A stretch of DNA of 54,451 bases from Deltaproteobacteria bacterium (lineage in GTDB: Bacteria > Myxococcota > Myxococcia > Myxococcales > JAHFDP01). The stretch lies in assembly GCA_023248955.1 (NCBI GenBank), contig JAHFDP010000020.1, positions 1 to 54,451 on the forward strand, read 5' to 3'. How positions within the stretch are numbered: position 1 is the stretch's first letter; each line of letters opens with the position of its first letter. Of the stretch, positions 1 to 54,451 are shown piece after piece. Under the pieces are notes generated by a model. It was not told where the DNA came from. It worked only from the letters and a program-made list of their open reading frames with translations, and did not search any database. The position numbers were made by a program, and so were the translations under genes.

Positions 1-615
1 GGCGACGGCACCACAACTGATCGGAAGAGCCCCGTCGATGTTCTGGGGCTGACTTCTGGCGTCAGCGCGGTATCGCTCGGCTACTATCACACGTGCGCGC
101 TGACGACTTCTGGCGGCGTCAAATGCTGGGGCGATATCACCCGTCCTGTTACCAGGAGCCCCGTCGATTGGGGCTTGACCTCTGGGGTTAGCGCAATATC
201 AGCCAACGGCGATGGTGACGCGTGCGCGGTAACAACCGGCGGCGGCCTTAAATGCTGGGGGTTCGGGATAGCCGGATCAGGCCAGAACCCATTCGATATC
301 GTCGGACTGACCTCTGGGGTAAGTGCAGTATCGGTGAGCAGCGGTGGCGGATGCGCGGTAACAACCAGCGGCGGCGTTAAATGCTGGGGCGACAACCGCG
401 TCGGCCAACTCGGCGACAACACCACGACCGATCACACGATCCCCGTCGATGTTTTAGGTCTGACCTCTGGCGTCACGGCCGTATCAACCGGCGACCATCA
501 CGCGTGCGCGGTAACGATCACCGGTGGCCTTAAATGCTGGGGCGACAACAGCCGCGGCCAACTCGGCGACAACACCACAACCGAGCGACACACTCCTGTC
601 GACGTGAAGTTTTAA
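1..615 (+). CDS. RCC1 (regulator of chromosome condensation)-like repeat protein, 5'-partial
   Basis: Frame 1 is open from the window edge to TAA at 613-615. It shows tandem ~50-aa repeats of the pattern 'GLTSGVSAVS..H.CAVTTGGGLKCWGDN..GQLGDNTTTD...PVDV', the signature of RCC1/ATS1 beta-propeller blades. Confidence 0.7.
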   Translation, partial: GDGTTTDRKSPVDVLGLTSGVSAVSLGYYHTCALTTSGGVKCWGDITRPVTRSPVDWGLTSGVSAISANGDGDACAVTTGGGLKCWGFGIAGSGQNPFDIVGLTSGVSAVSVSSGGGCAVTTSGGVKCWGDNRVGQLGDNTTTDHTIPVDVLGLTSGVTAVSTGDHHACAVTITGGLKCWGDNSRGQLGDNTTTERHTPVDVKF

Positions 616-932
616 CAGTTACAAAACCCCTATTCACCCTTCGCTTTTTTCTCGCAAATCGTGAAGAAAGCTTCCATCCGCGGCGGTGACTCGCACGGAA
701 TCAGGGCGACGCTCACGCACCACGAATGCCTTGCATATTTAAATATAGTATTTAAAAATAAGTAACCGTTCAATCGGTCATGGCCGGCATCGAAAGCTCC
801 GTGGACCGCGCTTGACAGGACTGGTGGCAGTGCTGGCGGGCAACTATCGGCCTTCGCAGCTCCGTCTCACAATCGTGTCGTGCCTCCCCCAAGAACTTGC
901 CTTTTGCCTTCTCCTCCCCCAAAACACCGGGC

Positions 933-2447
933 ATGAAAAATTCCCTGGTCGCTTTTGGCACCTTGCTCCTCGCCACAACGCTTCCGGCACACGCCAACCC
1001 GGCGTTCGATCTCGAGCAGCTCTCGCTGGATCCCGCCGCGGTCGACTCACTCATCGTCAGCAGCGGTCGAACGTTGCCAGCGCGCGTGCTCCGGCTCGGC
1101 GTGGCCACCCACGGAGAGAAGGATCCGCTCGTCGTCCGCGTCAACGGGGCCACAGCGGGTGCGCTCATTTCCGCTCGCCTGACCACGCATCTCTTCGGTG
1201 CTTTCGCGCTCACCGATCGCTTGGAAATCGAGGCCGAAATTCCGCTGATCGCCTGGCAGACCGGCGCGGATCTCTCCGCTTTCGGCGTTTCGACCCTCGA
1301 ATCTTCCGGTTTGGGCAATCCACTTTTTGCGTTCCGCTATGGGTGGCTCTCGACCGCGCGTGATAGCACGCTGGACCTTTCGACGCGGCTCTCTCTGGGA
1401 CTTCCCATCGGGTCGCCCGCCGCGCTGGGTGGCGCGGCTTCGGGCGGTCTCTCCGTCGAACCAGAAGTTTCGGTGGACCGCGCGTTTGGGCCGATGATGC
1501 TTTCGATGGACATCGGAGCGCGCTTGCGTGGCACGCAGACGCTCGACGTGCGCCGCTTTGGCAACCAATTCTCCGCGGCAGCCTCAGCGATGATCGCCAC
1601 CTCCCCTTGGCGGCCAGAAGCCATTCTGCGCATGGGTGTGCCACTCACCGCGAACGTACCGTTGGGATTCGAAGCGCTCCTTGGCGCGCGTCACGATCTA
1701 GGAACGCCAACGCTCGAGGCGTTTGCGCTGGCCGGTGCAGGCCTAGGCCAACTGCCGGGTGTCCCCGCCTACCGCGGCATTTTAGGTGTCGCCTGGCGAC
1801 CGGCGAACGAAAGAGCCGAAACAGTGCCGTCGGCACCGCCTCCACCGATATCGGCGCCGATATGCCCGGAACCCAAGCCAGTGGCCGCCTGTCCAGCGGC
1901 TCCCGACTGCCCGCAGCCCATTGTGGCGCTGGTCAAGGCTGTGCCTCCTCCAAATCCCGATGACAAGGACTCCGATGGTGATGGAGTTCCCGACGTGGTG
2001 GACAACTGCCCGAACGTACCGGGACCTGCCGAAAACCACGGCTGCCCAGTGGCTCAACCGCAACAGGTCACCATTCAGCGTGAGCGCACGATTCATTCAC
2101 GCATCAAGTTGGGAGCCGAAGTGAATTTTGCGAACAACAGGTGGACCATCGAAAGATCCTCTTTCGGCATTCTCAATCAGCTCGCGGAGGTCATCGTCGC
2201 GCATCCCGAGCTCGCTCACCTGCGCGTCGAAGGCCACACCGACAGCGTCGGAACGCGGCAGAAAAATATCCAATTGTCCGACCATCGCGCCAACGCTGTG
2301 CGGGCCTATCTGGAAAATCACGGCGTGCCCAAAGGTCACCTCACGGCCAAGGGCTACGCTGATGAGCGGCCGATCCACTCGAACGAAAACGAGGTCGGCC
2401 GCGCCCACAACCGGCGCGTCGAAGTGGTTTCGGAAGAGGAGACTTAA
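933..2447 (+). CDS. OmpA-family outer-membrane protein with thrombospondin type-3 (calcium-binding) repeat
   Basis: Signal peptide MKNSLVAFGTLLLATTLPAHA. TSP3-like 'DSDGDGVPDVVDNCPNVPGP'. C-terminal OmpA domain 'LRVEGHTDSVGTRQKNIQLSDHRANAVRAYL...NRRVEVV'. The longest ORF starts at TTG 897; ATG 933 is preferred because it yields the signal peptide. Confidence 0.8.
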   Translation: MKNSLVAFGTLLLATTLPAHANPAFDLEQLSLDPAAVDSLIVSSGRTLPARVLRLGVATHGEKDPLVVRVNGATAGALISARLTTHLFGAFALTDRLEIEAEIPLIAWQTGADLSAFGVSTLESSGLGNPLFAFRYGWLSTARDSTLDLSTRLSLGLPIGSPAALGGAASGGLSVEPEVSVDRAFGPMMLSMDIGARLRGTQTLDVRRFGNQFSAAASAMIATSPWRPEAILRMGVPLTANVPLGFEALLGARHDLGTPTLEAFALAGAGLGQLPGVPAYRGILGVAWRPANERAETVPSAPPPPISAPICPEPKPVAACPAAPDCPQPIVALVKAVPPPNPDDKDSDGDGVPDVVDNCPNVPGPAENHGCPVAQPQQVTIQRERTIHSRIKLGAEVNFANNRWTIERSSFGILNQLAEVIVAHPELAHLRVEGHTDSVGTRQKNIQLSDHRANAVRAYLENHGVPKGHLTAKGYADERPIHSNENEVGRAHNRRVEVVSEEET

Positions 2448-2450
2448 GTC

Positions 2451-5400
2451 ATGAAGCGCACCGCGATGAGCATCGCCTCTTGTGTAGCTCTCCTTGTTGT
2501 GCGGGATGCCGCCGCGCGGACCGATATCTGTTACGAGGGCGGCCCACTTCTTCCCAACTTCCAGCTCAACGGCTCTGCCACGCTCAACGGGACGGACCTG
2601 CTCATTACGCCGGATCAGAGCAACCAAAACGGATCGCTCTTTTACTTCGCGCCGCTCTCATCATCGGGCGATATTCACGTTCAGCTGCAGCTCAAAATCA
2701 CCACCACCAAGCCCAACGGCGCCGACGGTATGGCGTTTGTTATGCACAACGATCCCCGCGGCGTGAAAGCGCTCGGCAACCCTGGCGAGGGGATCGGTTA
2801 CGGAACCAATGGCACCGATCACGGCACACTTGTGCCCATTTCGCCGAGCGTCATCGTCGAAATGGACACCTTCAACAATGGATTTGATTCCGATGACAAC
2901 CACGTTGCCATCGTGAAGAATGGCGATCCGTCGAACCATCTAGCGCGGTTTACGCCGGCCTTTTCGATGAAGAATTGGAACAGTGCCAACGGAACGGCGA
3001 TCCCCGCGCAACCCTTCTTTGTTTGGATCGACTACACCGCCGCCAACACGACCTTCAAAATCTACGTGACGCAAAGCTCGACCAAGCCCGCCACGCCACA
3101 AATCACTTACAACCAGCTGAACCTCGCCACGGTCTTTAACAACAAGCCCTTTTTCATGGGTTTCACAGGCTCCACGGGCGGTCAGCAGTCGAAACACGAG
3201 ATCGTCAACTTCGTCGCTTCGGACAGCGTTCTCACCGAGACGGTCTGCTGCGCGAGCGGCACTGACTGCAACGGCAGCCCGCTCGGTTCCGTGTGCGATT
3301 CGGTCAAGCACGTTTGCAGCCAGTGCACGCCCAGCGATTTTAGCCAATGTTCATCCGCGCCGCTTCCGGGTTGCGATATTTCGGGCGCCAGCGACGCTTG
3401 TATCCCCAAATGCACGGGCGACTTCGGCACCGGACTCGCCGGATCCTGCCTTGCGGCCAACGCTCCGGTCTGCGTCACGTTTGGTCCCTCGGCAGGATCC
3501 TGCGTGGCGTGCAACGGCAATTTCGGCGGTGGCGCAAACCACGCCTGCGGCAGCGCGGGCGCGCCCTCCTGCTCCTTCTCCACGGGCTACTGCGGCTTTT
3601 GCCACAACAACGCCGACTGTGATGGACTCACCTGCGCCAGCGCGACCGGCGTCTGCAACGGGTGCGATGGCAACTTCGGATCGGGCACGACCAACGCCTG
3701 CTTGGCCCCTGCGCCCTTTTGCAATGGCGGAGCTTGCCTCCCCGCCTGCCAGCGGGACAGCGATTGCGGCAGCAGCCAATTCTGCGCGGGCGCAAGCGTC
3801 GGCAATCCCAGCGGATGCCAGCCACTAATCGCCAACGGCCAGCCGGTGCCCGGCGGTTGCACGGGGACCAGCAAAGCCCATTGCGCGACTGATGCCTGCG
3901 ATGCGAGCGACAACAAGTGTGGCCTTGCGCTGGGCGATGGAACGTGCAGCACGCTTGCGCAGTGCCGCGCTGGCGTGTGCATCGCGAGCGGCGGCAACAG
4001 TGGCAAGTGTAAGTCTTGTGCGAACGATCACGACTGCACGACTCCCGCCGCGACCGCTTGCGATACGTCAACGAACCAGTGCGTGCAGTGCACGAGCGCA
4101 AATAACTCGGCCTGTACGAGCAGTACACCGATCTGTGTACAGAAGACTTGCGCCGCCTGTACGGGCGACAACGGCAGCGGTGCAGTAGCAGCGTGCCCGA
4201 CAGCGGCGAATCCCTTCTGCGACGCCACAGGCGCGTGCCGGGCTTGCAGCTCTAACGCGGAGTGCACCACGGGAACGCACCAGGGATCGATCTGCGATGC
4301 GGCCACCGGCGCCTGCGGAACGGCTTGCAACAACGACGCAGACTGCGCCGCGGGAAACTGGTGCAACAACCCGAGCGGCGGATCCTTCGGCGGCAACTGC
4401 GCACCGCGCGTGGCAAACGGTCAGCCGCTCCCCCCGGTAACGCCAATTGGCGGAACCTGCACGCCGGCGAATGCGCAACGCATTTGCATCAGCGGCGTCT
4501 GCGACGTGGGCGACAACCTCTGCGGCCGGCCCAATAGCCGCGTCTGCGTGTCGGCGGCGCAGTGCCGCAGCGCGATTTGTGAAAACGGAATCTGCGGCAA
4601 AGTCAATGGCGAATCCTGCACGGCCGTCGCCCAGTGCAGAGGGGGCGTCTGTTACGCCGACGGCCAGTGCGGCGCGATCAACGGCCAGCCCTGCACCGAC
4701 AGCCGCGCCTGCCGCAGCGGGACCTGCGCTGCCTTCTCAGGTCTTTGCGGCAAGGACAACGGCCAGCCCTGTGCAGCCGCGGTTGAGTGTCGATCGGCCA
4801 TCTGCTTTTCCGATGGCAAATGCGGCGATCCCGACGGCCAGCCATGCTCGGGCGGCGACGTTTGCCGCAGCGACGTGTGCGTTCACGGCGTGTGCGCGGC
4901 CATCTGCGGCACGAACGCCGACTGCGCGACTGGCACGGTCTGTAAATCAGGAAGCTGCACACCCGCGCCCGCCAGCGGCTGCACCACGAATGTGCAATGC
5001 GGTCTTGGGAATGTCTGCACAAACGGCGTTTGCGTCCCAGGGTTGCCAAATGCCAAACCCTGTAGCGTTTCCGCACAATGCGCGTCGCAGATCTGTTTTG
5101 GCGACGGATCGTGTGGCAAGCCAACTGGACACCCCTGCGCCCTGGCGACCGATTGCCGCAGCAACGTGTGTGACGGTACCGGAACCTGCGTGGCCACCTG
5201 CGCGCAGCTCAGCGACTGCCCAGCGAAAGACGTGTGCCAAGACAGCGCCTGCACCGTGCGAACCCCCAACGGAAACAAGCCGGGCGGTGCCAACTGCACG
5301 ACCGGAACGCAGTGCCTTTCAGGAACGTGCGGCGCGGACGGCAGCTGTGGCGGAGGGCCGGGCGATCTGTGCAGCTCGCGCCTGGAATGCCGGAGCGGTA

Positions 5401-5813
5401 TCTGCGATTCCACGGATGGGCGCTGCGGGCTCGCCAACGGCAAGGGCCCCTGCGTCGCCGCCAGCACGACCTCGGTGTGTCGAAGCGATGTGTGCGACGG
5501 CGACGGCAAATGCGGCTACGCCAATGGCGACGGACCCTGCGGCGACGATAACGCTAAGCTGATTTGTCGCGACGGAGCCTCGTGCAATGCGGGGAAGTGT
5601 GGATCGGTTGTCAAGGAGATCAGATTCGGCGGCGGCGGCTGCACGTCGACGTCGGGGAGCGGCATCGTGGCCCTGTTGATGGTTTTCGGTCTCCTGGCGA
5701 GGCTAGTCTCCTCCGACCAGATCACCAACAAATCGACGCTGTCTTGTGGCGAGACCAGCGGTGCCCGCTGCCGCTGGTCTCGCTTGCTCATCTTCATTAC
5801 TTTCCCGTCGTGA
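2451..5813 (+). CDS. Giant secreted protein: N-terminal legume-lectin-like (ConA-like) domain, ~25 Myxococcus-type cysteine-rich repeats, MYXO-CTERM-like anchor
   Basis: Signal peptide MKRTAMSIASCVALLVV. Lectin-legB-like block '...GMAFVMHNDPRG...VIVEMDTFNN..DSDDNHVAIV'. More than 20 tandem units of the form 'C..A.QCRSG.C..G.CG..NGQPC'. Near the C-terminus 'GGGGCTSTSGSGIVALLMVFGLLARL' resembles the MYXO-CTERM Cys plus TM tag, but 32 further residues follow it. Starts 3 nt after the OmpA gene. Confidence 0.8.
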   Translation: MKRTAMSIASCVALLVVRDAAARTDICYEGGPLLPNFQLNGSATLNGTDLLITPDQSNQNGSLFYFAPLSSSGDIHVQLQLKITTTKPNGADGMAFVMHNDPRGVKALGNPGEGIGYGTNGTDHGTLVPISPSVIVEMDTFNNGFDSDDNHVAIVKNGDPSNHLARFTPAFSMKNWNSANGTAIPAQPFFVWIDYTAANTTFKIYVTQSSTKPATPQITYNQLNLATVFNNKPFFMGFTGSTGGQQSKHEIVNFVASDSVLTETVCCASGTDCNGSPLGSVCDSVKHVCSQCTPSDFSQCSSAPLPGCDISGASDACIPKCTGDFGTGLAGSCLAANAPVCVTFGPSAGSCVACNGNFGGGANHACGSAGAPSCSFSTGYCGFCHNNADCDGLTCASATGVCNGCDGNFGSGTTNACLAPAPFCNGGACLPACQRDSDCGSSQFCAGASVGNPSGCQPLIANGQPVPGGCTGTSKAHCATDACDASDNKCGLALGDGTCSTLAQCRAGVCIASGGNSGKCKSCANDHDCTTPAATACDTSTNQCVQCTSANNSACTSSTPICVQKTCAACTGDNGSGAVAACPTAANPFCDATGACRACSSNAECTTGTHQGSICDAATGACGTACNNDADCAAGNWCNNPSGGSFGGNCAPRVANGQPLPPVTPIGGTCTPANAQRICISGVCDVGDNLCGRPNSRVCVSAAQCRSAICENGICGKVNGESCTAVAQCRGGVCYADGQCGAINGQPCTDSRACRSGTCAAFSGLCGKDNGQPCAAAVECRSAICFSDGKCGDPDGQPCSGGDVCRSDVCVHGVCAAICGTNADCATGTVCKSGSCTPAPASGCTTNVQCGLGNVCTNGVCVPGLPNAKPCSVSAQCASQICFGDGSCGKPTGHPCALATDCRSNVCDGTGTCVATCAQLSDCPAKDVCQDSACTVRTPNGNKPGGANCTTGTQCLSGTCGADGSCGGGPGDLCSSRLECRSGICDSTDGRCGLANGKGPCVAASTTSVCRSDVCDGDGKCGYANGDGPCGDDNAKLICRDGASCNAGKCGSVVKEIRFGGGGCTSTSGSGIVALLMVFGLLARLVSSDQITNKSTLSCGETSGARCRWSRLLIFITFPS

Positions 5814-5997
5814 CGATGATCGGAATCTGCTGCACCAGGTTCATGTTCTTCGGCGTATTGCCAGATGAGACGCGCTGGAGCGAAACCCACGCATACAGAA
5901 CTTTGAACTTGGGATTACGAAGGACATCGTTGGTCTGGAGCTGATGCGAGGAGCTGCCGCTGAGTGATCTGCCCGGTTACGGCGTGCGTGTTTGGCG

Positions 5998-6831
5998 CTA
6001 CTCGGGGCCAGCGCGAAGCGTCTCCATCACCATGGAGATCATGCCGGTGCGGTAGGTCACCGCGTAGAAGACGCAGACGATTGTGGTCATCGCCAACGCT
6101 GCGTGGACGAGACGGCTCAGGAAGGAAAACGGAACGCGCGAAAAAGAGAGCGCAGTCAACACGGCGATGATCCCCGTACCGATGGCGATACCGAACGCTG
6201 CGTGCACGATCTCCGGTTGTTGGCGCAGACCGAGAAGAAGCAGTGTCGCGATGACGATGAGCAGCACACGTGCCTCGATTGGAAGTCGCCAAGGTGCGCG
6301 TGCGGCGAAAGTCAATCGGCCCAGAAGGTAGAAAACGAAGGCGATCGCGAAAGCAATACAACCGGCATACAACCGATCATAGCCACGAACCTCGATCAAG
6401 TGCTCTCGGGAGAGACGCGCGAAACCAGCGACGGGCGATCCGAATCGTTCACCCTCGTCGTAAAAAGTGAGTGCGGTGGTCCACTCTTTTTCTTCCGCCG
6501 CCAAATCGCCGAGCGTGACTGCGGCGCGCGCGGACCAGACCGACGTCGGATATTCCTTGCGAACGCGCGTGAGCCAGACACGCGCGCCGGTCGAATCCGC
6601 ACTGGCGTGGCGTGCGGTGCCAATCCAATATTCGGCGCGCGGACGATCCGGAAAATCGACGCCGCCCTCGATCAGCTCGGCCGCGGCCTTCATCGAACCC
6701 TGCGGACCGACGGCGGGATAGGAGCGAAGAATGCGCTCAAATTGTTGTTGCGGTGTTTCGTTTCCGCTCTGAGCATTGGGCTGCGCGGAAGCCGTTGTGG
6801 CTACGGCGAGAACGACAACAGCCATCGTCAC
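5998..6831 (-). CDS. Membrane protein with periplasmic N-terminal domain and C-terminal transmembrane helices (hypothetical)
   Basis: Signal-like N-terminus MTMAVVVLAVATTASA, soluble region, then 3-4 hydrophobic helices ('IAFAIAFVFYLLG', 'VLLIVIATLLLLG', 'IAIGTGIIAVLTAL'). Its start overlaps the acyl-CoA dehydrogenase stop (ATGA). Confidence 0.5.
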   Translation of the reverse strand: MTMAVVVLAVATTASAQPNAQSGNETPQQQFERILRSYPAVGPQGSMKAAAELIEGGVDFPDRPRAEYWIGTARHASADSTGARVWLTRVRKEYPTSVWSARAAVTLGDLAAEEKEWTTALTFYDEGERFGSPVAGFARLSREHLIEVRGYDRLYAGCIAFAIAFVFYLLGRLTFAARAPWRLPIEARVLLIVIATLLLLGLRQQPEIVHAAFGIAIGTGIIAVLTALSFSRVPFSFLSRLVHAALAMTTIVCVFYAVTYRTGMISMVMETLRAGPE

Positions 6832-8627
6832 TTCATGAACCCTTCATCTTCGAGCACGCCCGCGGCGACGCGATCCACCTCGGTGAAGTAACGCAGTGGC
6901 CGCCGCTCGGGAAAGCGGCTGATCTCGGCCATGCGTGCTTCGAGTTCCGTGTCGTCGCAAATTTCCGCAGCGAGGAGTCGCGCTGTTTCCAGCAGCGATT
7001 CGTGCGTGTCGTGAACATAGATGCGCACCATCGGCAACATGCGTACCGTGCGCGGATGGTTCGACTCGACCGCTTGCAGCGCGCGTTGCACGGCGGAATC
7101 CATTCCGTACGCACCGATGATAGCGTCGGCCAACGGTCCGAGCAGCTCCTGATGCTCCGGCAGATCCATGGCGTGCTTTTCGGCCACCAGCGCGGCGATC
7201 CAGGCGACCAGACGCTTGGCCACGTCGCAAGCACGCTTCTCGTACGCCAAAACATCGCTCGAGGCGCTGGTGTGAAACGGCGTCGTGCTCGCGCGCAGTT
7301 GCTCCATCGTCTTTTCCACAAACGCCAAAAGCGGCAGCTCGCCCTTGAGCGCGCGCTTGAAGAGAATGCTTGGAATGAGCAGGCGATTGATCTCGTTCGT
7401 CCCCTCGAAGATTCGGTTGATGCGCGAGTCGCGCGCGATTCGTGCGATCGGAAATTCTTCGATGAACCCGTAGCCACCGTGAATTTGCAGTGCTTCGTCC
7501 GAGCAGAAATCGAGACACTCCGACCCGAAAATCTTCAAGACCGACGATTCGATGGCGTACTCCTCGAGCACGCGTGCATGGTCCTTGGCCGTGAAATCAG
7601 CGGCGTCGATGAGCCCGCTGGCGCGATAGGTCATCGATTCGCCGACGAAGATTCGCGTGGCCATCTGACCGAGTTTTTGGCGGATGAGACCAAAGCTCGA
7701 AAGCGATTTGCCAAATTGTTTGCGCTCTTGCGAATAGCGCGCGGCGATTTCCAAACAGAGTTTCGAAGCGCCGATGGTGCCGATGCCGAGCTTCAAGCGT
7801 CCGACGTTGAGAATATTGAACGCGATTTTGTGGCCGCGCCCAACGTCGCCGAGCAAATTTCCGGCGGGAATGCGTGCATCTTGCAAAATCACTTCCGTGG
7901 TCGACGAGCCGCGAATGCCGAGCTTGTGCTCCTCGGGTCCGTGCGACACGCCCGGCGTTTTTGCCTCGACCAGAAACGCGGAGAAGCCCCCGTCGGGAAC
8001 CACTTGCGCGAAGACGGTAAAGAGATCGGCGAATCCGCCGTTGGTGATCCATTGCTTGACGCCGTTCAAGACCCACGTGTCGCCGTCGCGTCGCGCGGTG
8101 GCTTTGGCGGCCAGCGCGTCTGAGCCGCTGCCCGCCTCGGTTAGCGCGTAGGCCGCGATCCATTCGCCGCTGGCCAAGCGAGGCAAGTAGCGTTGCTTCT
8201 GTTCTTCGGTCCCGTAAAAAACGAGCGGGAGTGTGCCGATGCCGGTGTGCGCGCCGATGGTGGTGGAGAAAGACCCGACGCGGCGGATCGTTTCCGTGGC
8301 GAGCATGCTGGTCGTTTTGGAAAGTCCCAGACCGCCGTACTCTTCAGGCACATCGATCGCCAGGAATCCGAGCTCGCCTGCGCGTTTCAAGAGTCCGACT
8401 AAAACGCCGGGCGCTTTTTCTTCGATCTCCTTCACGCGCGGCGCCACTTCGCGATCAGAAAATTGCGTGGCGGTGCGCATCAGTTCGCGCTGCTCGTCGG
8501 TGAAATCTTCGGGCGTGAATTGGCGATGTTCGCCGGTGCCGTCGAGGAGAAATTGGCCGCCGGGGCGCGGTGCGGCGCCGAGGACGAGAAGATCTTTCAG
8601 AAGGTCGCTGCGAGGCGTAACGGGCAT
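6828..8627 (-). CDS. Long-chain acyl-CoA dehydrogenase (ACAD with C-terminal extension, VLCAD/ACAD9-like)
   Basis: 599 aa with ACAD motifs: 'YALTEAGSGSD', 'WITNGG.ADLFTVFA', 'GIGTIGASK', 'ALQIHGGYGFIEEFPIARIARDSRINRIFEGTNEI'. Confidence 0.85.
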   Translation of the reverse strand: MPVTPRSDLLKDLLVLGAAPRPGGQFLLDGTGEHRQFTPEDFTDEQRELMRTATQFSDREVAPRVKEIEEKAPGVLVGLLKRAGELGFLAIDVPEEYGGLGLSKTTSMLATETIRRVGSFSTTIGAHTGIGTLPLVFYGTEEQKQRYLPRLASGEWIAAYALTEAGSGSDALAAKATARRDGDTWVLNGVKQWITNGGFADLFTVFAQVVPDGGFSAFLVEAKTPGVSHGPEEHKLGIRGSSTTEVILQDARIPAGNLLGDVGRGHKIAFNILNVGRLKLGIGTIGASKLCLEIAARYSQERKQFGKSLSSFGLIRQKLGQMATRIFVGESMTYRASGLIDAADFTAKDHARVLEEYAIESSVLKIFGSECLDFCSDEALQIHGGYGFIEEFPIARIARDSRINRIFEGTNEINRLLIPSILFKRALKGELPLLAFVEKTMEQLRASTTPFHTSASSDVLAYEKRACDVAKRLVAWIAALVAEKHAMDLPEHQELLGPLADAIIGAYGMDSAVQRALQAVESNHPRTVRMLPMVRIYVHDTHESLLETARLLAAEICDDTELEARMAEISRFPERRPLRYFTEVDRVAAGVLEDEGFMK

Positions 8628-8656
8628 GCCGACATGCTACTGCCGTTCGAGCGGCA

Positions 8657-9775
8657 TTGTTCGATAAGGTGGCGAGCTTGTCCCAGTCCAAAGCGATCGG
8701 CCGAGCTTTCGCGCAAGCGCTCGTTCCGTGGTTCCGAAAAAACGCGCGCGATCTTCCATGGCGCCGCGACAAGACGCCGTACCGCGTTTGGCTCTCGGAA
8801 GTGATGTTGCAGCAGACGCAGGTCGCTGCGGTGGTTCCTTATTATGAGCGTTTTTTGGCGCGTTTTCCCTCGCTGGAATCGCTGGCGACGGCGCCGGTGG
8901 AGGACGTGCTCGCGCTCTGGAGTGGGCTTGGCTATTACCGCCGCGCGCGGCTGCTTCATGCGGCGGCCCGCGCGGCGCATGGGCTGGGCGGTTTTCCGGA
9001 CAACGCGGCGGCGCTGGCCGAGTTGCCTGGATTCGGCCCCTACACGGCCGCTGCGGTTGCTTCGTTTGCTTTCGGCGAGGACGTGCCGCTGGTTGACGGC
9101 AATGTGGCCCGCGTGTTGGCGCGACTTTTCGGTTGGCGTGGCGATGTTGACGAAGCGCGCAAAGCCGCTTGGGACGCCGCTCCGGCGCTAATCACGCCGA
9201 AGATGGGACCCGCGATCAACGAGGCGTTGATGGAGCTTGGCGCAACGGTTTGCACGCCGCGATCGCCAAGCTGCAGTCCCTGTCCTCTTGGATTCGTCTG
9301 CGCCGCGCGGAAGCTTGGGCAGACCGAAGAGATTCCCGCACCGCGGCCGAAGAAGAAAAAGCCGCCCCTAGACGTGGCGTGTGTGGTCAGCGAACGGCGT
9401 GGTGCGGTGCTCTTGGCGCAACGAAAAGAGGGCGGACTCTTTGGCGGACTATGGGAGCCGCCAGGAACGTTGCTCGAGGGCGCGCATGATCGCGCGAATG
9501 CCGAACGGCTTCTTAGGTCCTCGTTACGATCGATGGGTTTCACTCTTGGCGCAATTGACAAAAAGACAAGGGTATTACGAGAGCTAACACACCGATCGCT
9601 TTCGTATTACGTCCATCGCGCGGCGACGACCGGGACGATGCGCCCGAATGCGGCCTACGTCTCAGCGCGCTGGGTTGCGCTCGACGAAGTGGCGTCGCTG
9701 GGCATGGCTTCCGCGGCGGTAGCGGCACTGCGCGCGGGCGGCGTCGCCGTTGAGACGAAGCGATCGGCGCGCTAG
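8657..9775 (+). CDS. mutY: A/G-specific adenine DNA glycosylase MutY
   Basis: HhH-GPD glycosylase core 'VWLSEVMLQQTQV..V..YYERF...P....LA.A....VL..W.GLGYY.RAR.L', helix-hairpin-helix 'LPGFGPYTAAAV', FeS-loop cysteines 'CTPRSPSCSPCPL', and a C-terminal NUDIX-like domain. Confidence 0.85.
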   Translation: MFDKVASLSQSKAIGRAFAQALVPWFRKNARDLPWRRDKTPYRVWLSEVMLQQTQVAAVVPYYERFLARFPSLESLATAPVEDVLALWSGLGYYRRARLLHAAARAAHGLGGFPDNAAALAELPGFGPYTAAAVASFAFGEDVPLVDGNVARVLARLFGWRGDVDEARKAAWDAAPALITPKMGPAINEALMELGATVCTPRSPSCSPCPLGFVCAARKLGQTEEIPAPRPKKKKPPLDVACVVSERRGAVLLAQRKEGGLFGGLWEPPGTLLEGAHDRANAERLLRSSLRSMGFTLGAIDKKTRVLRELTHRSLSYYVHRAATTGTMRPNAAYVSARWVALDEVASLGMASAAVAALRAGGVAVETKRSAR

Positions 9776-9803
9776 AGTCGGCGCTCCTCAAGGAGAATCA
9801 CCG

Positions 9804-10034
9804 ATGCCCGAACGCGTCACCACCGTCGAGCAGTATGTTGAAAAAGTCGGACCGCATTTGATGCACGAGACTTACCGCGTCGACGACTTGCCCGGACGCT
9901 TGCTAGGCTTGGGTTGCAAGACGTGCGGTGGCGAGTGGCGGATCTCGATCAAGGATTTCAAGGCGACCGGGGACATTGCTGTGTACGAGCCCGCGGCAAA
10001 GAAATTTTTGCCCGAGGAAGAGAAGAAGAAATAG
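9804..10034 (+). CDS. Small conserved-looking hypothetical protein (76 aa), Lys/Glu-rich tail
   Basis: Strong SD AAGGAG 9-14 nt upstream of ATG. 'MPERVTTVEQYVEKVGPHLMHETYRVDDLPGRLLGLGCKTCGGEW...'. No family recognised. Confidence 0.45.
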   Translation: MPERVTTVEQYVEKVGPHLMHETYRVDDLPGRLLGLGCKTCGGEWRISIKDFKATGDIAVYEPAAKKFLPEEEKKK

Positions 10035-10040
10035 GAATCG

Positions 10041-10811
10041 TTACTGCGGCTTCACCGTAAGCCCCGCCACTTTTCTCGCGAGCGCGCGTGGCGCTACGGT
10101 TGCTCCGAACGCCAATATTTTCGAAATCGCACCCGGTATTCGAATCACGCGCCCGTCAAACGCGGCGTCGAGCGCCATGCGCACGACTGCATCCGGCTGC
10201 AGCATGGGACCGTGGCGCATGGTTCGCGTCGGGGAGGCCACCTGAAAAAATTCGGTATCGACCGGCCCCGGACAGAGCGCGGAAACGTGCACGCCGAGTG
10301 GTCGCATTTCTTCGGCGAGCGCCTCGGTGAACGAGAGCACGAAGGCTTTCGTCGCCGCATAAGTTGTCATGTAAGGCACCGGCTGAAACGCGGCCAGCGA
10401 GGCTACGTTGACGACGACGCCCTTTTTCCGCTCGGCCATCTTGGGTACGACTGCGCGGGTGAGCGCAACGAGCGATTCGCAGTTCAGCCGAATCTGGCCG
10501 AGCTCGCGGGCATCGTCCTGTTCGAGAAAATGGCCGTAGGTTCCATATCCCGCGTTGTTGACGAGCACGTTGACGTCGCCGAGGAGCTCGGCGCGCGCGC
10601 GCACCGTGGCGGCTGCGCCGTTCGCGGCGAGATCGAGCGGAAGCACCTCGACTTTGCGGTGATGCGTTTCGCGAATTTCGGCGGCCACTGTTTCGAGACG
10701 ATCCTGCCGCCGGGCGACGAGGAGAAGATCGTATCCTCGCGCCGCGAGCTGCCGCGCGAACTCCACGCCGATGCCGCTCGACGCGCCGGTGACGACAGCG
10801 ACGCCGCTCAT
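10041..10811 (-). CDS. Short-chain dehydrogenase/reductase (SDR)
   Basis: 'VAVVTGASSGIG' cofactor motif, 'NNAG', catalytic 'YAATKAF'. Overlaps pepP by 4 nt. Confidence 0.85.
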   Translation of the reverse strand: MSGVAVVTGASSGIGVEFARQLAARGYDLLLVARRQDRLETVAAEIRETHHRKVEVLPLDLAANGAAATVRARAELLGDVNVLVNNAGYGTYGHFLEQDDARELGQIRLNCESLVALTRAVVPKMAERKKGVVVNVASLAAFQPVPYMTTYAATKAFVLSFTEALAEEMRPLGVHVSALCPGPVDTEFFQVASPTRTMRHGPMLQPDAVVRMALDAAFDGRVIRIPGAISKILAFGATVAPRALARKVAGLTVKPQ

Positions 10812-12121
10812 CGCGACTGCACTTTGGTGAGATCCGCCACGGTTCTCGGAATCGCCGCGGTTAGATTTTCCGACCCAGAGGAAGTTACCAAAATGTCATC
10901 TTCGATTCGGATGCCGATCCCGCGGTATTTCTCGGGCGCGCTCGCCTCATCCGCGGCTACGTAGAGTCCCGGCTCGATGGTGAGCACCATGCCGGGCGCA
11001 AGTGGACGCGGTTTGCCTCCGACGTAGTAGGCGCCTGCGTCGTGCACATCCATGCCGAGCCAATGGCTGGTGCGGTGCATGTAATACTTTCGATAGCTTT
11101 TGTCTTCGATGCAAGAATCGATGGTGCCGCTCAAGAGACCGACGCGCAGCAGGCCTTCGATCAGGGCACGCGTACAAGCGTCGTGAATGCCGTCCAGCGT
11201 CGCGCCAGGACGAGTGAGCGCGATTCCGTGGTCAGCGGCCGCCAGCGTGATTTCATAGAGCTCCGACTGCGGTTTGGTGAAGCGTCCATTGACCGGAAAT
11301 GTGCGCGTGACGTCAGCGGTGTAAAAATCGAATTCCGCGCCGCTGTCGATGAGCAGCAGATCGCCGTCACGAAGCTCGGCGTTGTTCTCGTGGTAGTGCA
11401 GGATCGTCGCATTCGCGCCGGTAGCGACGATGGGATAGTAGCCCCAGCCGTAGACAGCGCCGCCCGCGCGGTAACGCTCCTCCAGCATCGCTTGCACTTG
11501 GTACTCGCGCAGGCCGGGCCGCGTACTGCGCATCGCCGCGAGATGCCCGTCTGCCGTCAGCGCCGCCGCGCGTCGAAGCGTGGCGACCTCCTCGGACGAT
11601 TTGATGAGCCGCATCTCGTGCAACAGCGCGCCTGGATCAACGATCGTGTCCGGCGGAATTTGGCCGGAGCGGCTGCGCATGCGCATCGTCGAGAGCACAC
11701 TTAGAACGCGTCGCTCGATCTCCGGATTGGTTCCACCGACGCGAAAGACAAATCGCTCCGCGTTGGAGAAGTAGGCGGGCAGTTTCGCGTCGAGCTCGCT
11801 CGTGGAAAACGCCGCGTTCGCGCCGAGCGCCTTCACCGCGCCTTCGACACCGAGGCGCCGTCCGGTCCACGTCTCCTGCTCCTTGTCGCGCGGTCGCAAG
11901 AAGAGCGTGAACGCATGCTCGGGATGCGCGGTCGAAAGAACGACCACGCTCTCCGGCTCTTCGCAGCCAGTCAGGTAGTGGACGTCGGAGTCTTGCCGGA
12001 AGTGATGCTCGACGTCGCTGTTGCGGCGCGCTTCCGGCGTCGAGGGAAAAATCGCCACGGCGTGCGGCCCCATGCGGCGCAAGAGTTCGGCGCGCCGTGA
12101 TGCAAAAATCGATTCGGACAT
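10808..12121 (-). CDS. pepP: Xaa-Pro aminopeptidase (M24B, PepP)
   Basis: N-terminal AMP_N region, 'DSGAEFDFYTADVTRTFPVNG', 'HRTSHWLGMDVHD', 'GMVLTIEPGLY', 'IRIEDDILVT'. Confidence 0.85.
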   Translation of the reverse strand: MSESIFASRRAELLRRMGPHAVAIFPSTPEARRNSDVEHHFRQDSDVHYLTGCEEPESVVVLSTAHPEHAFTLFLRPRDKEQETWTGRRLGVEGAVKALGANAAFSTSELDAKLPAYFSNAERFVFRVGGTNPEIERRVLSVLSTMRMRSRSGQIPPDTIVDPGALLHEMRLIKSSEEVATLRRAAALTADGHLAAMRSTRPGLREYQVQAMLEERYRAGGAVYGWGYYPIVATGANATILHYHENNAELRDGDLLLIDSGAEFDFYTADVTRTFPVNGRFTKPQSELYEITLAAADHGIALTRPGATLDGIHDACTRALIEGLLRVGLLSGTIDSCIEDKSYRKYYMHRTSHWLGMDVHDAGAYYVGGKPRPLAPGMVLTIEPGLYVAADEASAPEKYRGIGIRIEDDILVTSSGSENLTAAIPRTVADLTKVQSR

Positions 12122-12178
12122 GGTCTCGTTTTAGCAGGGTGGTCGGACGGAAACGAGGGCTCCCGTTTCGTTGCAAGC

Positions 12179-12487
12179 ATGGTTAAGGTTGCCCAAATGG
12201 CCGACACAATCCTGACTGAGAATGAAATAGACGCCGCACTGCGCGGACTTTCCGGATGGACTCGCATGGGCACGCGGACGTTGCGCAAGCAGTTCGCGCT
12301 CGGTGGATTCAAGGCGGCGCTGGCGTTCGTCAACACGGTGGGCGAGTTGGCGGAGCGCGCCGATCACCATCCCAACATCTTGATCGAGTACAGTACGGTG
12401 ACCGTGATGCTCAGCACGCACGACACCAATGGCGTAACCGCGCGCGACGTGCGATTGGCACGGCAGATCGAAGCCGCCTCGCAGTGA
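12179..12487 (+). CDS. Pterin-4a-carbinolamine dehydratase (PCD/DCoH)
   Basis: 'LSGW......L...F....F..ALAFVNTVGELAERADHHPNILIEYSTVTVMLSTHD'. The alternative ATG at 12197 (MADTIL...) is the more likely true start. Confidence 0.75.
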   Translation: MVKVAQMADTILTENEIDAALRGLSGWTRMGTRTLRKQFALGGFKAALAFVNTVGELAERADHHPNILIEYSTVTVMLSTHDTNGVTARDVRLARQIEAASQ

Positions 12488-12849
12488 CCGCGGAGTTCCG
12501 AAAACAGGCGCGCGCTGCTGCCGCGAAACCGGATGAGGCGTTGCTCGCCGAGTGTGAACTTGAATGGCGCACGGGAACCGGTCCCGGTGGTCAAAATCGA
12601 AACAAAGTAGCGGCGACCGTCCGCCTGACGCACTTGCCGAGTGGCGTGGTTGTCACCGGGCAAGATCAACGTGGGCGGTCGCAGAACCTTGGACGCGCAA
12701 TGGAACGGTTGCGCGAACGACTTACGGCTCTGGGGCGCGAGCCGATTCCGAGGCGACCAACACGGCCGACCAGGTCCTCGAAGGAGCGGCGCATTGGCGA
12801 GAAGAAGCATGCCGCTGCGAAAAGGGCCGATCGCAAGCGCTTCGATTGA
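12484..12849 (+). CDS. arfB: Peptidyl-tRNA hydrolase ArfB (class-I release-factor GGQ domain)
   Basis: 'TGTGPGGQNRNKV...VRLTHLPSGVVVTGQDQRGRSQNLGRAMERL' followed by a basic C-terminal tail. GTG start overlaps the PCD stop (GTGA). Confidence 0.65.
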   Translation: MTAEFRKQARAAAAKPDEALLAECELEWRTGTGPGGQNRNKVAATVRLTHLPSGVVVTGQDQRGRSQNLGRAMERLRERLTALGREPIPRRPTRPTRSSKERRIGEKKHAAAKRADRKRFD

Positions 12850-12897
12850 TCGCGAGAGTCATGCACTAAAGTGCATTAAATGTTATCGATATATGTA

Positions 12898-15354
12898 TTA
12901 AAGTGCAGGCAGTAAAAGTGTGAACGTCGTGCCCACTCCGGACACTGTTTCTAGCGCTATGGTTCCGCCGCAATCCTCGATAAGGCCCTTCACGATCGGC
13001 AGCCCAAGTCCGGTGCCGCGTCCCGAGGACTTGGTTGTAAAGTAGGGTTCGAAGGCACGTGCCGCCGTGACGGCGTCCATCCCTTGTCCGTTGTCTCGAA
13101 TGGTGCAGAAAACGGTTGTTTCCTCGAGCCGGGTCGTCACCTCCACGCGCCCTCCGGCCGAGACAGCGTCCGCGGCATTGGAGATGAGGTTGACGAAGAC
13201 GCGGACGAGGTCGGTGGCATTCGCTCGGACCCGGAGCGGCCCTGGTTCAAGCGTCCGGACAATTTGGATGTGACGGTCGACTAGGACGTGATCGCAAAAA
13301 CGGAGCGCTTGTTCGAGGGCGGCGTGTACTTCGCCGCCGCCATCGCCTTCTCGCGGCGGCCTGGCCGACTGCATCACTTGGCGCGAGAGCTTGAGCACAT
13401 GCTCGGACGCCTCGGCGATGTTGCGTAGTTTCGCGGCCAGCGCTGGGTCGCTCGTTTCTTGCCGGGCCAGCGACTCCGCTTGCAACGCAACCGTGGTGAG
13501 CGGGCTCGTCATCTCGTGAGCGGCCCGCGCGAGCCGATCCTCGGAGGATCGCAACGCACGCAATGCCGTCGCGGCCTGGTTGGCGATCTGAAGGAGTGCA
13601 GGCTCCGCGCGCAGCAGCGCATCGTCCTGAGCGGTGGTGCTCTCGACCGTGATGAGACCGTAAAGCGCACCACCGGCCACCAGCGGCACCACGAGCGACT
13701 GCACGCTTCCTTCAAACGCTGGCGGCAATGGTGTCACGAAATGAAGTCGATCCGCTGGCAGCCGCGCCAGATCGAGGCGGAGCCGCTCCGCAGAGGAGGG
13801 TTTGAGGGCCAGCCGCCCGCGGCCCTCCGGCAGGACGGGGCCGATCGAACGCTCTGCGGCCACCGTCAACGTCTGCGGATCGAGAATCCGAATCAGCAAG
13901 CAGTGGCCCGAATAGAGCTCGCGCATGGTACGAAAAACCGCATCAATAATTTCGTCAGGCGTGGCGAACGCATTGAGCTCGCGGCCCAGTGACACCACCA
14001 GCTCCGCAACGCGGCCGGCGTCGAAGGGTTCCGCTAGCGCGGCCACAAAAGCACCGCGCTCGACGAGACGAACGCGAATGGCACCGGTGGTGTGCAATGC
14101 CTCATAGCTTGCTTCGCCGCTCTCGCGCAGCGGAGGAAGGGCGCCGCGCTTAGCGGGAAGAACTTCGACCAACGGTCGTTGAACGAGATGTGCGGCCGGC
14201 GTTCCTAGGATCTCGGCGAAGCGTTCATTGACCGCGACGATGGTGAGTGTGTGATCGCACAGAGCCGCGGCGGCCGGGAGCGTGCGAAGGACGTGCTCGG
14301 CGCCGACGTTTGGAGCGGGAGTCGCCGACCGCTCGACGTCGAGAATGACTTTGCCTTGGACGTAGTCTTTGGTCTCCACGCGCGTGATGCTGGCGATCTT
14401 GCGCAGCAGCGTGCGCATGGTTTCCGCCGCTTCCCGGATCGCAGCCACGGTGTGGCGGTTGCGATCGCTCTCGTCGAGACGGCTCTCCAGAAGTTCCGCA
14501 AATCCGAGCACTGTGGTGAGCGGCTGATTGAGCTCGTGCGCGGTCGCCCCCGCCAGTGCCGTGACCGCCGCGCGTTTCTGCGCTTCGATCAGATCTTTTT
14601 GCGCCGCTTCCAGTGCTGCATCGATGCGCTTTCGTTCTCGCAAATCGGTGAAGATGGCTACGGTCGCCACTTCGCGTCCGCCGGCGGAAACGATGGCCGC
14701 CGAGAGGCGTACGGGAATGTGCTCGCCAGAAGCCCCGAGAAGCTCCACACCGAGCGGCGTTAGCCGGCCGAGCCCGCCATGTTCTTGCGAGCGTAAGAGC
14801 CGCATGATCTCTTCGGCCTGCCCACCGGGATAAAACTCGCCGACAAAGTGACCGCGCACGTGAGCGGCCGAAAATCCGGTGATGCGTTCGGCACCGTTGT
14901 TGAAGAGGAGAATGCGCCCCGCCATGTCGCAAGCGGCGATTCCGTCGACGGAGCTGTCGATGAGCCGCTCGAGAAATTCTTTGGTCTCGCGGAGCTCGGC
15001 CGCCACCGTGCGTTCTTCCGTGACGTCTCGCAGCGTGACGAGCGTGCGGTTCGCCGGAGCATGCAGTGACGTCGTGCCAACAGAAAGCGTACGTCGACTT
15101 GTGCCGGCTTCGATTTCGAGATCGGCCGAAAGGATGCGACTCCCGCGCTCAATTTCACGCAGCAGCAGTGCGGCCCGCGCGCGATCCGTCGGTCGCACCA
15201 GTTGCGTGAACGGACGCTGAAGGGCAGTTGGAAGATCGGCGCCGAGGAGTTTTGCACCCGCTGGATTGAGAAAGAGGACGACGCCACGTTCGTCCAACAC
15301 AACCACGCCCATATCGACGCAGTTGAAGATGTCTTCAAAGGAGAGCTCGGGCAT
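12898..15354 (-). CDS. Multi-sensor histidine kinase (PAS/GAF repeats, HisKA, HATPase_c)
   Basis: Several PAS-like blocks, H-box 'ATAHELNQPLTTVLGF' and a second 'AAHEMTSPLTTV', C-terminal ATPase 'NLISNAADA...DNGQGM...GTGLGLPIV'. No adjacent response regulator. Confidence 0.85.
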   Translation of the reverse strand: MPELSFEDIFNCVDMGVVVLDERGVVLFLNPAGAKLLGADLPTALQRPFTQLVRPTDRARAALLLREIERGSRILSADLEIEAGTSRRTLSVGTTSLHAPANRTLVTLRDVTEERTVAAELRETKEFLERLIDSSVDGIAACDMAGRILLFNNGAERITGFSAAHVRGHFVGEFYPGGQAEEIMRLLRSQEHGGLGRLTPLGVELLGASGEHIPVRLSAAIVSAGGREVATVAIFTDLRERKRIDAALEAAQKDLIEAQKRAAVTALAGATAHELNQPLTTVLGFAELLESRLDESDRNRHTVAAIREAAETMRTLLRKIASITRVETKDYVQGKVILDVERSATPAPNVGAEHVLRTLPAAAALCDHTLTIVAVNERFAEILGTPAAHLVQRPLVEVLPAKRGALPPLRESGEASYEALHTTGAIRVRLVERGAFVAALAEPFDAGRVAELVVSLGRELNAFATPDEIIDAVFRTMRELYSGHCLLIRILDPQTLTVAAERSIGPVLPEGRGRLALKPSSAERLRLDLARLPADRLHFVTPLPPAFEGSVQSLVVPLVAGGALYGLITVESTTAQDDALLRAEPALLQIANQAATALRALRSSEDRLARAAHEMTSPLTTVALQAESLARQETSDPALAAKLRNIAEASEHVLKLSRQVMQSARPPREGDGGGEVHAALEQALRFCDHVLVDRHIQIVRTLEPGPLRVRANATDLVRVFVNLISNAADAVSAGGRVEVTTRLEETTVFCTIRDNGQGMDAVTAARAFEPYFTTKSSGRGTGLGLPIVKGLIEDCGGTIALETVSGVGTTFTLLLPAL

Positions 15355-15367
15355 CGTATTCGGTTCG

Positions 15368-16525
15368 CTATCGATTGTAATACGCGGCTAACGCGGCGGC
15401 TTGGACCGCCTGTACGGAAACGCCGCAGGCTCTAGAACGCGCGGCACAGTCTTCGAATTCGGGAAGCGCGTGCCAGGCCTCGCCCGCGTGGCTCCCAACC
15501 TTCACGCGAATCGTACCGTATTTCGTCTCGACGGCGACGAAGCTGCGCTCGAGTACTTCGCGTTCGACGCGCACCACGCGGACCCCGAGCGTTGTGGTCT
15601 CTTTGAGGAGCGTGCGAATCACCGCGTCGCGTGCCCCAAAAGAACAGAGCGCGGAAAGAACGTGACCGGGCCGGCCTTTTTTCATCAGCGCGGGCGTGAT
15701 CCAGGCATCGATTGCACCGTTCGCAAAAACCGCCTCTTGTGCGGACGCCAAAAGCTGCGGCGAGAGATCGTCGAAATTCGCTTCAACGATCAACGCGCCC
15801 TCTTGCTGTGACGAGGTGCGACCGATCACGGCGCGGACAAAGTTCGGAGCATCCGTCCATTCACGCGTACCGAGTCCATAGCCGATCCGATCCACGATCA
15901 GCTCAGGTTGTGCATCCACTTCCTCAAAGAGCGCGGCGAGCAACGCGGCGCCCGTGGGCGTGGTGCGTTCACCGGGACCGGACGGCCTCATGCGCCGGCC
16001 TTTCATCAGTTCGAGCGTGGCCGGCGCGGGAATAGGAATCTTGCCGTGCATCGAATCGGTAGTTCCACTTCCCGACGGCGGTGGCATGGCGAAGCGGCGC
16101 TGGACGCCGAGCGCATCGATCAGAATCGCTGCGCCCACCATGTCGACGATGGAATCGACTGCGCCGACTTCGTGGAAATGCACGTCGTCAACGGGCTTTC
16201 GATGAACGGTCGCTTCGGCGATCGCAAGACGTTCGAACGCTTGCAAAGCGAGGTGTCGCGCGCCGTTGGGAAGTGCCGCGTTTTCGAGCAGCGAGCGGAT
16301 GGAACTCCAGGCGCGCTCATGAGGTTGCGAACCTACCGGACGCACCTCCACGTGCGTGCCCGCGATGCCGGACCGGTAATCTGCTTTCACGCTCAGCGAA
16401 AAACCGAGCGAACCTAGCGCGGCCAAGCCGCTGTCGAGCGCTTCGCGTGGCGCTCCCAAATCAAGCAGCGCCGCGATGAGCATGTCACCAGCAATGCCTC
16501 CCACGGGATCGAGGAAAAGGATCAC
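15368..16525 (-). CDS. larC: Nickel-pincer cofactor biosynthesis protein LarC (DUF111)
   Basis: 'ILFLDPVGGIAGDMLIAALLDLGAP...HVEV......VDDVHFHEVGAVDSIVDMVGAA'. The GTG start was chosen just after the larB stop; the longest ORF (to 16669) overlaps larB. Confidence 0.7.
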   Translation of the reverse strand: MILFLDPVGGIAGDMLIAALLDLGAPREALDSGLAALGSLGFSLSVKADYRSGIAGTHVEVRPVGSQPHERAWSSIRSLLENAALPNGARHLALQAFERLAIAEATVHRKPVDDVHFHEVGAVDSIVDMVGAAILIDALGVQRRFAMPPPSGSGTTDSMHGKIPIPAPATLELMKGRRMRPSGPGERTTPTGAALLAALFEEVDAQPELIVDRIGYGLGTREWTDAPNFVRAVIGRTSSQQEGALIVEANFDDLSPQLLASAQEAVFANGAIDAWITPALMKKGRPGHVLSALCSFGARDAVIRTLLKETTTLGVRVVRVEREVLERSFVAVETKYGTIRVKVGSHAGEAWHALPEFEDCAARSRACGVSVQAVQAAALAAYYNR

Positions 16526-16532
16526 TTCAGTG

Positions 16533-17279
16533 TCACTTTCGGGCGATGAGTGCTGCGTAAAAGCCGGCGCCAAATCCGTTGTCGATGTTGACCACGGCGA
16601 CGTTCGACGCGCACGAATTGAGCATGCCAAGCAGTGCCGCGATGCCGCCGAACGACGCGCCGTAACCAACGCTCGTCGGAACCGCGATCACGGGCCGCGC
16701 CAAGAGTCCGCCAACAACTGTCGGTAACGCGCCCTCCATCCCCGCGCAAACCACGATCGCGGCGCATTCCGCCATCGCCTCGCGTTTTGCCAAGACTCGG
16801 TGCAGCCCAGCGACGCCGACATCGTAAATGCGTTTCACGTGCGCGCCGCAAAACTCCGCCGTGATCGCGGCCTCCTCCGCCACGGGAATGTCGCTGGTTC
16901 CCGCGCACACGATCCCCACGGGTCCGCGCATGGCTGGCGTTTTGCCGCGACGACGGACGAATATTTTGGCAATTGGTTCGTACCTTCCCTCGGGGCACGC
17001 CGCTTGGACGGGGCCGACGTTTGCAGCTTCGAGCCGCGTCACCAACACGCCTTGCCCAAGGCGAGAAAGCTCGGTCACGATTCCGGCCACTTGATCGGGC
17101 GTTTTTCCAGCCGCGTAAACGACTTCCGCCACGCCTTGCCGAATGGCGCGATGTCCGTCGACGGTGGCGTAGCCGAGATCGCGTGCGGGCAAAGCGGCGA
17201 TCGCGCGCGCGGCCGCGTCCACCGTGGTTTTGCCGCGGCGGACATTGGAGAGCAAAAGGCGCAACGCTTGTGCGTCCAT
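16533..17279 (-). CDS. larB: Pyridinium-3,5-biscarboxylic acid mononucleotide synthase LarB (PurE-like)
   Basis: 'LGYATVDGHRAIRQGVAEVVYAAGKT', 'VGIVCAGTSDIPVAEEA', 'VVCAGMEGALPTVVGGL...PVIAVPTSVGYG'. Confidence 0.75.
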   Translation of the reverse strand: MDAQALRLLLSNVRRGKTTVDAAARAIAALPARDLGYATVDGHRAIRQGVAEVVYAAGKTPDQVAGIVTELSRLGQGVLVTRLEAANVGPVQAACPEGRYEPIAKIFVRRRGKTPAMRGPVGIVCAGTSDIPVAEEAAITAEFCGAHVKRIYDVGVAGLHRVLAKREAMAECAAIVVCAGMEGALPTVVGGLLARPVIAVPTSVGYGASFGGIAALLGMLNSCASNVAVVNIDNGFGAGFYAALIARK

Positions 17280-17310
17280 CAGGCACGCACCATAACAAAG
17301 GACTTCACTT

Positions 17311-17826
17311 TTAGAGCGGCCGGCCGGTCACGGTGTACGAAATGGAGCACGGCATTTGGCAGCCACAGCCACCGTCGGAGTTGTTGAAACTGGCGTCGAA
17401 TCCATCCGCCAAGATGCCAGAGAGCGCGACGAACGGCGCATCGGGAATTCCGCCATCGCGATCGCGCGCGCGTTCGAGATCAGCGGAGAGGCGCTCGCTA
17501 ATGTCAACGAGACAGGTACAGCCGGGCACACCCGGAAACTTGGGGACGGCGCTGGTGACTTCGAGATGATCGCTGGTGAGCGTTGCGGCGCGCGGCTTCT
17601 GGCCTTGCAGCGTAAAAAAAACGTTTTGTTTATTGTCGAGAGAAAGTGTGGCCGTGGTGTCGGCGATGCCACCGCCACCGGCAATGAAGGCGCCGTCCGC
17701 CATATCGCAAGCGTTGCCACCGTCACGTGGATCGAAGTGAAGTGAAAAAGCGCCGAGCGCGGTTCCCGGAAACGCGGTCTGCGCGCAGGCAGCGGTGGAA
17801 AGCAGCAACACGGCGAGGGAGCGCAC
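17311..17826 (-). CDS. Secreted hypothetical protein with paired cysteines
   Basis: Signal peptide MRSLAVLLLSTAACAQT. Cys-containing motifs 'GVPGCTCLVD' and 'GGCGCQMPCS'. Confidence 0.45.
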   Translation of the reverse strand: MRSLAVLLLSTAACAQTAFPGTALGAFSLHFDPRDGGNACDMADGAFIAGGGGIADTTATLSLDNKQNVFFTLQGQKPRAATLTSDHLEVTSAVPKFPGVPGCTCLVDISERLSADLERARDRDGGIPDAPFVALSGILADGFDASFNNSDGGCGCQMPCSISYTVTGRPL

Positions 17827-17895
17827 ACTTCGAAATTACCACGCGCGTGTTCTCGCCGGTTGACGTCTGGGTGTCGCTGTCCGAAGCTGCCGCGC

Positions 17896-18066
17896 ATGGA
17901 ATCGCTGGTTGGCTTCGGCTGGAAAATCATCGCGGTGTTGGCGCTCTTCACGATCGTGTTCGGACTGCGTCGCGCGGGCAGTGGCGCCGAGCTCAATGTC
18001 GGTGCGCGCAGTCGCGAACGGCGACGCGAACGGCGCCAGGCCCGACGCGCCAGCCAGCAAACTTAA
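17896..18066 (+). CDS. Small single-TM membrane protein (weak TatA/E-like pattern)
   Basis: 'MESLVGFGWKIIAVLALFTIVFGLRRAGSGAELNVG' is a TM helix plus an FG hinge, followed by an Arg-rich tail. Weak. Confidence 0.25.
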   Translation: MESLVGFGWKIIAVLALFTIVFGLRRAGSGAELNVGARSRERRRERRQARRASQQT

Positions 18067-18777
18067 ATGGCCTACGACGAAGTTCTTCTCGAACGTCGCG
18101 CACAGATCGCTCGCGCGGCGCGCGTAAGCGAAAAGGACGCCACGCCGTCGATTCGCAACCTCGCGCAAACGCTGACCAGCGGCCGCGCTGCGGTTGTGGT
18201 GCCGGTGCTCAACGCTGCCTTTTCACTCTGGGGCGCGACCGAAAGTTGGGACGCGGAATCCGTGGCGAAAGTGACGGCGGAATTCGACGACGCCGAAGCA
18301 CCGGCGCAGGCTTTGTGCATTGGTGATCGCCACGACTTGTTGGCGCAAGCTTCGCGTGCAGCGGGATCGTTGCCGCTCTTGCGTGCCGATTTGTTGCTCG
18401 AGGAGCACGAAGTTTTTGCATCGCGTGCGCTAGGTGCCGATGGTGTTTTGTTTCTCGCTTCGGCGCTTGGCGCGCAGCTTTCTCGTTGTGTTCGAGCCGC
18501 GCGTGCCACGCACATGTTGCCGGTGGTGCTCGTCACATCACCGGAAGAGTGCAGTGCGGCACAGTCCGCCGGAGCGGGCGCGGTAGCCTTCGATCTTCGC
18601 GCGGACGTCGCCTCGCTCTTTCCGCTGATTCCCGCGCGTGCGCTTGGAGTTGGATTGCTGTTTGGCGAAAGCAGCCGCGCTGAACTTGCGCGCTACGAGG
18701 GAAAACTCGACGCCGTGCTGGCCGTCGCCGGTGCAGTCGATCCGGTCGCGGCATGGCGGCGCTTAGCCGAGGGTTAA
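18067..18777 (+). CDS. Indole-3-glycerol-phosphate synthase (TrpC)-like TIM-barrel protein, catalytic residues not conserved
   Basis: By-eye alignment to IGPS: 'PLLRADLLLEEHEVFASRALGADGVLFLASAL' against '[32 protein letters not shown]', and 'LPVVLVTSPEE' against 'GVLTEVSNEEE'. The catalytic Lys, Glu and Asn positions are substituted. Confidence 0.5.
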   Translation: MAYDEVLLERRAQIARAARVSEKDATPSIRNLAQTLTSGRAAVVVPVLNAAFSLWGATESWDAESVAKVTAEFDDAEAPAQALCIGDRHDLLAQASRAAGSLPLLRADLLLEEHEVFASRALGADGVLFLASALGAQLSRCVRAARATHMLPVVLVTSPEECSAAQSAGAGAVAFDLRADVASLFPLIPARALGVGLLFGESSRAELARYEGKLDAVLAVAGAVDPVAAWRRLAEG

Positions 18778-18784
18778 ACTAAAG

Positions 18785-19108
18785 ATGCCGCGATTCACAC
18801 GTCACGTTTTCATTTGCACCAACGAACGCGATCCCGACAATCCAAAGGGATGTTGCGCGGCAAAAGGTGGTCGCGAGGTGCAAGCGCGTTTGAAGGAGCT
18901 CGTTCACGATCGTGGGCTCAAAGGAAAAGTGCGCGCCAACGCCGCGGGGTGCCTCGATGCGTGCGAGCACGGCGTGGCCGTTGTCGTTTATCCGGAACAG
19001 GTCTGGTACGGCGGCGTGACGCCGGCGGATGTGGCGGAGATCGTGGAGTCGCATCTCGAGGGCGGACGGCCCGTCGAACGGCTGCGCATCAAAAATTATC
19101 CGCGGTAA
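18785..19108 (+). CDS. Thioredoxin-like [2Fe-2S] ferredoxin
   Basis: 'RHVFICTNERD...GCCAAKGG' and 'AAGCLDACEHGVAVVVYPEQVWYGGVTPADV', the four-Cys pattern of NuoE-like 2Fe-2S ferredoxins. Confidence 0.75.
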   Translation: MPRFTRHVFICTNERDPDNPKGCCAAKGGREVQARLKELVHDRGLKGKVRANAAGCLDACEHGVAVVVYPEQVWYGGVTPADVAEIVESHLEGGRPVERLRIKNYPR

Positions 19109-19109
19109 T

Positions 19110-19290
19110 GGTTAGAGCGGTTTTCATTTGCGTCGATCCGCTGCAACGCACGATCGCCGGTCGAAAACGACGGGCTCGTCGCTGCGCTGCTCGACGCACC
19201 AGAAGTGCGCCTGCGCTGCTCGCTCCTCTCGCGCCGTTTTCGCCTCGGCGCTCGCGTGTTTCGCCAGGCTCAACGCAAATGAAAACCGCT
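19110..19290. repeat. 181-bp element bounded by a perfect 22-bp inverted repeat (TTAGAGCGGTTTTCATTTGCGT ... ACGCAAATGAAAACCGCTCTAA)
   Basis: Read directly from the sequence. It fills the convergent gap between the ferredoxin stop (19106-19108) and the hslO stop (19291-19293). Confidence 0.7.
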
Positions 19291-20196
19291 CTAAGCATCG
19301 CCGCCGCGTTCCAGGTCGGCGCGATCGATGGCATCGAGAATCGCGCGAAGTTCCGGCTCTTCCACGGCATACGATTCGCTGCAGAAATCGCAGGTCACAT
19401 CCGCGCGGTGATCGCGAATGATCATGTCGGCCACTTCCGCGGGCCCCAGCGTTGAGATGGCGCGCACCACGCCTTCTCGCGAGCAGCGACAAGCAAAACG
19501 AACCTCTTCGGTGGCGCGCAGTTCGAACGGCACGTCGCCGAGCACGTCGGTGATGAGTTCCTGCGCGCCCTTGGCCACGCGCATCGCGGACGCGAGATAA
19601 CCGTCGCGCAATTTTTGTTGCAAGCGATCGAGTAGTTCCAAATCACCGCCGGGCAATGCTTGCAATAAGATGCCCGCCACTGCGGTGAGCGGCTCGTCTT
19701 CCCAGGCGAGGACCTCGAGTGCCAGCGCGGAATAAGTTTGCTCGCTGGCGCGGAAATAGCGCTCCACACCTTGATCCAGCGCGCCATCGCCGAGATCGAC
19801 CACGCCGCGAAAAATTTTCCCCGGCCCCTGCTCACGCAAAACTGAAATGTAACCAGCACCACCGAGCGCCGGCCGAGTGGAGAAGCGGCCGTCCGGGTTG
19901 TAGAGCGGAAAATTGACGACGCGCGAGCGCACGAGGCCGCGCACATTCCCGTGCGTGTCCGCATCGACGAGCAGTCCGCGCGCGGGGCCGTCGCATTCGA
20001 CTTGAATGTTGACGCGGCCATCGGTTGGTTGAAGGGCGCCGAGCAGAAGTCCAGCGGTGAGGCCCTCGGCAAGCAGCCCCGCCGATGTTGGAGCAAGCTG
20101 GTGGCGGTCGCGCGCTGTGCGGGCAGCGGCCGTGGAAATGACGCCCAGGCACGAGAGACCGCCCGGAGCGACACCTTTCACGAGGTGATCGCGCAT
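19291..20196 (-). CDS. hslO: Redox-regulated chaperone Hsp33
   Basis: Hsp33 core plus C-terminal zinc switch 'CRCSRE...CDFCSESY'. Confidence 0.85.
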   Translation of the reverse strand: MRDHLVKGVAPGGLSCLGVISTAAARTARDRHQLAPTSAGLLAEGLTAGLLLGALQPTDGRVNIQVECDGPARGLLVDADTHGNVRGLVRSRVVNFPLYNPDGRFSTRPALGGAGYISVLREQGPGKIFRGVVDLGDGALDQGVERYFRASEQTYSALALEVLAWEDEPLTAVAGILLQALPGGDLELLDRLQQKLRDGYLASAMRVAKGAQELITDVLGDVPFELRATEEVRFACRCSREGVVRAISTLGPAEVADMIIRDHRADVTCDFCSESYAVEEPELRAILDAIDRADLERGGDA

Positions 20197-20236
20197 GCCA
20201 CAACGGTAACACGCGCGCGGCGAATTTCCTCGGGTG

Positions 20237-21136
20237 CTATTTTTTCGATTCGGAAATTTGCAGAAACGGCAACGCGCCGCCGCCGTTGTAATGCGGAAGC
20301 GCCCCGTCCCACTTGTCGATCGCTTTGCTCTGAATGAGCAGCGCGTTCAGCGTGACTTGCAAAAGTCGGTTGGCCTCCGACTGCGCCTTGGCTTTCACCA
20401 ACGTCGAATCCGCATCGCCTTGCGCTTCGGCCACTTTGGCTTTGGCGAGCGTGGTCTGCTTTTGCAATTCATATTCGGCCTGCAGCGCCTGCTGTTGCGC
20501 GGCCATTTTTTGTTGGAGCTGCGCTTCGATCGCCGCCGGAAGATGGCTCGCGCCCAAGTTCACTTTGTCGAGATGAAATCCCATTTTCTCGATGTCTTCG
20601 ATGAGCTGCTTGCGGACCGCGCCCTGCAAATCGCCGCGCCGGTCGGAGATGATGTCGGTGAGCGACATTTGCCCCGCTGCGTTCTGCGCCGCGGTAATGA
20701 TGGTGCGACGAATGAACGTGCCTTCGATCTCCTCAATGTCCGCGCCGCGAAAAGATTTGAAGACCTCTTCTGCGTGCTCGACGCTGGTGTTGTAGGTGAC
20801 CGAAATATCCTGGCGAATGTGCTGCCCTTCGCGTGTCGGCAAGTCGATGCTGTCGTCGCTTGTGGACGATCCTTCGCCCGAGCGCTTCACCATCGAGTAG
20901 GTGCGTAGCGCGATCGGATAGGACTGCACCGAGGTGACGAACGGAAGGCGCCACACGATGCCTTGCGGTTCGGCGCGCAGACTTCCGGTCCACATGTTGA
21001 AGATGACGCCGACGTTGCCGGGATTGACGACGGTGAAGGAGCTGAGCACCAGCGCGACGACGAAAATGGCGACGATGACGCTGACCATCCAACCGACTGC
21101 TTGCGGAATTACGTTGCGTGCATCGCCAATCGCCAT
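20237..21136 (-). CDS. SPFH/Band-7 (prohibitin/HflK-C-like) membrane protein
   Basis: N-terminal TM helix, SPFH core 'VTYNTSVEHAEEVFKSF', coiled-coil 'AIEAQLQQKMAAQQQALQAEYELQKQTTLAKAKVAEAQGDA'. Confidence 0.85.
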   Translation of the reverse strand: MAIGDARNVIPQAVGWMVSVIVAIFVVALVLSSFTVVNPGNVGVIFNMWTGSLRAEPQGIVWRLPFVTSVQSYPIALRTYSMVKRSGEGSSTSDDSIDLPTREGQHIRQDISVTYNTSVEHAEEVFKSFRGADIEEIEGTFIRRTIITAAQNAAGQMSLTDIISDRRGDLQGAVRKQLIEDIEKMGFHLDKVNLGASHLPAAIEAQLQQKMAAQQQALQAEYELQKQTTLAKAKVAEAQGDADSTLVKAKAQSEANRLLQVTLNALLIQSKAIDKWDGALPHYNGGGALPFLQISESKK

Positions 21137-21160
21137 GGTGTTGCTCCTTCGTGAATTGCG

Positions 21161-21334
21161 TTAGTGCCGATCGTCGTCGGAGTTGGATTTGAAATCGGCT
21201 TCGATCACTTTTCCGTAGCGGCCGTCGCTTTTGCGCCGCGTGATTCGTCGCGTGATCGCGCGCCGCAGCGGTGCGAGCGCCCACAAGAGGCCCGCGAGTA
21301 CGAGCAGAAGAACCAGAAGTTCGGCCAGCTCCAT
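21161..21334 (-). CDS. Small membrane-anchored protein (57 aa) immediately upstream of the SPFH gene
   Basis: ATG start, sequence 'MELAELLVLLLVLAGLLWALAPLRRAITRR...'. Hand-translated; below the 60-aa track cutoff. Confidence 0.3.
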   Translation of the reverse strand: MELAELLVLLLVLAGLLWALAPLRRAITRRITRRKSDGRYGKVIEADFKSNSDDDRH

Positions 21335-21412
21335 GGCGGCTCCATTAGCACACGGCAGAGGTGGAGTGCGCGGACGTGCGCCACCTGGTGCTGGCGTGGT
21401 TGGCTGTAGCGC

Positions 21413-22414
21413 CTACCCGCTTGGCAGCACGCTGCGAATCGTCTCTCGCAGCGTGAACGCTGGCTTGAATTCGAGATCCTTGCGCGCACGCGAGCCGTCG
21501 ACCGTGCAGAGAAATTGCAAGTAATCGAGCTCCGGCGCCGGAAAGCTCACCAGATGGTACTGCCATAACTTATGGAGCAGTCCACGCGCGATCGGGTGCG
21601 GCATTGGAATCGATGATCGATTGAGTTCGCGCAATACCGCCGAAAGCGGCACTTCACCAGGGCCGACCACGTTGAAGACGCCGCGCACGCCGGGCTTGAG
21701 CGCGGCCTGCATGGCGCGGCAAGCATCTTCCTGATGAATGAGCTGCACCATGGGATCGAATCCGGCCAGCGTCCACGGATGCGCGAGTCGCAAATAATTC
21801 GCCGGCGCATTCTTGATGTCCGGCCCTACGATGTGCACGGGCCGCAACACCACCGTTTCCACTTCGGGATGTCGCCACATGAACTGCTGCGCGTACATGT
21901 CGACTTCGATGAGGTCGCGTACTTCGGCGAAGCGGGACGCGGCCATCAGCGGCGAATCCTCGGTGAGGAAATTGTCGTTGTCGGGATGCGGTCCGTAGAC
22001 GCTGGCCGAAGAGAGCACCACGACTTTGGGCACGTGGTACCGCGCGCAGTAGTCGAGCACGAGATGCGTGCCAAGGACGTTGAAGGTGTGGTGCTCGCGC
22101 GCCGGCAGACGCGGGTCGTGCATGATGCCCATGTGAATGAGCGCCCTCACATGGCCGCGGCGAAAAACGTCTTCGACTTTCTTGCGCCGGATGTCGATGA
22201 GGTGAACTTCAAGATCCTTGGGCTTGCCGCGCATCGGACGGCGATCGATTCCGATCACACGCTCTGATTTGTGCAAGAGCTTGGCGAGCGTGCGGCCTAG
22301 GTTTCCGCTGATGCCCGTGATGACCACGCCGCCCGCGTGAAGGGCGACGGGTGCTTCGTCGTCGAACGGTGCTTCTTCCACGGTGAAGTCCGGAATTTCC
22401 TCACCAGAAGACAT
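21413..22414 (-). CDS. NAD-dependent epimerase/dehydratase (extended SDR)
   Basis: 'VVITGISGNLGRTLAKLL' Rossmann motif and a catalytic YxxxK region. The ATG at 22414 avoids overlap with the upstream gene; the longest ORF runs to 22459. Confidence 0.8.
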   Translation of the reverse strand: MSSGEEIPDFTVEEAPFDDEAPVALHAGGVVITGISGNLGRTLAKLLHKSERVIGIDRRPMRGKPKDLEVHLIDIRRKKVEDVFRRGHVRALIHMGIMHDPRLPAREHHTFNVLGTHLVLDYCARYHVPKVVVLSSASVYGPHPDNDNFLTEDSPLMAASRFAEVRDLIEVDMYAQQFMWRHPEVETVVLRPVHIVGPDIKNAPANYLRLAHPWTLAGFDPMVQLIHQEDACRAMQAALKPGVRGVFNVVGPGEVPLSAVLRELNRSSIPMPHPIARGLLHKLWQYHLVSFPAPELDYLQFLCTVDGSRARKDLEFKPAFTLRETIRSVLPSG

Positions 22415-23285
22415 GCTGCCTCTGCGCAACTCCAGTTCGGAGCATGCTCTGAATCGCATCTTTCACTTGCCGCACTTTGCGTTGTAGCTCGGCGTCTTCG
22501 CCATTTGCGTCGCCGGCAAAGCGCATCGGTTCGCCGAAAAAAACGCGATATTTCGTCGGCAGTGGAATCGGTAATCCGGTTGGTGTCACAGGGAAGGACG
22601 GAAAGCCGATGAGCTTCGCCAGCGGTTTGAGATCGTAGAGATTCGGCGCTTGTTCTTCCGCACCGACGACGGCTACCGGAACGATCGGCGTGTTCGTCTC
22701 CAGAGCGAGCCGCATGAAACCGAGACCGAATTCTTGCAGCTGATAACGATGCTCCCAGGTCTTGTTGAGACCGCGCACGCCCTCCGGAAAAACTTGGATT
22801 GCTTCGCCAGCAGCGAGAAGACGGCGACAATTTTCTGGGGTGCCGACGACCTGTCCAGCGCGCGCCAAAATAGTGGAAACAAACGGCAGTGTCGGAACCC
22901 ACTTCTCCACCATCGATCGCACCACGCGCGGCGGATCGGCTTCGCACAACATGGCCATGGCGATCATGGCGCCGTCGAGCGGAAGTTGGCCCGAGTGGTT
23001 GGCGATGAGCAGCACGCGACCGGCGGGAATTTTTTCGATGCCGTGCGTCTCGACGCGGAAATATTTTTTGTAGAGCCACAGCACTGGCGCGATAGCAGCT
23101 TTGGAGAAGTCGAGATCGAAGCCGAAGGGATCGACGCCGTATTCGTTTTGCGGCGGTGCGATGCGGTTGAGACGTTGTTCGAGCTCGTTGCCACCGAGCT
23201 TCAGCGTCCAGCTCTGCATGGCGCCTTTCACACGGCCAAGAATGCCGCGCGGCTGTTCCTGATAACGCGTGAGCTGGCCCGCCAT
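22401..23285 (-). CDS. Lysophospholipid (1-acyl-glycerol-3-phosphate-type) acyltransferase, PlsC family
   Basis: HX4D motif 'IANHSGQLPLD', 'VFPEGVRG', 'PIVPVAVVG'. Confidence 0.8.
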   Translation of the reverse strand: MAGQLTRYQEQPRGILGRVKGAMQSWTLKLGGNELEQRLNRIAPPQNEYGVDPFGFDLDFSKAAIAPVLWLYKKYFRVETHGIEKIPAGRVLLIANHSGQLPLDGAMIAMAMLCEADPPRVVRSMVEKWVPTLPFVSTILARAGQVVGTPENCRRLLAAGEAIQVFPEGVRGLNKTWEHRYQLQEFGLGFMRLALETNTPIVPVAVVGAEEQAPNLYDLKPLAKLIGFPSFPVTPTGLPIPLPTKYRVFFGEPMRFAGDANGEDAELQRKVRQVKDAIQSMLRTGVAQRQHVFW

Positions 23286-23295
23286 GGGCTTGGGC

Positions 23296-24198
23296 TTATA
23301 GCAACCGCTGCGCAGCGGCTCCTAGGGTGACTACTTCTGCGCGCCTCGCAATGTTGGCAATCGCGCTCTGTACGCGAGCGAGCTTTAGAGCGGCGGGTAG
23401 TCGCAGATCGCGTTGAGCCGCGCCTAGCGCCGGTGGGATGCCATCTTCAAGTCCTATGAAATCGACGCCGTGGAGCTCGAAGGAAAGATGCGGCCCGCGC
23501 AAAGTGGAAATGAGCGCGGCGCAGATTCGCTCCGGCGTCAAGACCGCGACTGTTCCGATGAATGGAATCCGAAGCGCGGGGACGACAGCCATCGGCAATT
23601 CGATGAGGCCGTTTTCGAGACGGTGCGGTGCGGTCGAAGCGAAGAGTTGCGCGGGCGATCCGAGAATCGATCGGCTTTCTCGACCGAGCAGCCGGTAGAA
23701 ACCAATCGCTGCCACCTTTGCCAAATAGTAGGGCGGCGACCCGAGAGCGGATGCGTCGTAAACGTAGCCTTGCGCGTGAACGGCATCGAGCAGCGCGGGC
23801 GAAAGCGTGTAGCCCGGCGCGCGAAAACCGATCGGCGCTACGCCAGTTGCCGCCGCGATCGTTTCGTGTGCGCGCGCGAGATCCGCGGCGATCGTTTCGC
23901 GCGGCGATCGGGAGAGTGCGTAGTCGTGTGCGTACGAGTGGCTGGCGATTTCGTGACCCGCTTCGGCGGCAAATTTCAGCGCTGCACGGGATTCGTTGTC
24001 GGTTTCGTAATCACGTCCGATTGCGAAAAAGGTGGCTTTGATTTTCAGCTCGGAAAAAAGCGCGCACGCGCGGGCCAGAGCAAGTGCCGGTACCGCGCGG
24101 CCCGCGCGCGTGTCGATCAGGTTGCGACCAAGTCCGTGAATCGCGGCGTAGCAGCCAAGCGAATCGAGATCGACGGAGATAGACGCAAGCGGGGTCAG
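23296..24198 (-). CDS. Polysaccharide deacetylase family protein (NodB-fold, ArnD-like 'TFF' subtype); start codon unresolved
   Basis: Hand translation of the minus strand gives a continuous 300-aa frame: 'ISVDLDSLGCYAAIHGL...IKATFFAIGRDYE...AGHEIASHSYAHDY...'. The frame contains no in-frame ATG, GTG or TTG upstream of TTG 23724, which is why the ORF track truncates it. Candidate CTG (24198) or ATT (24210) overlaps the stop of the upstream beta-barrel gene. Confidence 0.5.
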   Translation of the reverse strand: MTPLASISVDLDSLGCYAAIHGLGRNLIDTRAGRAVPALALARACALFSELKIKATFFAIGRDYETDNESRAALKFAAEAGHEIASHSYAHDYALSRSPRETIAADLARAHETIAAATGVAPIGFRAPGYTLSPALLDAVHAQGYVYDASALGSPPYYLAKVAAIGFYRLLGRESRSILGSPAQLFASTAPHRLENGLIELPMAVVPALRIPFIGTVAVLTPERICAALISTLRGPHLSFELHGVDFIGLEDGIPPALGAAQRDLRLPAALKLARVQSAIANIARRAEVVTLGAAAQRLL

Positions 24199-24199
24199 A

Positions 24200-24709
24200 C
24201 TAGAACCAATAGCGGAGATTCTCGCTGTACCCGAAATAGAAACCGCCGATATCGCTCGGAATCACGAGGAAGGTCGGACGAATTTCTTGCACGAACTCCA
24301 GCGGGAATTTTTTTAATTGAACGCCGATTCCGGCGATACCAGCCACGCCGACGATGGCGCCGCTGACGGACCCAACTTTATAAAAACCCGAGCTCAAGCC
24401 GCCACCCAAGTTCCAGTTGATACTAACGGCGTCATTGCCCCAAATCGTGGGCATCTCGTAGATACCGTCGACGGTCGCCGCGAATCCGATGGAGGAAAGT
24501 CCCACCGCCGCCTGAACGCCCAGCTTGTCAGAGAGGTAGTATTTCGCGCTTCCGCACACATAGCAGAAGTTGGAATAGTTAATTCCAACTCCAAATTTTC
24601 CAGCCTTGGAAAATGGCGTGGCGCCGTCCGCGAACGCGGGGGTGGCGGTGAACAGCGCTGCGGAGAGAAGCAGGGTTTTGACGATCATCTTCATTTGTGT
24701 GCGCTCCAT
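24200..24709 (-). CDS. Small outer-membrane beta-barrel protein (OmpW/OmpA-beta-barrel-like)
   Basis: Signal peptide 'MKMIVKTLLLSAALFTATPAFA'. Alternating hydrophobic beta-strands, Gly-rich turns, C-terminal aromatic 'YWF'. Alternative start 24694. Confidence 0.55.
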   Translation of the reverse strand: MERTQMKMIVKTLLLSAALFTATPAFADGATPFSKAGKFGVGINYSNFCYVCGSAKYYLSDKLGVQAAVGLSSIGFAATVDGIYEMPTIWGNDAVSINWNLGGGLSSGFYKVGSVSGAIVGVAGIAGIGVQLKKFPLEFVQEIRPTFLVIPSDIGGFYFGYSENLRYWF

Positions 24710-24822
24710 TGGCGGCGAATCCGGGAGGGAACAGGCGAATTCGCCGATGGTTTTTGGAAATGTCTCAGGCCCTCCACCTGACGGCGGCAATCTTGTGGGT
24801 TGGGGGAGGTTGAGTCAATTAC

Positions 24823-25536
24823 TTAACGGTGTCTGATCCGAATGACCCAGAACAACTTCACGAGCGATTTCAGCACGCGCGGGACGCGCTTGAAAAGATG
24901 AATGCTCGGCGGCCGCTTCTCGTGCAGCGAGAGCGGAATCTCCTCCACGCGGCGATCCATGCGCGACGCGCGAATCACGAACTCGCTGGCGAAGAGATCG
25001 CGATCGACGACGCAGGCCATGGCCACCGGCAACAGCCGTGCGCGGCGAAACGCTTTGACGCCGTGCGTATCGGTGCCGCGAAAGCCGAGGACGATGCGCA
25101 ACAGTCCGTTTAGGATCAGCGTTGCCGCGCGGCGCAAGGGCGGTCGATCGTCGTGGGCGTCGCGCATCGCTTTCGATCCGACGACCATGTCCGGACCACC
25201 CACGGCGCGCAGCATCGGCAGTGCGTGATCGTAAAACTGTTCGACGAAGCAGAGATCGATCTCGTCGCAAACGACGAACGTTCCCTCGGCGGCGAGAATG
25301 CCCGCGCGCATGGCCTTGCCGTAATTCGGTTCGCCGATTTTTAAATGACGAACGCGCGGGTGAGCTGCCTCGATGCGTGAAATTGCTTCCGGCGTCGCGT
25401 CCTTCGAGCCGTTTTCGCAGAGGAGAACTTCGTAATCTAGATGGCGTTGATCCAGCGCGGCGCAGAGCTCGCGTGCGGCTGGTTCCACGAACGCTGCTTC
25501 GTTGTAGACCGGAATGACGACGGAAAGTTCGGGCAT
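24823..25536 (-). CDS. Family-2 glycosyltransferase (polyprenyl-phosphate sugar transferase-like)
   Basis: 'LSVVIPVYNE', 'YEVLLCENGSKD', 'FVVCDEIDL' DxD-type motif. Confidence 0.8.
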   Translation of the reverse strand: MPELSVVIPVYNEAAFVEPAARELCAALDQRHLDYEVLLCENGSKDATPEAISRIEAAHPRVRHLKIGEPNYGKAMRAGILAAEGTFVVCDEIDLCFVEQFYDHALPMLRAVGGPDMVVGSKAMRDAHDDRPPLRRAATLILNGLLRIVLGFRGTDTHGVKAFRRARLLPVAMACVVDRDLFASEFVIRASRMDRRVEEIPLSLHEKRPPSIHLFKRVPRVLKSLVKLFWVIRIRHR

Positions 25537-25538
25537 GG

Positions 25539-26867
25539 CTAGGCCGCGCGACTCGACAAAATGTTCAGCGCGGCCGTGCGACCGGTGAGCAGCGCGTCTT
25601 CCATCGAGCTGTATTCCCACAATCCATAACGTCCAGCGAGAGCGATGCCCGCGCGCGCGGCCGCGTCCAGCACGGTCTTGCGGGCCTCCGCGTAGGCTTG
25701 ATCGAAAAGCACGTACGCCGTCGGAATGGTGCGTGAGCGCGCTAGGACGACTTCTTTCGCCTCGAGAAAACCGTTCGCGGCGAGGCCCTCGATCGCCTGG
25801 CGCACGAGTGACGCGCCATCCACGGGACCACGATGCGAAAATTCAACGGCGAAGCTGTGCGTCCCTTGCGGTGCCAATGAAGTGTGAACCTGAGACGGCG
25901 AACCGGCGCGGTAAAATGGAAGTGTCGATTCAGGAAAATAGCACCAGTGAAAGGATCGCTTCGGCGATCCGCGAACGCCCAATTCGACGGTAGTGACGCT
26001 GACTGAACGCAGCTTTTCAGCCGCCGCACGGAGCGCGTCGGTGGGCGCGCTCCACAACTCACACAGACGCTTGAGCGGAAGCGTGCTGATGAGCGAGCGA
26101 TAATGAATGGATGCGCCATCGTCGAGCCGTACTTCGCGCCGCGCCGGATCGATCGCGGTCACACGCCGTCCCGTGTGCACGCAGTTCTTGTTCAAGCGAC
26201 TTGCGAGCGCGCGCGGCAAGGATTCGATGCCGCCTTCACGCGGATACCAGAAGGTCGCGTTGTAGCCGGCGCCGTCGTCTTCGAGCCCGAGCGCCCCGCG
26301 CACGACCTGGGTCAAGCTCGGTCGCGGAACGAAGCGTCCGCCCCATTCGGCGGAGAGTTCTTCGGGCGGAACGGTGAAGAGTTTGGTGTTGTAGGGAAAA
26401 AGAAAACGTTCGCAGATGCCGCGGCCCAAATGGCGCAGCGCAAATTCCGCGGAGTTCGCGGGCGGTCGGTCACGAAGCGCGCGGCCGCCTTCTCCGAAAT
26501 TCGCCTCCATGAAACCGAGCACGCACTGGGACACGGTCTCCGGGGGCAATCCATGCATGTTGATCTGATACGGAAAGCGCGTGACCACGTTTTGCGAATA
26601 GATGATCGCGCGCCGCTCGACGGTGACCAGATTACCCGGCAGCCATTCCTGTTCGATGCGCGCGCGCATCTGCGGATCGCGCGCGTGAAACCAGTGGCCA
26701 GTCCAGTCGAAGGAAAAACCGTCGACAACGTCCGTGCGCGCGAGACCGCCAACGGTGGATTCAGCTTCGATGAGTCGCCAGTCGCAAGTGCCTAAATGAT
26801 AAGCGGCCGAGAGCCCGGCCAGCCCGCCGCCGAGAATCAAGACGTCGGTGTTGACCGTGTCCATCAT
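25539..26867 (-). CDS. FAD/NAD(P)-binding oxidoreductase (amine-oxidase / UDP-galactopyranose-mutase-like fold)
   Basis: 'DVLILGGGLAGLSAAYHL....L.E....GG...T....GF.FD.TGHWFH'. Start chosen at the MMDTVN ATG. Confidence 0.7.
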   Translation of the reverse strand: MMDTVNTDVLILGGGLAGLSAAYHLGTCDWRLIEAESTVGGLARTDVVDGFSFDWTGHWFHARDPQMRARIEQEWLPGNLVTVERRAIIYSQNVVTRFPYQINMHGLPPETVSQCVLGFMEANFGEGGRALRDRPPANSAEFALRHLGRGICERFLFPYNTKLFTVPPEELSAEWGGRFVPRPSLTQVVRGALGLEDDGAGYNATFWYPREGGIESLPRALASRLNKNCVHTGRRVTAIDPARREVRLDDGASIHYRSLISTLPLKRLCELWSAPTDALRAAAEKLRSVSVTTVELGVRGSPKRSFHWCYFPESTLPFYRAGSPSQVHTSLAPQGTHSFAVEFSHRGPVDGASLVRQAIEGLAANGFLEAKEVVLARSRTIPTAYVLFDQAYAEARKTVLDAAARAGIALAGRYGLWEYSSMEDALLTGRTAALNILSSRAA

Positions 26868-26955
26868 CGTCTCGCGTTCTAGCACTCTTGTACGATGGGC
26901 TTCCATCGCGGCTGGACTTGAACCAGGACCTGAACGATTCTGCTGCAGCAAACCG

Positions 26956-29900
26956 ATGAAGATCGCCTGCCCCCAGTGTCAAGCGTCGTACGATCTCGAC
27001 GAGACCCGCATTCCCGCGGCGGGGCTCACCATCAAATGTCCGCGATGCACGACGAGTTTTCCGGTGAAGCGTGTGGCGCCGGAACCAGAAGTGGTGCCGT
27101 TACCGGCAGCACTCGAGGAGCCGCCACCAGCGCCCGCGTTTTTTCCGCAGTCGCGCGCGCCGGTCGAATTATCGGACGATTTGGAGCTCGCGGATTGGGA
27201 GCAGAATTCGCCAGCGCCTGCGCCGTCGATCGAAAGCGACGTGAGCGCGGCGGCGGTGTTCGAGATCCACCCCGTGGTTAGCGAACCCACCGCCTCTCTC
27301 GAGAGCGAATGGGAAATGCCGCCGATGGAGGTCACCGAAGAGCCGGCGGTGGCGCCGCTCGAGCTTGTGCCAATAGCGGTTCTGGAAGAAGCGGCCGCGC
27401 CCGCTCCCGCGCCCGAAAATCTCGAGCTGCTCGATTTCGTTGACGAGCCGCTAACCACTGCCCCGCCTTCGCTTTCGTTTTTGGTTCGTCGCAAGAATGG
27501 AAAATTGTTTGGCCCGTTCGAGCCGCCCGCGATTTTGAGCATGATTCAGGCCGGCCAGTTGCTCGGTAACGAGGACGTTTCTGTCAACGCCGAACAGTGG
27601 GAGCCACTTGCGGAGCATGCGCTTTTCGCCGAGGCCGCGCAGGCTGCTGACGTAGCGCGAAAGGAGAAAGAGAAACCGGTCGTGCACGTGGCGCCGCTGG
27701 TGATTCGTGCGCCGTCGCCTGAGGAAGTCGCCGCGGAAGAGAAATTTTTTACAAAGGAGACGGTCCCGCGTCGTTCGCGCACGAAGCGACTGATCGTTGT
27801 GGGCGCGACCGTGGTTGGGGTGGTGGCCTTGGGCGTGGTGGTCCTCATGGAGACTTCCTTGGGCACGCATCTGATGTCGCGGTTCCGATCGCACCACGCG
27901 CCGGCCGCGGTGCTTTTGCAGGTGAACAAGTCACTCGACGAAGACACATTGCGATCTTATCGAAAGGCGTTGGAGCTGATTGCGCCCGCGCTCGACACCA
28001 GCCCCGATGATCCCGACGCGCAGTGGCTTTTTTGCAAAACGGCGTTCACGCTCAAGCGGCTGTATGCGGTCGCGGACGGCGTCGAGCGCGCCGTGGCGCT
28101 CGCCAAGAATGCGGATGATTCCTCCGCGCAGGGTGGAAAAATGAAAGCCGCGTGGCAGTTTGCAGGCGGCGATTCAGCGCAGGCGCGCAAGCTCACGGAC
28201 AGTCTTGCTCCGAAGTTTCCGAACGATGTCGATCTCGCCGCGCTTCAGGCGGAAGTGCTCCTGAAGGCCAGCGATTTGAACAACGCCGCGAAAGCCGCCG
28301 AGCGAGGATTGGCGCAGAAGGAGGGCAGCACCGCGCAACTCTTCGCGCTGCGTGCGGAGATCGCACGCGTCGCCAAGAATGTGGCCGCTGCGCGAACGTT
28401 TGCGGAAAAAGCGCTGGTGGCCAATCCGCATCATGGGCGGACGTTACTGCTGCTCGCCGCGCTGGAATTGGACGCGGGCAATATCGCCGTCGCCTCGCCG
28501 TACCTCGATCGGTTGTTCGGTGAATCGCGCAAAGAGTTGGACGGCGCCGAAGAGGCGCGCGCGCACGCGCTCAAGGGACGCGTGTTGGCGTTGACGCACA
28601 ACGCGGTCGCGGCCCAAAAGGAGTTCGAGCGCGCGTTGCAACTCGATCCCTCCTCGCCGCGCGCGCATTACCTCTACGGTTTTTTTCTTTTGCGCCGGCA
28701 CGACTATGTGAATGCGACTGCACAGCTTGCGCCGATCGCCAACGAAGGAGCGCTCGATTACGCCGACGCCTACGTGCGCGCACTGCTCGGCGGTGGACGT
28801 TATCTCGATGCCTCAAAAGCGTTGGAGGAGGCGGAGTCAAGAAATCCGGGCGCGCCTCCGCTTACGTTCTTGCAGGGAAAGCTCGCGGATAGCGCTGGGC
28901 GCAACGAAGAGGCTGCCAAACTCTACCAACAAGCGATCGATCAGAAACCCGATTTCGCGGAGGCGCGCGCGGCGCTCGCCAACTTCGCGCTGACGGCCGG
29001 TGATCTCGTCAAAGCCAAGGAGCAGCTCGATGCGGCGCTCGCGAAAGCACCGAATGATTCGGCGGTGCAGTCGGTTCTGGGCGCCTTTTATCTGCGGAGC
29101 AAGGACCGCGCCGAACAGGAAAAAGGGAAAGCCGCGTATGAGCTCGGCCTCGAAAAAGATCCCGACGATCCGGATCTGCACGTTGGGCTTGGGCGCGCGC
29201 TTTCTCAGCTTGGTGATCAAGAGGGCGCGCGCAAAGAGATGGAGCGAGCGATCGCGCTCAGCGTCGACGACCCGCGCGTGTTGCAAGACTATGGCGATGT
29301 TCTGCGTGCGTGTGGCCGGTTGGACGAAGCGGCGGTGGTCATCAGGAAAGCGCTCGAGCTCGATCCGAAAAGCGATCGTGCGCGCGGATTGTTGGGTGCC
29401 GTCCTTTGCGACAAAGGTGATTTTGCGGGGGCCCTGGAGCAGCTCGGCGCCGCGGTCAACATGAACGATCGCGCGCCGGAGTCCTGGTTTTATCTGGGCG
29501 TTGCGCAAGCGGGAAAGGGCGACTTGGCGCAGGCGATCGAATCGACCAAGCGCGCACTCGAGTTGAAAGACGATTTGCCGCAGGGGTGGCTCAAGCTCGG
29601 ATTGCTCCACGAAAAAGGAAATCAGCTGGCGGATGCAGCGGTGGCTTACAAAAAACAGATCGATCACAACGACGATGCGGACACCGAGGAGCATCTCGGC
29701 AACGTGCTCTTTACACAGAACGCGTTCGAGGGGGCTATTGCGGCTTTTCGCAATTCCTACAGGCTGGATCAGACCCGTCACCGCTTGCTTGTTCGCATCG
29801 GAGAAGCCGAGTTGGCCGGGGGCGATCCGGAAAAAGCGATCAAGACTTTTTCCGACGCGCTCAAGCACGATCCTTCGCTCAAGCAGGTTCACGCCAACCT

Positions 29901-30135
29901 CGGTCGCGCCTACATCGCGCTTCAGCGCACCCAGGATGGCGTTGCCGAACTGGAGCGCGCCCGCGAAGCTACCCCTGACAACGCGCAGGTCCTCTACGAA
30001 CTTGGATTCGCCTACAAAGATCTCGGACAGAAGCAGAAAGCGTTGCAAGCGTTTCAAGCGTTCGTGAAGACAAAGGCTCCAGGCGACGATCTCAAAGAAG
30101 CGCAAGATCAGATTTTGTTTTTGCAGCAGAACTGA
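26956..30135 (+). CDS. Zinc-ribbon (MJ0042-type CxxC..CxxC) / single-TM / TPR-repeat protein
   Basis: 'MKIACPQCQASYDL...IKCPRCTTSF', TM helix 'LIVVGATVVGVVALGVVVL', then ~20 TPR units. ATG 26956 preferred over TTG 26848. Confidence 0.8.
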   Translation: MKIACPQCQASYDLDETRIPAAGLTIKCPRCTTSFPVKRVAPEPEVVPLPAALEEPPPAPAFFPQSRAPVELSDDLELADWEQNSPAPAPSIESDVSAAAVFEIHPVVSEPTASLESEWEMPPMEVTEEPAVAPLELVPIAVLEEAAAPAPAPENLELLDFVDEPLTTAPPSLSFLVRRKNGKLFGPFEPPAILSMIQAGQLLGNEDVSVNAEQWEPLAEHALFAEAAQAADVARKEKEKPVVHVAPLVIRAPSPEEVAAEEKFFTKETVPRRSRTKRLIVVGATVVGVVALGVVVLMETSLGTHLMSRFRSHHAPAAVLLQVNKSLDEDTLRSYRKALELIAPALDTSPDDPDAQWLFCKTAFTLKRLYAVADGVERAVALAKNADDSSAQGGKMKAAWQFAGGDSAQARKLTDSLAPKFPNDVDLAALQAEVLLKASDLNNAAKAAERGLAQKEGSTAQLFALRAEIARVAKNVAAARTFAEKALVANPHHGRTLLLLAALELDAGNIAVASPYLDRLFGESRKELDGAEEARAHALKGRVLALTHNAVAAQKEFERALQLDPSSPRAHYLYGFFLLRRHDYVNATAQLAPIANEGALDYADAYVRALLGGGRYLDASKALEEAESRNPGAPPLTFLQGKLADSAGRNEEAAKLYQQAIDQKPDFAEARAALANFALTAGDLVKAKEQLDAALAKAPNDSAVQSVLGAFYLRSKDRAEQEKGKAAYELGLEKDPDDPDLHVGLGRALSQLGDQEGARKEMERAIALSVDDPRVLQDYGDVLRACGRLDEAAVVIRKALELDPKSDRARGLLGAVLCDKGDFAGALEQLGAAVNMNDRAPESWFYLGVAQAGKGDLAQAIESTKRALELKDDLPQGWLKLGLLHEKGNQLADAAVAYKKQIDHNDDADTEEHLGNVLFTQNAFEGAIAAFRNSYRLDQTRHRLLVRIGEAELAGGDPEKAIKTFSDALKHDPSLKQVHANLGRAYIALQRTQDGVAELERAREATPDNAQVLYELGFAYKDLGQKQKALQAFQAFVKTKAPGDDLKEAQDQILFLQQN

Positions 30136-30143
30136 GGGCGGCC

Positions 30144-30785
30144 ATGCAAGGCGATATGGACATCGTCGATCCGCTGATTGAGGAATACCTCACGCGGCTT
30201 TCGCCTTCGCCGGATCCCGTCGAAACGGAGATGAGGCGGTTCGCGGACGAGCGCGGTGGATTTCCAATCATCGGTCCGTTGGTGGGGCAGCTGCTCTCGC
30301 ATTACGCGCAGGCCATCGGCGCGCGGCGCGTCTTCGAGTTGGGGAGCGGTTTTGGCTACTCGGCGTTTTGGCTCGCGCGCGCGGTGGGTCCAGACGGGCA
30401 TGTGGTGCTCACGGAGACCGATCCCGAACACGTGCGCCGTGCGCGCGATTTTTTGGCACAAGCTGCTCTGCTGGATCGTTGCCGCATCGAAAACAGCGAT
30501 GCGCTTTCGCATCTTGAAAAAGCTGGCGAGCAGGATCTCATCTTTGTGGACATCGAGAAGGCCGACTATCCCAAGGCGTTCGCGCTTGCGCTGCCGCGTT
30601 TGCGAAAAGGCGGCCTTCTGATCGCCGACAACGTTCTTTGGGGCGGCGCGGTGGTCCGCGGTGAGCGCGACGCGGCGACCGAAGGGATTCGCGAGTACAT
30701 GCGGTTAATCCACGCGGCGCCCAATTTGCTCTCGGTCGTCATCCCCATTCGTGATGGCGTGGCGGTGTCGCTGCGGATCGGATGA
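30144..30785 (+). CDS. Class-I SAM-dependent O-methyltransferase (family 3, caffeoyl-CoA OMT-like)
   Basis: 'VFELGSGFGYSAFWLARA' SAM motif I and 'IFVDIEKADYP' motif. Confidence 0.8.
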   Translation: MQGDMDIVDPLIEEYLTRLSPSPDPVETEMRRFADERGGFPIIGPLVGQLLSHYAQAIGARRVFELGSGFGYSAFWLARAVGPDGHVVLTETDPEHVRRARDFLAQAALLDRCRIENSDALSHLEKAGEQDLIFVDIEKADYPKAFALALPRLRKGGLLIADNVLWGGAVVRGERDAATEGIREYMRLIHAAPNLLSVVIPIRDGVAVSLRIG

Positions 30786-32107
30786 ACGCGGGCGACGCGG
30801 CGATTGAGATTAAGCGGCTCTCGCGCGAGCGCGGGTTTCTGCTCGTCGGAATTGCTCGTGCTGAAAAATTACCGTCCGCACCGCTCGAACGTTGGCTTGC
30901 ACAAGGGATGCACGCCTCCATGCGTTGGATGGAATCGCGCGTCGATGAGCGACTCGATCCGACGCGCTATTTGCGCGGCGCGCGCTCGGTGGTGGCGGTG
31001 GCGGTGAGTTACGCGCATCCCGATTCGAATCCGGAATCTACTGAGCCGGAAATCCACAGTTGCCGTGGAACCGAGACGGTCAAGCGTGGCCCTTCTGCGA
31101 GGCGCGCAGGAGGGGACTCCCCCGTTACCGGGGGAGATGTCGCGCAGCGACAGAGGGGGGCCGCTTGCGGCGAGCAAGCCCCCGGAAGCGCACTTTTCGG
31201 TGCGCTGAGGAGGCACCGCACGAGCCCGCTATGTGATCGAGCGCTTCCAGCGCCACCAATCGGGCCGGCCGCGCTTCCAACATGCGCGGCAAGCACTGAA
31301 GCAGCCGGGCCGCGCTCGGCCGGCGTAGGTAACGGCAATTGTGGTTTTCCGGCTGAGCTCAACGTCGCGCGTTATGCGCGTGGACGCGACTACCACAACG
31401 TGATTTTGAAACGATTGCGCAAGCTACGGGTCGATTGCGAACGCGCGGTCGGCGGCCACTGGCGCACCAGCGTGGACACAGCGCCGGTCATGGAAAAAGC
31501 TTGGGCCGAGCGCGCGGGACTCGGATGGATCGGAAAGAACGGATGCCTCATCCATCCCGAATGCGGATCGCTGCTGCTGCTCGGAACGCTTATCACCGAC
31601 GTCGAGCTCGCCGCTGACAAGCCGGGCGTCAACCGCTGTGGCAGTTGTCGTCTCTGCATCGATGCTTGTCCCACAGCCGCGATTGTCGAGCCCGGTGTTG
31701 TCGATGCGCGGCGATGCTTGTCGTTCCACACCATCGAATCGCGCGCGGCGATTCCCTTGCCGATCGCGCGCGCCGCCGAAGGGCGTGTCTTCGGTTGTGA
31801 TACATGTCAAGACGTGTGTCCGTGGAACCGATCACCGGAGGGCGATCCCGATGCCGCGCTCGCGCCGCGCCCGGCGCAGTCGGCGTTGAATGTGGAGGAT
31901 GTGCTGGCACTGGATGCGGAGTCATTCACCGCGCGTTATATCGGCACCCCGCTGATGCGTGCAGGTCGCAACGGACTGGTGCGGGCGGCATTGGCCGTGG
32001 CGGCGCGACCGTTGTCGGAGAAAGCGCGCGTGCTCGCGGAGCAGCTCGCCGAGAATGATCCCTCCGAAGTTATTCGCGCACACGCGCGTGAGGCACTCGG
32101 CGCGTGA
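30782..32107 (+). CDS. queG: Epoxyqueuosine reductase QueG carrying an in-frame ~105-aa insertion derived from a MITE
   Basis: QueG blocks 'YAHPD', 'ARYARGRDYHNVILKRL', 'GLGWIGKNGCLIHPECGSLLLLGTLITD', 'CGSCRLCIDACPTAAI', 'CDTCQDVCPWN'. The repeat element lies between 'YAHPDSNPES' and 'ARYARGRDYH', and the ORF stays open through it. Confidence 0.75.
   Translation: MNAGDAAIEIKRLSRERGFLLVGIARAEKLPSAPLERWLAQGMHASMRWMESRVDERLDPTRYLRGARSVVAVAVSYAHPDSNPESTEPEIHSCRGTETVKRGPSARRAGGDSPVTGGDVAQRQRGAACGEQAPGSALFGALRRHRTSPLCDRALPAPPIGPAALPTCAASTEAAGPRSAGVGNGNCGFPAELNVARYARGRDYHNVILKRLRKLRVDCERAVGGHWRTSVDTAPVMEKAWAERAGLGWIGKNGCLIHPECGSLLLLGTLITDVELAADKPGVNRCGSCRLCIDACPTAAIVEPGVVDARRCLSFHTIESRAAIPLPIARAAEGRVFGCDTCQDVCPWNRSPEGDPDAALAPRPAQSALNVEDVLALDAESFTARYIGTPLMRAGRNGLVRAALAVAARPLSEKARVLAEQLAENDPSEVIRAHAREALGA
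31041..31357 (+). mobile_element. MITE-like element copy A (~317 bp, ~25-bp terminal inverted repeats CTGAGCCGGAAATCCACAGTTGCCG / CGGCAATTGTGGTTTTCCGGCTGAG), inside queG
   Basis: Near-identical (~90%) to the reverse complement of 45878-46196. Terminal inverted repeats read directly from the sequence. Boundaries +/-2 nt. Confidence 0.75.
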
Positions 32108-32985
32108 ATCGTCCACCACGTGCGCTCCTCCTCGCGGCGCTCGTTTTTCAAGCGCTGCTCTCCGCGGGAACTTATTTAGCAGCGGCTTCGGCGATGCATT
32201 CGATCGGCCCCATCGCGCTCACGTTTTTGCGCAACGTCGTCTCGGCTGTGATCTACGCAGCGCTGCTCCCCCTCATGCTCGCACGCGGAAAACGTCTCCC
32301 GCCAAAATCGCTCTGGGCGCGCGTGATCTGGTTGTCGGTTCTAGCGGTGCCCATGAACATGGGGTTTTTTCTCTTCGGCATTCATCGTTCGACACCTTCG
32401 CATGCGGCGTTGCTCTATTCGTTGGCGCCACTCTTCGTGATGCTCGCCGCGCGCGGATCGCTTGGAGAGCGGCTCGTTCCGTCGCGGGTGATCGGTGTTC
32501 TCATCGCGCTCGGCGGAACGCTGTGGCTTCTCTCGCAGCGCGGTGTCGATGCGCCCGAAGCACGCTTCGGTGATCTTTTTATTTTGATTGGCGTGATTGG
32601 TTGGTCGCTCTTTTCTGTACACGGAAAACCGCTCGTTCACGAGGTGGGACCACTCGCAGCGACGGCGTGGCCAATCGTTTTCGGAACGGTGCTCTTTTTA
32701 CCGATTGGTCTATTTGGCGCGGAAACAACCGATTGGATGGCACTTTCAAAGGCCGCCTGGTTCGGCGTTTTTTATCTCGGCGTCATCACCAGCGTGGTGT
32801 CCTATCTCTGCTGGTACTGGGCGCTGCGGTATCTCGATGCGGGGCAAGTGGCGATCTTCACCAACCTGCAGCCGGTGGCCACCGCGGCGCTTTCCTGGTT
32901 GGTGCTTGGCGAGCGAATGAGTCCGTCGTTTGCGGCGAGTGCGGCGCTGGTTCTCTTCGGTGTAGCGCTGGTGCAGCGAGCTTAG
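32104..32985 (+). CDS. EamA/DMT-family transporter (10-TM drug/metabolite exporter)
   Basis: Two EamA halves with about ten hydrophobic helices. GTG start overlaps the queG stop. Confidence 0.8.
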   Translation: MNRPPRALLLAALVFQALLSAGTYLAAASAMHSIGPIALTFLRNVVSAVIYAALLPLMLARGKRLPPKSLWARVIWLSVLAVPMNMGFFLFGIHRSTPSHAALLYSLAPLFVMLAARGSLGERLVPSRVIGVLIALGGTLWLLSQRGVDAPEARFGDLFILIGVIGWSLFSVHGKPLVHEVGPLAATAWPIVFGTVLFLPIGLFGAETTDWMALSKAAWFGVFYLGVITSVVSYLCWYWALRYLDAGQVAIFTNLQPVATAALSWLVLGERMSPSFAASAALVLFGVALVQRA

Positions 32986-33002
32986 CCGGAAAACCACAAG
33001 GC

Positions 33003-33485
33003 TTAGCCGCCGTATTTCCAACCAACATCAGCGAGAAGAAGCGGTCGCGGTGACTCGCTGCGAATGCCCGCTTCGATCACTTCGGCGACGACCACGGCAT
33101 GATCGCCGCCGTCGACGAAGTCGCGCACTTCGCACTCCACCCACGCCGCGCAGTCCGCGAGAATGGGCGCGCCGCTGCGACCGGTTTCGTAAGCAAGGTC
33201 CGCGATGCGGCCGTCCGCGCCAGTCGGGGCGCGAAAAAAAGTCTGCCCAACGGATTTTTGATCAGGACCCAGAAACGAAAGTGCGAATCGACGCTCGCGA
33301 CGTGCGTTGAGCTCCGCCGCGGAACCCATGCGCAGTGCCGCGACGATGAGCGGCGGTTTGAAGGAGGATTGGGTCATCCACGTAACGGTGGCGCCCGCGA
33401 CCTCGCCTCCAGCACCGCGCGTTCCGATCACCGCCGCGCACGACGGGAGCAGGAGCAGCGCTTTCTTTTTCGCTTCTTCATTCAT
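33003..33485 (-). CDS. Flavin reductase-like (FMN-binding split-barrel) protein
   Basis: 'GATVTWMTQSSFKPPLIVAAL' pattern typical of the flavin_reduct domain. ATG at 33485 (MNEEAKKK). Confidence 0.65.
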   Translation of the reverse strand: MNEEAKKKALLLLPSCAAVIGTRGAGGEVAGATVTWMTQSSFKPPLIVAALRMGSAAELNARRERRFALSFLGPDQKSVGQTFFRAPTGADGRIADLAYETGRSGAPILADCAAWVECEVRDFVDGGDHAVVVAEVIEAGIRSESPRPLLLADVGWKYGG

Positions 33486-34498
33486 CGCGTTTCTCGGAGG
33501 GCGTCGGGGAGTCCATCGTGCGAACCGCGCACGCGCACGGGTGCTTCGTTCCAACGCAGCGTTGGACGCATCATTTCCATGCGCTGTGGATGGAGCGGAA
33601 AGAAGCAACGGTTCTGCGGATGCTGTTCCCCCATCACGATTAGTCGCACGGGTTGCCGCGTGTTGTTGATCGCGGTGTGGGCGATTCCCGTTCCCGGCGC
33701 GAAGGCCACCGCGTCACCTTCCGCGAGTCGATGCAGCTCGCCATCGATCCATAGATCGGGAGCCCCCTCGAGGACGTAGACGAATTCCTCTTCGAGCTCT
33801 TCGGCATGTGGCAAGCTAGTGCGACGGCCCGGCGGCACGAGCTCGTGATGAACACCGACGCGCGAAAGCCCCAGCGGTCGCGACAGCGGCGTGCCGCAGC
33901 TAAACGCTTCGTTGCTGTTCGGATAGTGACCGATTTCCGATGTGAGATCGCTGACGTGCCGAATGAACGAAGGCCGATCGATCGCGGCCTGCGAAAAAAT
34001 TTCCCCGCGTAGCAGATTCGAGAGCCCATCGTGCGCACCGAGTGGGCGCTGCGGTGCGTCGTTCCACCACTGCTCGGGCTTGAGCTGCTCTTGGCGAATC
34101 GGATTGCACGGATAGGTGATGCGACTGTGCGCGAAATTTTCGCCGATGCCGAGCAGCCGAACCGGTGCATCGGAATTGTTGATCACGCAGTGAGCAATAT
34201 TCGTGAGCGGTAAAAACGCAACCGCGTCTCCGGCGCGTAACCGATGCAGCTCACCGTCGATCCAGACATCGGGCGCGCCTTCGAGAATGTAAGCGAACTC
34301 TTCCTCGAGCTCTTCCGCATGGGGCCAGCTCGATCGCTCACCCGGCATCAAAAGCTGGTGATTGACGCCGATGCGCGGCAATCCGAGCGGTGCCGCCAGC
34401 GGCGTGGTGCGGCCTTGTTCTTCGGCGCTGCCGGGATAGCGAAATTTCTTACTCGGCAAATCGCGAACGTTGCCAATGAACGGCGGCCGCGCGGACAC
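33482..34498 (-). CDS. Bicupin protein (two tandem cupin domains)
   Basis: An internal duplication: 'SWPHAEELEEEFAYILEGAPDVWIDGELHRLRAGDAVAF' aligns with 'SLPHAEELEEEFVYVLEGAPDLWIDGELHRLAEGDAVAF'. Confidence 0.75.
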   Translation of the reverse strand: MSARPPFIGNVRDLPSKKFRYPGSAEEQGRTTPLAAPLGLPRIGVNHQLLMPGERSSWPHAEELEEEFAYILEGAPDVWIDGELHRLRAGDAVAFLPLTNIAHCVINNSDAPVRLLGIGENFAHSRITYPCNPIRQEQLKPEQWWNDAPQRPLGAHDGLSNLLRGEIFSQAAIDRPSFIRHVSDLTSEIGHYPNSNEAFSCGTPLSRPLGLSRVGVHHELVPPGRRTSLPHAEELEEEFVYVLEGAPDLWIDGELHRLAEGDAVAFAPGTGIAHTAINNTRQPVRLIVMGEQHPQNRCFFPLHPQRMEMMRPTLRWNEAPVRVRGSHDGLPDALRETR

Positions 34499-35716
34499 TT
34501 ACCGACCGTGCCCGCCGTAACCGATCGTTACACCGAGGAGCAGCGCCGAGAAGTTGTAGGTGGCCGGCAAGAGTCCAACGCCGTCGGCGGTAACCGGCAT
34601 TCCAAGCACGTAGGCCAACGCCACATCGGCGGAGAGGCCCTTCGGTAAATCCATGCCGCCGCCAACGGTGACGGCTACGCGAGAACTGTCGGGAAGCGAC
34701 GGCGAAAGCGTATCCGTGGGTGATGCGCCTTCGTCGAACAGCGCACCCGCCCGCACGCGGTACTTGCCCAACTGATACTCGCCACCGAGTCGGCCAGTGA
34801 GGGAGTGGTGCCAGTTGCGCGGGGAGCTGATGCTGGATTGACACGGTGGACCTGCTTGGCACGGTTGATCCAACGTGACGTCGAAGGACTCGAACGTTTG
34901 CCACGCGGTGTAATCGGCTTGCGCGGAGACGGTGAAATCCTTGTTCACGCGGTACTCGCCGCCGAGGAGAACTTGATCAGGGAACGTCACGCTCGACGTT
35001 GCGCCACCATCTTTCAGGTAGGCCTGAAACGATCCGGGCACGTTCGCGTAGTGGATTTTTCCGGTGATGTCCGTGGTCACCCGCGAGCGGTAGGTGAAGC
35101 CGACCGTGAGATCTTTGTTGATTGGTGCGAGTGCCGAGAGCGCGACGCCCAGGCCGGTGCCCGACCCGACTAGATGCGCTTCTGCAGCTTGGTAGGTGTC
35201 GGAATAGAAGTTGATACCGCGACGGTAATCGACGGACGCATCCAGAAAACGGATCGCCGCGCCGACGAGGACGGGGCCGAGTTTGTACCCACCAGCGACA
35301 GAACCTTCTATGACCTGCAAGTTAATCGAGCGCGTATCGAACTGACCAGGCCAGTTGTCTTTCCATCCGATGCCGAGTCCAAACGGCGCGTTGATACCGA
35401 TGCCGACGCCCCAATCGCTCGTGCCATAGCTCGCGTACAAATGCGGCGGGAAGAAAGTTTTCGGCAACGCGCTGCACCGTGGCGAGCCATCGCACAGTCC
35501 TCTTCCATCGGGAAGATCAGCGGTAACGAACGGCGCGATCACGGTATCGCCGACGAGGACGCGCCAGCCCTTCTGCCCCGCGAGTCCGGCTGGATTGTAA
35601 TAAACGGCGGATGAATCGTCGGCGCGCGCGGCGACCGCGTTGGCCTGACCCAGCGCGGCGGTGTTCTGTTCGGTGATGGCGAAGCCGGCGGCGATCGTGG
35701 TGGCGAGAATCAGCAT
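34499..35716 (-). CDS. FadL/TodX-family outer-membrane transporter for hydrophobic compounds
   Basis: Signal peptide plus 'SAVYYNPAGLA', and beta-barrel periodicity along the whole length. Confidence 0.8.
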   Translation of the reverse strand: MLILATTIAAGFAITEQNTAALGQANAVAARADDSSAVYYNPAGLAGQKGWRVLVGDTVIAPFVTADLPDGRGLCDGSPRCSALPKTFFPPHLYASYGTSDWGVGIGINAPFGLGIGWKDNWPGQFDTRSINLQVIEGSVAGGYKLGPVLVGAAIRFLDASVDYRRGINFYSDTYQAAEAHLVGSGTGLGVALSALAPINKDLTVGFTYRSRVTTDITGKIHYANVPGSFQAYLKDGGATSSVTFPDQVLLGGEYRVNKDFTVSAQADYTAWQTFESFDVTLDQPCQAGPPCQSSISSPRNWHHSLTGRLGGEYQLGKYRVRAGALFDEGASPTDTLSPSLPDSSRVAVTVGGGMDLPKGLSADVALAYVLGMPVTADGVGLLPATYNFSALLLGVTIGYGGHGR

Positions 35717-35734
35717 GGTGATTTGTCCTTCCGG

Positions 35735-38566
35735 TTACGGAGCAGCGAGGAAGTTGGCCGCTTCGAGCTGAGCCGCGGTTGTGACGGTTGCCTCGTCCGT
35801 GCTCGACGAGGAGTTCCAGATGGTGAAAAAGGGATGGCGATTGATCGGAAGGGTCGTGCTCCCGGTCGAGAAATAGGTCGTGGGTGTTACGCCGATCAGA
35901 TTCGCGTAAGCAGTCGTGGTGAGGTTTGGTACCACTTGATCGTCAACGGCCTCCTGCATCAAGACACCTTTGGTCGGCACATTGACGGCGTGTCCAAGAA
36001 CAGCAGAGGCGACGAGATCAGGGAGCGCGAGTTGCGAGTGGGTGAGCGATTGCGCGAACGACATCGGATCCGCGGGATCCAAAATCCATTTTGCGGTGTT
36101 GATGAATTGCGCGAAGCCCGCCGGGTTGGTGGTTTTGTCGAGTCCATTTGCCGCTAAGATTCCCGAGACCGCTGCTTGGAAATTTGGCGAGTTGACGAAG
36201 ATGTCGACGAGCGACGCACCTCCGACATTGAGTACCGTCTTTCCAATGCGCGACTCGGTTGCCGCGATGACGGCGCCGCGGATCGCGCCCATCGACTGGC
36301 CGACGTAAACAACTTCCGCGCCGTTGACGTTGGGCGACAGGTCGAGGCCGAACGAAACGGCGTTGGCTTCCAACACTCGAATCAACTGGCTGTAGTCGAT
36401 GAGATCCTGACGGATCACGTCGCGAATCTGGAAAAGGTTCGCGGAGAGAAATCCGTTGCCGCTGGCAACCGGGCGGCTGAGCGGACCGCTCTCGCGCTTA
36501 AGCAGCGCGCCAGCGAGTTCGGATTCACAGGCGAGTCCTTGCGCGTCCACGGCCTTCATCGGATCGCAGCCGGCCGTCACGCATTTGCCGAGCAACACCG
36601 TCGGTCCGAGCGCCGTTGACGCGCTCACACAGGATGACCCGCTCGCGCACTCGTTGTCGCCGTTGCAATGTGCGCGATCGCCTTCAAGGGCCGAGTCGAT
36701 GGCTACCGTGGCAAATCCTTTGGCGGCAAACGCGTCTGCCACGGCAGTTGCCGCGTTGCGCGATCCGGCGAGGCCGTGGTGGAAAATCACCACGCGCGAA
36801 GGGCCGGCTCCCTTCGGGCGGTACAGGGTGAAGTTCAAATCTTCGCGGTGCGCCGCCGCCGGATCAAACGCGCCGTAGGTCGGCGAGAGCAGCGAAATCG
36901 TGGCGAACGTTCCGACAATCGTGTCTTTGATGTGTGACGAGGGCGTAACGGCTGGGTCGTAGCCGTTGGCGCCGACGGCGTGCGCAGCATCGAGCTGTGT
37001 GGTTCCGCCGCAATCCAAAACGCTCTTCGGTCCCACCGAGCAGTGTGCGCCGGTCGGAAGCGCGCCGAACCCGGGAACATTGAAGGGCAACGCACGAAGT
37101 TGCGCCGCCGGAGCCTGAATGGATTGCGTGGTGAACGTCCACACCAGCGCGATTTGATCGCTGGTGATGCCCTTCGTTCCCAGCAGCGCAACGACCGGCG
37201 CCATTGCTTGGCGCAGCGCTTCGCCCGCGGCCGCTGACTTGTCATCGATGCCCGGCACGACGGATTTCCCGGCGCCGTCCACCAGCGCGACTTTCGCGAG
37301 CACCAACGCCTGCGCCGGAGATGGTAAGAGTTGCAACTTGTCGTTGGCGTTTTTCACGCCGGTGGTGATGACCGCGATGTAGGTGGTCGCTTCCGAGAGC
37401 GGTCGAGTCGGACGAATCGCGATGGTCTTCGCTCCCAAATCGACGCCCGGTAACCCCGCTGTTTCACCGGGCACGCCGACGGTCACGTTCGTCACCGGCG
37501 TCAGGCCGGTCGCGCCAACTTGAAACAACTTCACGGTGTCGTTCGTCACGAAGGCCGGATCGATGGCGCTGGTGGTGGTCGCCGTGATGTCAGCGGTGGT
37601 GGAGAAACCATCGAGCGTGTTGAGTCCCGCGGTCAGCGTTTGAAGCGGTGCGGGCTGCGTCGGATCGATCGGAATGTTCACGTGCGCAGGCGCGGTTGCC
37701 GTGGCGGGAGTGCGCACGATGTCGTTCGGAAAAGGAATCGTGTTGGTGGAGGGATCAAGTCCACTGAGTGGATTTCCCGTCACTTTGAACGTCCACATCA
37801 GCGCCAATTCTTTGTGCGGAATGTAGGCGTCCGTCACCAGAAACGCAGGCGTGTAGTTTGTTCGCAAAAGTTCCAATCCCGCGGCGGATGCGTCGTCGAG
37901 GCCATCGACCGTTGACTTGTTGTTGTTCTTCACATCGATGAGTGGGCGATCTTGCACGAGCAAAAAGAAAGGCACTTCGGGAACGATGGGATTTCCTGCT
38001 GCGTCCCACACGCCGCGCTTTTTCCCGTTCTTCCCAATGCTGCCCGCACGCAGTTGCGCGATGTACTGGTGGCCCGCTTCCCACGCGGGATGCACGCCAT
38101 TCGCATCGGCCTTGCGCGAGACGGAAAGCTTGCCGGTCGTCTTGTCGTAGCTGTGCTCGATGTCGATCGGACCGGGCTTACCGACGTCGAAGATAATGAG
38201 GTTGGCAGTTCCGGAATCGCGCGACGCGGAATCGTCGACGAGCGTGTCTTCCTGAAGCGCGAGGCCAGTTTCGGGCACGCCAATTTTCGCGCCGTCGGGC
38301 GTGAGCGTTCCGAAGAGGCACGTCGCCGGTGTCGCCGAGGGCGGGAAGCCGTTGATGGTTTGCAGGTACTTGATGAAGAGCTTGGTTTGATCCGACGAAT
38401 CGGCCGGCGCGCCCAAGGCGAGAATGATGTCGTTGGGCAGCGGCAGCACCGATGCATCGCGCGGATCGAAGCGCGCAAACGTCACGGGCTGAAGCGCGTT
38501 TTGCTCTACGTCGGGCGAGCAGGCGGCAAGGGCGAGCGACAAAGCTGCAAGACGAGACGGTCGCAT
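35735..38566 (-). CDS. Large (943-aa) lipoprotein with C-terminal alpha/beta-hydrolase (lipase/esterase) domain
   Basis: Lipobox 'LALAAC' after 'MRPSRLAALS'. GGAGG SD upstream. 'VVIFHHGLAGSRN' and nucleophile elbow 'YVGQSMGAI'. Confidence 0.7.
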   Translation of the reverse strand: MRPSRLAALSLALAACSPDVEQNALQPVTFARFDPRDASVLPLPNDIILALGAPADSSDQTKLFIKYLQTINGFPPSATPATCLFGTLTPDGAKIGVPETGLALQEDTLVDDSASRDSGTANLIIFDVGKPGPIDIEHSYDKTTGKLSVSRKADANGVHPAWEAGHQYIAQLRAGSIGKNGKKRGVWDAAGNPIVPEVPFFLLVQDRPLIDVKNNNKSTVDGLDDASAAGLELLRTNYTPAFLVTDAYIPHKELALMWTFKVTGNPLSGLDPSTNTIPFPNDIVRTPATATAPAHVNIPIDPTQPAPLQTLTAGLNTLDGFSTTADITATTTSAIDPAFVTNDTVKLFQVGATGLTPVTNVTVGVPGETAGLPGVDLGAKTIAIRPTRPLSEATTYIAVITTGVKNANDKLQLLPSPAQALVLAKVALVDGAGKSVVPGIDDKSAAAGEALRQAMAPVVALLGTKGITSDQIALVWTFTTQSIQAPAAQLRALPFNVPGFGALPTGAHCSVGPKSVLDCGGTTQLDAAHAVGANGYDPAVTPSSHIKDTIVGTFATISLLSPTYGAFDPAAAHREDLNFTLYRPKGAGPSRVVIFHHGLAGSRNAATAVADAFAAKGFATVAIDSALEGDRAHCNGDNECASGSSCVSASTALGPTVLLGKCVTAGCDPMKAVDAQGLACESELAGALLKRESGPLSRPVASGNGFLSANLFQIRDVIRQDLIDYSQLIRVLEANAVSFGLDLSPNVNGAEVVYVGQSMGAIRGAVIAATESRIGKTVLNVGGASLVDIFVNSPNFQAAVSGILAANGLDKTTNPAGFAQFINTAKWILDPADPMSFAQSLTHSQLALPDLVASAVLGHAVNVPTKGVLMQEAVDDQVVPNLTTTAYANLIGVTPTTYFSTGSTTLPINRHPFFTIWNSSSSTDEATVTTAAQLEAANFLAAP

Positions 38567-38646
38567 GAATCCTCCGAAGGCGTGTTGGCGGTGTCGTCTT
38601 GCAAGCGCCGTGTTGTCAAGGCACCGAGCAGAGATATGCTTGGTGC

Positions 38647-39609
38647 ATGACGCTCCATCCGGTGGCTGACGAACTCCTGTTCCGCGATTCGGCTGCGGAT
38701 GATCCACGCCTTGGTTCGCTGGTGAAAACGGGCACCCTAGACGACGCGCGATCGCTCAAGCCAACGGTGGCGCTAATCGGACTGCCTGATGATCGTGGCA
38801 TCGTTGCGGGTAGCGGACGCGCCGGTGCGGCGGCTGGACCCACGGCGCTGCGGCGCATTTTTTACAAGATGACGCTGGGCGATCACGACGAACTCAGAGG
38901 ATGCGTGTTGTTCGATGCGGGCGATGTTGCATTGGCGCCCACGGTGGAGGAGACGCACGCTCACGCCGAGACCGCGGTATCGGAACTGTTGTCCACGGGT
39001 GCGCGGGTAGTGCTCCTCGGCGGCGGGCATGATGGCGCGTACGCGAGTCAAGCGGCATTGCTTGCGTCGCTCCCGCCCGAAGCGCGTGGTTCGGTGGTGA
39101 ATGTGGATGCACACTTAGATGTACGTCCGCTCAAAGACGGGACGATCATCACCAGCGGTACGGCGTTCCGGCGACTAGCCGATCGCTTTGGTGCGCGGCT
39201 AAAACTCGTGGAACTGGCCTCGCAGCCGCAGGTGACGGCGTCCGCACATCGCTGGTTTCTTGAGCAACGGGGCGACGTCGTGCAGTCGCTTCCCGAACTC
39301 CGCACGCACGCGCACGGCGTGGGAGCGGCGATGCGGTCAGCGCTCTCGGCTGCAGCATGGGCAACGACCGTCGGCGTATCGTTGTGTTTGGATAGCGTGC
39401 GTGCCGCGGACGCACCCGGTGTTTCCGCGCCGCAGCCGGATGGGCTTTCGGCCGCTGAATTTCTCGAGGTGGCGCAAGCCGCGGGCGAACATCGGCAGGT
39501 TCGTGTTTTGGATGTGGTGGAGCTTTCACCGCCGTTCGATCACGATGGACGAACGGCGCGTCTTGCGGCGCTAGCGGTGTGGCGTTTCTGCGCGGCTACG
39601 GTGCGCTAA
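38647..39609 (+). CDS. Arginase-family ureohydrolase (formiminoglutamase/agmatinase-like)
   Basis: Mn-binding motifs 'LLGGGHDGAY', 'VNVDAHLDVR', 'SLCLDSV', 'VLDVVELSPPFD'. Confidence 0.7.
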   Translation: MTLHPVADELLFRDSAADDPRLGSLVKTGTLDDARSLKPTVALIGLPDDRGIVAGSGRAGAAAGPTALRRIFYKMTLGDHDELRGCVLFDAGDVALAPTVEETHAHAETAVSELLSTGARVVLLGGGHDGAYASQAALLASLPPEARGSVVNVDAHLDVRPLKDGTIITSGTAFRRLADRFGARLKLVELASQPQVTASAHRWFLEQRGDVVQSLPELRTHAHGVGAAMRSALSAAAWATTVGVSLCLDSVRAADAPGVSAPQPDGLSAAEFLEVAQAAGEHRQVRVLDVVELSPPFDHDGRTARLAALAVWRFCAATVR

Positions 39610-39851
39610 TTTTTTTGAACGTCGGACTCGAAAAAAGCAACGACGCGCCAGCCACCTGCGGTTTGTTCTAGCGTGATGACGGTGTTGCGAAAAAAGGCCG
39701 GACCTCCCTCTGGCTGAATACGCAAGCCATAGGAGAAGGAGACCCGTCCGCTGCTGTCGGAGCGTTGGCCCGTCTTGTCCACGTAGACGTGACTGGTTTG
39801 CGGTTCGGGTGCCGCACCGCGTGCGGGATGCGATTCTGCAGAAAGTTTCAT
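39606..39851 (-). CDS. Small hypothetical protein
   Basis: ORF only; overlaps the ureohydrolase stop by 4 nt. Confidence 0.25.
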   Translation of the reverse strand: MKLSAESHPARGAAPEPQTSHVYVDKTGQRSDSSGRVSFSYGLRIQPEGGPAFFRNTVITLEQTAGGWRVVAFFESDVQKN

Positions 39852-40068
39852 CTCATTTCGAATCCGATCGGCCGCGGGACCAGAAGCAAGCGCAAGCGCC
39901 TGGGGCTGATCGACCGAGACCTAGTAGCGGTCGACGAAAGCATCGCTGGCGCCCTCGGCGGAATCGATTCTCTTGGCGCAGCCGATCCCGCTGGCGACGA
40001 TGCAAGCAATGGCGAATTGCAAGGGACCCTCGGTTGCGCGCCCGGTCGCGAAAGGCGAAAAGACGAGT

Positions 40069-40659
40069 ATGAAGATCTACACTAAACGAGGCGACGACGG
40101 CTCAACCGGCCTCTACGGATCGCCGACTCGAGTTGCCAAAAACGATCTCCGCGTTTCCGTCTACGGAGAAGTAGATGAGCTGAACGCGGTCTTGGGGCTG
40201 TGCCGAGCGGTATGGCAGGAGCGTGCGGCCCACACCGCTCCGCCAGGCAGCGTTGATCTCGATGTCGTTTTGGCGCGCCTCCAAGACGAACTTTTTCGAC
40301 TGGGAAGCGAGCTGGCCACGCCTGAAGGCGTCATGCCGCCGCCCCACCTCGCGCTCATTGCGATCGTGGACAGCGAGCGGATGGAGCGTGAAATCGATGC
40401 GCTGGAATTGGAGCTCGCGCCGTTGAAAAGTTTCATTCTCCCGGGTGGTTCGCAGGGCGCGGCGCACCTGCACGTGGCTCGGGTCGTTTGTCGCCGCGCC
40501 GAGCGAAGACTGGTGGAGTTCGCGGCGCGGACAACGTTGCGCGCGGAGGTGTTGACGTACGTGAATCGCCTGAGCGACCTGCTCTTTACTATGGCGCGCG
40601 CGGCCAACCACCGACTTGGTGCAGAAGAGACGAAGTGGGAGCCGAGAAAGCAGGCTTGA
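40069..40659 (+). CDS. PduO-type ATP:cob(I)alamin adenosyltransferase
   Basis: 'MKIYTKRGDDGSTGL.....V.K.DLRVSVYGEVDELNAVLGL'. Confidence 0.8.
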   Translation: MKIYTKRGDDGSTGLYGSPTRVAKNDLRVSVYGEVDELNAVLGLCRAVWQERAAHTAPPGSVDLDVVLARLQDELFRLGSELATPEGVMPPPHLALIAIVDSERMEREIDALELELAPLKSFILPGGSQGAAHLHVARVVCRRAERRLVEFAARTTLRAEVLTYVNRLSDLLFTMARAANHRLGAEETKWEPRKQA

Positions 40660-40716
40660 GCGATGCTGTGGTATTGGAAAAGAGTGGTGGACAGATTTCG
40701 ATTGGAAGGAGCGACA

Positions 40717-41145
40717 ATGGTCGATGCAGGAAAGCAGGCGCCCGATTTCTCGCTGATGGGCGATGACGGTAAGCCCTTCAGCCTCAAGGACGTGCGCGGT
40801 CAGCAGGTCATCCTCTGGTTTTACCCGATGGCCGACACCCCTGGTTGAACGAAGGAGGCTTGCGCCTTCCGCGACGTGCTCGCGGACATTCACAACAAGA
40901 CAGCAATTGTGGTCGGTGTTTCCCCGGACGCTGCGGCGGAGCAGCAGGCGTTTCGCGTGAAGTACAATTTGAATTTTCCGCTCCTGTGCGACATCGAGCG
41001 GAAGGTGGGGACGCTCTACGGCAATTACGACGGGGCGAAGTATTGGCGCAGTACGTTTCTGATTGGGGCTGATGGAATCGTGAAAAAAGTTTGGCCCAAG
41101 GTGAAAGTCGAAGGACACGCTAGCGAAGTCCTTGCCGCGCTCTAG
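40717..41145 (+). CDS. Bcp-type peroxiredoxin with in-frame UGA at the peroxidatic-Cys position (candidate selenoprotein; TGA 40846-40848)
   Basis: 'KQAPDFSL....GKPFSLKDVRGQQVILWFYPMADTPG[TGA]TKEACAFRD' is the Prx 'PxDxTPGC-T-x-E-AC' active site, with TGA where the Cys codon would be. The same frame continues to TAG 41143. GGAAGGAG SD before ATG 40717. Hairpin GAAGGAGGC-ttgc-GCCTTCC begins 4 nt after the TGA. Confidence 0.6.
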
Positions 41146-41508
41146 ATGAACGAACGAATTCCTCTCGGCGGTTTGCAAGAAAGGCAGAGCGTCCGTTTTG
41201 CGCTTCCTGCCGGTCGAGAGGGATTCGCGTTCATGCTCGATGGTGTTTGCCGGGCCTATCTCAATCAATGTGTGCATCGTGCTCAGCCTGTTGATGTTGG
41301 TGACGGGCAAGTGCTGACCAAGGATGGATTCCTGGAATGTGGTGCACATGGGGCCCTCTACAATCCAGTGGATGGTTCTTGCGCGGGTGGTCCATGCACC
41401 GGTGGTGGTTTGACGGCGATAAAGCTGGAACGTGATGGAGACGCGCTCTTCGCACTCGCCCTAGAGATTGAGCCTCCCGAGGATCTTTACGAGCTGTCGC
41501 TCGAGTAG
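41146..41508 (+). CDS. Rieske [2Fe-2S] domain protein
   Basis: 'CVHR' (CxH) ... 'CGAHG' (CxxH) 17 residues apart. Start abuts the peroxiredoxin stop. Confidence 0.7.
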   Translation: MNERIPLGGLQERQSVRFALPAGREGFAFMLDGVCRAYLNQCVHRAQPVDVGDGQVLTKDGFLECGAHGALYNPVDGSCAGGPCTGGGLTAIKLERDGDALFALALEIEPPEDLYELSLE

Positions 41509-41517
41509 ACTCTCGGC

Positions 41518-42954
41518 TTGACTCCACGCGCTCGCATCCGCGTTCGACTCCGCCAACATGACGTGGAGTCATTGCGTGCGAATTTCCATCCACTCACGCG
41601 TTCCGGGGCCTCGTTTCCGTCCGCAAGATCGCACCTTACTGGGGCCGCGGTTGAGGTCTTGTTCGCATTTGCAGGAGGCGAGGTCGCCTTTACCGCTCTC
41701 GGTGAGGTGCAATCCCAAGGCAACGGTCTGGTCGAAGTACGATTTGATTCCTTGGATGCTCTTGGAAAAGCACTTTGGGCCGAACTTTTCCCTGGCTGCG
41801 AATTGGGAAAATCGCTCGGCACACCCAGACCGTTCGCGATCGAAATTGGTTGGGGCGTCCTTAGTGCCTGCCTTAATCGCGATGGCGAGTTGGTCCATGT
41901 GACTGTACCTTTTTCCATCCAAGATACGCTCGCGTTGATGTGCCTTGGGCTCGCGCGAGGGTCGCCGCGCTTGCAAGCGCTGAACGAGAAGATCGTCGGT
42001 AAGTCCGGTCGTTCCGTCATCGAGGTTTTACCGGATGTTCGTCGCTCAATTGAGCGAAGTTCCGATGGACCGCTCGGCGCCGCTGTCTGGCTCGTGCCAG
42101 CTTCATTTACCTTTGCACAGAGGGCCGCGTTGAGGATCTCGGCAACGGCCGCTGGTCTTCCTGTTTCGGCGTTTTTTCCGCTAACGATGGGTCTCGGCGC
42201 CGCTTTCTCATTCGGGAAGCGTTGGACTGGCCGCCGAATCCTGGCAATCAACGCAAGCCAAACGATGTCGGAAGCGGCGCTAATCGTCGCGAAAGGAGAC
42301 CAGCTGGTAGCCGAGGCAGTTACTTGCGCAGCTCTCCCAGAGAACGTTTCGATTAACGAATTGATGCGAAGCCTCAGGAGTGAAAGGATAGATGCCGTTC
42401 TCCTTGCTGGAGACAGTGTCCAAACTTTAGGAAAAAGTGGCGGCAGCCTCGCCCCCGAAGAAGTCCTCCCGGAATGGGCTACCGTGGAAGGTGGCGCGTA
42501 CCTCGCCGCCGCGCTAGCGGAAGGTGCGCAGCCAGCCCTGGATATCTTGTCGGAGCCCATCGCCCTGGCGCAATCAGATGGCTCTCTCGTTCCTTTGATC
42601 ACCGCTTGCTCCTCGCTGCCTATGCAGCGTGCCTTAGAGATCGAGATTGCTAGATCGACCTATCTCTCGCTCTACAGCGGAGGGACGACCGTCAAATCCG
42701 CTGAGCTCATTTTTCACGCAGAAGTCCATGGTCCACGGGTCGTCCATCTTTCCCTGCACGTCGACTCCTTTGGATTCCACGTGCAGCTTTTTGATCGAGA
42801 AGGCACTTCGGTTCCCCTTCGCGTGCTTGAAAGTGATGCAATGCACGCTAGTGAGAGGCTTATTGCAGCTCCCAAGCCAACGGTTTACGAGCGACGCCAC
42901 GAGTTGTGGAGACTTTTGAAAGAACGGTGGCGACGCTCAAGTGTCGCAAATTGA
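41518..42954 (+). CDS. PilZ-like N-terminal domain fused to a degenerate Hsp70/actin-fold ATPase-like domain
   Basis: 'RARIRVR...LTRSGASF' has RxxxR and DxSxGG-like features. 'AVWLVPASFTFAQRAALRISATAAGLPVSAFFPLTMGLGAAF.....RRILAINASQT' aligns with DnaK '[41 protein letters not shown].....IAVYDLGGGT', but the DxGGGT phosphate loop is replaced. Confidence 0.5.
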   Translation: MTPRARIRVRLRQHDVESLRANFHPLTRSGASFPSARSHLTGAAVEVLFAFAGGEVAFTALGEVQSQGNGLVEVRFDSLDALGKALWAELFPGCELGKSLGTPRPFAIEIGWGVLSACLNRDGELVHVTVPFSIQDTLALMCLGLARGSPRLQALNEKIVGKSGRSVIEVLPDVRRSIERSSDGPLGAAVWLVPASFTFAQRAALRISATAAGLPVSAFFPLTMGLGAAFSFGKRWTGRRILAINASQTMSEAALIVAKGDQLVAEAVTCAALPENVSINELMRSLRSERIDAVLLAGDSVQTLGKSGGSLAPEEVLPEWATVEGGAYLAAALAEGAQPALDILSEPIALAQSDGSLVPLITACSSLPMQRALEIEIARSTYLSLYSGGTTVKSAELIFHAEVHGPRVVHLSLHVDSFGFHVQLFDREGTSVPLRVLESDAMHASERLIAAPKPTVYERRHELWRLLKERWRRSSVAN

Positions 42955-43092
42955 GATTGGTCGATTCAGATTTGAGACTCGACGATTCGGCGAAACAGGC
43001 CCTACGCTCTCGCTGCAATTCCGAATGTTTCTGGCACGACAATTGAAATGCTCTCCCCAGCGCATTGACGCGCATCAAAGAGGGGGAGTGGC

Positions 43093-44898
43093 GTGCAAAC
43101 AATGGGATGGGTGCGATGTGGATTCGCGACGGGTCTGATGGCGCTTTCGTGTGCGCCGCGGCATTCTGCGGATCCGAAACCGGTAACAGGCGAAATTTTG
43201 GTGAAGCTTCGTCGTGCGGGCGAACCGCCGGCGCGGCTACCGTCAAACAGTAAAACCACTGTTATTGCCACAACCGTGCGTAGTGGGGATGAGGGTGGGC
43301 CGCTCTTGCGGTGGCCGATTTCGTCAGAGCTCGATCCTGCGGACGTTGCTCAAAGTGCTGCGCAGGATCCGGCAGTTGAGTATGCCGAGCCCGTCTATCG
43401 GTACAGCTCATTTCTTCATCCATCTGATCCCAAATACAAAGATCAATGGGCACTCAAGACGATCAACGCCGAACAGGCTTGGAGTGTCACGACCGGAAGT
43501 AAAGATGTCGTCGTTGCGATTGTAGATTCCGGCATCGATCTCAAACACGCCGATCTCAAGGCGAACATTTGGCGAAATCCAGGAGAGGTTGCCGGTAACG
43601 GCTCCGACGACGACGGAAATGGTTATGTCGATGACGTGAATGGGTGGGATTTTGTCGGCGACACCAATGATCCGTCGCCCAAGGGGGAAGACTCACCGGA
43701 GACTTGGCACGGTTCGCACGTCGCGGGCACAATTGGCGCTGTCGGTAACAACAAGAAGGGTATCACCGGCGTTGCCTGGAAAGCGCAGCTCATGGCGGTT
43801 CGCGCTATCGGACCGGGGGGCGGACGAGCAGACCAGTTGGCCGCGGGAATTGACTACGCGGTAGACAATGGTGCCCGAATCATCAATGCCAGCTGGGGAG
43901 GTTCTTCGCGAAGCGAAACCATCGCCAGGGCAATCGCTCGCGCGGGTCGTTCTGGCGTCCTCTTTGTCGCGGCAGCAGGAAATGACAGTGCAGAAGGCGC
44001 CGGCTTTCCAGCCAACCTAACTAACCGAAACATCATTTCGGTCGGAGCATCAGCTCCCGACGACAGCTTGGCTGATTTTTCCAATCGAGGGTCTGGAGTC
44101 ATGGTTGCTGCTCCCGGGGTATCGATTCTCAGCACCACCGCGCCGGGCCGGTATGAGCTCCTGGACGGTACCTCGATGGCTGCACCGCACGTGAGCGGCC
44201 TGGCAGCGCTCCTTTTGGCTGATGACTCGACACTCTCCGTCAAAGCACTGCGCGATTCCATTTTTAACGGGTGCACACGACCGCCAGCGCTTGTCGAAAC
44301 TCGATACGGGAGAATTGATGCTGGGCAATCCCTTTCGTTGGTCAAGGGGGTCAGCGTGAATGCTTCGAAACTTCTTGCCTCGCGCAATGCGATCTCGCTG
44401 CGTGCAGCGCCTGGGGGCAAAAGCCGCTCGTCGTCGCTCAAACTTCGGGGAGAGGATGGATCCGCGGTTAAGTGGACGGCCGCAAGCGATCAGCCGTGGC
44501 TCGCGCTTTCAGCGACGGAAGGCGTAACGCCTTCCCAATTGACAATCTCGGCGGATGCTTCAGCCTTCGCGCAGGGTACTCAGCAGGCAATCATCACGAT
44601 TTCAGATGGAAGTGGCGCCACGACAATATCGACCGCGCTCGAAGTTGGAGAAGTTCCCCGTTTGGCAATCGCTGCGACGGGCGGGTGCGCTCTTCAGGGC
44701 ACAATTTTGGATGCCAAGGCAGGCAAGCCCTGTGCGCTCTCGGTCGATGGTAACGAGGAGGCCCACGCGCGGTGGGACATCGATGGACAGGTGGTGCTCG
44801 GTAAGAGCGTTCTGCTGAGCCTCGTTCCTGACGCGCGAACGATTTCCCTGAGGGTGGGTTTGGAAAAGCTCGATGTTCAAGTCAGGGTGTCGCCATGA
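43093..44898 (+). CDS. Secreted subtilisin-like serine protease (peptidase S8) with C-terminal extension
   Basis: Signal peptide. Asp box 'VAIVDSGID', His box 'HGSHVAGTIGA', Ser box 'GTSMAAPHVSG'. Confidence 0.85.
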   Translation: MQTMGWVRCGFATGLMALSCAPRHSADPKPVTGEILVKLRRAGEPPARLPSNSKTTVIATTVRSGDEGGPLLRWPISSELDPADVAQSAAQDPAVEYAEPVYRYSSFLHPSDPKYKDQWALKTINAEQAWSVTTGSKDVVVAIVDSGIDLKHADLKANIWRNPGEVAGNGSDDDGNGYVDDVNGWDFVGDTNDPSPKGEDSPETWHGSHVAGTIGAVGNNKKGITGVAWKAQLMAVRAIGPGGGRADQLAAGIDYAVDNGARIINASWGGSSRSETIARAIARAGRSGVLFVAAAGNDSAEGAGFPANLTNRNIISVGASAPDDSLADFSNRGSGVMVAAPGVSILSTTAPGRYELLDGTSMAAPHVSGLAALLLADDSTLSVKALRDSIFNGCTRPPALVETRYGRIDAGQSLSLVKGVSVNASKLLASRNAISLRAAPGGKSRSSSLKLRGEDGSAVKWTAASDQPWLALSATEGVTPSQLTISADASAFAQGTQQAIITISDGSGATTISTALEVGEVPRLAIAATGGCALQGTILDAKAGKPCALSVDGNEEAHARWDIDGQVVLGKSVLLSLVPDARTISLRVGLEKLDVQVRVSP

Positions 44899-44943
44899 TT
44901 CCGCGCTGGACATCGTTTCCGTCCGCACCGTACGCTCGCGGCA

Positions 44944-45825
44944 ATGACAGCAAAGGAATTGCAGCAGCTCCCGCTCGACGAATTGCGACGGCGTTTTTTG
45001 GGTTCCACTTCCGGGTCTCTTCCGCGTGGTGGGCTTGCTGCGCTCCGAGCGGATGAGCGCCAAGGCGCGCGCGCGCTGGCGGAGCGCATTGCCAGATCGG
45101 GACGAGAGGCGCAGGCGGAGGGGCGGCGCTTGGCGAGACTTCTCGTGTTTGAGCAGTCGCTCTGGTCGCGAGGGATCAACCTCATCGCTGGTGTTGACGA
45201 GGCAGGGATGGCCCCATTGGCGGGACCAGTTGTCGCCGCCGCTGCGATCTTGCCGCCGGGTGTTCAGGGACTTGTCTCAATTAACGATTCGAAATTGCTG
45301 CTTCCCGAGGAGCGGGAAGATCTCGTTCCTCGGATTAAAAGCGTCTCCGTTGCCTGGGCGATTGGAATCGCGTCGGAGGCGGAAATTGATCGACTCAACA
45401 TTTATCACGCGGGGCTTTTGGCCATGCATCGCGCAGTGACTGGACTGTCTGTTTCGCCGCAACACCTGTTGGTGGATGCTCGAAAGGTTCCCGATATCTC
45501 GATGCCGCAGCAAGGAATCGTCAAGGGCGATACCAAGAGCATGTCGATTGCCGCAGCCAGCATCTTGGCAAAGACCTACCGCGATCAGGTGATGCGGAAT
45601 CTTGACGTGAAGCATCCAGGGTACGGCTTTGCTCAACATAAGGGTTATCCGACTCCGGAGCATCTGGCGGCACTCTCGAGACTTGGTGCCTGCGACGTTC
45701 ACCGACGGTCGTTTGGCCCGGTTCGGGAAGCTCCACGTCTCGACGGAATTCAGCCGGACTTTACTTTTGAAAATCAATTTGGGGAGGCGACACCCAACGG
45801 CACCGCACTGCATTCATCGAGCTAA
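44944..45825 (+). CDS. rnhB: Ribonuclease HII with ~75-aa N-terminal extension
   Basis: 'IAGVDEAGMAPLAGPVVAAA' and 'DSKLL' of the RNase HII active site. Confidence 0.8.
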   Translation: MTAKELQQLPLDELRRRFLGSTSGSLPRGGLAALRADERQGARALAERIARSGREAQAEGRRLARLLVFEQSLWSRGINLIAGVDEAGMAPLAGPVVAAAAILPPGVQGLVSINDSKLLLPEEREDLVPRIKSVSVAWAIGIASEAEIDRLNIYHAGLLAMHRAVTGLSVSPQHLLVDARKVPDISMPQQGIVKGDTKSMSIAAASILAKTYRDQVMRNLDVKHPGYGFAQHKGYPTPEHLAALSRLGACDVHRRSFGPVREAPRLDGIQPDFTFENQFGEATPNGTALHSSS

Positions 45826-45877
45826 GAAGAAACTCGAACCCGTTTCCGGCGTCGGGGACCGCCGAAGGCCGGTGAAA

Positions 45878-46196
45878 ACTAAGCCGGAAATCCACAATTG
45901 CCGTTACCTACGACGGCCGATCGCGGCCCGTCTACTTCGGTGCTTGCCGCGCATATTGAAAGCGCGGCCGGCCCGATTGGTGGCGCTGGAAGCGCCCGAT
46001 CACATAGCGGGCTCCTCCGGTGCCTCCTCAGCGCACCGAAAAGTGCGCTTTAAGGGGGCTTGCTCGCCGCAAGCGGCCCCCCTCTGTCGCTGCGCGACAT
46101 CTCCCCCGGTACCGGGGGAGTCCCCTCGTCCGCGCCTCGCAGCCGAGCCACGCTCGGCCGTCTCGGTTCCACTGCAACTGTGGATTTCCGGCTAAG
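45878..46196 (-). mobile_element. MITE-like element copy B (intergenic, inverted relative to copy A)
   Basis: The reverse complement matches 31041-31357 over the full length, including both terminal inverted repeats. Lies between rnhB and hemW. Confidence 0.75.
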
Positions 46197-46206
46197 AATC
46201 CTATTC

Positions 46207-47391
46207 TTAGAAGAATTGCAGCGCGATTTCGCTGTGCAGATCGAGACCACGCTCGGTCAGCGCAAGTCGCTGGCCGTTCCACGATGCGAGCCCGCGCTCG
46301 ACGAGCGAGCCGATCGTTTTTTCGTGGCGCGCGCGCGCCGGAAGGCCCAATTCCTCCTCGAGCAGGGCGAGATCGATTCCCGCCACACGGCGTAAACCCG
46401 TCAGAAACCGCTCCCGCAGCAGTGCCTCGGCATCAAGCTCCTCGACGGTCGCCACGGCCAGCTCGGTGCGTCCAGACTCGATGGCCTCGAGGTAGCGCCC
46501 GACCGCTCGCTCGTTGATGGTGCGACGGCCGCGCGGAGTAATCGGATCGCGCCAGAGCCCAACGGCGCCGTTGCCCGCCTGCACGACATCGGCGCCTTCC
46601 CAATAAAGTGCGTTGTGCACAGCCGTGCGGCCCTCCTTCGCGAAATTGGAAATTTCGTAACGGACGATTCCGCCACGCGCGAGCTCCTCTCGTACCGCCG
46701 CGCCCATCTGCGCCTGCGTCTCCTCGTCGGGAAATTTGAGATCGCCGCGCTCCCAGGCCCGCGCCATCGGAACCGGCACCGCCAGCTCGGTTAACGTCAG
46801 CGCGTAACAGGAGATGTGCTCGGGAGAAAGCGCCACTGCCCGCGCCGCATCGGCCCGAGCATCGCCAACCGTTTGCGTGGTGTCACCGTGAATGAGATCG
46901 ATCGAGAGATTGTCAAAACCCGCCGCGCGCGCCTCGGACACAGCACGCGCGGCATCCGCTCCACTGTGCCGGCGCCCAAGCGCGACGAGTGAGGGTGAAG
47001 CAAACGACTGCACGCCAAGCGAGAGTCGGTTGACGCCCACCTCACGGTAAGCGCGAAGGCGAGCCGCATCGCAACTTTCGGGATTTGCCTCCAACGTGAT
47101 TTCCGCCGCGCGCCCGAGGCCAAAATGCGCGCGGCCGGCAGCGATCACGTGGGCAACGCACGCGGGCTCCCACAGACTCGGCGTCCCACCTCCAAAATAG
47201 AGCGAGACCGCTTCGCGCCCAGCGTAGAGCGCGGCCCGCGCGGCGAGTTCCTTGACCACGGCCGCCGCATAACGCTCGTGCGGAATGCGCGCAGCGACCG
47301 CCACGGCGAAATCGCAATACGGGCAAATATGCGAGCAGTAGGGGAAGTGGACGTAGATACCGAATGGACGCACGGCCGCCGAACCTAACAC
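46207..47391 (-). CDS. hemW: Radical-SAM heme chaperone HemW (HemN-like, oxygen-independent coproporphyrinogen oxidase family)
   Basis: 'YVHFPYCSHICPYCDF' is a CxxxCxxC radical-SAM motif, followed by 'GGGTPS'. Confidence 0.8.
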   Translation of the reverse strand: MLGSAAVRPFGIYVHFPYCSHICPYCDFAVAVAARIPHERYAAAVVKELAARAALYAGREAVSLYFGGGTPSLWEPACVAHVIAAGRAHFGLGRAAEITLEANPESCDAARLRAYREVGVNRLSLGVQSFASPSLVALGRRHSGADAARAVSEARAAGFDNLSIDLIHGDTTQTVGDARADAARAVALSPEHISCYALTLTELAVPVPMARAWERGDLKFPDEETQAQMGAAVREELARGGIVRYEISNFAKEGRTAVHNALYWEGADVVQAGNGAVGLWRDPITPRGRRTINERAVGRYLEAIESGRTELAVATVEELDAEALLRERFLTGLRRVAGIDLALLEEELGLPARARHEKTIGSLVERGLASWNGQRLALTERGLDLHSEIALQFF

Positions 47392-47473
47392 CGCAACCCA
47401 ATCCCGCCTGCCACGTTGACGTGTCCGAGAGACTGCGTTAGGTAGGCCAAGCTCCCGAAAACGCTTTTCGGTG

Positions 47474-47566
47474 GGAGAGGTGGCCGAGAGGCCGAAGGCG
47501 CTGGTTTGCTAAACCAGTATAGGGCCAAAAGCTCTATCGTGGGTTCGAATCCCACCCTCTCCGCCA
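47474..47566 (+). tRNA. tRNA-Ser (anticodon GCU), long variable arm
   Basis: GGAGAGG acceptor stem, anticodon loop tTGCTAa, long extra arm, TTCGAATCC T-loop, 3' CCA encoded. Confidence 0.85.
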
Positions 47567-47575
47567 GTACAAAAC

Positions 47576-47652
47576 GGACCTTTAGCTCAGTTGGATAGAG
47601 CGTCGGACTACGAATCCGAAGGCCGCAGGTTCGAATCCTGCAAGGTCCGCCA
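47576..47652 (+). tRNA. tRNA-Arg (anticodon ACG)
   Basis: GGACCTT acceptor, D-arm AGCTCAGTTGGATAGAGC, anticodon loop CTACGAA, GGTTCGAATCC T-arm, CCA. Confidence 0.9.
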
Positions 47653-47699
47653 TTTCAATCCCCGACAACGATTGCCGATTTCCGAGGGCACTGTTCGCC

Positions 47700-47905
47700 A
47701 ACTGGACGGGGATCCCAGTCGTCGGTGACACAGCGGTGCTATGGCGCGCAAGTTTGCCGGTGGCCGGAAGCGTGTTGACGGCTGCGCGAAGGTCCTCCAC
47801 GTCGAGGTGCCCGTAGGTCGACGTGGTGGTGCGCATGTCCGCGTGACGAAGGATTCGCTGGACGTAGTGGGGATTGGTTCCGTTGCGCTGATAGACGCTC
47901 GCCAT
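47700..47905 (-). pseudogene. Tyrosine-integrase C-terminal remnant
   Basis: 'VYQRNGTNPHYVQRILRHADMRTTTSTYGHLDVEDLRAAV' carries the R..H..Y catalytic tail only. A TAG stop and the Xis gene lie immediately upstream. The rest of the ORF is antisense tRNA read-through. Confidence 0.6.
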
Positions 47906-47911
47906 GTCGAC

Positions 47912-48142
47912 CTATCTTACCACTGCGGAAAGTGGCGCCAGGCTTGGCTGCCATTCGCCACGAACATAGGCGCGGATGGCGGCGGGCTCGAAGCGCAGCA
48001 TCGCGCCGACCTTGAAGCAGGGAAGAATTCCGGCCTCGGCGCGCTGGTAGACCCAAGAGCGCGAGCAGTTGAGAAAAGCAGCGACCGCGGCAACGGTCCA
48101 AAGCGTTTCATCGGACTGCGGGACAGACGGAATGACGCTCAT
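47912..48142 (-). CDS. AlpA/excisionase-type helix-turn-helix protein
   Basis: 'WTVAAVAAFLNCSRSWVYQRAEAGILPCFKVGAMLRFEPAAIRAYV' fits the Xis/AlpA pattern (LT..E.A..L.VS..T.Y.....G.LP..K.G...RF...). Confidence 0.6.
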   Translation of the reverse strand: MSVIPSVPQSDETLWTVAAVAAFLNCSRSWVYQRAEAGILPCFKVGAMLRFEPAAIRAYVRGEWQPSLAPLSAVVR

Positions 48143-49341
48143 GCAAGCCTCCGGAGGCCCTTGCGGGCGAGTAGATCGACGAAAAACGTGCGCTCTGTTT
48201 CAGAGGGATAGGCGGGAACTGGGAGTCCCCTTTCGCGAGCGTCCGCGCGAATGTCTTTCAACCTGTCGTAGATGCCGGCGGAGAATTTCAGAGCGCGAAT
48301 GGCCTCATCGTCGGTGAGAAAACCGGTCCGTTCTTGCACGACGACAGGTGTGCTCGCGGGTTTGGCCACCGCATTTCGGAGGCCAAGGAAGCCGGAAAAA
48401 ATCGCTGGTGCTTCCTCGAACGTCATCGCGTGAGCACGGAGATCGAACCGCGACGAAAACTCGCTCGCCTGCCCGTCTTCCTTGCGCCACTCTTCGATGG
48501 TGCGCCGCACCGAATCCCGGCGTGCCGCCGTGGGAACGGTGAAGACAAGTTCGCCCGGAAAGCCATCGGGAAACGCCTGCTGATAGAAGGTCGTTCGCGT
48601 CGACCCGTCCGCGTAGCTTCTGTAGAATTCCGAGTAGCGACGCAATTTCGAAAGCGTCGAGCCAGATTTTTCGTCGGCGTTTGAAAGCGAGTGACCGCCC
48701 ATTTCGCACTCGATGAACCAGCGTCGGCGGACAGGCGCGCTCTCCAAAATGGCATCGGGTTCGATGCGCTTGTTCTGAACGGCGCCAAGTTTGCGGTCGT
48801 ATTGTTTCCACGGAAGACGAGACGACTCTGACGTCGTCCAACGAAAAGATTGGTGCACGGGCGCCGCATCGGTTTTTCCATCGCCGCCGCGCGCCGCAGT
48901 TGCCAGCGCGACGTACAAATCGCTCAGCGCGATCGCATGCTCGAGCAGTTGGTACCCAACATCGTCGGACGGAATTTTCACGTCGCGCCCGAGGACCCGG
49001 GAGGCCGCTTCGTATCCCATCTCCGCCAACCGCCAGACCGCGAGGGGCGTGCCGTAATAGGTGCGATATTTCAGGGCCGCCACGAACGGTCCACGGGCGG
49101 GCGGCACCGACAAAACTTCGAGCCGCCGCCGGACTACGCGATCGGAACGGCATGGAAAGACGAGGCGGGCGATTTGGCTGGAGGTCAGGTAACGCGCCAC
49201 GGCGAGGTGCCCCAACAGGACCAGATCTCGTTTTGTAATTCTCGACGCCTTTTTCGCTCTCTCCTTTGACGCTTCTATCGCTTCACTCGGCGCCGCCCAC
49301 ACTTCTCCGTTGACCCTTGTTCCGTCCTCGTCCTTCGACAT
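48139..49341 (-). CDS. Replication-relaxation (Replic_Relax-like) family protein
   Basis: N-terminal winged-HTH 'LTSSQIARLVFP.RSDRVVRRRLEVL' typical of the family. Long purine-rich leader with AAGGAGGA SD. Confidence 0.5.
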   Translation of the reverse strand: MSKDEDGTRVNGEVWAAPSEAIEASKERAKKASRITKRDLVLLGHLAVARYLTSSQIARLVFPCRSDRVVRRRLEVLSVPPARGPFVAALKYRTYYGTPLAVWRLAEMGYEAASRVLGRDVKIPSDDVGYQLLEHAIALSDLYVALATAARGGDGKTDAAPVHQSFRWTTSESSRLPWKQYDRKLGAVQNKRIEPDAILESAPVRRRWFIECEMGGHSLSNADEKSGSTLSKLRRYSEFYRSYADGSTRTTFYQQAFPDGFPGELVFTVPTAARRDSVRRTIEEWRKEDGQASEFSSRFDLRAHAMTFEEAPAIFSGFLGLRNAVAKPASTPVVVQERTGFLTDDEAIRALKFSAGIYDRLKDIRADARERGLPVPAYPSETERTFFVDLLARKGLRRLA

Positions 49342-49594
49342 AGCCGCTCCTCCTTTCCGTCGGACTCCGCTCCAGCTAGTTCGCCTCGCCCCCTACGATT
49401 CGCCTCCGTCCTCGTTTTCTCGGCTCTTGCTCTTCCGTTCTTCTTGTCTCTTTCAACCCCACTGAAACCACATCATATAATTTTCATTTGTAATCTAATT
49501 CAATTCTACTTCAAGTCAATATTGAATCTTGAGCACTCCCGTCAACCACCTCCAACCAGGTCCCATCTCTTCAATCCAAACCCTGCCTTGGGAT

Positions 49595-49650
49595 CATTTA
49601 CCCCTGACCCCTCTCTCGTCGTTGGGAGAGAGGGGTCAGGGGTAAATGAG
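49595..49650. promoter_or_regulatory. Perfect palindrome with 20-bp arms (TTACCCCTGACCCCTCTCTC-n8-GAGAGAGGGGTCAGGGGTAA) in divergent AT-rich intergenic region
   Basis: Read directly from the sequence. Lies between the divergently oriented Replic_Relax and metalloprotease genes, next to a ~100-bp AT-rich stretch. Confidence 0.5.
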
Positions 49651-49989
49651 ACCGACGAAGTGCGCAGCGGCTACAGTCGACGAAGGACCTGGTTGCCAGC
49701 GGAGAGCGAGGTTTGCGCGCGGGAGATTGATCCGCCGAAGGCAATCGGACCTGTCCGGCCGCCTATTCCAGTGATCCGAAGAATCTAACGGATATGTAAA
49801 CGGATATTTGTAACGCTGACTTCGGATCACCCAGCGACAGCGTTGACGCTGGAAATTTTGGAATGGCGAACAACAAAACTCGGCGAGCTTATTCTTCTCG
49901 GCCTGTTTTCCTCGACGTACGAGATACGACAGTGGGTCCGTTTGAAACCACACCGACCATCCACCCTCGCCAAAAAGCAAGCGGCCGCC

Positions 49990-50150
49990 TGTGTTACCAC
50001 CCGCTTCAGTAAATGGGCCGGTCCTCCCTCGCTTTCCTTCTGCCTTTGGTATTCGCCGCCTCGAGAGCCGGCGAATCGCGAGCCGCGGCCCGCTTCGGTG
50101 AACACCCCGGCCAGCCAAAACGTGGCCGAGCGCCTCCGAGTGATCTACTG
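49990..50150. repeat. ~160-bp direct repeat (copy 1); copy 2 at 54297-54451
   Basis: About 90% identical. Covers the upstream region, start codon and signal-peptide coding region of two paralogous genes. Confidence 0.75.
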
Positions 50151-50993
50151 GTCCGAGATGATTTTGCGTATTCGGGTCGAGCCGAACATCGATTCCGGAC
50201 GAAGCCGATCACCAATTCCGACGCATTTTTGCTCCGAAGCAAATCGAGCGAAGGTAGCGAACTCCAGAAACCAATCCGCGTCATCCCGACGCGAGAGCGG
50301 CGCGAGAAGATAAAGCGGGGCTCCAACGCGCCTCCGCCGCCACCCAGCGGCGTCGCTGCCCGATCTACGGAGTGGGGCAAACCCGATCCCGCGAGGCTAT
50401 CGCTCACGCGGAAGATGGTTGCCGCCCGAGGAACCGCCGACCACAAGGACGCTGAGTTGGTGGCGCACGAGATCGCGCGATTTCCTGAACCGATCCTTCA
50501 ACGATTGGCCGCACAGGGAACGCGGGTAATTGCGGTCCGCGACTCGACCACTGAGTATCATACGCATTTACGCGGAGTTCGCCCTCGCGGATGGCCACCG
50601 GACGCTACCTGGGACTCGGTTCCCGGAACCGGGGACCAGCACGCCCTCGTCATTGCGACGAGGGGCCACGGAACCCCGGTCGGAGCACACACTCCCCATT
50701 TCGGAGATGGCCACGGAAGCTTCTCGATGCCTTTGCATGAGACGCTTCACTCGATCGATCGTGGGAACGGAAGCAAGTTTTCGCATGACGAAGGTTTCGC
50801 GGTGGCGAGGACTGCCGACCTAGCGGCTTTGGATTCGTATTTGCAGCAACCAGGAGCGGCCGGATTGGAGGAGACTTTTGCCGAGACTGGAGCACGCTTC
50901 TTTGCCGGCGATCCGACCCTCGAGCACGCGTGCCCCAACCTCTATCGGTTCTGGAAGGAAGATCCGCTTGGGCTGTGGCGAAACGCGAGATGA
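50013..50993 (+). CDS. Secreted HExxH zinc-metallopeptidase-like protein (effector/toxin-like)
   Basis: Signal peptide MGRSSLAFLLPLVFAASRA. 'HETLHSIDRG' (HExxH) with Glu/Asp downstream ('SKFSHDEGF'). Poly-Pro 'NAPPPPPSG'. Confidence 0.5.
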   Translation: MGRSSLAFLLPLVFAASRAGESRAAARFGEHPGQPKRGRAPPSDLLVRDDFAYSGRAEHRFRTKPITNSDAFLLRSKSSEGSELQKPIRVIPTRERREKIKRGSNAPPPPPSGVAARSTEWGKPDPARLSLTRKMVAARGTADHKDAELVAHEIARFPEPILQRLAAQGTRVIAVRDSTTEYHTHLRGVRPRGWPPDATWDSVPGTGDQHALVIATRGHGTPVGAHTPHFGDGHGSFSMPLHETLHSIDRGNGSKFSHDEGFAVARTADLAALDSYLQQPGAAGLEETFAETGARFFAGDPTLEHACPNLYRFWKEDPLGLWRNAR

Positions 50994-50994
50994 C

Positions 50995-51312
50995 ATGCGG
51001 AGAATAGTTGTCACAGTCGCTTTCGTCGGATCGCTTGGATGCAAGACGCCGATCGCGCACACTCCTCGCCCCCCATCAAAATCCGATTTGCCTGTGAACG
51101 AGAGGACCATGGAGAACATTGGAACCGCGACTATGGAAAGCGACGGGACCATTGTCCTTCGACTGCGCGCAGAGGATGGCAACGGAATGGTCGGCCAAGG
51201 CCGAATCACGTACCCGCCGACGCACAAATCCTATCAGGACGTGCTCCGCCATTTAGGCGGATTGAAAAAGGGAGAGGAAAAGCCCGTTCCTCCATGGCCC
51301 GATTTGCCATGA
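50995..51312 (+). CDS. Small lipoprotein (105 aa) abutting the metallopeptidase; possible cognate inhibitor/immunity protein
   Basis: 'MRRIVVTVAFVGSLGC' is an SPII lipobox. Its ATG lies 1 nt after the upstream TGA. Confidence 0.45.
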   Translation: MRRIVVTVAFVGSLGCKTPIAHTPRPPSKSDLPVNERTMENIGTATMESDGTIVLRLRAEDGNGMVGQGRITYPPTHKSYQDVLRHLGGLKKGEEKPVPPWPDLP

Positions 51313-51502
51313 GCCACCGGATTCGCCAGCCGAGAGGAGGTCGACCGGCACGTGTCCGCGACCTTCTCGGCCGGTTTCGCAGCGGGCACGCTCGTGAAGC
51401 CGGATGGCTCTCAGCTCCCATTTCCGCGTCCGATGGTCAGGACTTCGGCTGGCTCGGGTAGGTGCTGGCCTCATCGATGTTCGGCCTTCCGTCTCGATGC
51501 AA

Positions 51503-51790
51503 CTACGCTGGATCGAAATGCAGCTTCACGTTCACCGAATCTAAAACGGATAAGAACGTGTCCAGTCGCGGATTTCCATTCTTGGACAGCGCCTTGTAGA
51601 GGCTCTCCCGACCGCGCGCCGCGCGCTTGGCGACCTGCGCCACGCCCCTGGCCCGCGCGATGTCCCGCAGCGCCAAGAGCAATTCCGATTTGCCTTCCGC
51701 GAAGGCCGCGGTGAGGTACTCCGCGGCGAATTCCGGATCGCCAAGTCGTGCGTCGAGTCCCTCGGTGTACGCTTTGACTTTCCGTTTCAT
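51503..51790 (-). CDS. HigA/TIGR02684-type addiction-module antidote (HTH) protein
   Basis: 'DPEFAAEYLTAAFAEGKSELLLALRDIARARGVAQVAKRAARGRESLYKALSKNGNPRLDTFLSVLDSVNVKL'. Confidence 0.7.
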   Translation of the reverse strand: MKRKVKAYTEGLDARLGDPEFAAEYLTAAFAEGKSELLLALRDIARARGVAQVAKRAARGRESLYKALSKNGNPRLDTFLSVLDSVNVKLHFDPA

Positions 51791-52149
51791 CATTCGCTCC
51801 CTTGGTATTCGATCCAATATTCTTTCGCCCGCCTGATATCGGCCGCCTGGGATTTCTTGCTACCGCCAGCGAGTAGGACAACCAGCCGCTCTCCATCGTG
51901 CGCGAAATAGATCCGGTACCCAGGTCCGTGGTCTACCCGCAGTTCGTGAACGCCTCCGCCGACCGGCTTGGCATCGCCAAAATTTCCCGAACGAACCCGC
52001 AGAAGCCTTGCGTCGATGCGCGCTCGAGTCTTCGTGTCCTTCAACCCCATCAGCCAAGCGCGAAACGGGACCTTTCCGTTGGTGTCGACGAATTCGACAA
52101 GTTCTCGTTCGGTGATCACGTTCAAGTTGTATCCAAAAAGATACAACAC
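51790..52149 (-). CDS. RelE/ParE-superfamily (TIGR02683 'addiction module killer') toxin
   Basis: 'FRAWLMGLKDTKTRARIDARLLRVRSGNFGDAKPVGGGVHELRVDHGPGYRIYFAHDGERLVVLLAGGSKKSQ..DIRRAKE'. True start probably internal. Confidence 0.7.
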   Translation of the reverse strand: MLYLFGYNLNVITERELVEFVDTNGKVPFRAWLMGLKDTKTRARIDARLLRVRSGNFGDAKPVGGGVHELRVDHGPGYRIYFAHDGERLVVLLAGGSKKSQAADIRRAKEYWIEYQGSE

Positions 52150-52434
52150 GTCAAGCGTTTTGCTGTCTTGCTTTGGGGGCTATACGCGGTGCGTTTTTCA
52201 TCGGCAATGCTGCCGGAGTCGGCGAGAGCAACCCCGAATCGAATTCGACGCCCGCACGTGTTGTCAGCTCGCGTGTTCGCACGGTCCGTACACCGTCGCC
52301 GCCGGCACCCCAAGCCACGACGCCATGGTGAGCCTGTCGCGCGCGCGCCATTGATTGAGATGATCAAGACCAGGGGCGGCGGCTCGCTGGCTGCCGCACT
52401 GGCGATTGCGCCCACACTGCGGCATGATGTCGAC

Positions 52435-52713
52435 ATGACTCGTCCAAGCGTTGTCATCGCCTGGAACCGTCGCGCCAACGCCTACGTCGCTCGAATGACG
52501 ACGCGCGCCGGAGAGCTCGCACGTGGGGCGACGCTGTCGGAGACCGCTCGCAAGCTTGCCGAAGCTATCGACCCGGCGGTCCAGCTTGATGCGGTCTTTC
52601 GCAAGGTCGCGGCGTTCCAGAAGGCGCACAAGGTCAAGCCGCTCTCGATGAAGGAGATCGACGCGGAGATCAAGATTTACCGCGAAGAGCGCGCTCGGCG
52701 CCGCCGCGCGTGA
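52435..52713 (+). CDS. HicB-like (UPF0150 fold) antitoxin partner of the PIN toxin
   Basis: 'PSVVIAWNRRANAYVARMTTRAGELARGATLSETARKLAEAI'. Stop overlaps the vapC start. Alternative start at 52360. Confidence 0.45.
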   Translation: MTRPSVVIAWNRRANAYVARMTTRAGELARGATLSETARKLAEAIDPAVQLDAVFRKVAAFQKAHKVKPLSMKEIDAEIKIYREERARRRRA

Positions 52714-53129
52714 GGCTCGTTTTCGACACCAACGTTCTCGTGTCGGCGCTCATCACACCGAAGGGGACAGCGCGCCGATCAATCGACGCCGCTATCCACT
52801 CAACGGCCATCGTTCTCTACGATGAGCGAATTCTCCTCGAGTACGCGGAAGTCACGACCCGTGCGAAGTTTCGCGGAAAGTATCCGCCGAATGCACCGCG
52901 CGAACTCCTGCTCGCGTTGCTGGCACGAAGCGAGTCAGTTGTCGGATCGCCAAGCGACCTGGTATTGCCGGATCCAACGGACGCGCCGTTCCTGGAAGTT
53001 GCAATTGCTGGCCAGGCCGACGCAATCGTCACGGGAAACGCCAAGCATTATCCGGCCAGCTCGGGGGTTCCCATTTTCTCGCCGCAGGACCTCGTGCGGC
53101 GTCTGCACCAACAGCGTCCAGATCGCTGA
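52710..53129 (+). CDS. vapC: PIN-domain toxin (VapC-like)
   Basis: 'MRLVFDTNVLVSALI', acidic residues in 'YDERIL', and 'AIVTGNAKHY'. Confidence 0.8.
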   Translation: MRLVFDTNVLVSALITPKGTARRSIDAAIHSTAIVLYDERILLEYAEVTTRAKFRGKYPPNAPRELLLALLARSESVVGSPSDLVLPDPTDAPFLEVAIAGQADAIVTGNAKHYPASSGVPIFSPQDLVRRLHQQRPDR

Positions 53130-53144
53130 GTGACGGTTATTGGC

Positions 53145-53313
53145 TCACCTGCGCCGAACAAATTCCGACAGCGCACCCGGCTCAACCCGAATCGAATTCG
53201 ACACCCGCACGTGCTTGAGCTCACCTCGCTCGCACAGTCCGTACACCATCGCCGTCGACACCCCAATCCACGCCGCCACCTCGCGTACATTTAATAGACG
53301 CGAACCAAAATTC
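53145..53313 (-). CDS. Second AlpA-type HTH gene (short)
   Basis: Hand translation of the minus strand: 'REVAAWIGVSTAMVYGLCERGELKHVRVSNSIRVEPGALSEFVRRR*'. A degraded copy of the same ~100-bp segment lies at 52225-52325. Start uncertain. Confidence 0.4.
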
Positions 53314-53443
53314 GGTGACACAGCGGTGCTATGAAATATGAAAACCGGCGCTAACGGTCCACTGAATGTAATTTAGCGGAATCGGTTTCCGCAATACTTC
53401 CCATAGCTTGCGAAGCCTCGTCACTCGCTGCGAATCCATTTCC

Positions 53444-53515
53444 CAGACCTACGAATCCGAAGGCCGCAGGTTCGAATCCTGCAAGGTCCGCCATTTTAAT
53501 CCCCGACAACGATTG
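53444..53515 (+). repeat. Partial tRNA-Arg 3' half plus flank (attR-like direct repeat)
   Basis: 'CTACGAATCCGAAGGCCGCAGGTTCGAATCCTGCAAGGTCCGCCA' plus 'TTTtAATCCCCGACAACGATTGCCGA' duplicates 47608-47679. Confidence 0.75.
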
Positions 53516-54245
53516 CCGAGCGTAATTTCTCTACCATCCACGGCCAGCCCACGCCTTCGACAAGACGGTATGGAAAAGCATGTCCGATTCCGAGAATCTC
53601 TCGAAGTTCAACTTCGCTTTCCGGTTGACCAGCAACAAAGGCGCGAACGTGTTCGATGGGAAAGAGTCGATCGTCGATCCCGTGAACAAAAAGCGTTGGC
53701 ACGTGGGCTAGCCGAACGTTGCACCGCCATGGTGCGGCAGCGAATGCAACGATGCCAAGAATGCGCTTAGCAAGGGTGTCGCCCAATTCCCAGGCCGTGT
53801 TGGCTCCCGCCGAGAGACCGACGACAACGACCGGTTGTCCGACAAGGCGACCCATGGCTTGCTCTACGACCTCGTTTTTTGTCGCCTCGGTCCAAGTGGG
53901 GCTGACGAGGTGAATCGCGTGTGCTTGGAGAAGCTCATAGAAGACCGCGGCAAACCGGCGGCCAGTGTCCTGAGCGCCATGCAAAGCAAGCACCCCGACC
54001 TGCGCAACGCCCACCTTTGGCCGCAATCCCAGACCGTCCGCGCCGATCGGTTCAACCTCGTAGTGCGGCTCGAGCGCCGCGAGCAGCCGCAACGAAAGAC
54101 GTTCGTGCAAGTCCAAGAGGAGGTTGGGCGATGACTGTACTGGTTCCTGCAAGCCGAGATATTTGCAAAGGTCGCTGGCGTTCGGCGGCAGTGGTCCTCC
54201 GAGACCAAAGCGCTCCAGAATTGTCGCGGCATCGAGGATGTCCAT
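53496..54245 (-). CDS. Alpha/beta-hydrolase fold protein (esterase/lipase-like)
   Basis: Nucleophile elbow 'VVVGLSAGAN' and 'LFVHGIDDRLFP'. Start set at the MDILDA ATG. Confidence 0.65.
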   Translation of the reverse strand: MDILDAATILERFGLGGPLPPNASDLCKYLGLQEPVQSSPNLLLDLHERLSLRLLAALEPHYEVEPIGADGLGLRPKVGVAQVGVLALHGAQDTGRRFAAVFYELLQAHAIHLVSPTWTEATKNEVVEQAMGRLVGQPVVVVGLSAGANTAWELGDTLAKRILGIVAFAAAPWRCNVRLAHVPTLFVHGIDDRLFPIEHVRAFVAGQPESEVELREILGIGHAFPYRLVEGVGWPWMVEKLRSAIVVGD

Positions 54246-54330
54246 AGTCGGCGGGGCAGCGCGAAGGAGTATAGCCCGCGGATGCATCGATCGCGCCTGT
54301 GTTACCACCCCGCTTCAGTAAATGGGCCGG

Positions 54331-54451
54331 TCCTCCGTCGCATTCCTTCTGCCTTTGGTATTCGCCGCCTCGAGAGCCGGCGAATCGCGAGCCGCGGCCC
54401 GCTTCGGTGACCCCCCCGGCCAGCCAAAACGTAGACGAGCGCCTCCGAGCC
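54331..54451 (+). CDS. Paralog of the HExxH metallopeptidase-like gene, 3'-truncated by window end
   Basis: 'MGRSSVAFLLPLVFAASRAGESRAAARFGDPPGQPK...' is the same signal peptide as the 50013 gene, and lies within the direct repeat. Confidence 0.5.

Follow-up and report, generated by a model that had tools for sequence, protein, structure and literature searches.

A MITE with CTNAG target-site duplications, probably inserted in frame at a variable loop of queG in a Myxococcota-like bacterium

The queG gene, which encodes epoxyqueuosine reductase, probably hosts a non-autonomous MITE that was inserted in frame at a variable loop of the enzyme, leaving a gene with an enlarged loop that is otherwise intact. 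Within the window (i.e., the whole 54,451-nucleotide stretch of DNA subjected to our analysis), we found two full copies of the element and one remnant, with one of the full copies (copy A) lying inside queG. An earlier inspection of this DNA without database searches (hereafter, the sequence-only reading) had proposed that a MITE sits in queG without breaking the reading frame, and our data bear this out, in that the element has inverted repeats, carries duplications of its own, shows no coding potential, and corresponds to a 104-residue indel in the protein.

Copy A (31041..31357, + strand) spans 317 bp, including both of its CTGAG repeats, and copy B (45879..46196, - strand) spans 318 bp with CTAAG on each side. 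The two are 92% identical, differing by 24 substitutions and, close to the center, by one indel of 1 nt, and they lie at unrelated loci 14.5 kb apart in opposite orientations, much as the sequence-only reading had described them (two inverted copies of ~317 bp). It had placed copy B at 45878-46196, of which the end stands and the start is shifted to 45879. Similarly, the terminal inverted repeats that it reported are present in both copies, with a length of ~20 bp in place of the proposed ~25 bp. In copy A, the left repeat occupies 31046..31065 (+ strand, CCGGAAATCCACAGTTGCCG) and the right repeat 31333..31352 (- strand, as reverse complement CCGGAAAACCACAATTGCCG); these 20-nt ends are complementary at 18 of 20 positions, and weaker pairing extends out to ~57 nt. 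The inverted-repeat end of the element, in the form that an IS5-family (IS1031-like) parent would carry, is CCGGAAAWCCACARTTGCCG.

Target-site duplications, which the sequence-only reading had put forward as something to look for, were found at each of the three traces in the window. Copy A is bounded by CTGAG at 31041..31045 and again at 31353..31357, which may be read either as CTNAG (5 bp) or, within C|TNA|G, as TGA (3 bp). The direct repeats differ by copy (CTGAG for A, CTAAG for B, and CTTAG for the remnant). At all three sites, the central base is repeated directly and not as its complement, and therefore CTNAG belongs to the target-site duplication and not to the inverted repeat. Collectively, the three CTNAG duplications define the target as C|TNA|G, and duplication lengths of 3 bp (TNA) and 5 bp (CTNAG) are both compatible with all three sites. 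CTNAG is scarce in the window as a whole, with 60 occurrences against 113.6 +/- 10 expected from dinucleotide-preserving shuffles. Avoidance of stop codons in coding frames could explain this deficit, as could selection against target sites or restriction avoidance, CTNAG also being the DdeI-type restriction site.

The end of the element, taken as CTNAG plus the start of the inverted repeat (CTNAGCCGGAAAWCCACA), has five perfect occurrences in the window as compared with none in 100 shuffles. Four of the five are the ends of copies A and B, and the fifth marks the remnant at 32981..33006 (+ strand, 26 bp), which reads CTTAG, then CCGGAAAACCACAAGG, then CTTAG. Of the 16 nt left between the duplicated CTTAG motifs, 14 come from the left repeat and 2 from the right end, and the remnant is, judged by this make-up, an internally deleted stub of a third copy. 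The occurrence of three traces within 54 kb suggests a multi-copy family, and one of the three, in this sample of three, is inside a gene.

The remnant sits exactly where the stops of two convergent genes meet. The eamA gene (32104-32985, + strand) has its TAG stop inside the first CTTAG, and the flavin reductase gene (33003-33608, - strand) has its TAA stop inside the second, such that the duplication supplies one stop to each. Since the two stops lie in separate CTTAG copies, the empty site would have had the genes overlapping at one CTTAG. Copy B is intergenic, being located between the gene for RNase HII (44944-45825, + strand) and a convergent HemN/HemW-like radical SAM gene (46207-47391, - strand). 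We also considered a composite transposon delimited by the two inverted copies and rejected it, given that the duplications match at the two ends of either copy; for the same reason, recombination has not flipped the 14.5-kb interval after insertion.

The queG gene (30782..32107, + strand) comprises 441 codons including the insert, with residues 87-190 being element-derived, and it overlaps both of its neighbors by 4 bp (ATGA at the start and GTGA at the stop). The frame is indeed open for all 441 codons, as the sequence-only reading had stated, and the insertion point does fall between the conserved blocks YAHPD and ARYARGRDYH. The element and one extra target copy lengthen queG by exactly 312 bp (104 codons), in keeping with the proposed gain of ~100 residues rich in Ala, Gly, Pro, and Arg. 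The predicted insert-derived segment of 104 residues has this composition, brings five extra cysteines, and stops 11 residues short of the catalytic Asp-Tyr-His motif. Excision of the insert in silico leaves YAHPDSNPESTELNVARYARG, a stretch of 15 residues between the conserved Tyr and Arg.

With the best 120 proteins listed by a homology search (the query, P0001, and 119 others; 309-494 residues), we assessed the segment across QueG orthologs. The sequence-only reading had anticipated a clean indel of ~105 residues at this loop and had pointed to the same ~100-residue segment in orthologs as the observation that would speak against an insertion. The alignment revealed a clean indel of 104 residues, and the segment is absent from all 119 orthologs among the matches listed. 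The nearest of these, P0002, is 70% identical to the query and has a loop of 14 residues, as compared with 15 after excision; its locus on contig L001 is syntenic, with genes for a TPR protein and a methyltransferase, then queG and eamA, as here. Through the orthologs and the syntenic L001, the empty-site comparison is one with other species. Among the 119 listed orthologs, the loop measures 14-47 residues with a mode of 16-17, and no other loop of QueG is as variable in length as this one. Low-complexity extensions of 8-30 residues occur at this same loop in 16 of the 119 listed orthologs, including P0006, P0021, P0062, P0085, P0086, P0107, and P0117. The nearest named QueG homologs among the matches listed come from Myxococcales metagenome-assembled genomes.

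The insert differs from the remainder of queG in its composition. Its GC content at codon positions 1/2/3 is 0.72/0.71/0.61, as compared with 0.68-0.70/0.52-0.54/0.66-0.70 in the remaining gene; the insert does not have the appearance of coding sequence shaped by evolution. Stop codons interrupt four of six frames in copy A and five of six in copy B. The queG frame is one of the two open frames of copy A; the sixth frame of copy B is open only up to a stop in the flanking repeat, and this copy offers no frame usable for read-through. In shuffles of the element's composition over 105 codons, the chance that a given frame is stop-free was ~0.10, and an open frame in queG is thus not rare for such a composition. 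An element 1 nt longer, like the 318-bp copy B, would have put queG out of frame; going by the two copies, either 317 or 318 bp may be the ancestral length, and in the latter case copy A could carry a frame-restoring deletion.

Outside the insert, the enzyme appears complete. QueG displays the Pfam domains PF08331 and PF13484, and phmmer matched it to the structures 5D6S (E = 1e-40) and 5D08 (E = 5e-39). We built an AlphaFold2 model with the 120-sequence alignment, and Foldseek aligned it to 5D0B, the QueG of B. subtilis, with a TM-score of 0.81. In this model, the block-mean pLDDT of the core is mostly 88-98, and nearly all of residues 86-189 have a pLDDT of <50 and no secondary structure. 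Residues D203, Y204, H205, and D232 are retained, as are the eight cluster cysteines (C286, C289, C292, C296, C312, C339, C342, and C346), all at invariant columns of the ortholog alignment. By correspondence with characterized enzymes, D203-Y204-H205 are D100-Y101-H102 of S. thermophilus QueG, H205 is His106 of B. subtilis QueG, and D232 is equivalent to Asp134 (PMC4646009, PMC5175355). Since the loop length already varies three-fold among orthologs, we infer that the enlarged loop is tolerated and that the enzyme still works, perhaps at a lower level.

A different outcome of the same insertion is possible, if rather doubtful: it may have inactivated queG, which would then be a strongly hypomorphic allele or a pseudogene of recent origin. 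Its frame would be open by chance, or would be retained solely since a stop in queG would uncouple the translationally coupled eamA downstream or act on it by polarity. The chance that a frame is open lies at roughly 10-33%, and the 4-bp overlaps of queG with its neighbors fit with such coupling. The insert comes within 11 residues of the Asp-Tyr-His motif, makes the loop 2.5 times longer than that of any ortholog among the matches listed, and places five extra cysteines beside an iron-sulfur enzyme core. In addition, the predicted fold indicates that the inverted repeats would add a duplex of ~25 bp to the queG mRNA, and RNase III cleaves such duplexes in Correia-containing transcripts. Moreover, E. 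coli can do without queuosine when grown under normal conditions (PMC5175355). The remainder of the gene argues against decay, however, as the 337 non-insert codons contain no frameshift, no stop, and no lost invariant residue, and the core was modeled with high confidence. A comparison of private changes at columns conserved in 118 outgroups gave 21 in this lineage and 21 in the lineage of the insert-free P0002; there is thus no excess here, though this relative-rate comparison spans a long divergence and is blind to recent loss of constraint. The insertion also falls in the loop that, of all loops in the protein, varies most in length.

For the in-frame insertion that would leave a working enzyme, the following steps are proposed. 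A MITE of ~317 bp would have moved by cut-and-paste and entered a C|TGA|G site within those codons of queG that specify the variable surface loop, having been mobilized in trans, presumably by a transposase of the IS5/PIF-Harbinger type, with the target site being the one character that points to this family. The element and the duplicated target add exactly 312 bp, and the frame in which they are read happens to be stop-free. The predicted product of the gene is then a QueG that carries a segment of 104 residues and is otherwise intact. The open frame would also keep translation coupled to the downstream eamA, and the frame could have been kept open for the translation of eamA rather than for QueG itself.

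A more far-reaching version of this proposal strikes us as unlikely. Under it, the element would represent a coding-compatible MITE family of a free-living, GC-rich, Myxococcota-like lineage that is repeatedly inserted in the surface loops of housekeeping enzymes, in the manner of Rickettsia palindromic elements, and the 1-nt difference of copy A would be a frame-restoring deletion that was selected once the element had inserted, as a rescue of QueG. If true, a transposon would have been caught in the act of becoming a disordered protein segment of ~100 residues beside an active site.

Two further explanations can be regarded as very improbable. In the first, the segment would be native to this lineage's QueG with copy B secondary, or else the similarity would stem from a local inverted duplication or an assembly artifact, as might be supposed for a sequence seen only in this contig, in two inverted copies 14.5 kb apart. 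A mere local duplication, which the sequence-only reading had itself named as an alternative, is contradicted by the different target duplications of the two copies (CTGAG and CTAAG), each with inverted-repeat ends, and by the third trace at another site, and misassembly would not make precise target-site duplications. A native segment is likewise at odds with the intergenic position of copy B and its stops in five of six frames, with the non-coding composition of the insert by codon position, and with the lack of the segment in all 119 listed orthologs.

In the second, which we judge to be just as improbable, the element would be removed or skipped at the level of RNA or translation (as an intron or by bypass), or would be a structured RNA gene, and QueG would be made without the loop. 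The sequence-only reading had called the element strongly palindromic, and its fold agrees with this description. The whole of copy A folds at -188 kcal/mol (z = -8.4 versus shuffles), and the opposite-strand transcript folds at -174 kcal/mol (z = -5.1); a perfect internal hairpin at 31116..31136 (ACTCCCCCGTTACCGGGGGAG) is one among several local hairpins of the core. Such a very stable fold, with paired ends that bring the flanks together, speaks for removal of this kind. Nevertheless, Rfam yielded no intron and no other RNA family for the element, either at gathering thresholds or at E up to 10, and no promoter-like or terminator-like sites were detected inside the element. The cases of translational bypass known so far cover no more than tens of nucleotides, and the duplicated targets and inverted repeats speak for transposition at the level of DNA.

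Searches for further copies or for a parent element were carried out in several sequence collections. The exact 20-mer AGCCGGAAAWCCACARTTGC gave five matches in GTDB representative genomes and five in JGI metagenomes, none of which is a further copy of the element. All of these matches are single, extend over the length of the inverted repeat only, and do not have the CTNAG prefix; being isolated and lacking CTNAG, they look like chance. A 19-mer scan of IMG/VR viral contigs returned one chance match only, and blastn of the element against plasmids returned nothing. An exhaustive phmmer search with the insert peptide against 1.84 billion representatives recovered only P0001 and two unrelated repeat proteins. 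A word-indexed search with the 105-residue insert peptide found no other carrier, which is a weak negative given that P0001 itself was missed despite being exact; the same method applied to the opposite-strand ORF also found no other carrier and is a weak negative too. In Pfam, none of the six frames of the element had a match at E up to 1, and thus no transposase fragment was seen. No transposase is encoded in the 54-kb window, and no autonomous insertion sequence with matching ends was found in the genome, metagenome, viral, or plasmid scans.

Several other features of the window were recorded during this analysis. Two tRNA genes, tRNA-Ser(GCT) and tRNA-Arg(ACG), are located at 47474-47652, and the stretch 53449-53519 repeats the last 45 nt of tRNA-Arg together with 26 nt downstream of it (99% identity). 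The interval of ~5.8 kb between the tRNA-Arg repeats hosts Replic_Relax, a protein with an anthrax-lethal-factor-like domain, and a PIN protein, and the region 47474-53519 looks like a putative integrated element with att repeats. A direct repeat of 141 nt (96% identity) occurs at 50000-50140, inside the putative island, and at 54309-54449, at the contig end. At positions 1-615, a gene that is cut off by the left contig end has its 3' part, which encodes RCC1-like repeats (GG.KCWG.N..GQLGD); these explain the 129-153-bp tandem DNA repeats there. In addition, two inverted repeats that share no sequence with the MITE were noted, one at 19102-19139 / 19267-19304 (87% complementary arms of 38 nt, separated by 127 nt) and one at 49583-49660 (86% complementary arms of 35 nt, separated by 8 nt).

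The target site offers the closest link to known transposons. A C|TNA|G target whose duplication can likewise be read as 3 or 5 bp has been described for the eukaryotic Nuwa-II of the PIF/Harbinger-IS5 superfamily (PMC4482050), and among bacterial IS5-family elements, the IS1031 group has been reported to have three-nucleotide targets as a rule (PMC2516522). The likeness to Nuwa-II and the IS1031 group consists in the target and its duplication, and the assignment is one by target site only. The apparent affinity with IS5/PIF-Harbinger would thus serve as a lead to the parent transposase and not as proof.

Small palindromic repeats that are in frame within bacterial genes are well documented (PMC10969869, PMC3184786, PMC5896051), the cases including Rickettsia palindromic elements, QMITE1 and QMITE2 of Coxiella, intragenic ERIC, pneumococcal BOX, and the MITEs of Anabaena (PMC5896051, PMC10969869, PMC3184786). 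Prokaryotic MITEs in ORFs likewise measure 150-400 bp, have terminal inverted repeats and short direct repeats, encode no transposase of their own, and are at times inserted in frame. For QMITE1, a fold of -193 kcal/mol has been reported, which is comparable with the -188 kcal/mol of our element, but its duplication is 2-4 bp of variable sequence and that of QMITE2 is 7-11 bp, as opposed to C|TNA|G. The known ORF-inserted MITEs showed no sequence similarity to the element in anything searched, and they are found at 3' ends or in hypothetical ORFs, whereas copy A lies mid-gene in a well-characterized enzyme. The host of the element also appears to be GC-rich and Myxococcota-like, unlike the hosts of the MITEs compared.

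The sequence-only reading had likened the element to Rickettsia palindromic elements, and this comparison holds for behavior and fails for family membership. As far as PMC10969869 relates (citing Ogata 2000 and 2002), the Rickettsia elements are in frame within housekeeping genes and are read through as an extra peptide, which is predicted to be compatible with the fold and function of the host protein. They are, however, ~105-150 bp long and specific to Rickettsia, whereas the present element is 317 bp and its host appears to be Myxococcota-like. They also display a coding-compatible bias over dozens of copies, whereas in the small sample here, one of three traces is within a gene. We found no match to them in Rfam or otherwise, and the GC content of 61% in the window and the Myxococcales origin of the nearest named QueG homologs also set the element apart.

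The further likeness to Correia or REP-type elements that had been proposed did not hold up as an affiliation. Correia elements and REP/BIME sequences share with the element the trait of being small palindromic repeats with long-hairpin transcripts. Correia elements, however, are ~100-155 bp long with a TA duplication, and to our knowledge, REPs come without a target duplication, as opposed to 317 bp and a CTNAG/TNA duplication here. REPs are 20-40 bp long and have GTAG or CGTC heads (PMC3733652). From its sequence, the element has the structure that defines a MITE and is best called a putative new MITE family with a C|TNA|G target of the Harbinger/IS5 type, which was seen once within a conserved enzyme and shows an already known behavior.

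The significance of this finding is modest, as it concerns a single instance of a known phenomenon and a protein that is predicted only. The locus provides three clean bacterial examples of the C|TNA|G target, one of which re-creates the stops of two convergent genes. In-frame MITE insertions are one documented route to new protein loops, and most of the cases described so far come from the reduced genomes of intracellular bacteria or from hypothetical genes. Here, the host enzyme is structurally solved and mechanistically understood and the site is 11 residues from Asp-Tyr-His, and therefore the tolerance of QueG to 104 additional residues is directly testable.

Follow-up and report, generated by a model that had tools for sequence, protein, structure and literature searches.

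An inverted second copy of a ~310-bp MITE in the rnhB–hemW gap of an uncultured bacterium of probable Myxococcota affiliation

In the window, i.e., the whole stretch of 54,451 nt analyzed here, which equals one complete NCBI contig, the convergent genes rnhB (ribonuclease HII, 44944–45825, plus strand; NF000594, 289.6 bits at a cut-off of 243; Pfam RNase_HII) and hemW (radical SAM heme chaperone, 46207–47391, minus strand; TIGR00539, 237.7 bits at a cut-off of 205.4; Pfam Radical_SAM and HemN_C) are separated by a 381-nt gap. The gap houses a segment that resembles, in the opposite orientation, a part of queG. What is this segment, how may it have come to lie between the two genes, and does it have a function there? 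An earlier reading of the locus, made from the sequence only, took it for an intergenic second copy of a MITE between convergent rnhB and hemW; the placement holds, both gene models being above the NCBIfam cut-offs.

The reverse complement of window positions 45879–46196 matches positions 31041–31357 over the full length, with 92.1% identity in 318 columns (MAFFT, BLAST). In the global alignment the copy in queG (copy A) and the copy in the rnhB–hemW gap (copy B) show 25 differences, one of them a 1-nt indel; a repeat search splits the match into two adjacent inverted arms, one 179 nt long at 92% and the other 143 nt long at 93%. When 50-nt flanks are included in the MAFFT alignment, the similarity ends exactly at CTNAG on either side, and the flanks are unrelated. 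The ends of both copies are formed by a 22-nt terminal inverted repeat, GCCGGAAATCCACARTTGCCGT. This pattern has four matches in the window, which are the four ends of copies A and B, each with 0–1 mismatches, and no matches in 100 dinucleotide shuffles of the window. The inverted repeat extends imperfectly further, to ~57 nt at 79% (BLAST). The alignment, the terminal-repeat search, and the inverted arms confirm the sequence-only reading of a full-length inverted second copy at about 90% identity, both terminal repeats included; as the alignment runs end to end, a shared short palindrome is excluded as the source of the similarity.

The element proper of copy B occupies 45883–46192 (310 nt, GCCGG...CCGGC), and that of copy A, with the opposite internal orientation, 31045–31353 (309 nt). 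In copy B the left terminal inverted repeat is at 45883–45904 (plus strand; end type 1, ...CCACAATTGCCGTTACC; 0 mismatches), and the right one at 46171–46192 (minus strand; end type 2, ...CCACAGTTGCAGTGGAACC; one mismatch to the pattern). The interior holds a 69-nt unit (45942–46010 in copy B) whose copy number varies between elements. The element is GC-rich (66–68%) and 309–310 nt long, with variants of 185 and 455 nt. It has no coding capacity of its own: no Pfam domain is found in any called ORF of the element or in the queG insert, and the reading frames differ when compared across copies.

Public assemblies annotate genes for long ORFs that cross MITE copies: 45629–46195 (plus strand, 188 aa), 31009–31362 (minus strand), P0122, and P0123. 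These ORFs again lack domains and are artefacts of GC-rich, stop-poor repeat sequence.

An exhaustive HMMER search with the spurious 117-aa ORF across copy A against 1.84 billion representative proteins returned two proteins, both encoded on other contigs (L053 and L054) of the same ENA sample, in copies with the same terminal ends as in the window. The L053 copy is flanked by TTTAG and CTTAG and carries the 69-nt unit in three copies (Tandem Repeats Finder: period 69, 3.0 copies, 99% matches), compared to one in A and one in B; the L053 sequence comes from a k=141 short-read assembly, which does not guarantee repeat counts of this kind. The L054 copy, a 185-nt deletion form with CTTAG at both flanks, lacks the 69-nt unit and a further block of 63 nt; in the four-copy alignment both its deletions end in short direct repeats. 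Element-proper identities among the copies are 90–95%; copy B is closest to the L053 copy (95.1%), followed by the L054 copy (93.8%) and copy A (92.9%). The terminal 48 nt contain two of the 29 variable columns, compared to 4.5 expected if variation were uniform. Separately, positions 8101–8166 of L054 hold an isolated ~81% copy of the 69-nt internal unit, between two other palindromes and away from terminal repeats.

A shorter trace of the element was found at 32981–33006, where CTTAG is followed by CCGGAAAACCACAA+GG (16 nt) and again by CTTAG, the CTNAG sites being at 32981 and 33002. The 16 nt equal the first 14–15 nt of the terminal repeat plus the last 2–3 nt of the element, and BLAST aligns 19 nt of this region with the end of the element, at E 0.014 in the window. 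We read the region as a MITE remnant with an internal deletion; the stop codon of an EamA-family gene (32104–32985) falls within it. In total, four copies and one remnant lie in unrelated contexts on three contigs, within ~93 kb examined of one uncultured genome, two of the four copies having turned up in a search aimed at the element. Terminal repeats and target duplications (described below), no domain or conserved frame, and four copies in four contexts bear out the earlier assignment to MITEs, and 45879–46196 is a genuine second copy of a ~310-bp MITE without a transposase gene.

The pentamer bounding each side is CTGAG at copy A and CTAAG at copy B (45879–45883 and 46192–46196). With CTTAG at the L054 copy and at the remnant, and TTTAG/CTTAG at the L053 copy, five sites can be compared. 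The middle base of the pentamer is the same on both sides at all five; four of the five have an identical 5-nt CTNAG on both sides, and the L053 pair shares the core TTA. The outer four bases of CTNAG are self-complementary and so might be assigned to the inverted repeat; however, the middle base is identical on the two sides, not complementary, which an inverted repeat would not give, hence, the pentamers represent a target-site duplication. The duplicated cores are TGA (copy A, 31042–31044 and 31354–31356), TAA (copy B, 45880–45882 and 46193–46195), and TTA (three times), so that the middle base is A or T at four sites. The L053 flanks, T-TTA-G on the left and C-TTA-G on the right, fit a 3-bp and not a 5-bp duplication, although this is the only site where the two can be separated, and a point mutation or an assembly error there would explain the difference equally well. 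The target sequence is C|TNA|G, and the duplication is most likely the 3-bp TNA; in place of the TA or CT duplication suggested earlier, the comparison of flanks gives a TNA core within C|TNA|G.

CTNAG occurs 60 times in the 54-kb window (~1 per 900 nt), and seven of these occurrences are ends of the elements described here, which likewise speaks for a target-site duplication. The rnhB stop codon TAA (45823–45825) lies within the first CTAAG. It is followed by a 54-nt companion unit (45826–45879, plus strand), which is TAA-bounded (CTAAG...CTAAG) and extends to copy B. Copies of this unit, 98% identical, adjoin the MITE at L053 10489–10607 (two in tandem, period 57) and at L054 10152–10208; the unit stands beside three of the four MITE copies and never alone in the 93 kb. 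It has no terminal repeat and no stable fold. The unit abuts one MITE end type in the window and the other in L053 and L054, hence, it is not a fixed extension of the MITE. A derivation of the unit from the MITE was considered and rejected, the local alignment score being 16, compared to 16.9 ± 2.3 for shuffles, and terminal repeats being absent.

The companion unit is not accommodated by a simple MITE model. In one reading, later insertions pile up at the same place, since CTNAG is recreated on both sides. Such recreation of the target by each insertion may also explain why gene stop codons cluster with the element and the companion unit, each of TAA, TGA, and TAG being compatible with the target motif. 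Subtraction of 57 and 313 nt from the 381-nt gap leaves an 11-nt spacer between the stop codons, a plausible ancestral state of rnhB–hemW. In the closest HemW relatives (64% and 58% identity) rnhB is not adjacent to hemW, hence, they provide no empty-site comparison. For annotation, the 381-nt gap is almost entirely inserted DNA.

Copy A lies within queG, a 441-aa ORF (30782–32107) in which QueG is matched in two stretches. The insert plus one duplication equals 312 nt, or 104 codons, in frame and with no stop in the queG frame. All 119 listed QueG homologues are 315–395 aa long, compared to 441 aa here, and none has an insert of ~104 aa; 54 aligned homologues show no insert at the position of copy A. 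PDB structures of QueG have ~9 residues where the QueG of the window has 110, and excising the 312 nt gives back a contiguous QueG alignment. AlphaFold predicts the QueG core with high confidence, while residues 86–188, between two strands, have pLDDT <50 and no secondary structure; the insert is thus modelled as a disordered loop. For annotation, the 441-aa QueG corresponds to a normal ~337-aa enzyme plus a transposon-derived loop.

Copy A had been described as coding only by virtue of where it landed, and the comparison of copies agrees with that: the queG frame, open through copy A, is frameshifted and stopped in copy B, the length difference of the L054 copy is not a multiple of 3, and the homologues lack the insert. 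With two of six frames open in copy A and a GC content of 68%, the chance of an in-frame, stop-free landing is ~1 in 10, so that no special explanation is needed. The closest queG relative (L049, 69% protein identity) is syntenic and too diverged to show the ancestral CTNAG, the empty site for copy A being informative at the protein level only. An intein or intron in queG was rejected, given no Pfam or Rfam signal and the intergenic position of the same sequence elsewhere. A word-index protein search with the 109-aa queG insert missed the QueG of the window itself (P0001) despite its presence in the database, and was set aside.

A scan for the terminal repeat gave 21 matches in GTDB species genomes, compared to ~17 expected by chance in 596 Gb, 25 matches in JGI metagenomes, and one in IMG/VR; all are single, and none extends beyond 19–29 nt. 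None of the three collections, GTDB, JGI, and IMG/VR, contains the element. It is also absent from related contigs of the nearest relatives; the best named relatives of the contig's proteins are metagenome-derived "Myxococcales bacterium" genomes at ~55–58% identity. An ENA metagenome contig is 99.98% identical to window positions 36207–54451, and a Logan assembly contig carrying hemW stops after reaching 30 nt of the element, the expected behaviour of assembly at repeats. As far as these searches reach, the family is so far confined to one uncultured bacterium of probable Myxococcota affiliation. A full-text literature search returned no paper describing MITEs in myxobacteria, and a literature search by sequence string returned primer coincidences only.

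BLAST against plasmids and phages gave no related element, and an internal 30–48-nt module alone matched. This 48-nt two-hairpin module, the sole part of the element matching anything public, is located at 46073–46125 in copy B (plus strand; CCCCCCTCTGTC-hairpin-GACATCTCCCCC-loop-GGGGGAG; 64.7 bits with a covariance model) and at 31112–31164 in copy A. Outside the host it is found in L051 (600–650), L052 (401–445 and 505–565), L058, and L059. A Rhizobium tropici plasmid has it at either end of a ~160-nt unit, a Deinococcus plasmid has it in intergenic DNA, and unverified faecal "phage" scaffolds contain it as well. The small hairpin covaries across the occurrences. The covariance model found no further instance in the 427 kb of loci examined, and the module has no Rfam family and no match in the literature. 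Two speculative suggestions, to which we give little weight, would make the element more than a passenger: the module may act as a DNA or RNA signal borne by different mobile elements across phyla, and the queG copy may be a tolerated or used 104-residue loop in the manner of the Rickettsia RPEs.

How did copy B arrive? A transposase encoded elsewhere in the genome would bind the conserved 22-nt terminal inverted repeats, excise or copy the element, and insert it at a palindromic C|TNA|G, staggered cuts and repair leaving TNA duplicated on each side. The partner, acting in trans, would most likely be a DDE transposase of the IS5 family (IS1031 group) or of the PIF-Harbinger type. Copy B would have landed at CTAAG just past the rnhB stop codon, beside the companion unit, in the former 11-nt spacer, and is most likely a neutral passenger, lying in the 3' untranslated region of rnhB if read-through occurs. 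Copy A would have landed in a surface loop of QueG and been tolerated because 312 nt keep the frame without a stop codon. We give this explanation as a whole, i.e., a non-autonomous ~310-bp MITE mobilised by an IS5/PIF-Harbinger-type transposase, with copy B as a neutral passenger, a probability of about 0.8. The transposase family, the mobilisation in trans, and the neutrality are parts that we infer, and it is the target signature alone that points to an IS5/PIF-Harbinger-type partner.

No transposase or full-length insertion sequence with these terminal repeats was found in the window, L053, L054, or the plasmid collection. The ends of IS1031/IS427-type elements in ISfinder are usually GAG or GG, which is a tendency and not a definition. 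The ends here read GCCGG and have no similarity to ISNme1 (GAGACCTTTGCAAAA), an example of that usual pattern (PMC4596501), or to any plasmid-borne insertion sequence.

One alternative is a different mobilising family that produces a 5-bp CTNAG duplication, the element being a Tn3-derived miniature or having a partner of IS1380, ISH3, or IS701/ISAba11 type. The four sites with identical pentamers and the ends other than the GAG typical of the IS1031 group would agree with it, but TTTAG facing CTTAG at L053 does not. Tn3-type elements have GGGG ends and are not known to use such a C|TNA|G target, which counts against that candidate. Moreover, strictly palindromic targets in which only the middle base varies are on record for the IS5/PIF-Harbinger superfamily (PMC4482050, PMC1676026), and we consider a 5-bp family unlikely.

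Another alternative concerns the role of copy B rather than its origin, namely, that it was co-opted as a two-way barrier between rnhB and hemW, one that would terminate transcripts, stop 3' exonucleases, or be cut by RNase III. The two strands of the element fold at -180.6 and -197.1 kcal/mol, far better than shuffles (z about -10); no terminator-like site is present between the rnhB stop codon and the element; and such roles are listed for MITEs in reviews (PMC10969869). However, the terminal repeats and palindromic modules by themselves account for the strong fold. Copies A and B show no two-sided pair change in the covariation check, and among the 13 variable pairs of the three full copies 8–9 break pairing and 1–2 are compensatory; structure as evidence of function was rejected on the ground that the variation mostly breaks predicted pairs. 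Further, none of the element's hairpins has a T-run behind it, a terminator-like hairpin of hemW itself precedes the element (46219–46234), and the same element lies within queG, where termination would harm. A transcript-barrier role of copy B is possible but unsupported, and its odds are low.

Less probable still is a mosaic of REP/BIME- or RIME-type palindromic units, spread by a RAYT-type enzyme, recombination, or slippage. Such an origin would account for the loss, triplication, or solitary occurrence of hairpin modules (the 69-nt unit and its isolated copy in L054), for a companion unit without terminal repeats, for the module common to small repeats of Rhizobium and Deinococcus, and for the missing transposase. 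On the other hand, it is hard to reconcile with the good conservation of the 22-nt terminal inverted repeats, the presence of a site-specific duplication at each copy, and the same ends in four unrelated contexts, one inside a gene. REP/BIME elements are not known to have terminal repeats or duplications. Here, both are present, and copy A lies inside queG, outside the intergenic-only range of such elements. Finally, a duplicated gene for a structured non-coding RNA, suggested by the folding z-score, can be dismissed as highly improbable, with no Rfam family matching the element (at the gathering score the window yields two tRNAs only, and at E up to 5 the region 45800–46280 yields nothing but a 10-bit chance match), no promoter-like site found at the element, no support from covariation, one copy located within a protein-coding gene, no consistent orientation of the copies with respect to adjacent genes, and target duplications.

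The preferred reading, a MITE mobilised in trans, places the element among several known kinds. IS5-derived MITEs (Neisseria ATR, linked to ISNme1, and the MITEs of Porphyromonas gingivalis; PMC4596501) are likewise short, with terminal inverted repeats and no transposase, and the IS1031 group of the IS5 family shares the TNA target preference (PMC1676026). BrickBuilt of P. gingivalis likewise has an internal tandem unit of variable copy number (PMC4596501). In contrast, the terminal repeat of IS5-derived MITEs, GAGACC..., is unrelated to GCCGGAAATCC... here; they are AT-rich, whereas the present element is GC-rich; and here the parent insertion sequence was not found, the host being an uncultured, probable Myxococcota bacterium. 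The NuwaII group of the PIF/Harbinger-IS5 superfamily has an identical C|TNA|G target and the same ambiguity between 3 and 5 bp (PMC4482050), and the A or T at the middle base of four of the five sites resembles the TWA of Harbinger elements. NuwaII and Tourist/mPing are, unlike the element here, eukaryotic and have two-gene autonomous partners (PMC4482050); the likeness is one of target, and similarity in sequence is not expected.

Like copy A, the RPEs of Rickettsia and QMITE1 of Coxiella form in-frame, stop-free loop insertions in housekeeping enzymes, the added peptide having no known function (PMC10969869, PMC5896051). They differ in that the present data contain a single in-frame case, the element otherwise lies between genes, and QueG here is a predicted enzyme; RPEs are also shorter, ~150 bp compared to 309–310 nt. 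We know of no RPE that leaves duplications. BIMEs of enterobacteria and RIMEs of Rhizobium are likewise built of modular hairpin blocks varying in number, and the small R. tropici repeat has the 48-nt module in common with the element, which differs from them by its true terminal repeats, target duplications, and insertion into genes. In-frame MITE insertions and MITEs with internal tandem units have already been described (PMC10969869, PMC5896051, PMC4596501), and the element is a new family of a well-known kind. The understanding of MITEs is unchanged by these findings, which extend the C|TNA|G target of IS5/Harbinger elements to a GC-rich MITE from a probable Myxococcota bacterium.

The window contains several other repeats. 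A second MITE-like unit of ~200 nt at 19102–19304 has 38-nt arms, 87% complementary (TTAGAGCGGTTTTCATTTGCGT...), and ends in GAG, as in IS5-family elements; it is present in a single copy in the data examined. The tandem repeats of 129–153 nt at window positions 1–605 resemble the RCC1-repeat gene repeats in L054 (68–79% identity). The region 47474–53519 is a probable integrated mobile element adjoining two tRNA genes (47474–47563 and 47576–47649), with a 71-nt direct repeat of the tRNA 3' end at 47608–47678 and 53449–53519 (99%). Between these repeats lie an integrase C-terminal fragment, a Replic_Relax protein, and PIN and Gp49/HI1420 toxin–antitoxin genes. A further direct repeat of ~155 nt with 96% identity, its copies spaced by 4.3 kb, occurs at 49986–50140 and 54294–54449, on or outside the border of the tRNA-linked island.

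Follow-up and report, generated by a model that had tools for sequence, protein, structure and literature searches.

Genes and features of the locus

In the window, a stretch of 54,451 nucleotides, the gene for tRNA-Arg(ACG) is followed by 5.8 kb of DNA (47653-53448) that contains an intact relaxase gene, excisionase-like genes at both ends, a gene for a secreted protease and two toxin-antitoxin (TA) pairs (Table 1).

Table 1. Positions of genes, repeats and gene remnants at the tRNA-Arg(ACG) locus
Feature	Position	Strand	Evidence or remark
tRNA-Ser(GCT)	47474-47566		just 5' of tRNA-Arg(ACG); ARAGORN, Rfam
tRNA-Arg(ACG), integration target	47576-47652	+	ARAGORN; Rfam tRNA 74.9 bits
attL copy of 71-nt repeat	47608-47678		repeat search
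22-mer TCGGTGACACAGCGGTGCTATG, exact, copy 1	47722-47743		44 nt from attL repeat
Tyrosine-integrase remnant, last ~46 codons	47765-47905	-	tblastn, Pfam
alpA1, excisionase-like HTH_17 gene	47912-48142	-	Pfam HTH_17 38.6 bits; TIGR01764 'excise' sub-threshold
MOB_C-type relaxase (Replic_Relax, PF13814), 400 aa, intact	48139-49341	-	Pfam
Inverted repeat, 8-nt loop	49595-49648		~250 nt upstream of relaxase gene
158-nt repeat, copy A	49986-50140		27 nt upstream and first 43 codons of protease gene
PPEP-like (M34, ATLF-domain) zinc metallopeptidase, secreted	50013-50993	+	Pfam ATLF 44.5 bits
Small ORF, 105 aa	50995-51312	+	abuts protease gene; sequence reading
Type II TA pair, toxin first	51503-52149	-	TIGR02683, TIGR02684
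HigA-like antidote	51503-51817	-	TIGR02684 71 bits, above cutoff; Pfam dnstrm_HI1420
RelE/ParE-family toxin	51790-52149	-	TIGR02683 120 bits, above cutoff; Pfam Gp49
Third alpA fragment, alpA2-like, decayed, ~95 nt	52231-52326	-	DNA repeat, tblastn
PIN partner, 117 aa	52360-52713	+	overlaps toxin gene upstream; no family match
PIN_3 toxin	52710-53129	+	Pfam PIN_3 77.8 bits; TIGR00305
alpA2, second HTH_17 excisionase-like gene	53145-53321	-	adjoins attR; Pfam HTH_17 34.6 bits
22-mer TCGGTGACACAGCGGTGCTATG, exact, copy 2	53312-53333		115 nt from attR; overlaps alpA2 start
attR copy of 71-nt repeat	53449-53519		repeat search
Alpha/beta-hydrolase gene, flanking, outside element	53496-54287	-	ORF and gene calls
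158-nt repeat, copy B	54294-54451		outside attR; ends with window

A repeat search of the window revealed two direct copies, identical at 70 of 71 nucleotides, of a segment composed of the 3' end of tRNA-Arg(ACG) (45 nt) and 26 nt of flank. The preliminary description had recognized this repeat but placed its second copy at 53444-53515, with 27 nt of flank, instead of at 53449-53519. In the second copy neither ARAGORN nor Rfam called a tRNA. The complete tRNA at one end and its 3' part alone at the other form the attL/attR signature that had been proposed. In attR, the 26 nt beyond the tRNA fragment encode the last seven codons and the stop codon of the flanking hydrolase gene, the 3' end of which thus lies inside the repeat; the matches of its product to Hydrolase_4 and Abhydrolase are weak. 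The extension of the repeat by 26 nt beyond the tRNA, including the end of a host gene, is unusual for an attP. A further repeat, of 158 nt, had been overlooked. Its copies are 94-96% identical with two small indels and straddle the right boundary, which is therefore not clean; in a longer ENA contig the similarity ends at the position equivalent to 54451.

Next to the intact tRNA lies the end of a tyrosine-integrase gene, as had been noted, with about 46 codons rather than about 60. The segment 47765-47902 matched the C-terminus of the full-length integrase of a related metagenomic contig, L100, at 46% over 46 aa (tblastn, E ~1e-7). It also matched Pfam Phage_integrase (PF00589) from model position 136 to 170 out of 172, with E 0.0024 and a score short of the gathering threshold. 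The R-H...Y region survives in the remnant, but nothing of the N-terminal part, and neither box I nor the HxxR motif. The stop codon reported in front of it is present and is the in-frame TAG of alpA1, 6 nt upstream of the remnant and in the same frame, while the alpA1 ATG overlaps the relaxase stop codon by 4 nt. The same junction of relaxase gene, alpA1, integrase remnant and tRNA appears in the window, in an ENA assembly and in a Logan assembly and is not an assembly error. For alpA1 a single homologue was found (57% identity); 48 nt beyond it comes an ORF whose N-terminus resembles that of an integrase (weak SAM-like match, E 0.0098). Searches with three integrase sequences yielded no other homologue in the window.

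The assignment of AlpA/Xis-like HTH genes to both ends was confirmed by Pfam HTH_17 for alpA1 and alpA2. A third alpA fragment had escaped notice; it shares 88-96% DNA identity with 53184-53279 and 58% over 31 aa with alpA2 in tblastn, and it points to mosaic decay. The short repeat near both ends, previously listed as a 21-mer at 47720 and 53300, is an exact 22-mer that begins at 47722 and 53312; two exact copies occur in the window and none in 100 shuffles.

Protease and toxin-antitoxin genes

The gene described earlier as encoding an HExxH metallopeptidase-like protein can be specified as that of a protein like the Pro-Pro endopeptidases (PPEPs) on the basis of its Pfam ATLF match and of its PDB matches to such enzymes (6fpc, E 1.6e-12; Zmp1). 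The HExxH motif reads HETLH, and H242, E243 and H246, together with E287 and E291, are invariant among the homologues, which amount to 756 cluster representatives at E<=1e-3. The catalytic domain comprises approximately residues 130-315; a variable linker and an N-terminus that resembles a signal peptide were recognized by eye. The adjacent ORF, previously called a lipoprotein gene, is present; its label derives from the N-terminus MRRIVVTVAFVGSLGC, which resembles a lipoprotein signal. One gene caller assigned it only 67 aa, and it matched no Pfam or NCBIfam family. An adhesin substrate gene was not recognised beside the protease gene.

The proposed RelE/ParE-HigA-type pair is borne out by scores above both NCBIfam cutoffs. 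In the second pair the PIN_3 toxin and its overlapping partner gene were found as described, but the label HicB-like is unsupported because the partner has no family match even at E<=10.

Relaxase and inverted repeat

The gene formerly ascribed to the replication-relaxation family (Pfam Replic_Relax) can now be specified as that of an intact MOB_C-type relaxase. According to the literature, PF13814 corresponds to MOB_C, and MOB_C relaxases are PD-(D/E)XK-related proteins with an N-terminal winged helix-turn-helix domain (wHTH). The full-length protein contains an N-terminal wHTH, also displayed by the predicted model, and a conserved D196/E211/E213/K232 motif in which the invariant D/E/E/K positions are kept. 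In at least 15 related metagenomic loci the gene of the coupling protein (T4CP) abuts the relaxase gene, with ParB upstream in most of them and the inverted repeat between the ParB and relaxase genes, and a Myxococcus plasmid among the related loci has ParA, ParB, relaxase and T4CP-type genes in the same order. The relaxase appears to be taken from the backbone of a conjugative element. Most relatives have the coupling-protein gene 3' of the relaxase gene; here it is absent, and neither the window nor ~8.7 kb past it yielded a homologue of T4CP or ParB. The window's downstream gene starts with ATGAGCG, as does the T4CP gene of locus L093, a match too short to count. The window copy may once have had a T4CP and a type IV secretion system (T4SS), of which this match is the sole hint, or it may be a native small element.

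The palindrome reported in an AT-rich region is real, with perfect arms of 23 nt (49595-49617 and 49626-49648) instead of 20 nt, or arms of 35 nt at 86%. Its designation as a promoter palindrome has to be revised to that of a family-wide conserved inverted repeat and candidate oriT. About 30 related loci conserve this inner repeat upstream of their relaxase genes; in their alignment 96.5% of the cells are paired and 12 of 21 pairs display compensatory changes, a result reached by none of 500 shuffles. It is a candidate oriT core or relaxase operator. In 17 of 18 relatives an outer inverted repeat accompanies it; the outer arm is lacking only in the window, the copy of which appears truncated upstream of the inner repeat.

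A related locus with the order expected of a circular form

L100 carries, in this order, the 3' end of the integrase gene, a 22-mer-like motif, a tRNA 3' fragment, a second 22-mer-like motif and an alpA2-like gene (62% identity to alpA2), beyond which lies a relaxase gene (61% identity). The tRNA fragment derives from a different tRNA. This gene order is that which would be expected after circularisation of the window element. Because the 22-mer-like motifs flank the tRNA fragment on both sides, the 22-mers of the window probably serve as arm-type sites to which the integrase or the AlpA-like excisionases would bind. L100 is not a perfect model of the intact element because the conserved inverted repeat was not found there.

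Interpretation and alternatives

With good confidence, the segment is read as the decayed remnant of a tRNA-integrated element that belonged to a family of conjugative and mobilizable elements with MOB_C relaxases. The attL/attR repeat, the circular order represented by L100 and the reduction of the integrase to about 46 codons agree with the decayed tRNA-integrated island of the preliminary description. An empty tRNA-Arg site was sought in relatives. No genome of a close relative was found: species-representative genomes offered only relatives of 43% or less, and in the loci of the nearest HemW homologues (64% and 58%) hemW is not accompanied by a tRNA. The composition of the interval deviates weakly (GC 0.599 versus 0.616 +/- 0.012; tetranucleotide distance +2.4 SD) and does not mark it clearly as foreign.

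It is unlikely that attR lies within a larger composite island as one of its internal junctions, with the hydrolase gene and the unannotated gene cluster downstream as an older insertion at the same tRNA and the true right boundary past the contig. The 158-nt repeat, which joins the interior of the island to DNA outside attR, would fit such a structure, as would the alpA fragment, a sign of contributions from several element copies, and the downstream genes (483, 209, 298, 778, 502 and 291 aa), which include paralogous pairs and have no Pfam or PADLOC family. Against it, neither a third att copy nor a further 22-mer occurs in ~9.9 kb beyond attR, the similarity between the right-hand flanks of the two repeat copies ends exactly where the 71-nt repeat ends, and the hydrolase frame continues intact into the repeat, as it would in the original neighbour of the tRNA.

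Somewhat less probable still is an integrative mobilizable element (IME) that remains mobile, receives its integrase in trans from a related resident element and uses its own relaxase and oriT with the coupling protein and T4SS of another element. The attL and attR sites and both 22-mers are essentially undamaged, the two AlpA-like genes and the relaxase gene are intact, a related conjugative-type ParB-relaxase-T4CP locus (relaxase 61% identical) is present in the same metagenome assembly, and small loci with integrase and relaxase but no T4SS exist (L091). However, no homologue of the L100 integrase was found in the window beyond the remnant or in ~8.7 kb past the window, related integrases were seen to target other tRNAs, and the outer repeat arm is missing. 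The specificity of integrases and of their arm sites is usually narrow. Moreover, neither a circular junction nor an empty site turned up among the contigs that carry the flanking genes.

That the repeat has nothing to do with integration and is a tRNA pseudogene or partial duplication, with ordinary chromosomal genes between the copies, is very improbable: the composition of the interval is near that of its flanks, but the integrase remnant beside the tRNA, the excisionase-like genes at both ends, the paired 22-mers, the relaxase and the TA modules all argue against it, as does the recurrence in L100 of the layout integrase, tRNA fragment and alpA with a different tRNA.

Proposed history of the element

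For the decayed remnant the following course of events is proposed. The attP of the element would have held its own 71-nt repeat copy, made up of the tRNA 3' end and 26 nt of flank, and a tyrosine integrase would have recombined it with the end of the tRNA-Arg(ACG) gene; the repeat is observed, the recombination deduced from it. Integration would have left the full tRNA at attL and the 3' fragment at attR. Deletions then presumably removed most of the integrase gene, with its last ~46 codons left directly after alpA1, and the conjugation genes were probably lost together with the coupling-protein gene. The relaxase gene is still intact, and so is the inner hairpin-forming repeat, its likely nicking or binding site (predicted oriT core). 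The small operon of the PPEP-like secreted zinc protease and the lipoprotein-like ORF also remains, as do the two TA pairs, which would exact a cost from cells that lose the segment. As it has no integrase, the element would be unable to excise alone. It is probably stranded, as was stated earlier, although an integrase might come in trans. The locus is best regarded as a tRNA-inserted fossil of an ordinary genomic kind, domesticated or decaying, with the protease and TA genes as its only likely present contributions.

Comparison with known systems

Along ~170 residues of its catalytic domain (E 1e-12 to 1e-9) the protease can be aligned with PPEP-1/Zmp1 of Clostridioides difficile and PPEP-2 of Paenibacillus alvei, which belong to the anthrax lethal factor-like family M34 of MEROPS. 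It shares with them the HExxH motif, the downstream glutamates and the N-terminal signal-like sequence, and its gene likewise adjoins a small envelope-protein-like gene. It differs in being only ~30% similar and in its non-conserved linker of ~100 residues.

The relaxase belongs, according to the literature, to the same Pfam family as TraX of plasmid pAD1 (Enterococcus faecalis) and MobC of CloDF13, a likeness by family assignment. Common features are the N-terminal winged HTH, conserved acidic residues, a coupling-protein gene that adjoins in the relatives of the window relaxase, and an inverted repeat in adjacent non-coding DNA. The clade of the window relaxase has a nested double inverted repeat.

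As in tRNA-targeting islands and ICEs with a tyrosine integrase and AlpA/Xis, insertion is at the 3' end of a tRNA that is regenerated, the tRNA 3' end is repeated, and the integrase lies beside the tRNA with an HTH_17 excisionase-like gene directly upstream. Unlike in these, the repeat does not stop with the tRNA but takes in a further 26 nt, including the end of a host gene; only a truncated integrase is left, and two complete AlpA-like genes accompany one fragment.

IMEs with a MOB_C (PF13814) relaxase form the class Rel_PF13814/MobC (Coluzzi et al. 2017, PMC5357655). The window element resembles them in its small size, tyrosine-recombinase module, excisionase-like gene, single MOB_C relaxase, putative oriT beside the relaxase gene, cargo and lack of mating-pore genes. 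It departs from them in that its host is a probable member of the Myxococcota and not a streptococcus, and in its integrase, the reduction of which to ~46 codons would render the integration/excision module non-functional. Because most close relatives of the relaxase reside in conjugative-type ParB-relaxase-T4CP modules, this copy looks less like a dedicated IME than like a derivative formed by deletion.

Target tRNA and direct repeat

The island beside tRNA-Arg(ACG) is, with good probability, a decayed integrative element of the MOB_C-relaxase ICE/IME family. It is bounded by a 71-nt direct repeat, identical at 70/71 positions, which consists of the final 45 nt of the tRNA and the 26 nt past the tRNA end. 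Only the first copy (attL) falls in a called tRNA, and neither ARAGORN nor Rfam called a tRNA at the second (attR). This arrangement, with the whole tRNA at attL and no more than its 3' part at attR, is that of the tRNA-derived repeats of integrated elements.

Features of the element and its borders
Feature	Coordinates	Basis or detail
tRNA-Ser(GCT)	47474-47566	ARAGORN, Rfam
tRNA-Arg(ACG)	47576-47652	ARAGORN, Rfam
71-nt repeat, attL	47608-47678
22-mer, first copy	47722-47743
Integrase remnant	47765-47902
alpA1	47912-48142	Pfam HTH_17
Relaxase gene, Replic_Relax (PF13814)	48139-49341	Pfam
Palindrome (inner inverted repeat)	49595-49617 + 49626-49648	perfect 23-nt arms, about 250 nt upstream of relaxase gene
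158-nt repeat, copy 1	49986-50140
ATLF-domain HExxH peptidase	50013-50993	Pfam
Antidote of RelE/ParE-family toxin	51503-51817	Pfam/NCBIfam
RelE/ParE-family toxin	51790-52149	Pfam/NCBIfam
alpA fragment	52231-52326
PIN partner ORF	52360-52713	no family
PIN_3 toxin	52710-53129	Pfam/NCBIfam
alpA2	53145-53321	Pfam HTH_17
22-mer, second copy	53312-53333
71-nt repeat, attR	53449-53519
Alpha/beta-hydrolase gene	53496-54287
158-nt repeat, copy 2	54294-54451

The 26 nt past the tRNA belong to a convergent alpha/beta-hydrolase gene, of which they supply the final seven codons (SAIVVGD) and the stop codon. The sole mismatch of the repeat, C at 47656 and T at 53497, falls on the second position of this stop codon; attR has TAA and attL has TGA, such that both copies read SAIVVGD-stop on the minus strand. 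The unbroken reading frame of the hydrolase suggests that this gene was the original neighbour of the tRNA. An exact 22-mer, TCGGTGACACAGCGGTGCTATG, likewise occurs twice, with no third copy in the window, and was matched in 0/100 shuffles. The preliminary description was right about the existence of these repeats but placed them 4-12 nt off.

Flanking sequences

The collections contained no genome or contig near enough to the window to show an empty site. Among the species-representative genomes scanned with HemW, the relatives were at most 43% identical and mostly Chloroflexota, and for the closest metagenomic HemW proteins (64% and 58% identity) no tRNA adjoins hemW and the synteny differs. 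The exact HemW and hydrolase proteins were found in just two assemblies, the ones already known. Logan contigs break within the 71-nt and the 158-nt repeats, as is usual for repeats in assembly graphs, and are uninformative on alternative junctions. The composition of the island, proposed earlier as a check against the flanks, does deviate, but too weakly in GC (0.599 vs 0.616 +/- 0.012), GC3 and tetranucleotide bias (distance +2.4 SD, within the range of the flank chunks) to be diagnostic of foreign origin.

The 158-nt repeat, 94-96% identical with two small indels, has its first copy inside the island, where it comprises the start and the signal-peptide codons of the PPEP-like peptidase gene, and its second beyond attR, where it separates the hydrolase gene from an HTH gene and ends at the window end. 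Together with the alpA fragment within the island, it shows that further rearrangement took place. The island might be part of a larger composite island, which would be compatible with its being a decayed integrative element and is unlikely; a tandem related element downstream was rejected for now, since the ~9.9 kb available beyond attR contain no third att copy and no third 22-mer.

Past the window end, a longer overlapping ENA contig (L003, 11805-20420) carries a minus-strand run of genes encoding a 134-aa HTH protein and then proteins of 483, 209, 298, 778, 502 and 291 aa. These have almost no Pfam hits, fall in no recognised families and include the paralogous pairs 778/502 and 298/291; their interpretation as a defence system was discarded because PADLOC gave no significant match. 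At the other end of the window (1-605), the contig starts with tandem coding repeats of 129-153 nt, by eye of the ...VKCWG RCC1-like type. A Bcp/AhpC-TSA-type peroxiredoxin gene at 40717-41145 (plus strand) has an in-frame TGA (40846-40848) at the expected peroxidatic cysteine (FYPMADTPG*TKEA) and is broken by gene callers into pieces of 43 aa and 89 aa. It probably encodes a selenocysteine peroxiredoxin; the hairpin after the TGA is small and folds no more stably than shuffled sequence.

Integrase remnant and excisionase-like genes

In the ORF beside the tRNA, 46 residues align to the C-terminus of the full-length integrase of L100, a related JGI metagenome contig, with 46% identity (E about 1e-7). 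The trimmed remnant matches Pfam Phage_integrase (PF00589) at positions 136-170 of 172 (E 0.0024, under the gathering score) and retains the terminal R-H...Y part of the catalytic domain; everything upstream is gone, and the island contains no complete tyrosine integrase with R...HxxR...Y. The integrase had been described as truncated, and indeed its C-terminus alone aligns; the stop codon reported before it is present and turned out to be the TAG of alpA1, which shares the reading frame of the remnant and lies 6 nt upstream of it. A search of the protein collection gave a single homologue of alpA1 (57% identity). The ORF that begins 48 nt downstream of this homologue has an N-terminus resembling that of an integrase, MADPYEKNGRWYVRYKDG..., which weakly matches a SAM-like domain (E 0.0098, sub-threshold). 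The simplest reading of the sequence is that the remnant derives from a xis-int pair that would have lost about 1 kb of int. The relaxase-alpA1-remnant-tRNA junction is identical in the window, the ENA assembly and the Logan assembly and is therefore not an assembly accident. With three integrase queries, tblastn found no further homologue elsewhere in the window, and the L100 integrase found none over the ~8.7 kb of the ENA contig past the window. Both alpA1 and alpA2 score above the Pfam threshold for HTH_17; the excisionase model TIGR01764 is hit below its cutoff, and the role of the two genes in excision is putative.

L100 displays the order integrase 3' end, tRNA 3' fragment, alpA, XRE-type gene, relaxase gene. 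The tRNA fragment stems from another tRNA and lies on the opposite strand; alpA is 62% identical to alpA2, and the relaxases are 61% identical. If the window element is closed into a circle at its repeat, the L100 gene order results, and when the reconstructed junction is aligned with L100, the two 22-mers come to lie opposite the motifs CTTGTCCCCACTGTGTCCCCG and TTTGTCGCCCCGGTGTCGCC, flanking the tRNA fragment. From their placement, the 22-mers and their L100 counterparts are candidate arm-type protein-binding sites. That the window element, with its relaxase and its residual integrase, is still a mobile IME mobilised in trans is quite improbable.

Cargo genes

The ATLF domain of the HExxH peptidase (44.5 bits, Pfam cutoff 27.4) assigns the protein to the M34/PPEP-like peptidases. 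The domain, residues about 130-315, aligns with the Pro-Pro endopeptidases PPEP-2 (6fpc, E 1.6e-12) and PPEP-1/Zmp1, and the alignment to these structures takes in HETLH. All of 14 homologues share residues H242, E243, H246, E287 and E291; the family comprises 756 cluster representatives at E<=1e-3, with variable N-terminal regions. By eye, the N-terminal sequence MGRSSLAFLLPLVFAASRA resembles a signal peptide. The small ORF downstream of this gene has no family match, and its N-terminus reads like that of a lipoprotein.

Both toxin-antitoxin pairs are of standard kinds. The members of the first are adjacent and exceed the cutoffs of TIGR02683 and TIGR02684, and the toxin of the second exceeds that of PIN_3/TIGR00305. 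The PIN partner matched no family even at E<=10, so that its earlier label, HicB-like, is unsupported and was dropped; the family searches upheld the rest of the gene list, namely the two HTH_17 genes, Replic_Relax, the HExxH peptidase, the RelE/ParE pair and the PIN_3 toxin.

Relaxase and candidate origin of transfer

The relaxase belongs to PF13814, which it matches with 55.2 bits (cutoff 25.3) over profile positions 1-181 of 191. PF13814 is the MOB_C relaxase family, Conjscan MobC (PMC5357655), whose members are kin of the PD-(D/E)XK nucleases, have an N-terminal winged HTH and include TraX of pAD1 and MobC of CloDF13 (PMC6736028, PMC12857230).

The palindrome upstream of the relaxase gene is present as reported, but with longer arms than the 20 bp then given. 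About 30 loci have this inner inverted repeat ahead of their relaxase gene. Covariation was computed on 19 distinct sequences with 500 shuffles as the control: 96.5% of the cells are paired and 12/21 pairs show compensatory double changes, values reached by 0/500 shuffles, and the covariation signal was gone when the partner was shifted by 1-3 columns. In 17/18 relatives, the inner repeat is surrounded by an outer inverted repeat of 10-19 nt. Its distal arm is missing in the window, where the likeness to the family backbone thus ends just past the inner repeat. The conserved inverted repeat is absent from the region upstream of the L100 relaxase gene (L100 2140-2700) despite the circular-form order of that contig. 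Known oriT regions contain inverted repeats and, by analogy, the inner repeat is a candidate oriT core or relaxase operator.

Conjugative backbone of relatives and probable origin of the element

Related loci were gathered through homologues and a metagenome scan. Their conserved module consists of ParB (often with ParA), a gap of a few hundred nt, the relaxase gene and the gene of a VirD4/TraG-type coupling protein (T4CP), which in the majority of at least 15 module loci begins right at, or shortly before, the end of the relaxase gene. The 4-nt overlap of the relaxase gene with the next gene in the window is the same as in the relatives. That next gene starts with ATGAGCG, as does the T4CP gene of L093, a length too short to serve as evidence. 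When the window and ~8.7 kb beyond it were searched by tblastn with the relatives' proteins, ParB and T4CP had no match. The ORFs between the att sites are all accounted for, and the T4CP and type IV secretion genes that would make the element an ICE are not among them. The metagenome assembly that contains the ENA contig also includes a related ParB-relaxase-T4CP locus (L085, 1-7000). Ahead of it lie DUF1156 and DUF499/HEPN_Swt1 genes, by appearance a module of defence type on a conjugative element.

Several of the relatives are clearly decayed themselves. The T4CP gene diverges after about 23 codons in L090 and L091, with which L092 was grouped as having a truncated T4CP gene, and in five contigs (L129-L133) the inverted repeat is present but the relaxase gene is cut down to about 74 codons. 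L091 was considered as a model of the intact element, as it possesses an integrase, an RHH gene, the inverted repeat and the relaxase. It was rejected as one more decayed copy, because host Mla transporter genes come after its truncated T4CP gene; the remnant in the window could not be aligned with the L091 integrase. In view of the other decayed copies, the alpA fragment and the 158-nt repeat, the most economical reading of the sequence is that the island would be a deletion derivative of a conjugative element. It is possible that it was instead a natively small mobilizable element that lost its integrase later.

According to a further scenario, which is doubtful, the relaxase and the inner inverted repeat would act as a still functional transfer origin fixed in the chromosome. 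The coupling protein and the mating pore would come from a related conjugative element in that cell, and nicking at 49595-49648 would lead to Hfr-like transfer of the chromosome beside tRNA-Arg. The recurrence of decayed copies in which the repeat and at least part of the relaxase gene survive (L090-L092, L129-L133) would then reflect selection for the module and not chance, and the nested double inverted repeat would be the first defined oriT architecture of MOB_C elements of Myxococcota-like bacteria. The tRNA-integrated, decayed island of the preliminary description is supported by the repeat with a full tRNA on one side, the C-terminal integrase remnant and the circular order of L100; a tRNA duplication unrelated to integration is scarcely credible beside these.

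As a genomic fossil the element itself is routine, an island at a tRNA that has lost its integrase, and it leaves current understanding unchanged. It ties an uncultivated, probably myxobacterial lineage to a barely described family of conjugative elements with MOB_C relaxases, and it presents a PPEP-like secreted protease as mobile-element cargo outside Firmicutes. Of most use is the candidate oriT that it provides for this family of elements, a well-supported and strongly covarying repeat in about 30 loci. The module has a counterpart in a 64-kb Myxococcus plasmid, on which ParA, ParB, relaxase and T4CP-type genes follow one another in module order, although with wider spacing.

Follow-up and report, generated by a model that had tools for sequence, protein, structure and literature searches.

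A Pro-Pro endopeptidase-like protease and a putative lipoprotein inhibitor form a candidate effector-immunity pair in a Myxococcota tRNA-Arg island

Near one end of a 54,451-nucleotide stretch of DNA from a Myxococcota genome (GenBank assembly GCA_023248955.1, contig JAHFDP010000020.1; the whole stretch is referred to here as the window), a gene for a secreted protein of 326 amino acids is followed at once by a gene for a small lipoprotein, and the locus raises the question of what the two products do together. A first-pass annotation had described the larger protein as carrying a signal peptide, a poly-proline stretch, a single HETLH motif and downstream acidic residues, all of which were found in the reading frame (Table 1). 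The 105-aa lipoprotein gene that it placed 1 nt past the protease stop was likewise located: the TGA at 50991–50993 is followed by the single base C at 50994 and then by the ATG of the small gene.

The protease begins with MGRSS-LAFLLPLVFAAS-RA, followed by GE after the predicted cleavage point, and this N-terminus was read by eye as a Sec signal peptide. A PPPPP run occupies residues 109–113 (nt 50337–50351), and 133 open codons precede the catalytic domain, for which the chance estimate is ~0.016 at 61% GC. Homologues align only to the C-terminal 55–66% of the 326-aa protein and residues 1–125 used alone as a query returned 0 homologues, so a shared 'constant' trafficking domain is not demonstrable. 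Proline-rich stretches are present at the equivalent position in the proteins P0002, P0003, P0024 and P0042. Scans of the protease and the small protein against NCBIfam, PADLOC and PHROGs gave no matches.

Table 1. Features of the locus, with positions in the window.
Feature	Position	Strand	Basis
326-aa secreted PPEP-like zinc metallopeptidase gene (ATLF-fold, MEROPS M34-type)	50013..50993	+	ORF, Pfam, PDB sequence matches
Predicted Sec signal peptide, residues 1–19, cleavage between MGRSSLAFLLPLVFAASRA and GE	50013..50069	+	By-eye reading of sequence
Orphan linker region, residues 20–130, probably disordered	50070..50402	+	Residues 1–125 without homologue
Catalytic domain, residues 131–326	50403..50990	+	PPEP-1/2/3 alignment, 87-homologue conservation, AF2 model of P0033
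105-aa small lipoprotein gene, predicted cognate inhibitor/immunity	50995..51312	+	ORF, lipobox, downstream position in 38/42 clade loci
Conserved 65-aa core, residues 41–105, beta-beta-beta-alpha-beta	51115..51309	+	Pfam family: none
Tail K96-P-V-P-P-W-P102, PPEP-substrate form	51280..51300	+	120-homologue conservation and PPEP site form
Left 71-nt direct repeat (3' part of tRNA-Arg + 26 nt), island boundary	47608..47678		
Right 71-nt direct repeat, island boundary	53449..53519		
Copy B: 5' fragment, ~19 nt upstream + ~first 46 codons of protease gene	54294..54451	+	Identity to copy A, L061 read-through

Although the first-pass annotation had seen no other recognisable domain in the protein, residues 142–315 match positions 22–191 of the 193-position Pfam profile ATLF (PF07737) with 44.5 bits against a gathering cut-off of 27.4. 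Its suggestion of a compact zincin of the anthrax-lethal-factor/Pro-Pro endopeptidase (PPEP) type held up: the best PDB sequence matches are PPEP-2, PPEP-3 and PPEP-1 (E 1.6e-12 to 1e-9, ~25% identity), and the fold of this zinc protease is the one shared by Pro-Pro endopeptidases and anthrax lethal factor. The alignment to the PPEPs spans PRGW...TWD.VPG, G.GHG...HE..H and EE.FAE. Within it, P191-R-G-W194 (nt 50583–50594) aligns to the P-K/R-G-W S-loop of PPEP-1, and G231-D-G-H-G235 aligns to the diverting loop of that enzyme, G-K-G-H-D135. The S-loop of PPEPs closes over the substrate, and the PPEP-1 diverting loop forces a double-kinked conformation on the proline-rich substrate. The single HExxH motif is H242-E-T-L-H246 (nt 50736–50750), and the downstream acidic residues include E286-E287 (nt 50868–50873, within L-E-E-T-F-A-E) and, further on, E291. 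Among 87 homologues, PRGW was conserved in 86–87, HExxH in 85, Y276 in 83, E287 in 86 and the G/G/H/G positions of the diverting loop in 82–86. The zinc ligands are predicted to be H242, H246 and E287, with E243 as the putative catalytic base and Y276 as the candidate oxyanion tyrosine. An AF2 model of P0033, a natural fusion and 47%-identical homologue (pLDDT 87), superimposes on PPEP-2 and PPEP-1 with a TM score of 0.75, and the match of this model to anthrax lethal factor (LF) in Foldseek reached a TM of only 0.25 (E ~2e-5). The diverting-loop geometry can be seen in this homologue model only. Since the zinc-binding, catalytic, S-loop (R192-G-W194) and diverting-loop (G-x-G-H-G) features are all retained in the catalytic C-terminal ~195 residues, the enzyme is predicted to cleave proline-rich sequences at x-x-P↓P-x-P (arrow, scissile bond), and we infer Pro-Pro specificity on this basis.

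The closest known systems are thus PPEP-1 (Zmp1/CD2830) of C. difficile, PPEP-2 of P. alvei and PPEP-3 of G. thermodenitrificans (EC 3.4.24.89, MEROPS M34, PF07737). Shared with them are the fold and size of the catalytic domain (~190 aa), HExxH, the Glu-Glu tandem with its zinc ligand, the oxyanion tyrosine, the [K/R]-G-W S-loop, the G-x-G-H-x diverting loop, secretion and a functionally linked neighbouring gene; the roles of the S-loop residues in PPEPs, Lys/Arg101-Gly-Trp/Tyr103, have been described (PMC12828418). The differences are also clear. Identity is only ~25%, the loop between the tyrosine and the zinc-binding glutamate is 4 residues longer here, and the neighbour of a PPEP gene encodes a large adhesin substrate whereas the neighbour here encodes a small conserved putative inhibitor. 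Published surveys place PPEPs in Firmicutes only (PMC8610288), while the present clade is found in Gram-negative and other phyla and has relatives fused to type VI secretion system (T6SS) modules. Family resemblance does not guarantee activity, as the PPEP-like CD1597 of C. difficile does not hydrolyse Pro-Pro bonds (PMC12828418). The best match, E 1.6e-12 to PPEP-2, falls short of the E 1e-25 criterion for the PPEP family (PMC8610288), and by sequence the protease is placed in a sister clade of the PPEPs rather than among their members under this operational cut-off.

The small protein starts with MRR-IVVTVAFVGS-LGC, which reads as a lipoprotein signal. Such a signal calls for positive charge at the N-terminus, a run of hydrophobic residues and a lipobox of the form [LVI][ASTVI][GAS]C, and translation from ATG 50995 provides all three, the lipobox being L14-G-C16 (nt 51034–51042). 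Homologues of 104–105 aa have the same arrangement of signal and lipobox. A second candidate start, ATG 51109 (codon 39, 67 aa), is the one chosen by the NCBI/ENA annotation, and its use would remove the lipoprotein signal. The 65-aa core falls into no Pfam family and fold comparisons, the PDB included, turned up no convincing relative, although it is matched by at least 1416 sequence clusters. Whether a partner protein has a signal peptide varies between lineages, also within T6SS loci. The idea that partner localisation tracks the export route of the toxin was rejected, because evolved-VgrG toxins of Sphingomonas and Pyrinomonadaceae pair with signal-peptide or lipoprotein partners and Planctomycetes PAAR toxins pair with signal-less ones.

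The association of the two genes is conserved well beyond this genome. On contigs chosen as one genome per species, the small domain was found directly downstream of the protease and on the same strand in 38 of 42 protease-clade loci, in line with the reading of the arrangement as toxin-immunity or protease-inhibitor in the first-pass annotation. The paired loci come from Myxococcota, Acidobacteriota, Planctomycetota, Verrucomicrobiota, Actinomycetota, Cyanobacteria, Chloroflexota and Proteobacteria, and the domain envelopes are separated by ~-145 to +480 nt (mostly <100 nt) or are fused. When the look-up was started from the small protein instead, 3 of 4 long contigs showed an ATLF gene as its immediate upstream neighbour. 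At least 11 natural fusions of protease and small domain were identified, one of them in the isolate Polymorphobacter arshaanensis, and in P0221 the small domain is joined to a weak Emfourin-like metalloprotease-inhibitor domain. Tandem and orphan copies of the small gene also occur among the loci, which is typical of immunity genes. On the other hand, identity among the small domains (45–70%) exceeds that of the proteases (~45–50%), and such stronger conservation is unusual for immunity proteins. Relatives of the protease at ~45–50% identity carry other N-termini, namely PAAR, VgrG, PG_binding, Gly-zipper and weak Flp-pilin-like modules. Several of these relatives reside in T6SS loci with the layouts VgrG-PAAR-ATLF-small gene or PAAR-DUF4123-effector. 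Trafficking domains are thus interchangeable across the family, which supports the earlier view of it as a polymorphic effector; the window copy carries a Sec signal only. No VgrG, PAAR or DUF4123 similarity and no T6SS or Tad gene was detected anywhere in the 54-kb window, so an antibacterial role for this copy is extrapolated from its relatives.

How might the small protein act on the protease? Its C-terminal tail is conserved across 120 homologues (K in 120, P in 116, V in 120, P in 120, P in 119, W in 107 or F in 13, and the last P in 107). PPEPs cleave at P↓P-x-P sites, PLP↓PVP being the optimum of PPEP-2 (PMC8610288), and a preference for proline at P3' is common to PPEPs (PMC8610288, PMC12828418). 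The near-invariant P-V-P-P-W-P could fill subsites S3–S3' in the manner of a substrate, and tail-in-cleft mimicry is what we infer from this resemblance. Two observations temper the idea. Both AF2 models show the strand that immediately precedes the tail within the sheet of the small domain itself, and the tail is positioned with confidence even in the monomer model, which means that the Pro/Trp motif could be structural instead of a cleft-binding arm. In addition, about one third of the partners have [KR]-P-F in place of P-P-W, so a strict Pro-Pro mimic is not universal. When 43 pairs were examined for covariation of the tail type, PP[WF] or [KR]PF, with columns of the protease alignment, the top mutual-information columns were uninterpretable and confounded by phylogeny.

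Taken together, we favor the view that the gene pair is a protease-toxin and cognate-inhibitor (effector-immunity) cassette, with a probability of roughly two in three, and the small lipoprotein is most likely an inhibitor or immunity protein of the accompanying protease. The protease would be exported by Sec, and the small protein, translationally coupled to it and predicted to be lipid-anchored on the periplasmic side, would bind and block the enzyme and so protect the envelope of the producer. Elsewhere, an equivalent catalytic domain and partner would be delivered by T6SS (PAAR/VgrG fusions and DUF4123 adaptor loci), and other versions have peptidoglycan-binding or weakly Flp-pilin-like N-termini or are made as a single fused chain. 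The window copy would represent the Sec/lipoprotein version, lodged in a decayed tRNA-Arg island. Inhibition by the partner is suggested by gene order, fusions and tail sequence, and the antibacterial role by analogy with the T6SS-associated relatives. Such an arrangement has precedents. Small inhibitors encoded beside secreted-metalloprotease genes guard the producer, as do the periplasmic inhibitors of serralysins. Emfourin-type inhibitors (Pfam PF20242) are likewise small dedicated proteins encoded next to the protease gene, although no sequence or fold relationship between them and the small protein was detected.

Two groups of toxins invite comparison. Tox-ALFMPTase, described among polymorphic toxins (Zhang et al. 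2012, PMC3482391), is also an ATLF-family zincin and is found at the C-terminus, preceded by one or another trafficking domain. It is listed with PVC-SS and T2SS delivery and with Imm-SuFu as its immunity protein (PMC3482391), whereas the relatives studied here use PAAR, VgrG, DUF4123 (T6SS), Sec, peptidoglycan-binding and weakly Flp-like N-termini, and their partner is a different small domain without a Pfam family. The Tpe-Tpi family comprises the C-terminal metallopeptidase of P. aeruginosa VgrG2b with PA0261 and Tpe1-Tpi1 of A. baylyi (Wood et al. 2019, PMC6899460). Tpe effectors have HExxH, are delivered by T6SS, some as evolved VgrG, and act in the periplasm; Tpi is encoded directly downstream, is a periplasmic protein, a lipoprotein or anchored in the membrane, and neutralises the effector by binding it (PMC6899460). 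Their zincin family differs, however: VgrG2b is absent from the 19 PDB sequence matches (E up to 10) and from the best 50 of the 62 significant fold matches. Moreover, Tpi is Cys-containing and poorly conserved, in contrast to the highly conserved 65-aa domain, and the window copy is Sec-exported with no T6SS link.

Other explanations for the pair were weighed against the cassette. The protease could be a housekeeping or nutritional secreted enzyme that digests proline-rich proteins, remodels the surface or serves predation, with the lipoprotein merely shielding the cell's own periplasm and no interbacterial toxin involved. The plain Sec signal of the window copy, unaccompanied by a T6SS or PAAR module, would fit this, as would the peptidoglycan-binding anchors on some relatives, which are also seen in Firmicute PPEPs, and the resemblance of fused protease-inhibitor chains to zymogens; characterised PPEPs, moreover, are secreted surface-remodelling enzymes and not toxins (PMC8610288). 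We nevertheless consider it unlikely, given that close relatives with an equivalent partner are PAAR/VgrG fusions in T6SS loci, that orphan and tandem partner genes suit immunity better, and that the neighbours of the gene within the island are toxin-antitoxin modules. Alternatively, the P-V-P-P-W-P tail may mark the lipoprotein as a substrate, clipped between P99 and P100, after the model of PPEP-1/CD2831 and PPEP-2/VMSP. Cleavage would take only 3–6 C-terminal residues off the 65-aa domain, which offers no adhesin-release logic, and there is one site instead of repeated sites. The partner is also fused to the C-terminus of the protease in at least 11 proteins, many partners have K/R-P-F, and the partner occupies the immunity position of T6SS effector loci, all of which makes a protease-substrate pair quite improbable. 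An anthrax-lethal-factor-like toxin against eukaryotic hosts, with a functionally unrelated small gene, is barely credible. The Pfam family is named ATLF and ALF-type metallopeptidase domains are known in PVC-delivered toxins (PMC3482391), but in place of the multi-domain architecture of LF there is a single 195-aa catalytic domain, with neither the PA-binding nor the other LF domains, the LF fold match is poor (TM 0.25 vs 0.75 for PPEPs), PPEP-specific loops are conserved and the partner gene is tightly linked.

A broader version of the effector-immunity cassette is more speculative, and we regard it as doubtful, if conceivable. In this version the 65-aa domain would be an undescribed and very widespread class of metalloprotease inhibitor that inserts a rigid P-x-P-P-W-P mimic into PPEP-type clefts, and PPEP-like proteases, known to date solely as Firmicute enzymes that release adhesins, would constitute a major Gram-negative antibacterial effector family (T6SS, Sec and possibly Tad/Flp) attacking proline-rich envelope or cytoplasmic proteins. 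If true, Pro-Pro endopeptidases would no longer be confined to a few enzymes that remodel the surface of Firmicutes but would extend to a broad family of antibacterial effectors, and a large unannotated small-protein family would be named as PPEP-type inhibitors. It would also supply a small and strongly conserved scaffold for inhibiting PPEP-type enzymes, of which PPEP-1 is both a virulence factor of C. difficile and a target for its diagnosis. For the window itself, two 'hypothetical' genes gain a functional annotation, and the claim of a paralogue is corrected.

That claim concerned the surroundings of the pair. The placement of the protease gene (copy A) inside a tRNA island was confirmed: 71-nt direct repeats of 99% identity, holding the 3' part of the tRNA-Arg gene (47576–47652), bound a 5.9-kb segment, with copy B lying outside it. 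The suggestion of mobile polymorphic cargo fared less well. The island is real, but it is decayed with only a remnant of an integrase, and most relatives elsewhere occupy T6SS loci or ordinary stretches of chromosome, not tRNA islands. Copy B had been taken as the start of a paralogue that continues beyond the window, and hence as a sign of a duplicated paralogue family. L061, an independent assembly with 99.98% identity to the locus across 14,441 nt, extends past the window end and does not bear this out. There the copy-B frame stops after 47 codons with the C9 run of L061, or after 87 codons with the C7 run of the window, and no protease gene follows. Searching L061 by tblastn with the 326-aa query, only residues 1–32 were recovered at copy B (weakly to 49) and the ATLF domain was absent. 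Copy B is a 5' fragment only, not a full paralogue. The duplicated 5' region itself is present, and its match to copy A (54294–54449 against 49986–50140, 95–96% identical over ~156 nt) is closer than the ~90% first reported.

Reading of the sequence bore out the description of the protease in the first-pass annotation as a 326-aa protein with a Sec-type N-terminus, a PPPPP stretch (residues 109–113) and a single HETLH motif (residues 242–246) followed by acidic residues (L-E286-E287-T-F-A-E291), as well as that of a lipoprotein gene (the partner) abutting its stop with a 1-nt gap. The N-terminus, MGRSS-LAFLLPLVFAAS-RA↓GE, is typical of a predicted Sec signal peptide. The claim that there was no other recognisable domain proved wrong, since Pfam PF07737 (ATLF, the anthrax-lethal-factor-type M34 fold) matches residues 142–315 with 44.5 bits, above the gathering score of 27.4. 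When all PDB sequences were searched, the best match was the Pro-Pro endopeptidase PPEP-2 (6fpc, E 1.6e-12), with PPEP-3 (9g0j, E 4.1e-11) and PPEP-1/Zmp1 (5a0p and others, E about 1e-10) also found. Based on these alignments and on residue roles from PMC12828418, the PPEP-1 S-loop P-K101-G-W103 corresponds to P-R192-G-W194, its diverting loop G-K-G-H-D135 to G231-D-G-H-G235, its zinc ligands and catalytic base H142/E143/H146 to H242/E243/H246, and the Glu tandem with a zinc ligand, E184/E185, to E286/E287. Y276 is the likely counterpart of the oxyanion Tyr178, the loop bearing this Tyr being 4 residues shorter in PPEP-1. Among 87 homologs, P, R and G of the PRGW motif are invariant and W is present in 86, while Y276 is kept in 83 and E287 in 86; HExxH is retained in 85, so the zincin reading stands. 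An AF2 model (pLDDT 87) of the homolog P0033, which shares 47% identity with the window protein over the catalytic domain, superimposes on both PPEP-2 and PPEP-1 with a TM score of 0.75, compared with 0.25 for anthrax lethal factor. The PPEP matches, motif conservation and model together identify the protease as PPEP-like, within the ATLF/M34 fold. The PPEP family was delimited by van Leeuwen et al. at E 1e-25, with members in Firmicutes only (PMC8610288); at about 25% identity the window protease is too distant to fall within this operational family, and it represents a sister clade of the PPEPs inside ATLF.

Coordinates of the protease-partner pair and associated features
Feature	Position	Strand	Remark
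Protease ORF, 326 aa	50013-50993	+	ORF reading; stop TGA 50991-50993
Partner ORF, 105 aa	50995-51312	+	Sequence reading; ATG 50995, one base past the protease stop TGA
Alternative partner start	ATG 51109	+	GAGAGG upstream; 67-aa product
tRNA-Ser + tRNA-Arg	47474-47652
tRNA-Arg island	47576-53519		5.9 kb
71-nt direct repeat, 99%	47608-47678 and 53449-53519		Contains 3' part of tRNA-Arg; bounds island
Integrase C-terminal remnant	47582-47905	-	By eye, no Pfam match; overlaps tRNA
Short island repeat	52233-52260/53186-53213
Short island repeat	47722-47743/53312-53333
Copy B (second copy of protease gene 5' end)	54294-54449		95-96% identical to 49986-50140
Element of roughly 315 nt, copy 1	31044-31357	+	92% identical to copy 2
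Element of roughly 315 nt, copy 2	45879-46193	-	Opposite orientation

All 86 homologs (86/86) align only to the C-terminal 55–66% of the protease, with a few reaching 83%, and a search with the N-terminal 125 residues detected no relative of residues 1–125. Poly-proline directly upstream of the catalytic domain was found again in several homologs; speculatively, this stretch might serve as a linker or be cut in self-processing. N-terminal regions vary among the homologs and include PAAR (P0002, P0009, P0018, P0020, P0028, P0035), VgrG (P0032), peptidoglycan-binding (P0066, P0069, P0071) and Gly-zipper (P0036) domains. Three T6SS layouts were observed: VgrG and PAAR-ATLF followed by a 68–80-aa gene (loci L055–L057, L065), PAAR and DUF4123 followed by the effector (L058–L060), and evolved VgrG-ATLF fusions (Sphingomonas, Acidobacteriota). 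These N-termini and loci amount to a polymorphic-toxin-domain architecture. An ALF-type metallopeptidase toxin domain was described by Zhang et al. 2012 (PMC3482391) with delivery by PVC-SS or T2SS and Imm-SuFu immunity, whereas the relatives of the window protease occur in T6SS layouts; literature searches returned no paper linking ATLF or PPEP domains to T6SS. Six homologs with lipoprotein partners (P0003, P0017, P0024, P0034, P0042, P0054) carry a weak, sub-threshold Flp/Fap-pilin-like N-terminal segment (PF04964, E 1e-4 to 6e-3) and are annotated by JGI as "Flp pilin" (e.g. at locus L008), and in Myxococcota such N-termini may deliver the ATLF domain via a Tad-like apparatus. The 571-aa effector at L058–L060 (P0040, P0044) carries ATLF and partner domains in one chain with an N-terminal region of unknown kind; the catalytic Glu of its ATLF domain is replaced (HVAHH) while the partner domain keeps the canonical KPVPPWP tail, and it may be inactivated or repurposed. 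At L002 (681–4835), the same ORF runs about 1000 residues past PAAR-ATLF with no partner gene downstream, and L019 and two Zooshikella loci (L036, L037) are also without a partner gene.

The partner begins MRR-IVVTVAFVGS-LGC, a lipoprotein signal with a lipobox. A downstream start would give the 67-aa product found in the NCBI/ENA annotation (P0088), whereas a Logan assembly has the product of 105 aa (P0352). We favour the long form because 104–105-aa homologs share an identical signal and lipobox layout and because the 1-nt spacing suggests translational coupling. Since long forms, with a signal or lipobox, and short ones both occur in the family, dual localisation is conceivable; even among T6SS loci, some partners have a signal peptide and others lack one. 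Residues 41–105 constitute one domain with 243 close homologs (45–70% identity) and no Pfam family, and its profile matched at least 1416 clusters in a library of 1.84 billion representatives. The AF2 model has a beta-beta-beta-alpha-beta fold (pLDDT >= 93 over residues 41–100). No description of the domain was found in Pfam, NCBIfam, PADLOC, PHROGs, the PDB or the searchable literature. It is doubled in tandem in P0208, joined to WG_beta_rep repeats in P0266 and P0292, and in P0221 fused to a domain weakly resembling the metalloprotease inhibitor Emfourin.

Using one-genome-per-species contigs, we found the partner domain directly downstream of the protease and on the same strand in 38 of the 42 loci whose protease matches at clade level, spanning at least 8 phyla, and the proposed pairing therefore stands. 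For 9 more distant ATLF relatives, a weak downstream match was seen in 2 only (L044, L049). The reverse look-up from the partner identified an ATLF gene immediately upstream in 3 of 4 long contigs, the fourth partner being an orphan. Four loci (L003, L006, L016, L065) have two partner copies, and at least 11 proteins contain both domains in one chain, one of them from the isolate Polymorphobacter arshaanensis. Downstream position, fusions, orphans, tandem copies and T6SS contexts point to a cognate partner that would bind and block the protease, making it an immunity protein in toxin terms or an inhibitor in enzymological terms. The best-characterised analogues, VgrG2b C-ter/PA0261 and Tpe1/Tpi1 (PMC6899460), are zincin effectors with periplasmic immunity proteins; their families differ from both window proteins, but by analogy the window pair would work in the same way. 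The initial observation was real and its interpretation largely held, in much more specific form; its claim of a paralog was wrong.

How the partner might block the protease is suggested by its most conserved block, the C-terminus H-L-G-G-L-x-P-G-E-x-K-P-V-P-P-W-P, whose last seven residues are, in 120 sequences, K (120), P (116), V (120), P (120), P (119), W (107; F in 13) and P (107). PPEPs cleave at P↓P-x-P and favour Pro at P3' (PMC12828418, PMC8610288), the PPEP-2 optimum being P-L-P↓P-V-P (PMC8610288). Because P-V-P-P-W-P fits this form exactly, we propose that the tail could sit in S3–S3' as a substrate mimic. However, [KR]-P-F replaces the motif in a third of partners from the genome loci, both AF2 models put the strand before the tail into the sheet of the partner domain itself, and the tail is placed confidently even without the protease. 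A look for covariation between tail class and protease columns in 43 pairs gave no interpretable signal, the top columns being confounded by phylogeny. The Pro/Trp motif might instead be structural.

The protease gene lies, as initially noted, within a tRNA island, which is bounded by the 71-nt repeat and is decayed. Besides the pair, it contains two HTH_17 (excisionase-like) genes, one Replic_Relax gene, a HigBA-like Gp49/antidote pair and a PIN toxin preceded by a small ORF. Copy B, which follows an alpha/beta-hydrolase gene beyond the island boundary, had been taken to open a paralogous gene. As a whole contig, the window ends where the copy B repeat ends; L061, an independent ENA assembly of this locus that is 99.98% identical over 14.4 kb, continues past that point with sequence unrelated to the intact gene. 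The copy B frame stops after 47 codons with the C9 run of L061 and after 87 codons with the C7 run of the window, and tblastn with the protease detected only residues 1–32, weakly to 49, at this site in L061. If L061 is not a chimera joined at the copy B repeat, copy B represents no paralog but a fragment from the 5' end of the gene. Past the window end, L061 (14301–17300) encodes on its minus strand, by eye, a HicB-like + HTH protein and a HicA-like one, followed by 483-aa and 209-aa proteins without a Pfam family. Elsewhere in the window, the duplicated element of roughly 315 nt has no Rfam match; with terminal inverted repeats of about 20 nt (AGCCGGAAATCCACAGTTGC ... GCAATTGTGGnTTTCCGGCT) and several GC-rich hairpins in its interior, it looks like a MITE.
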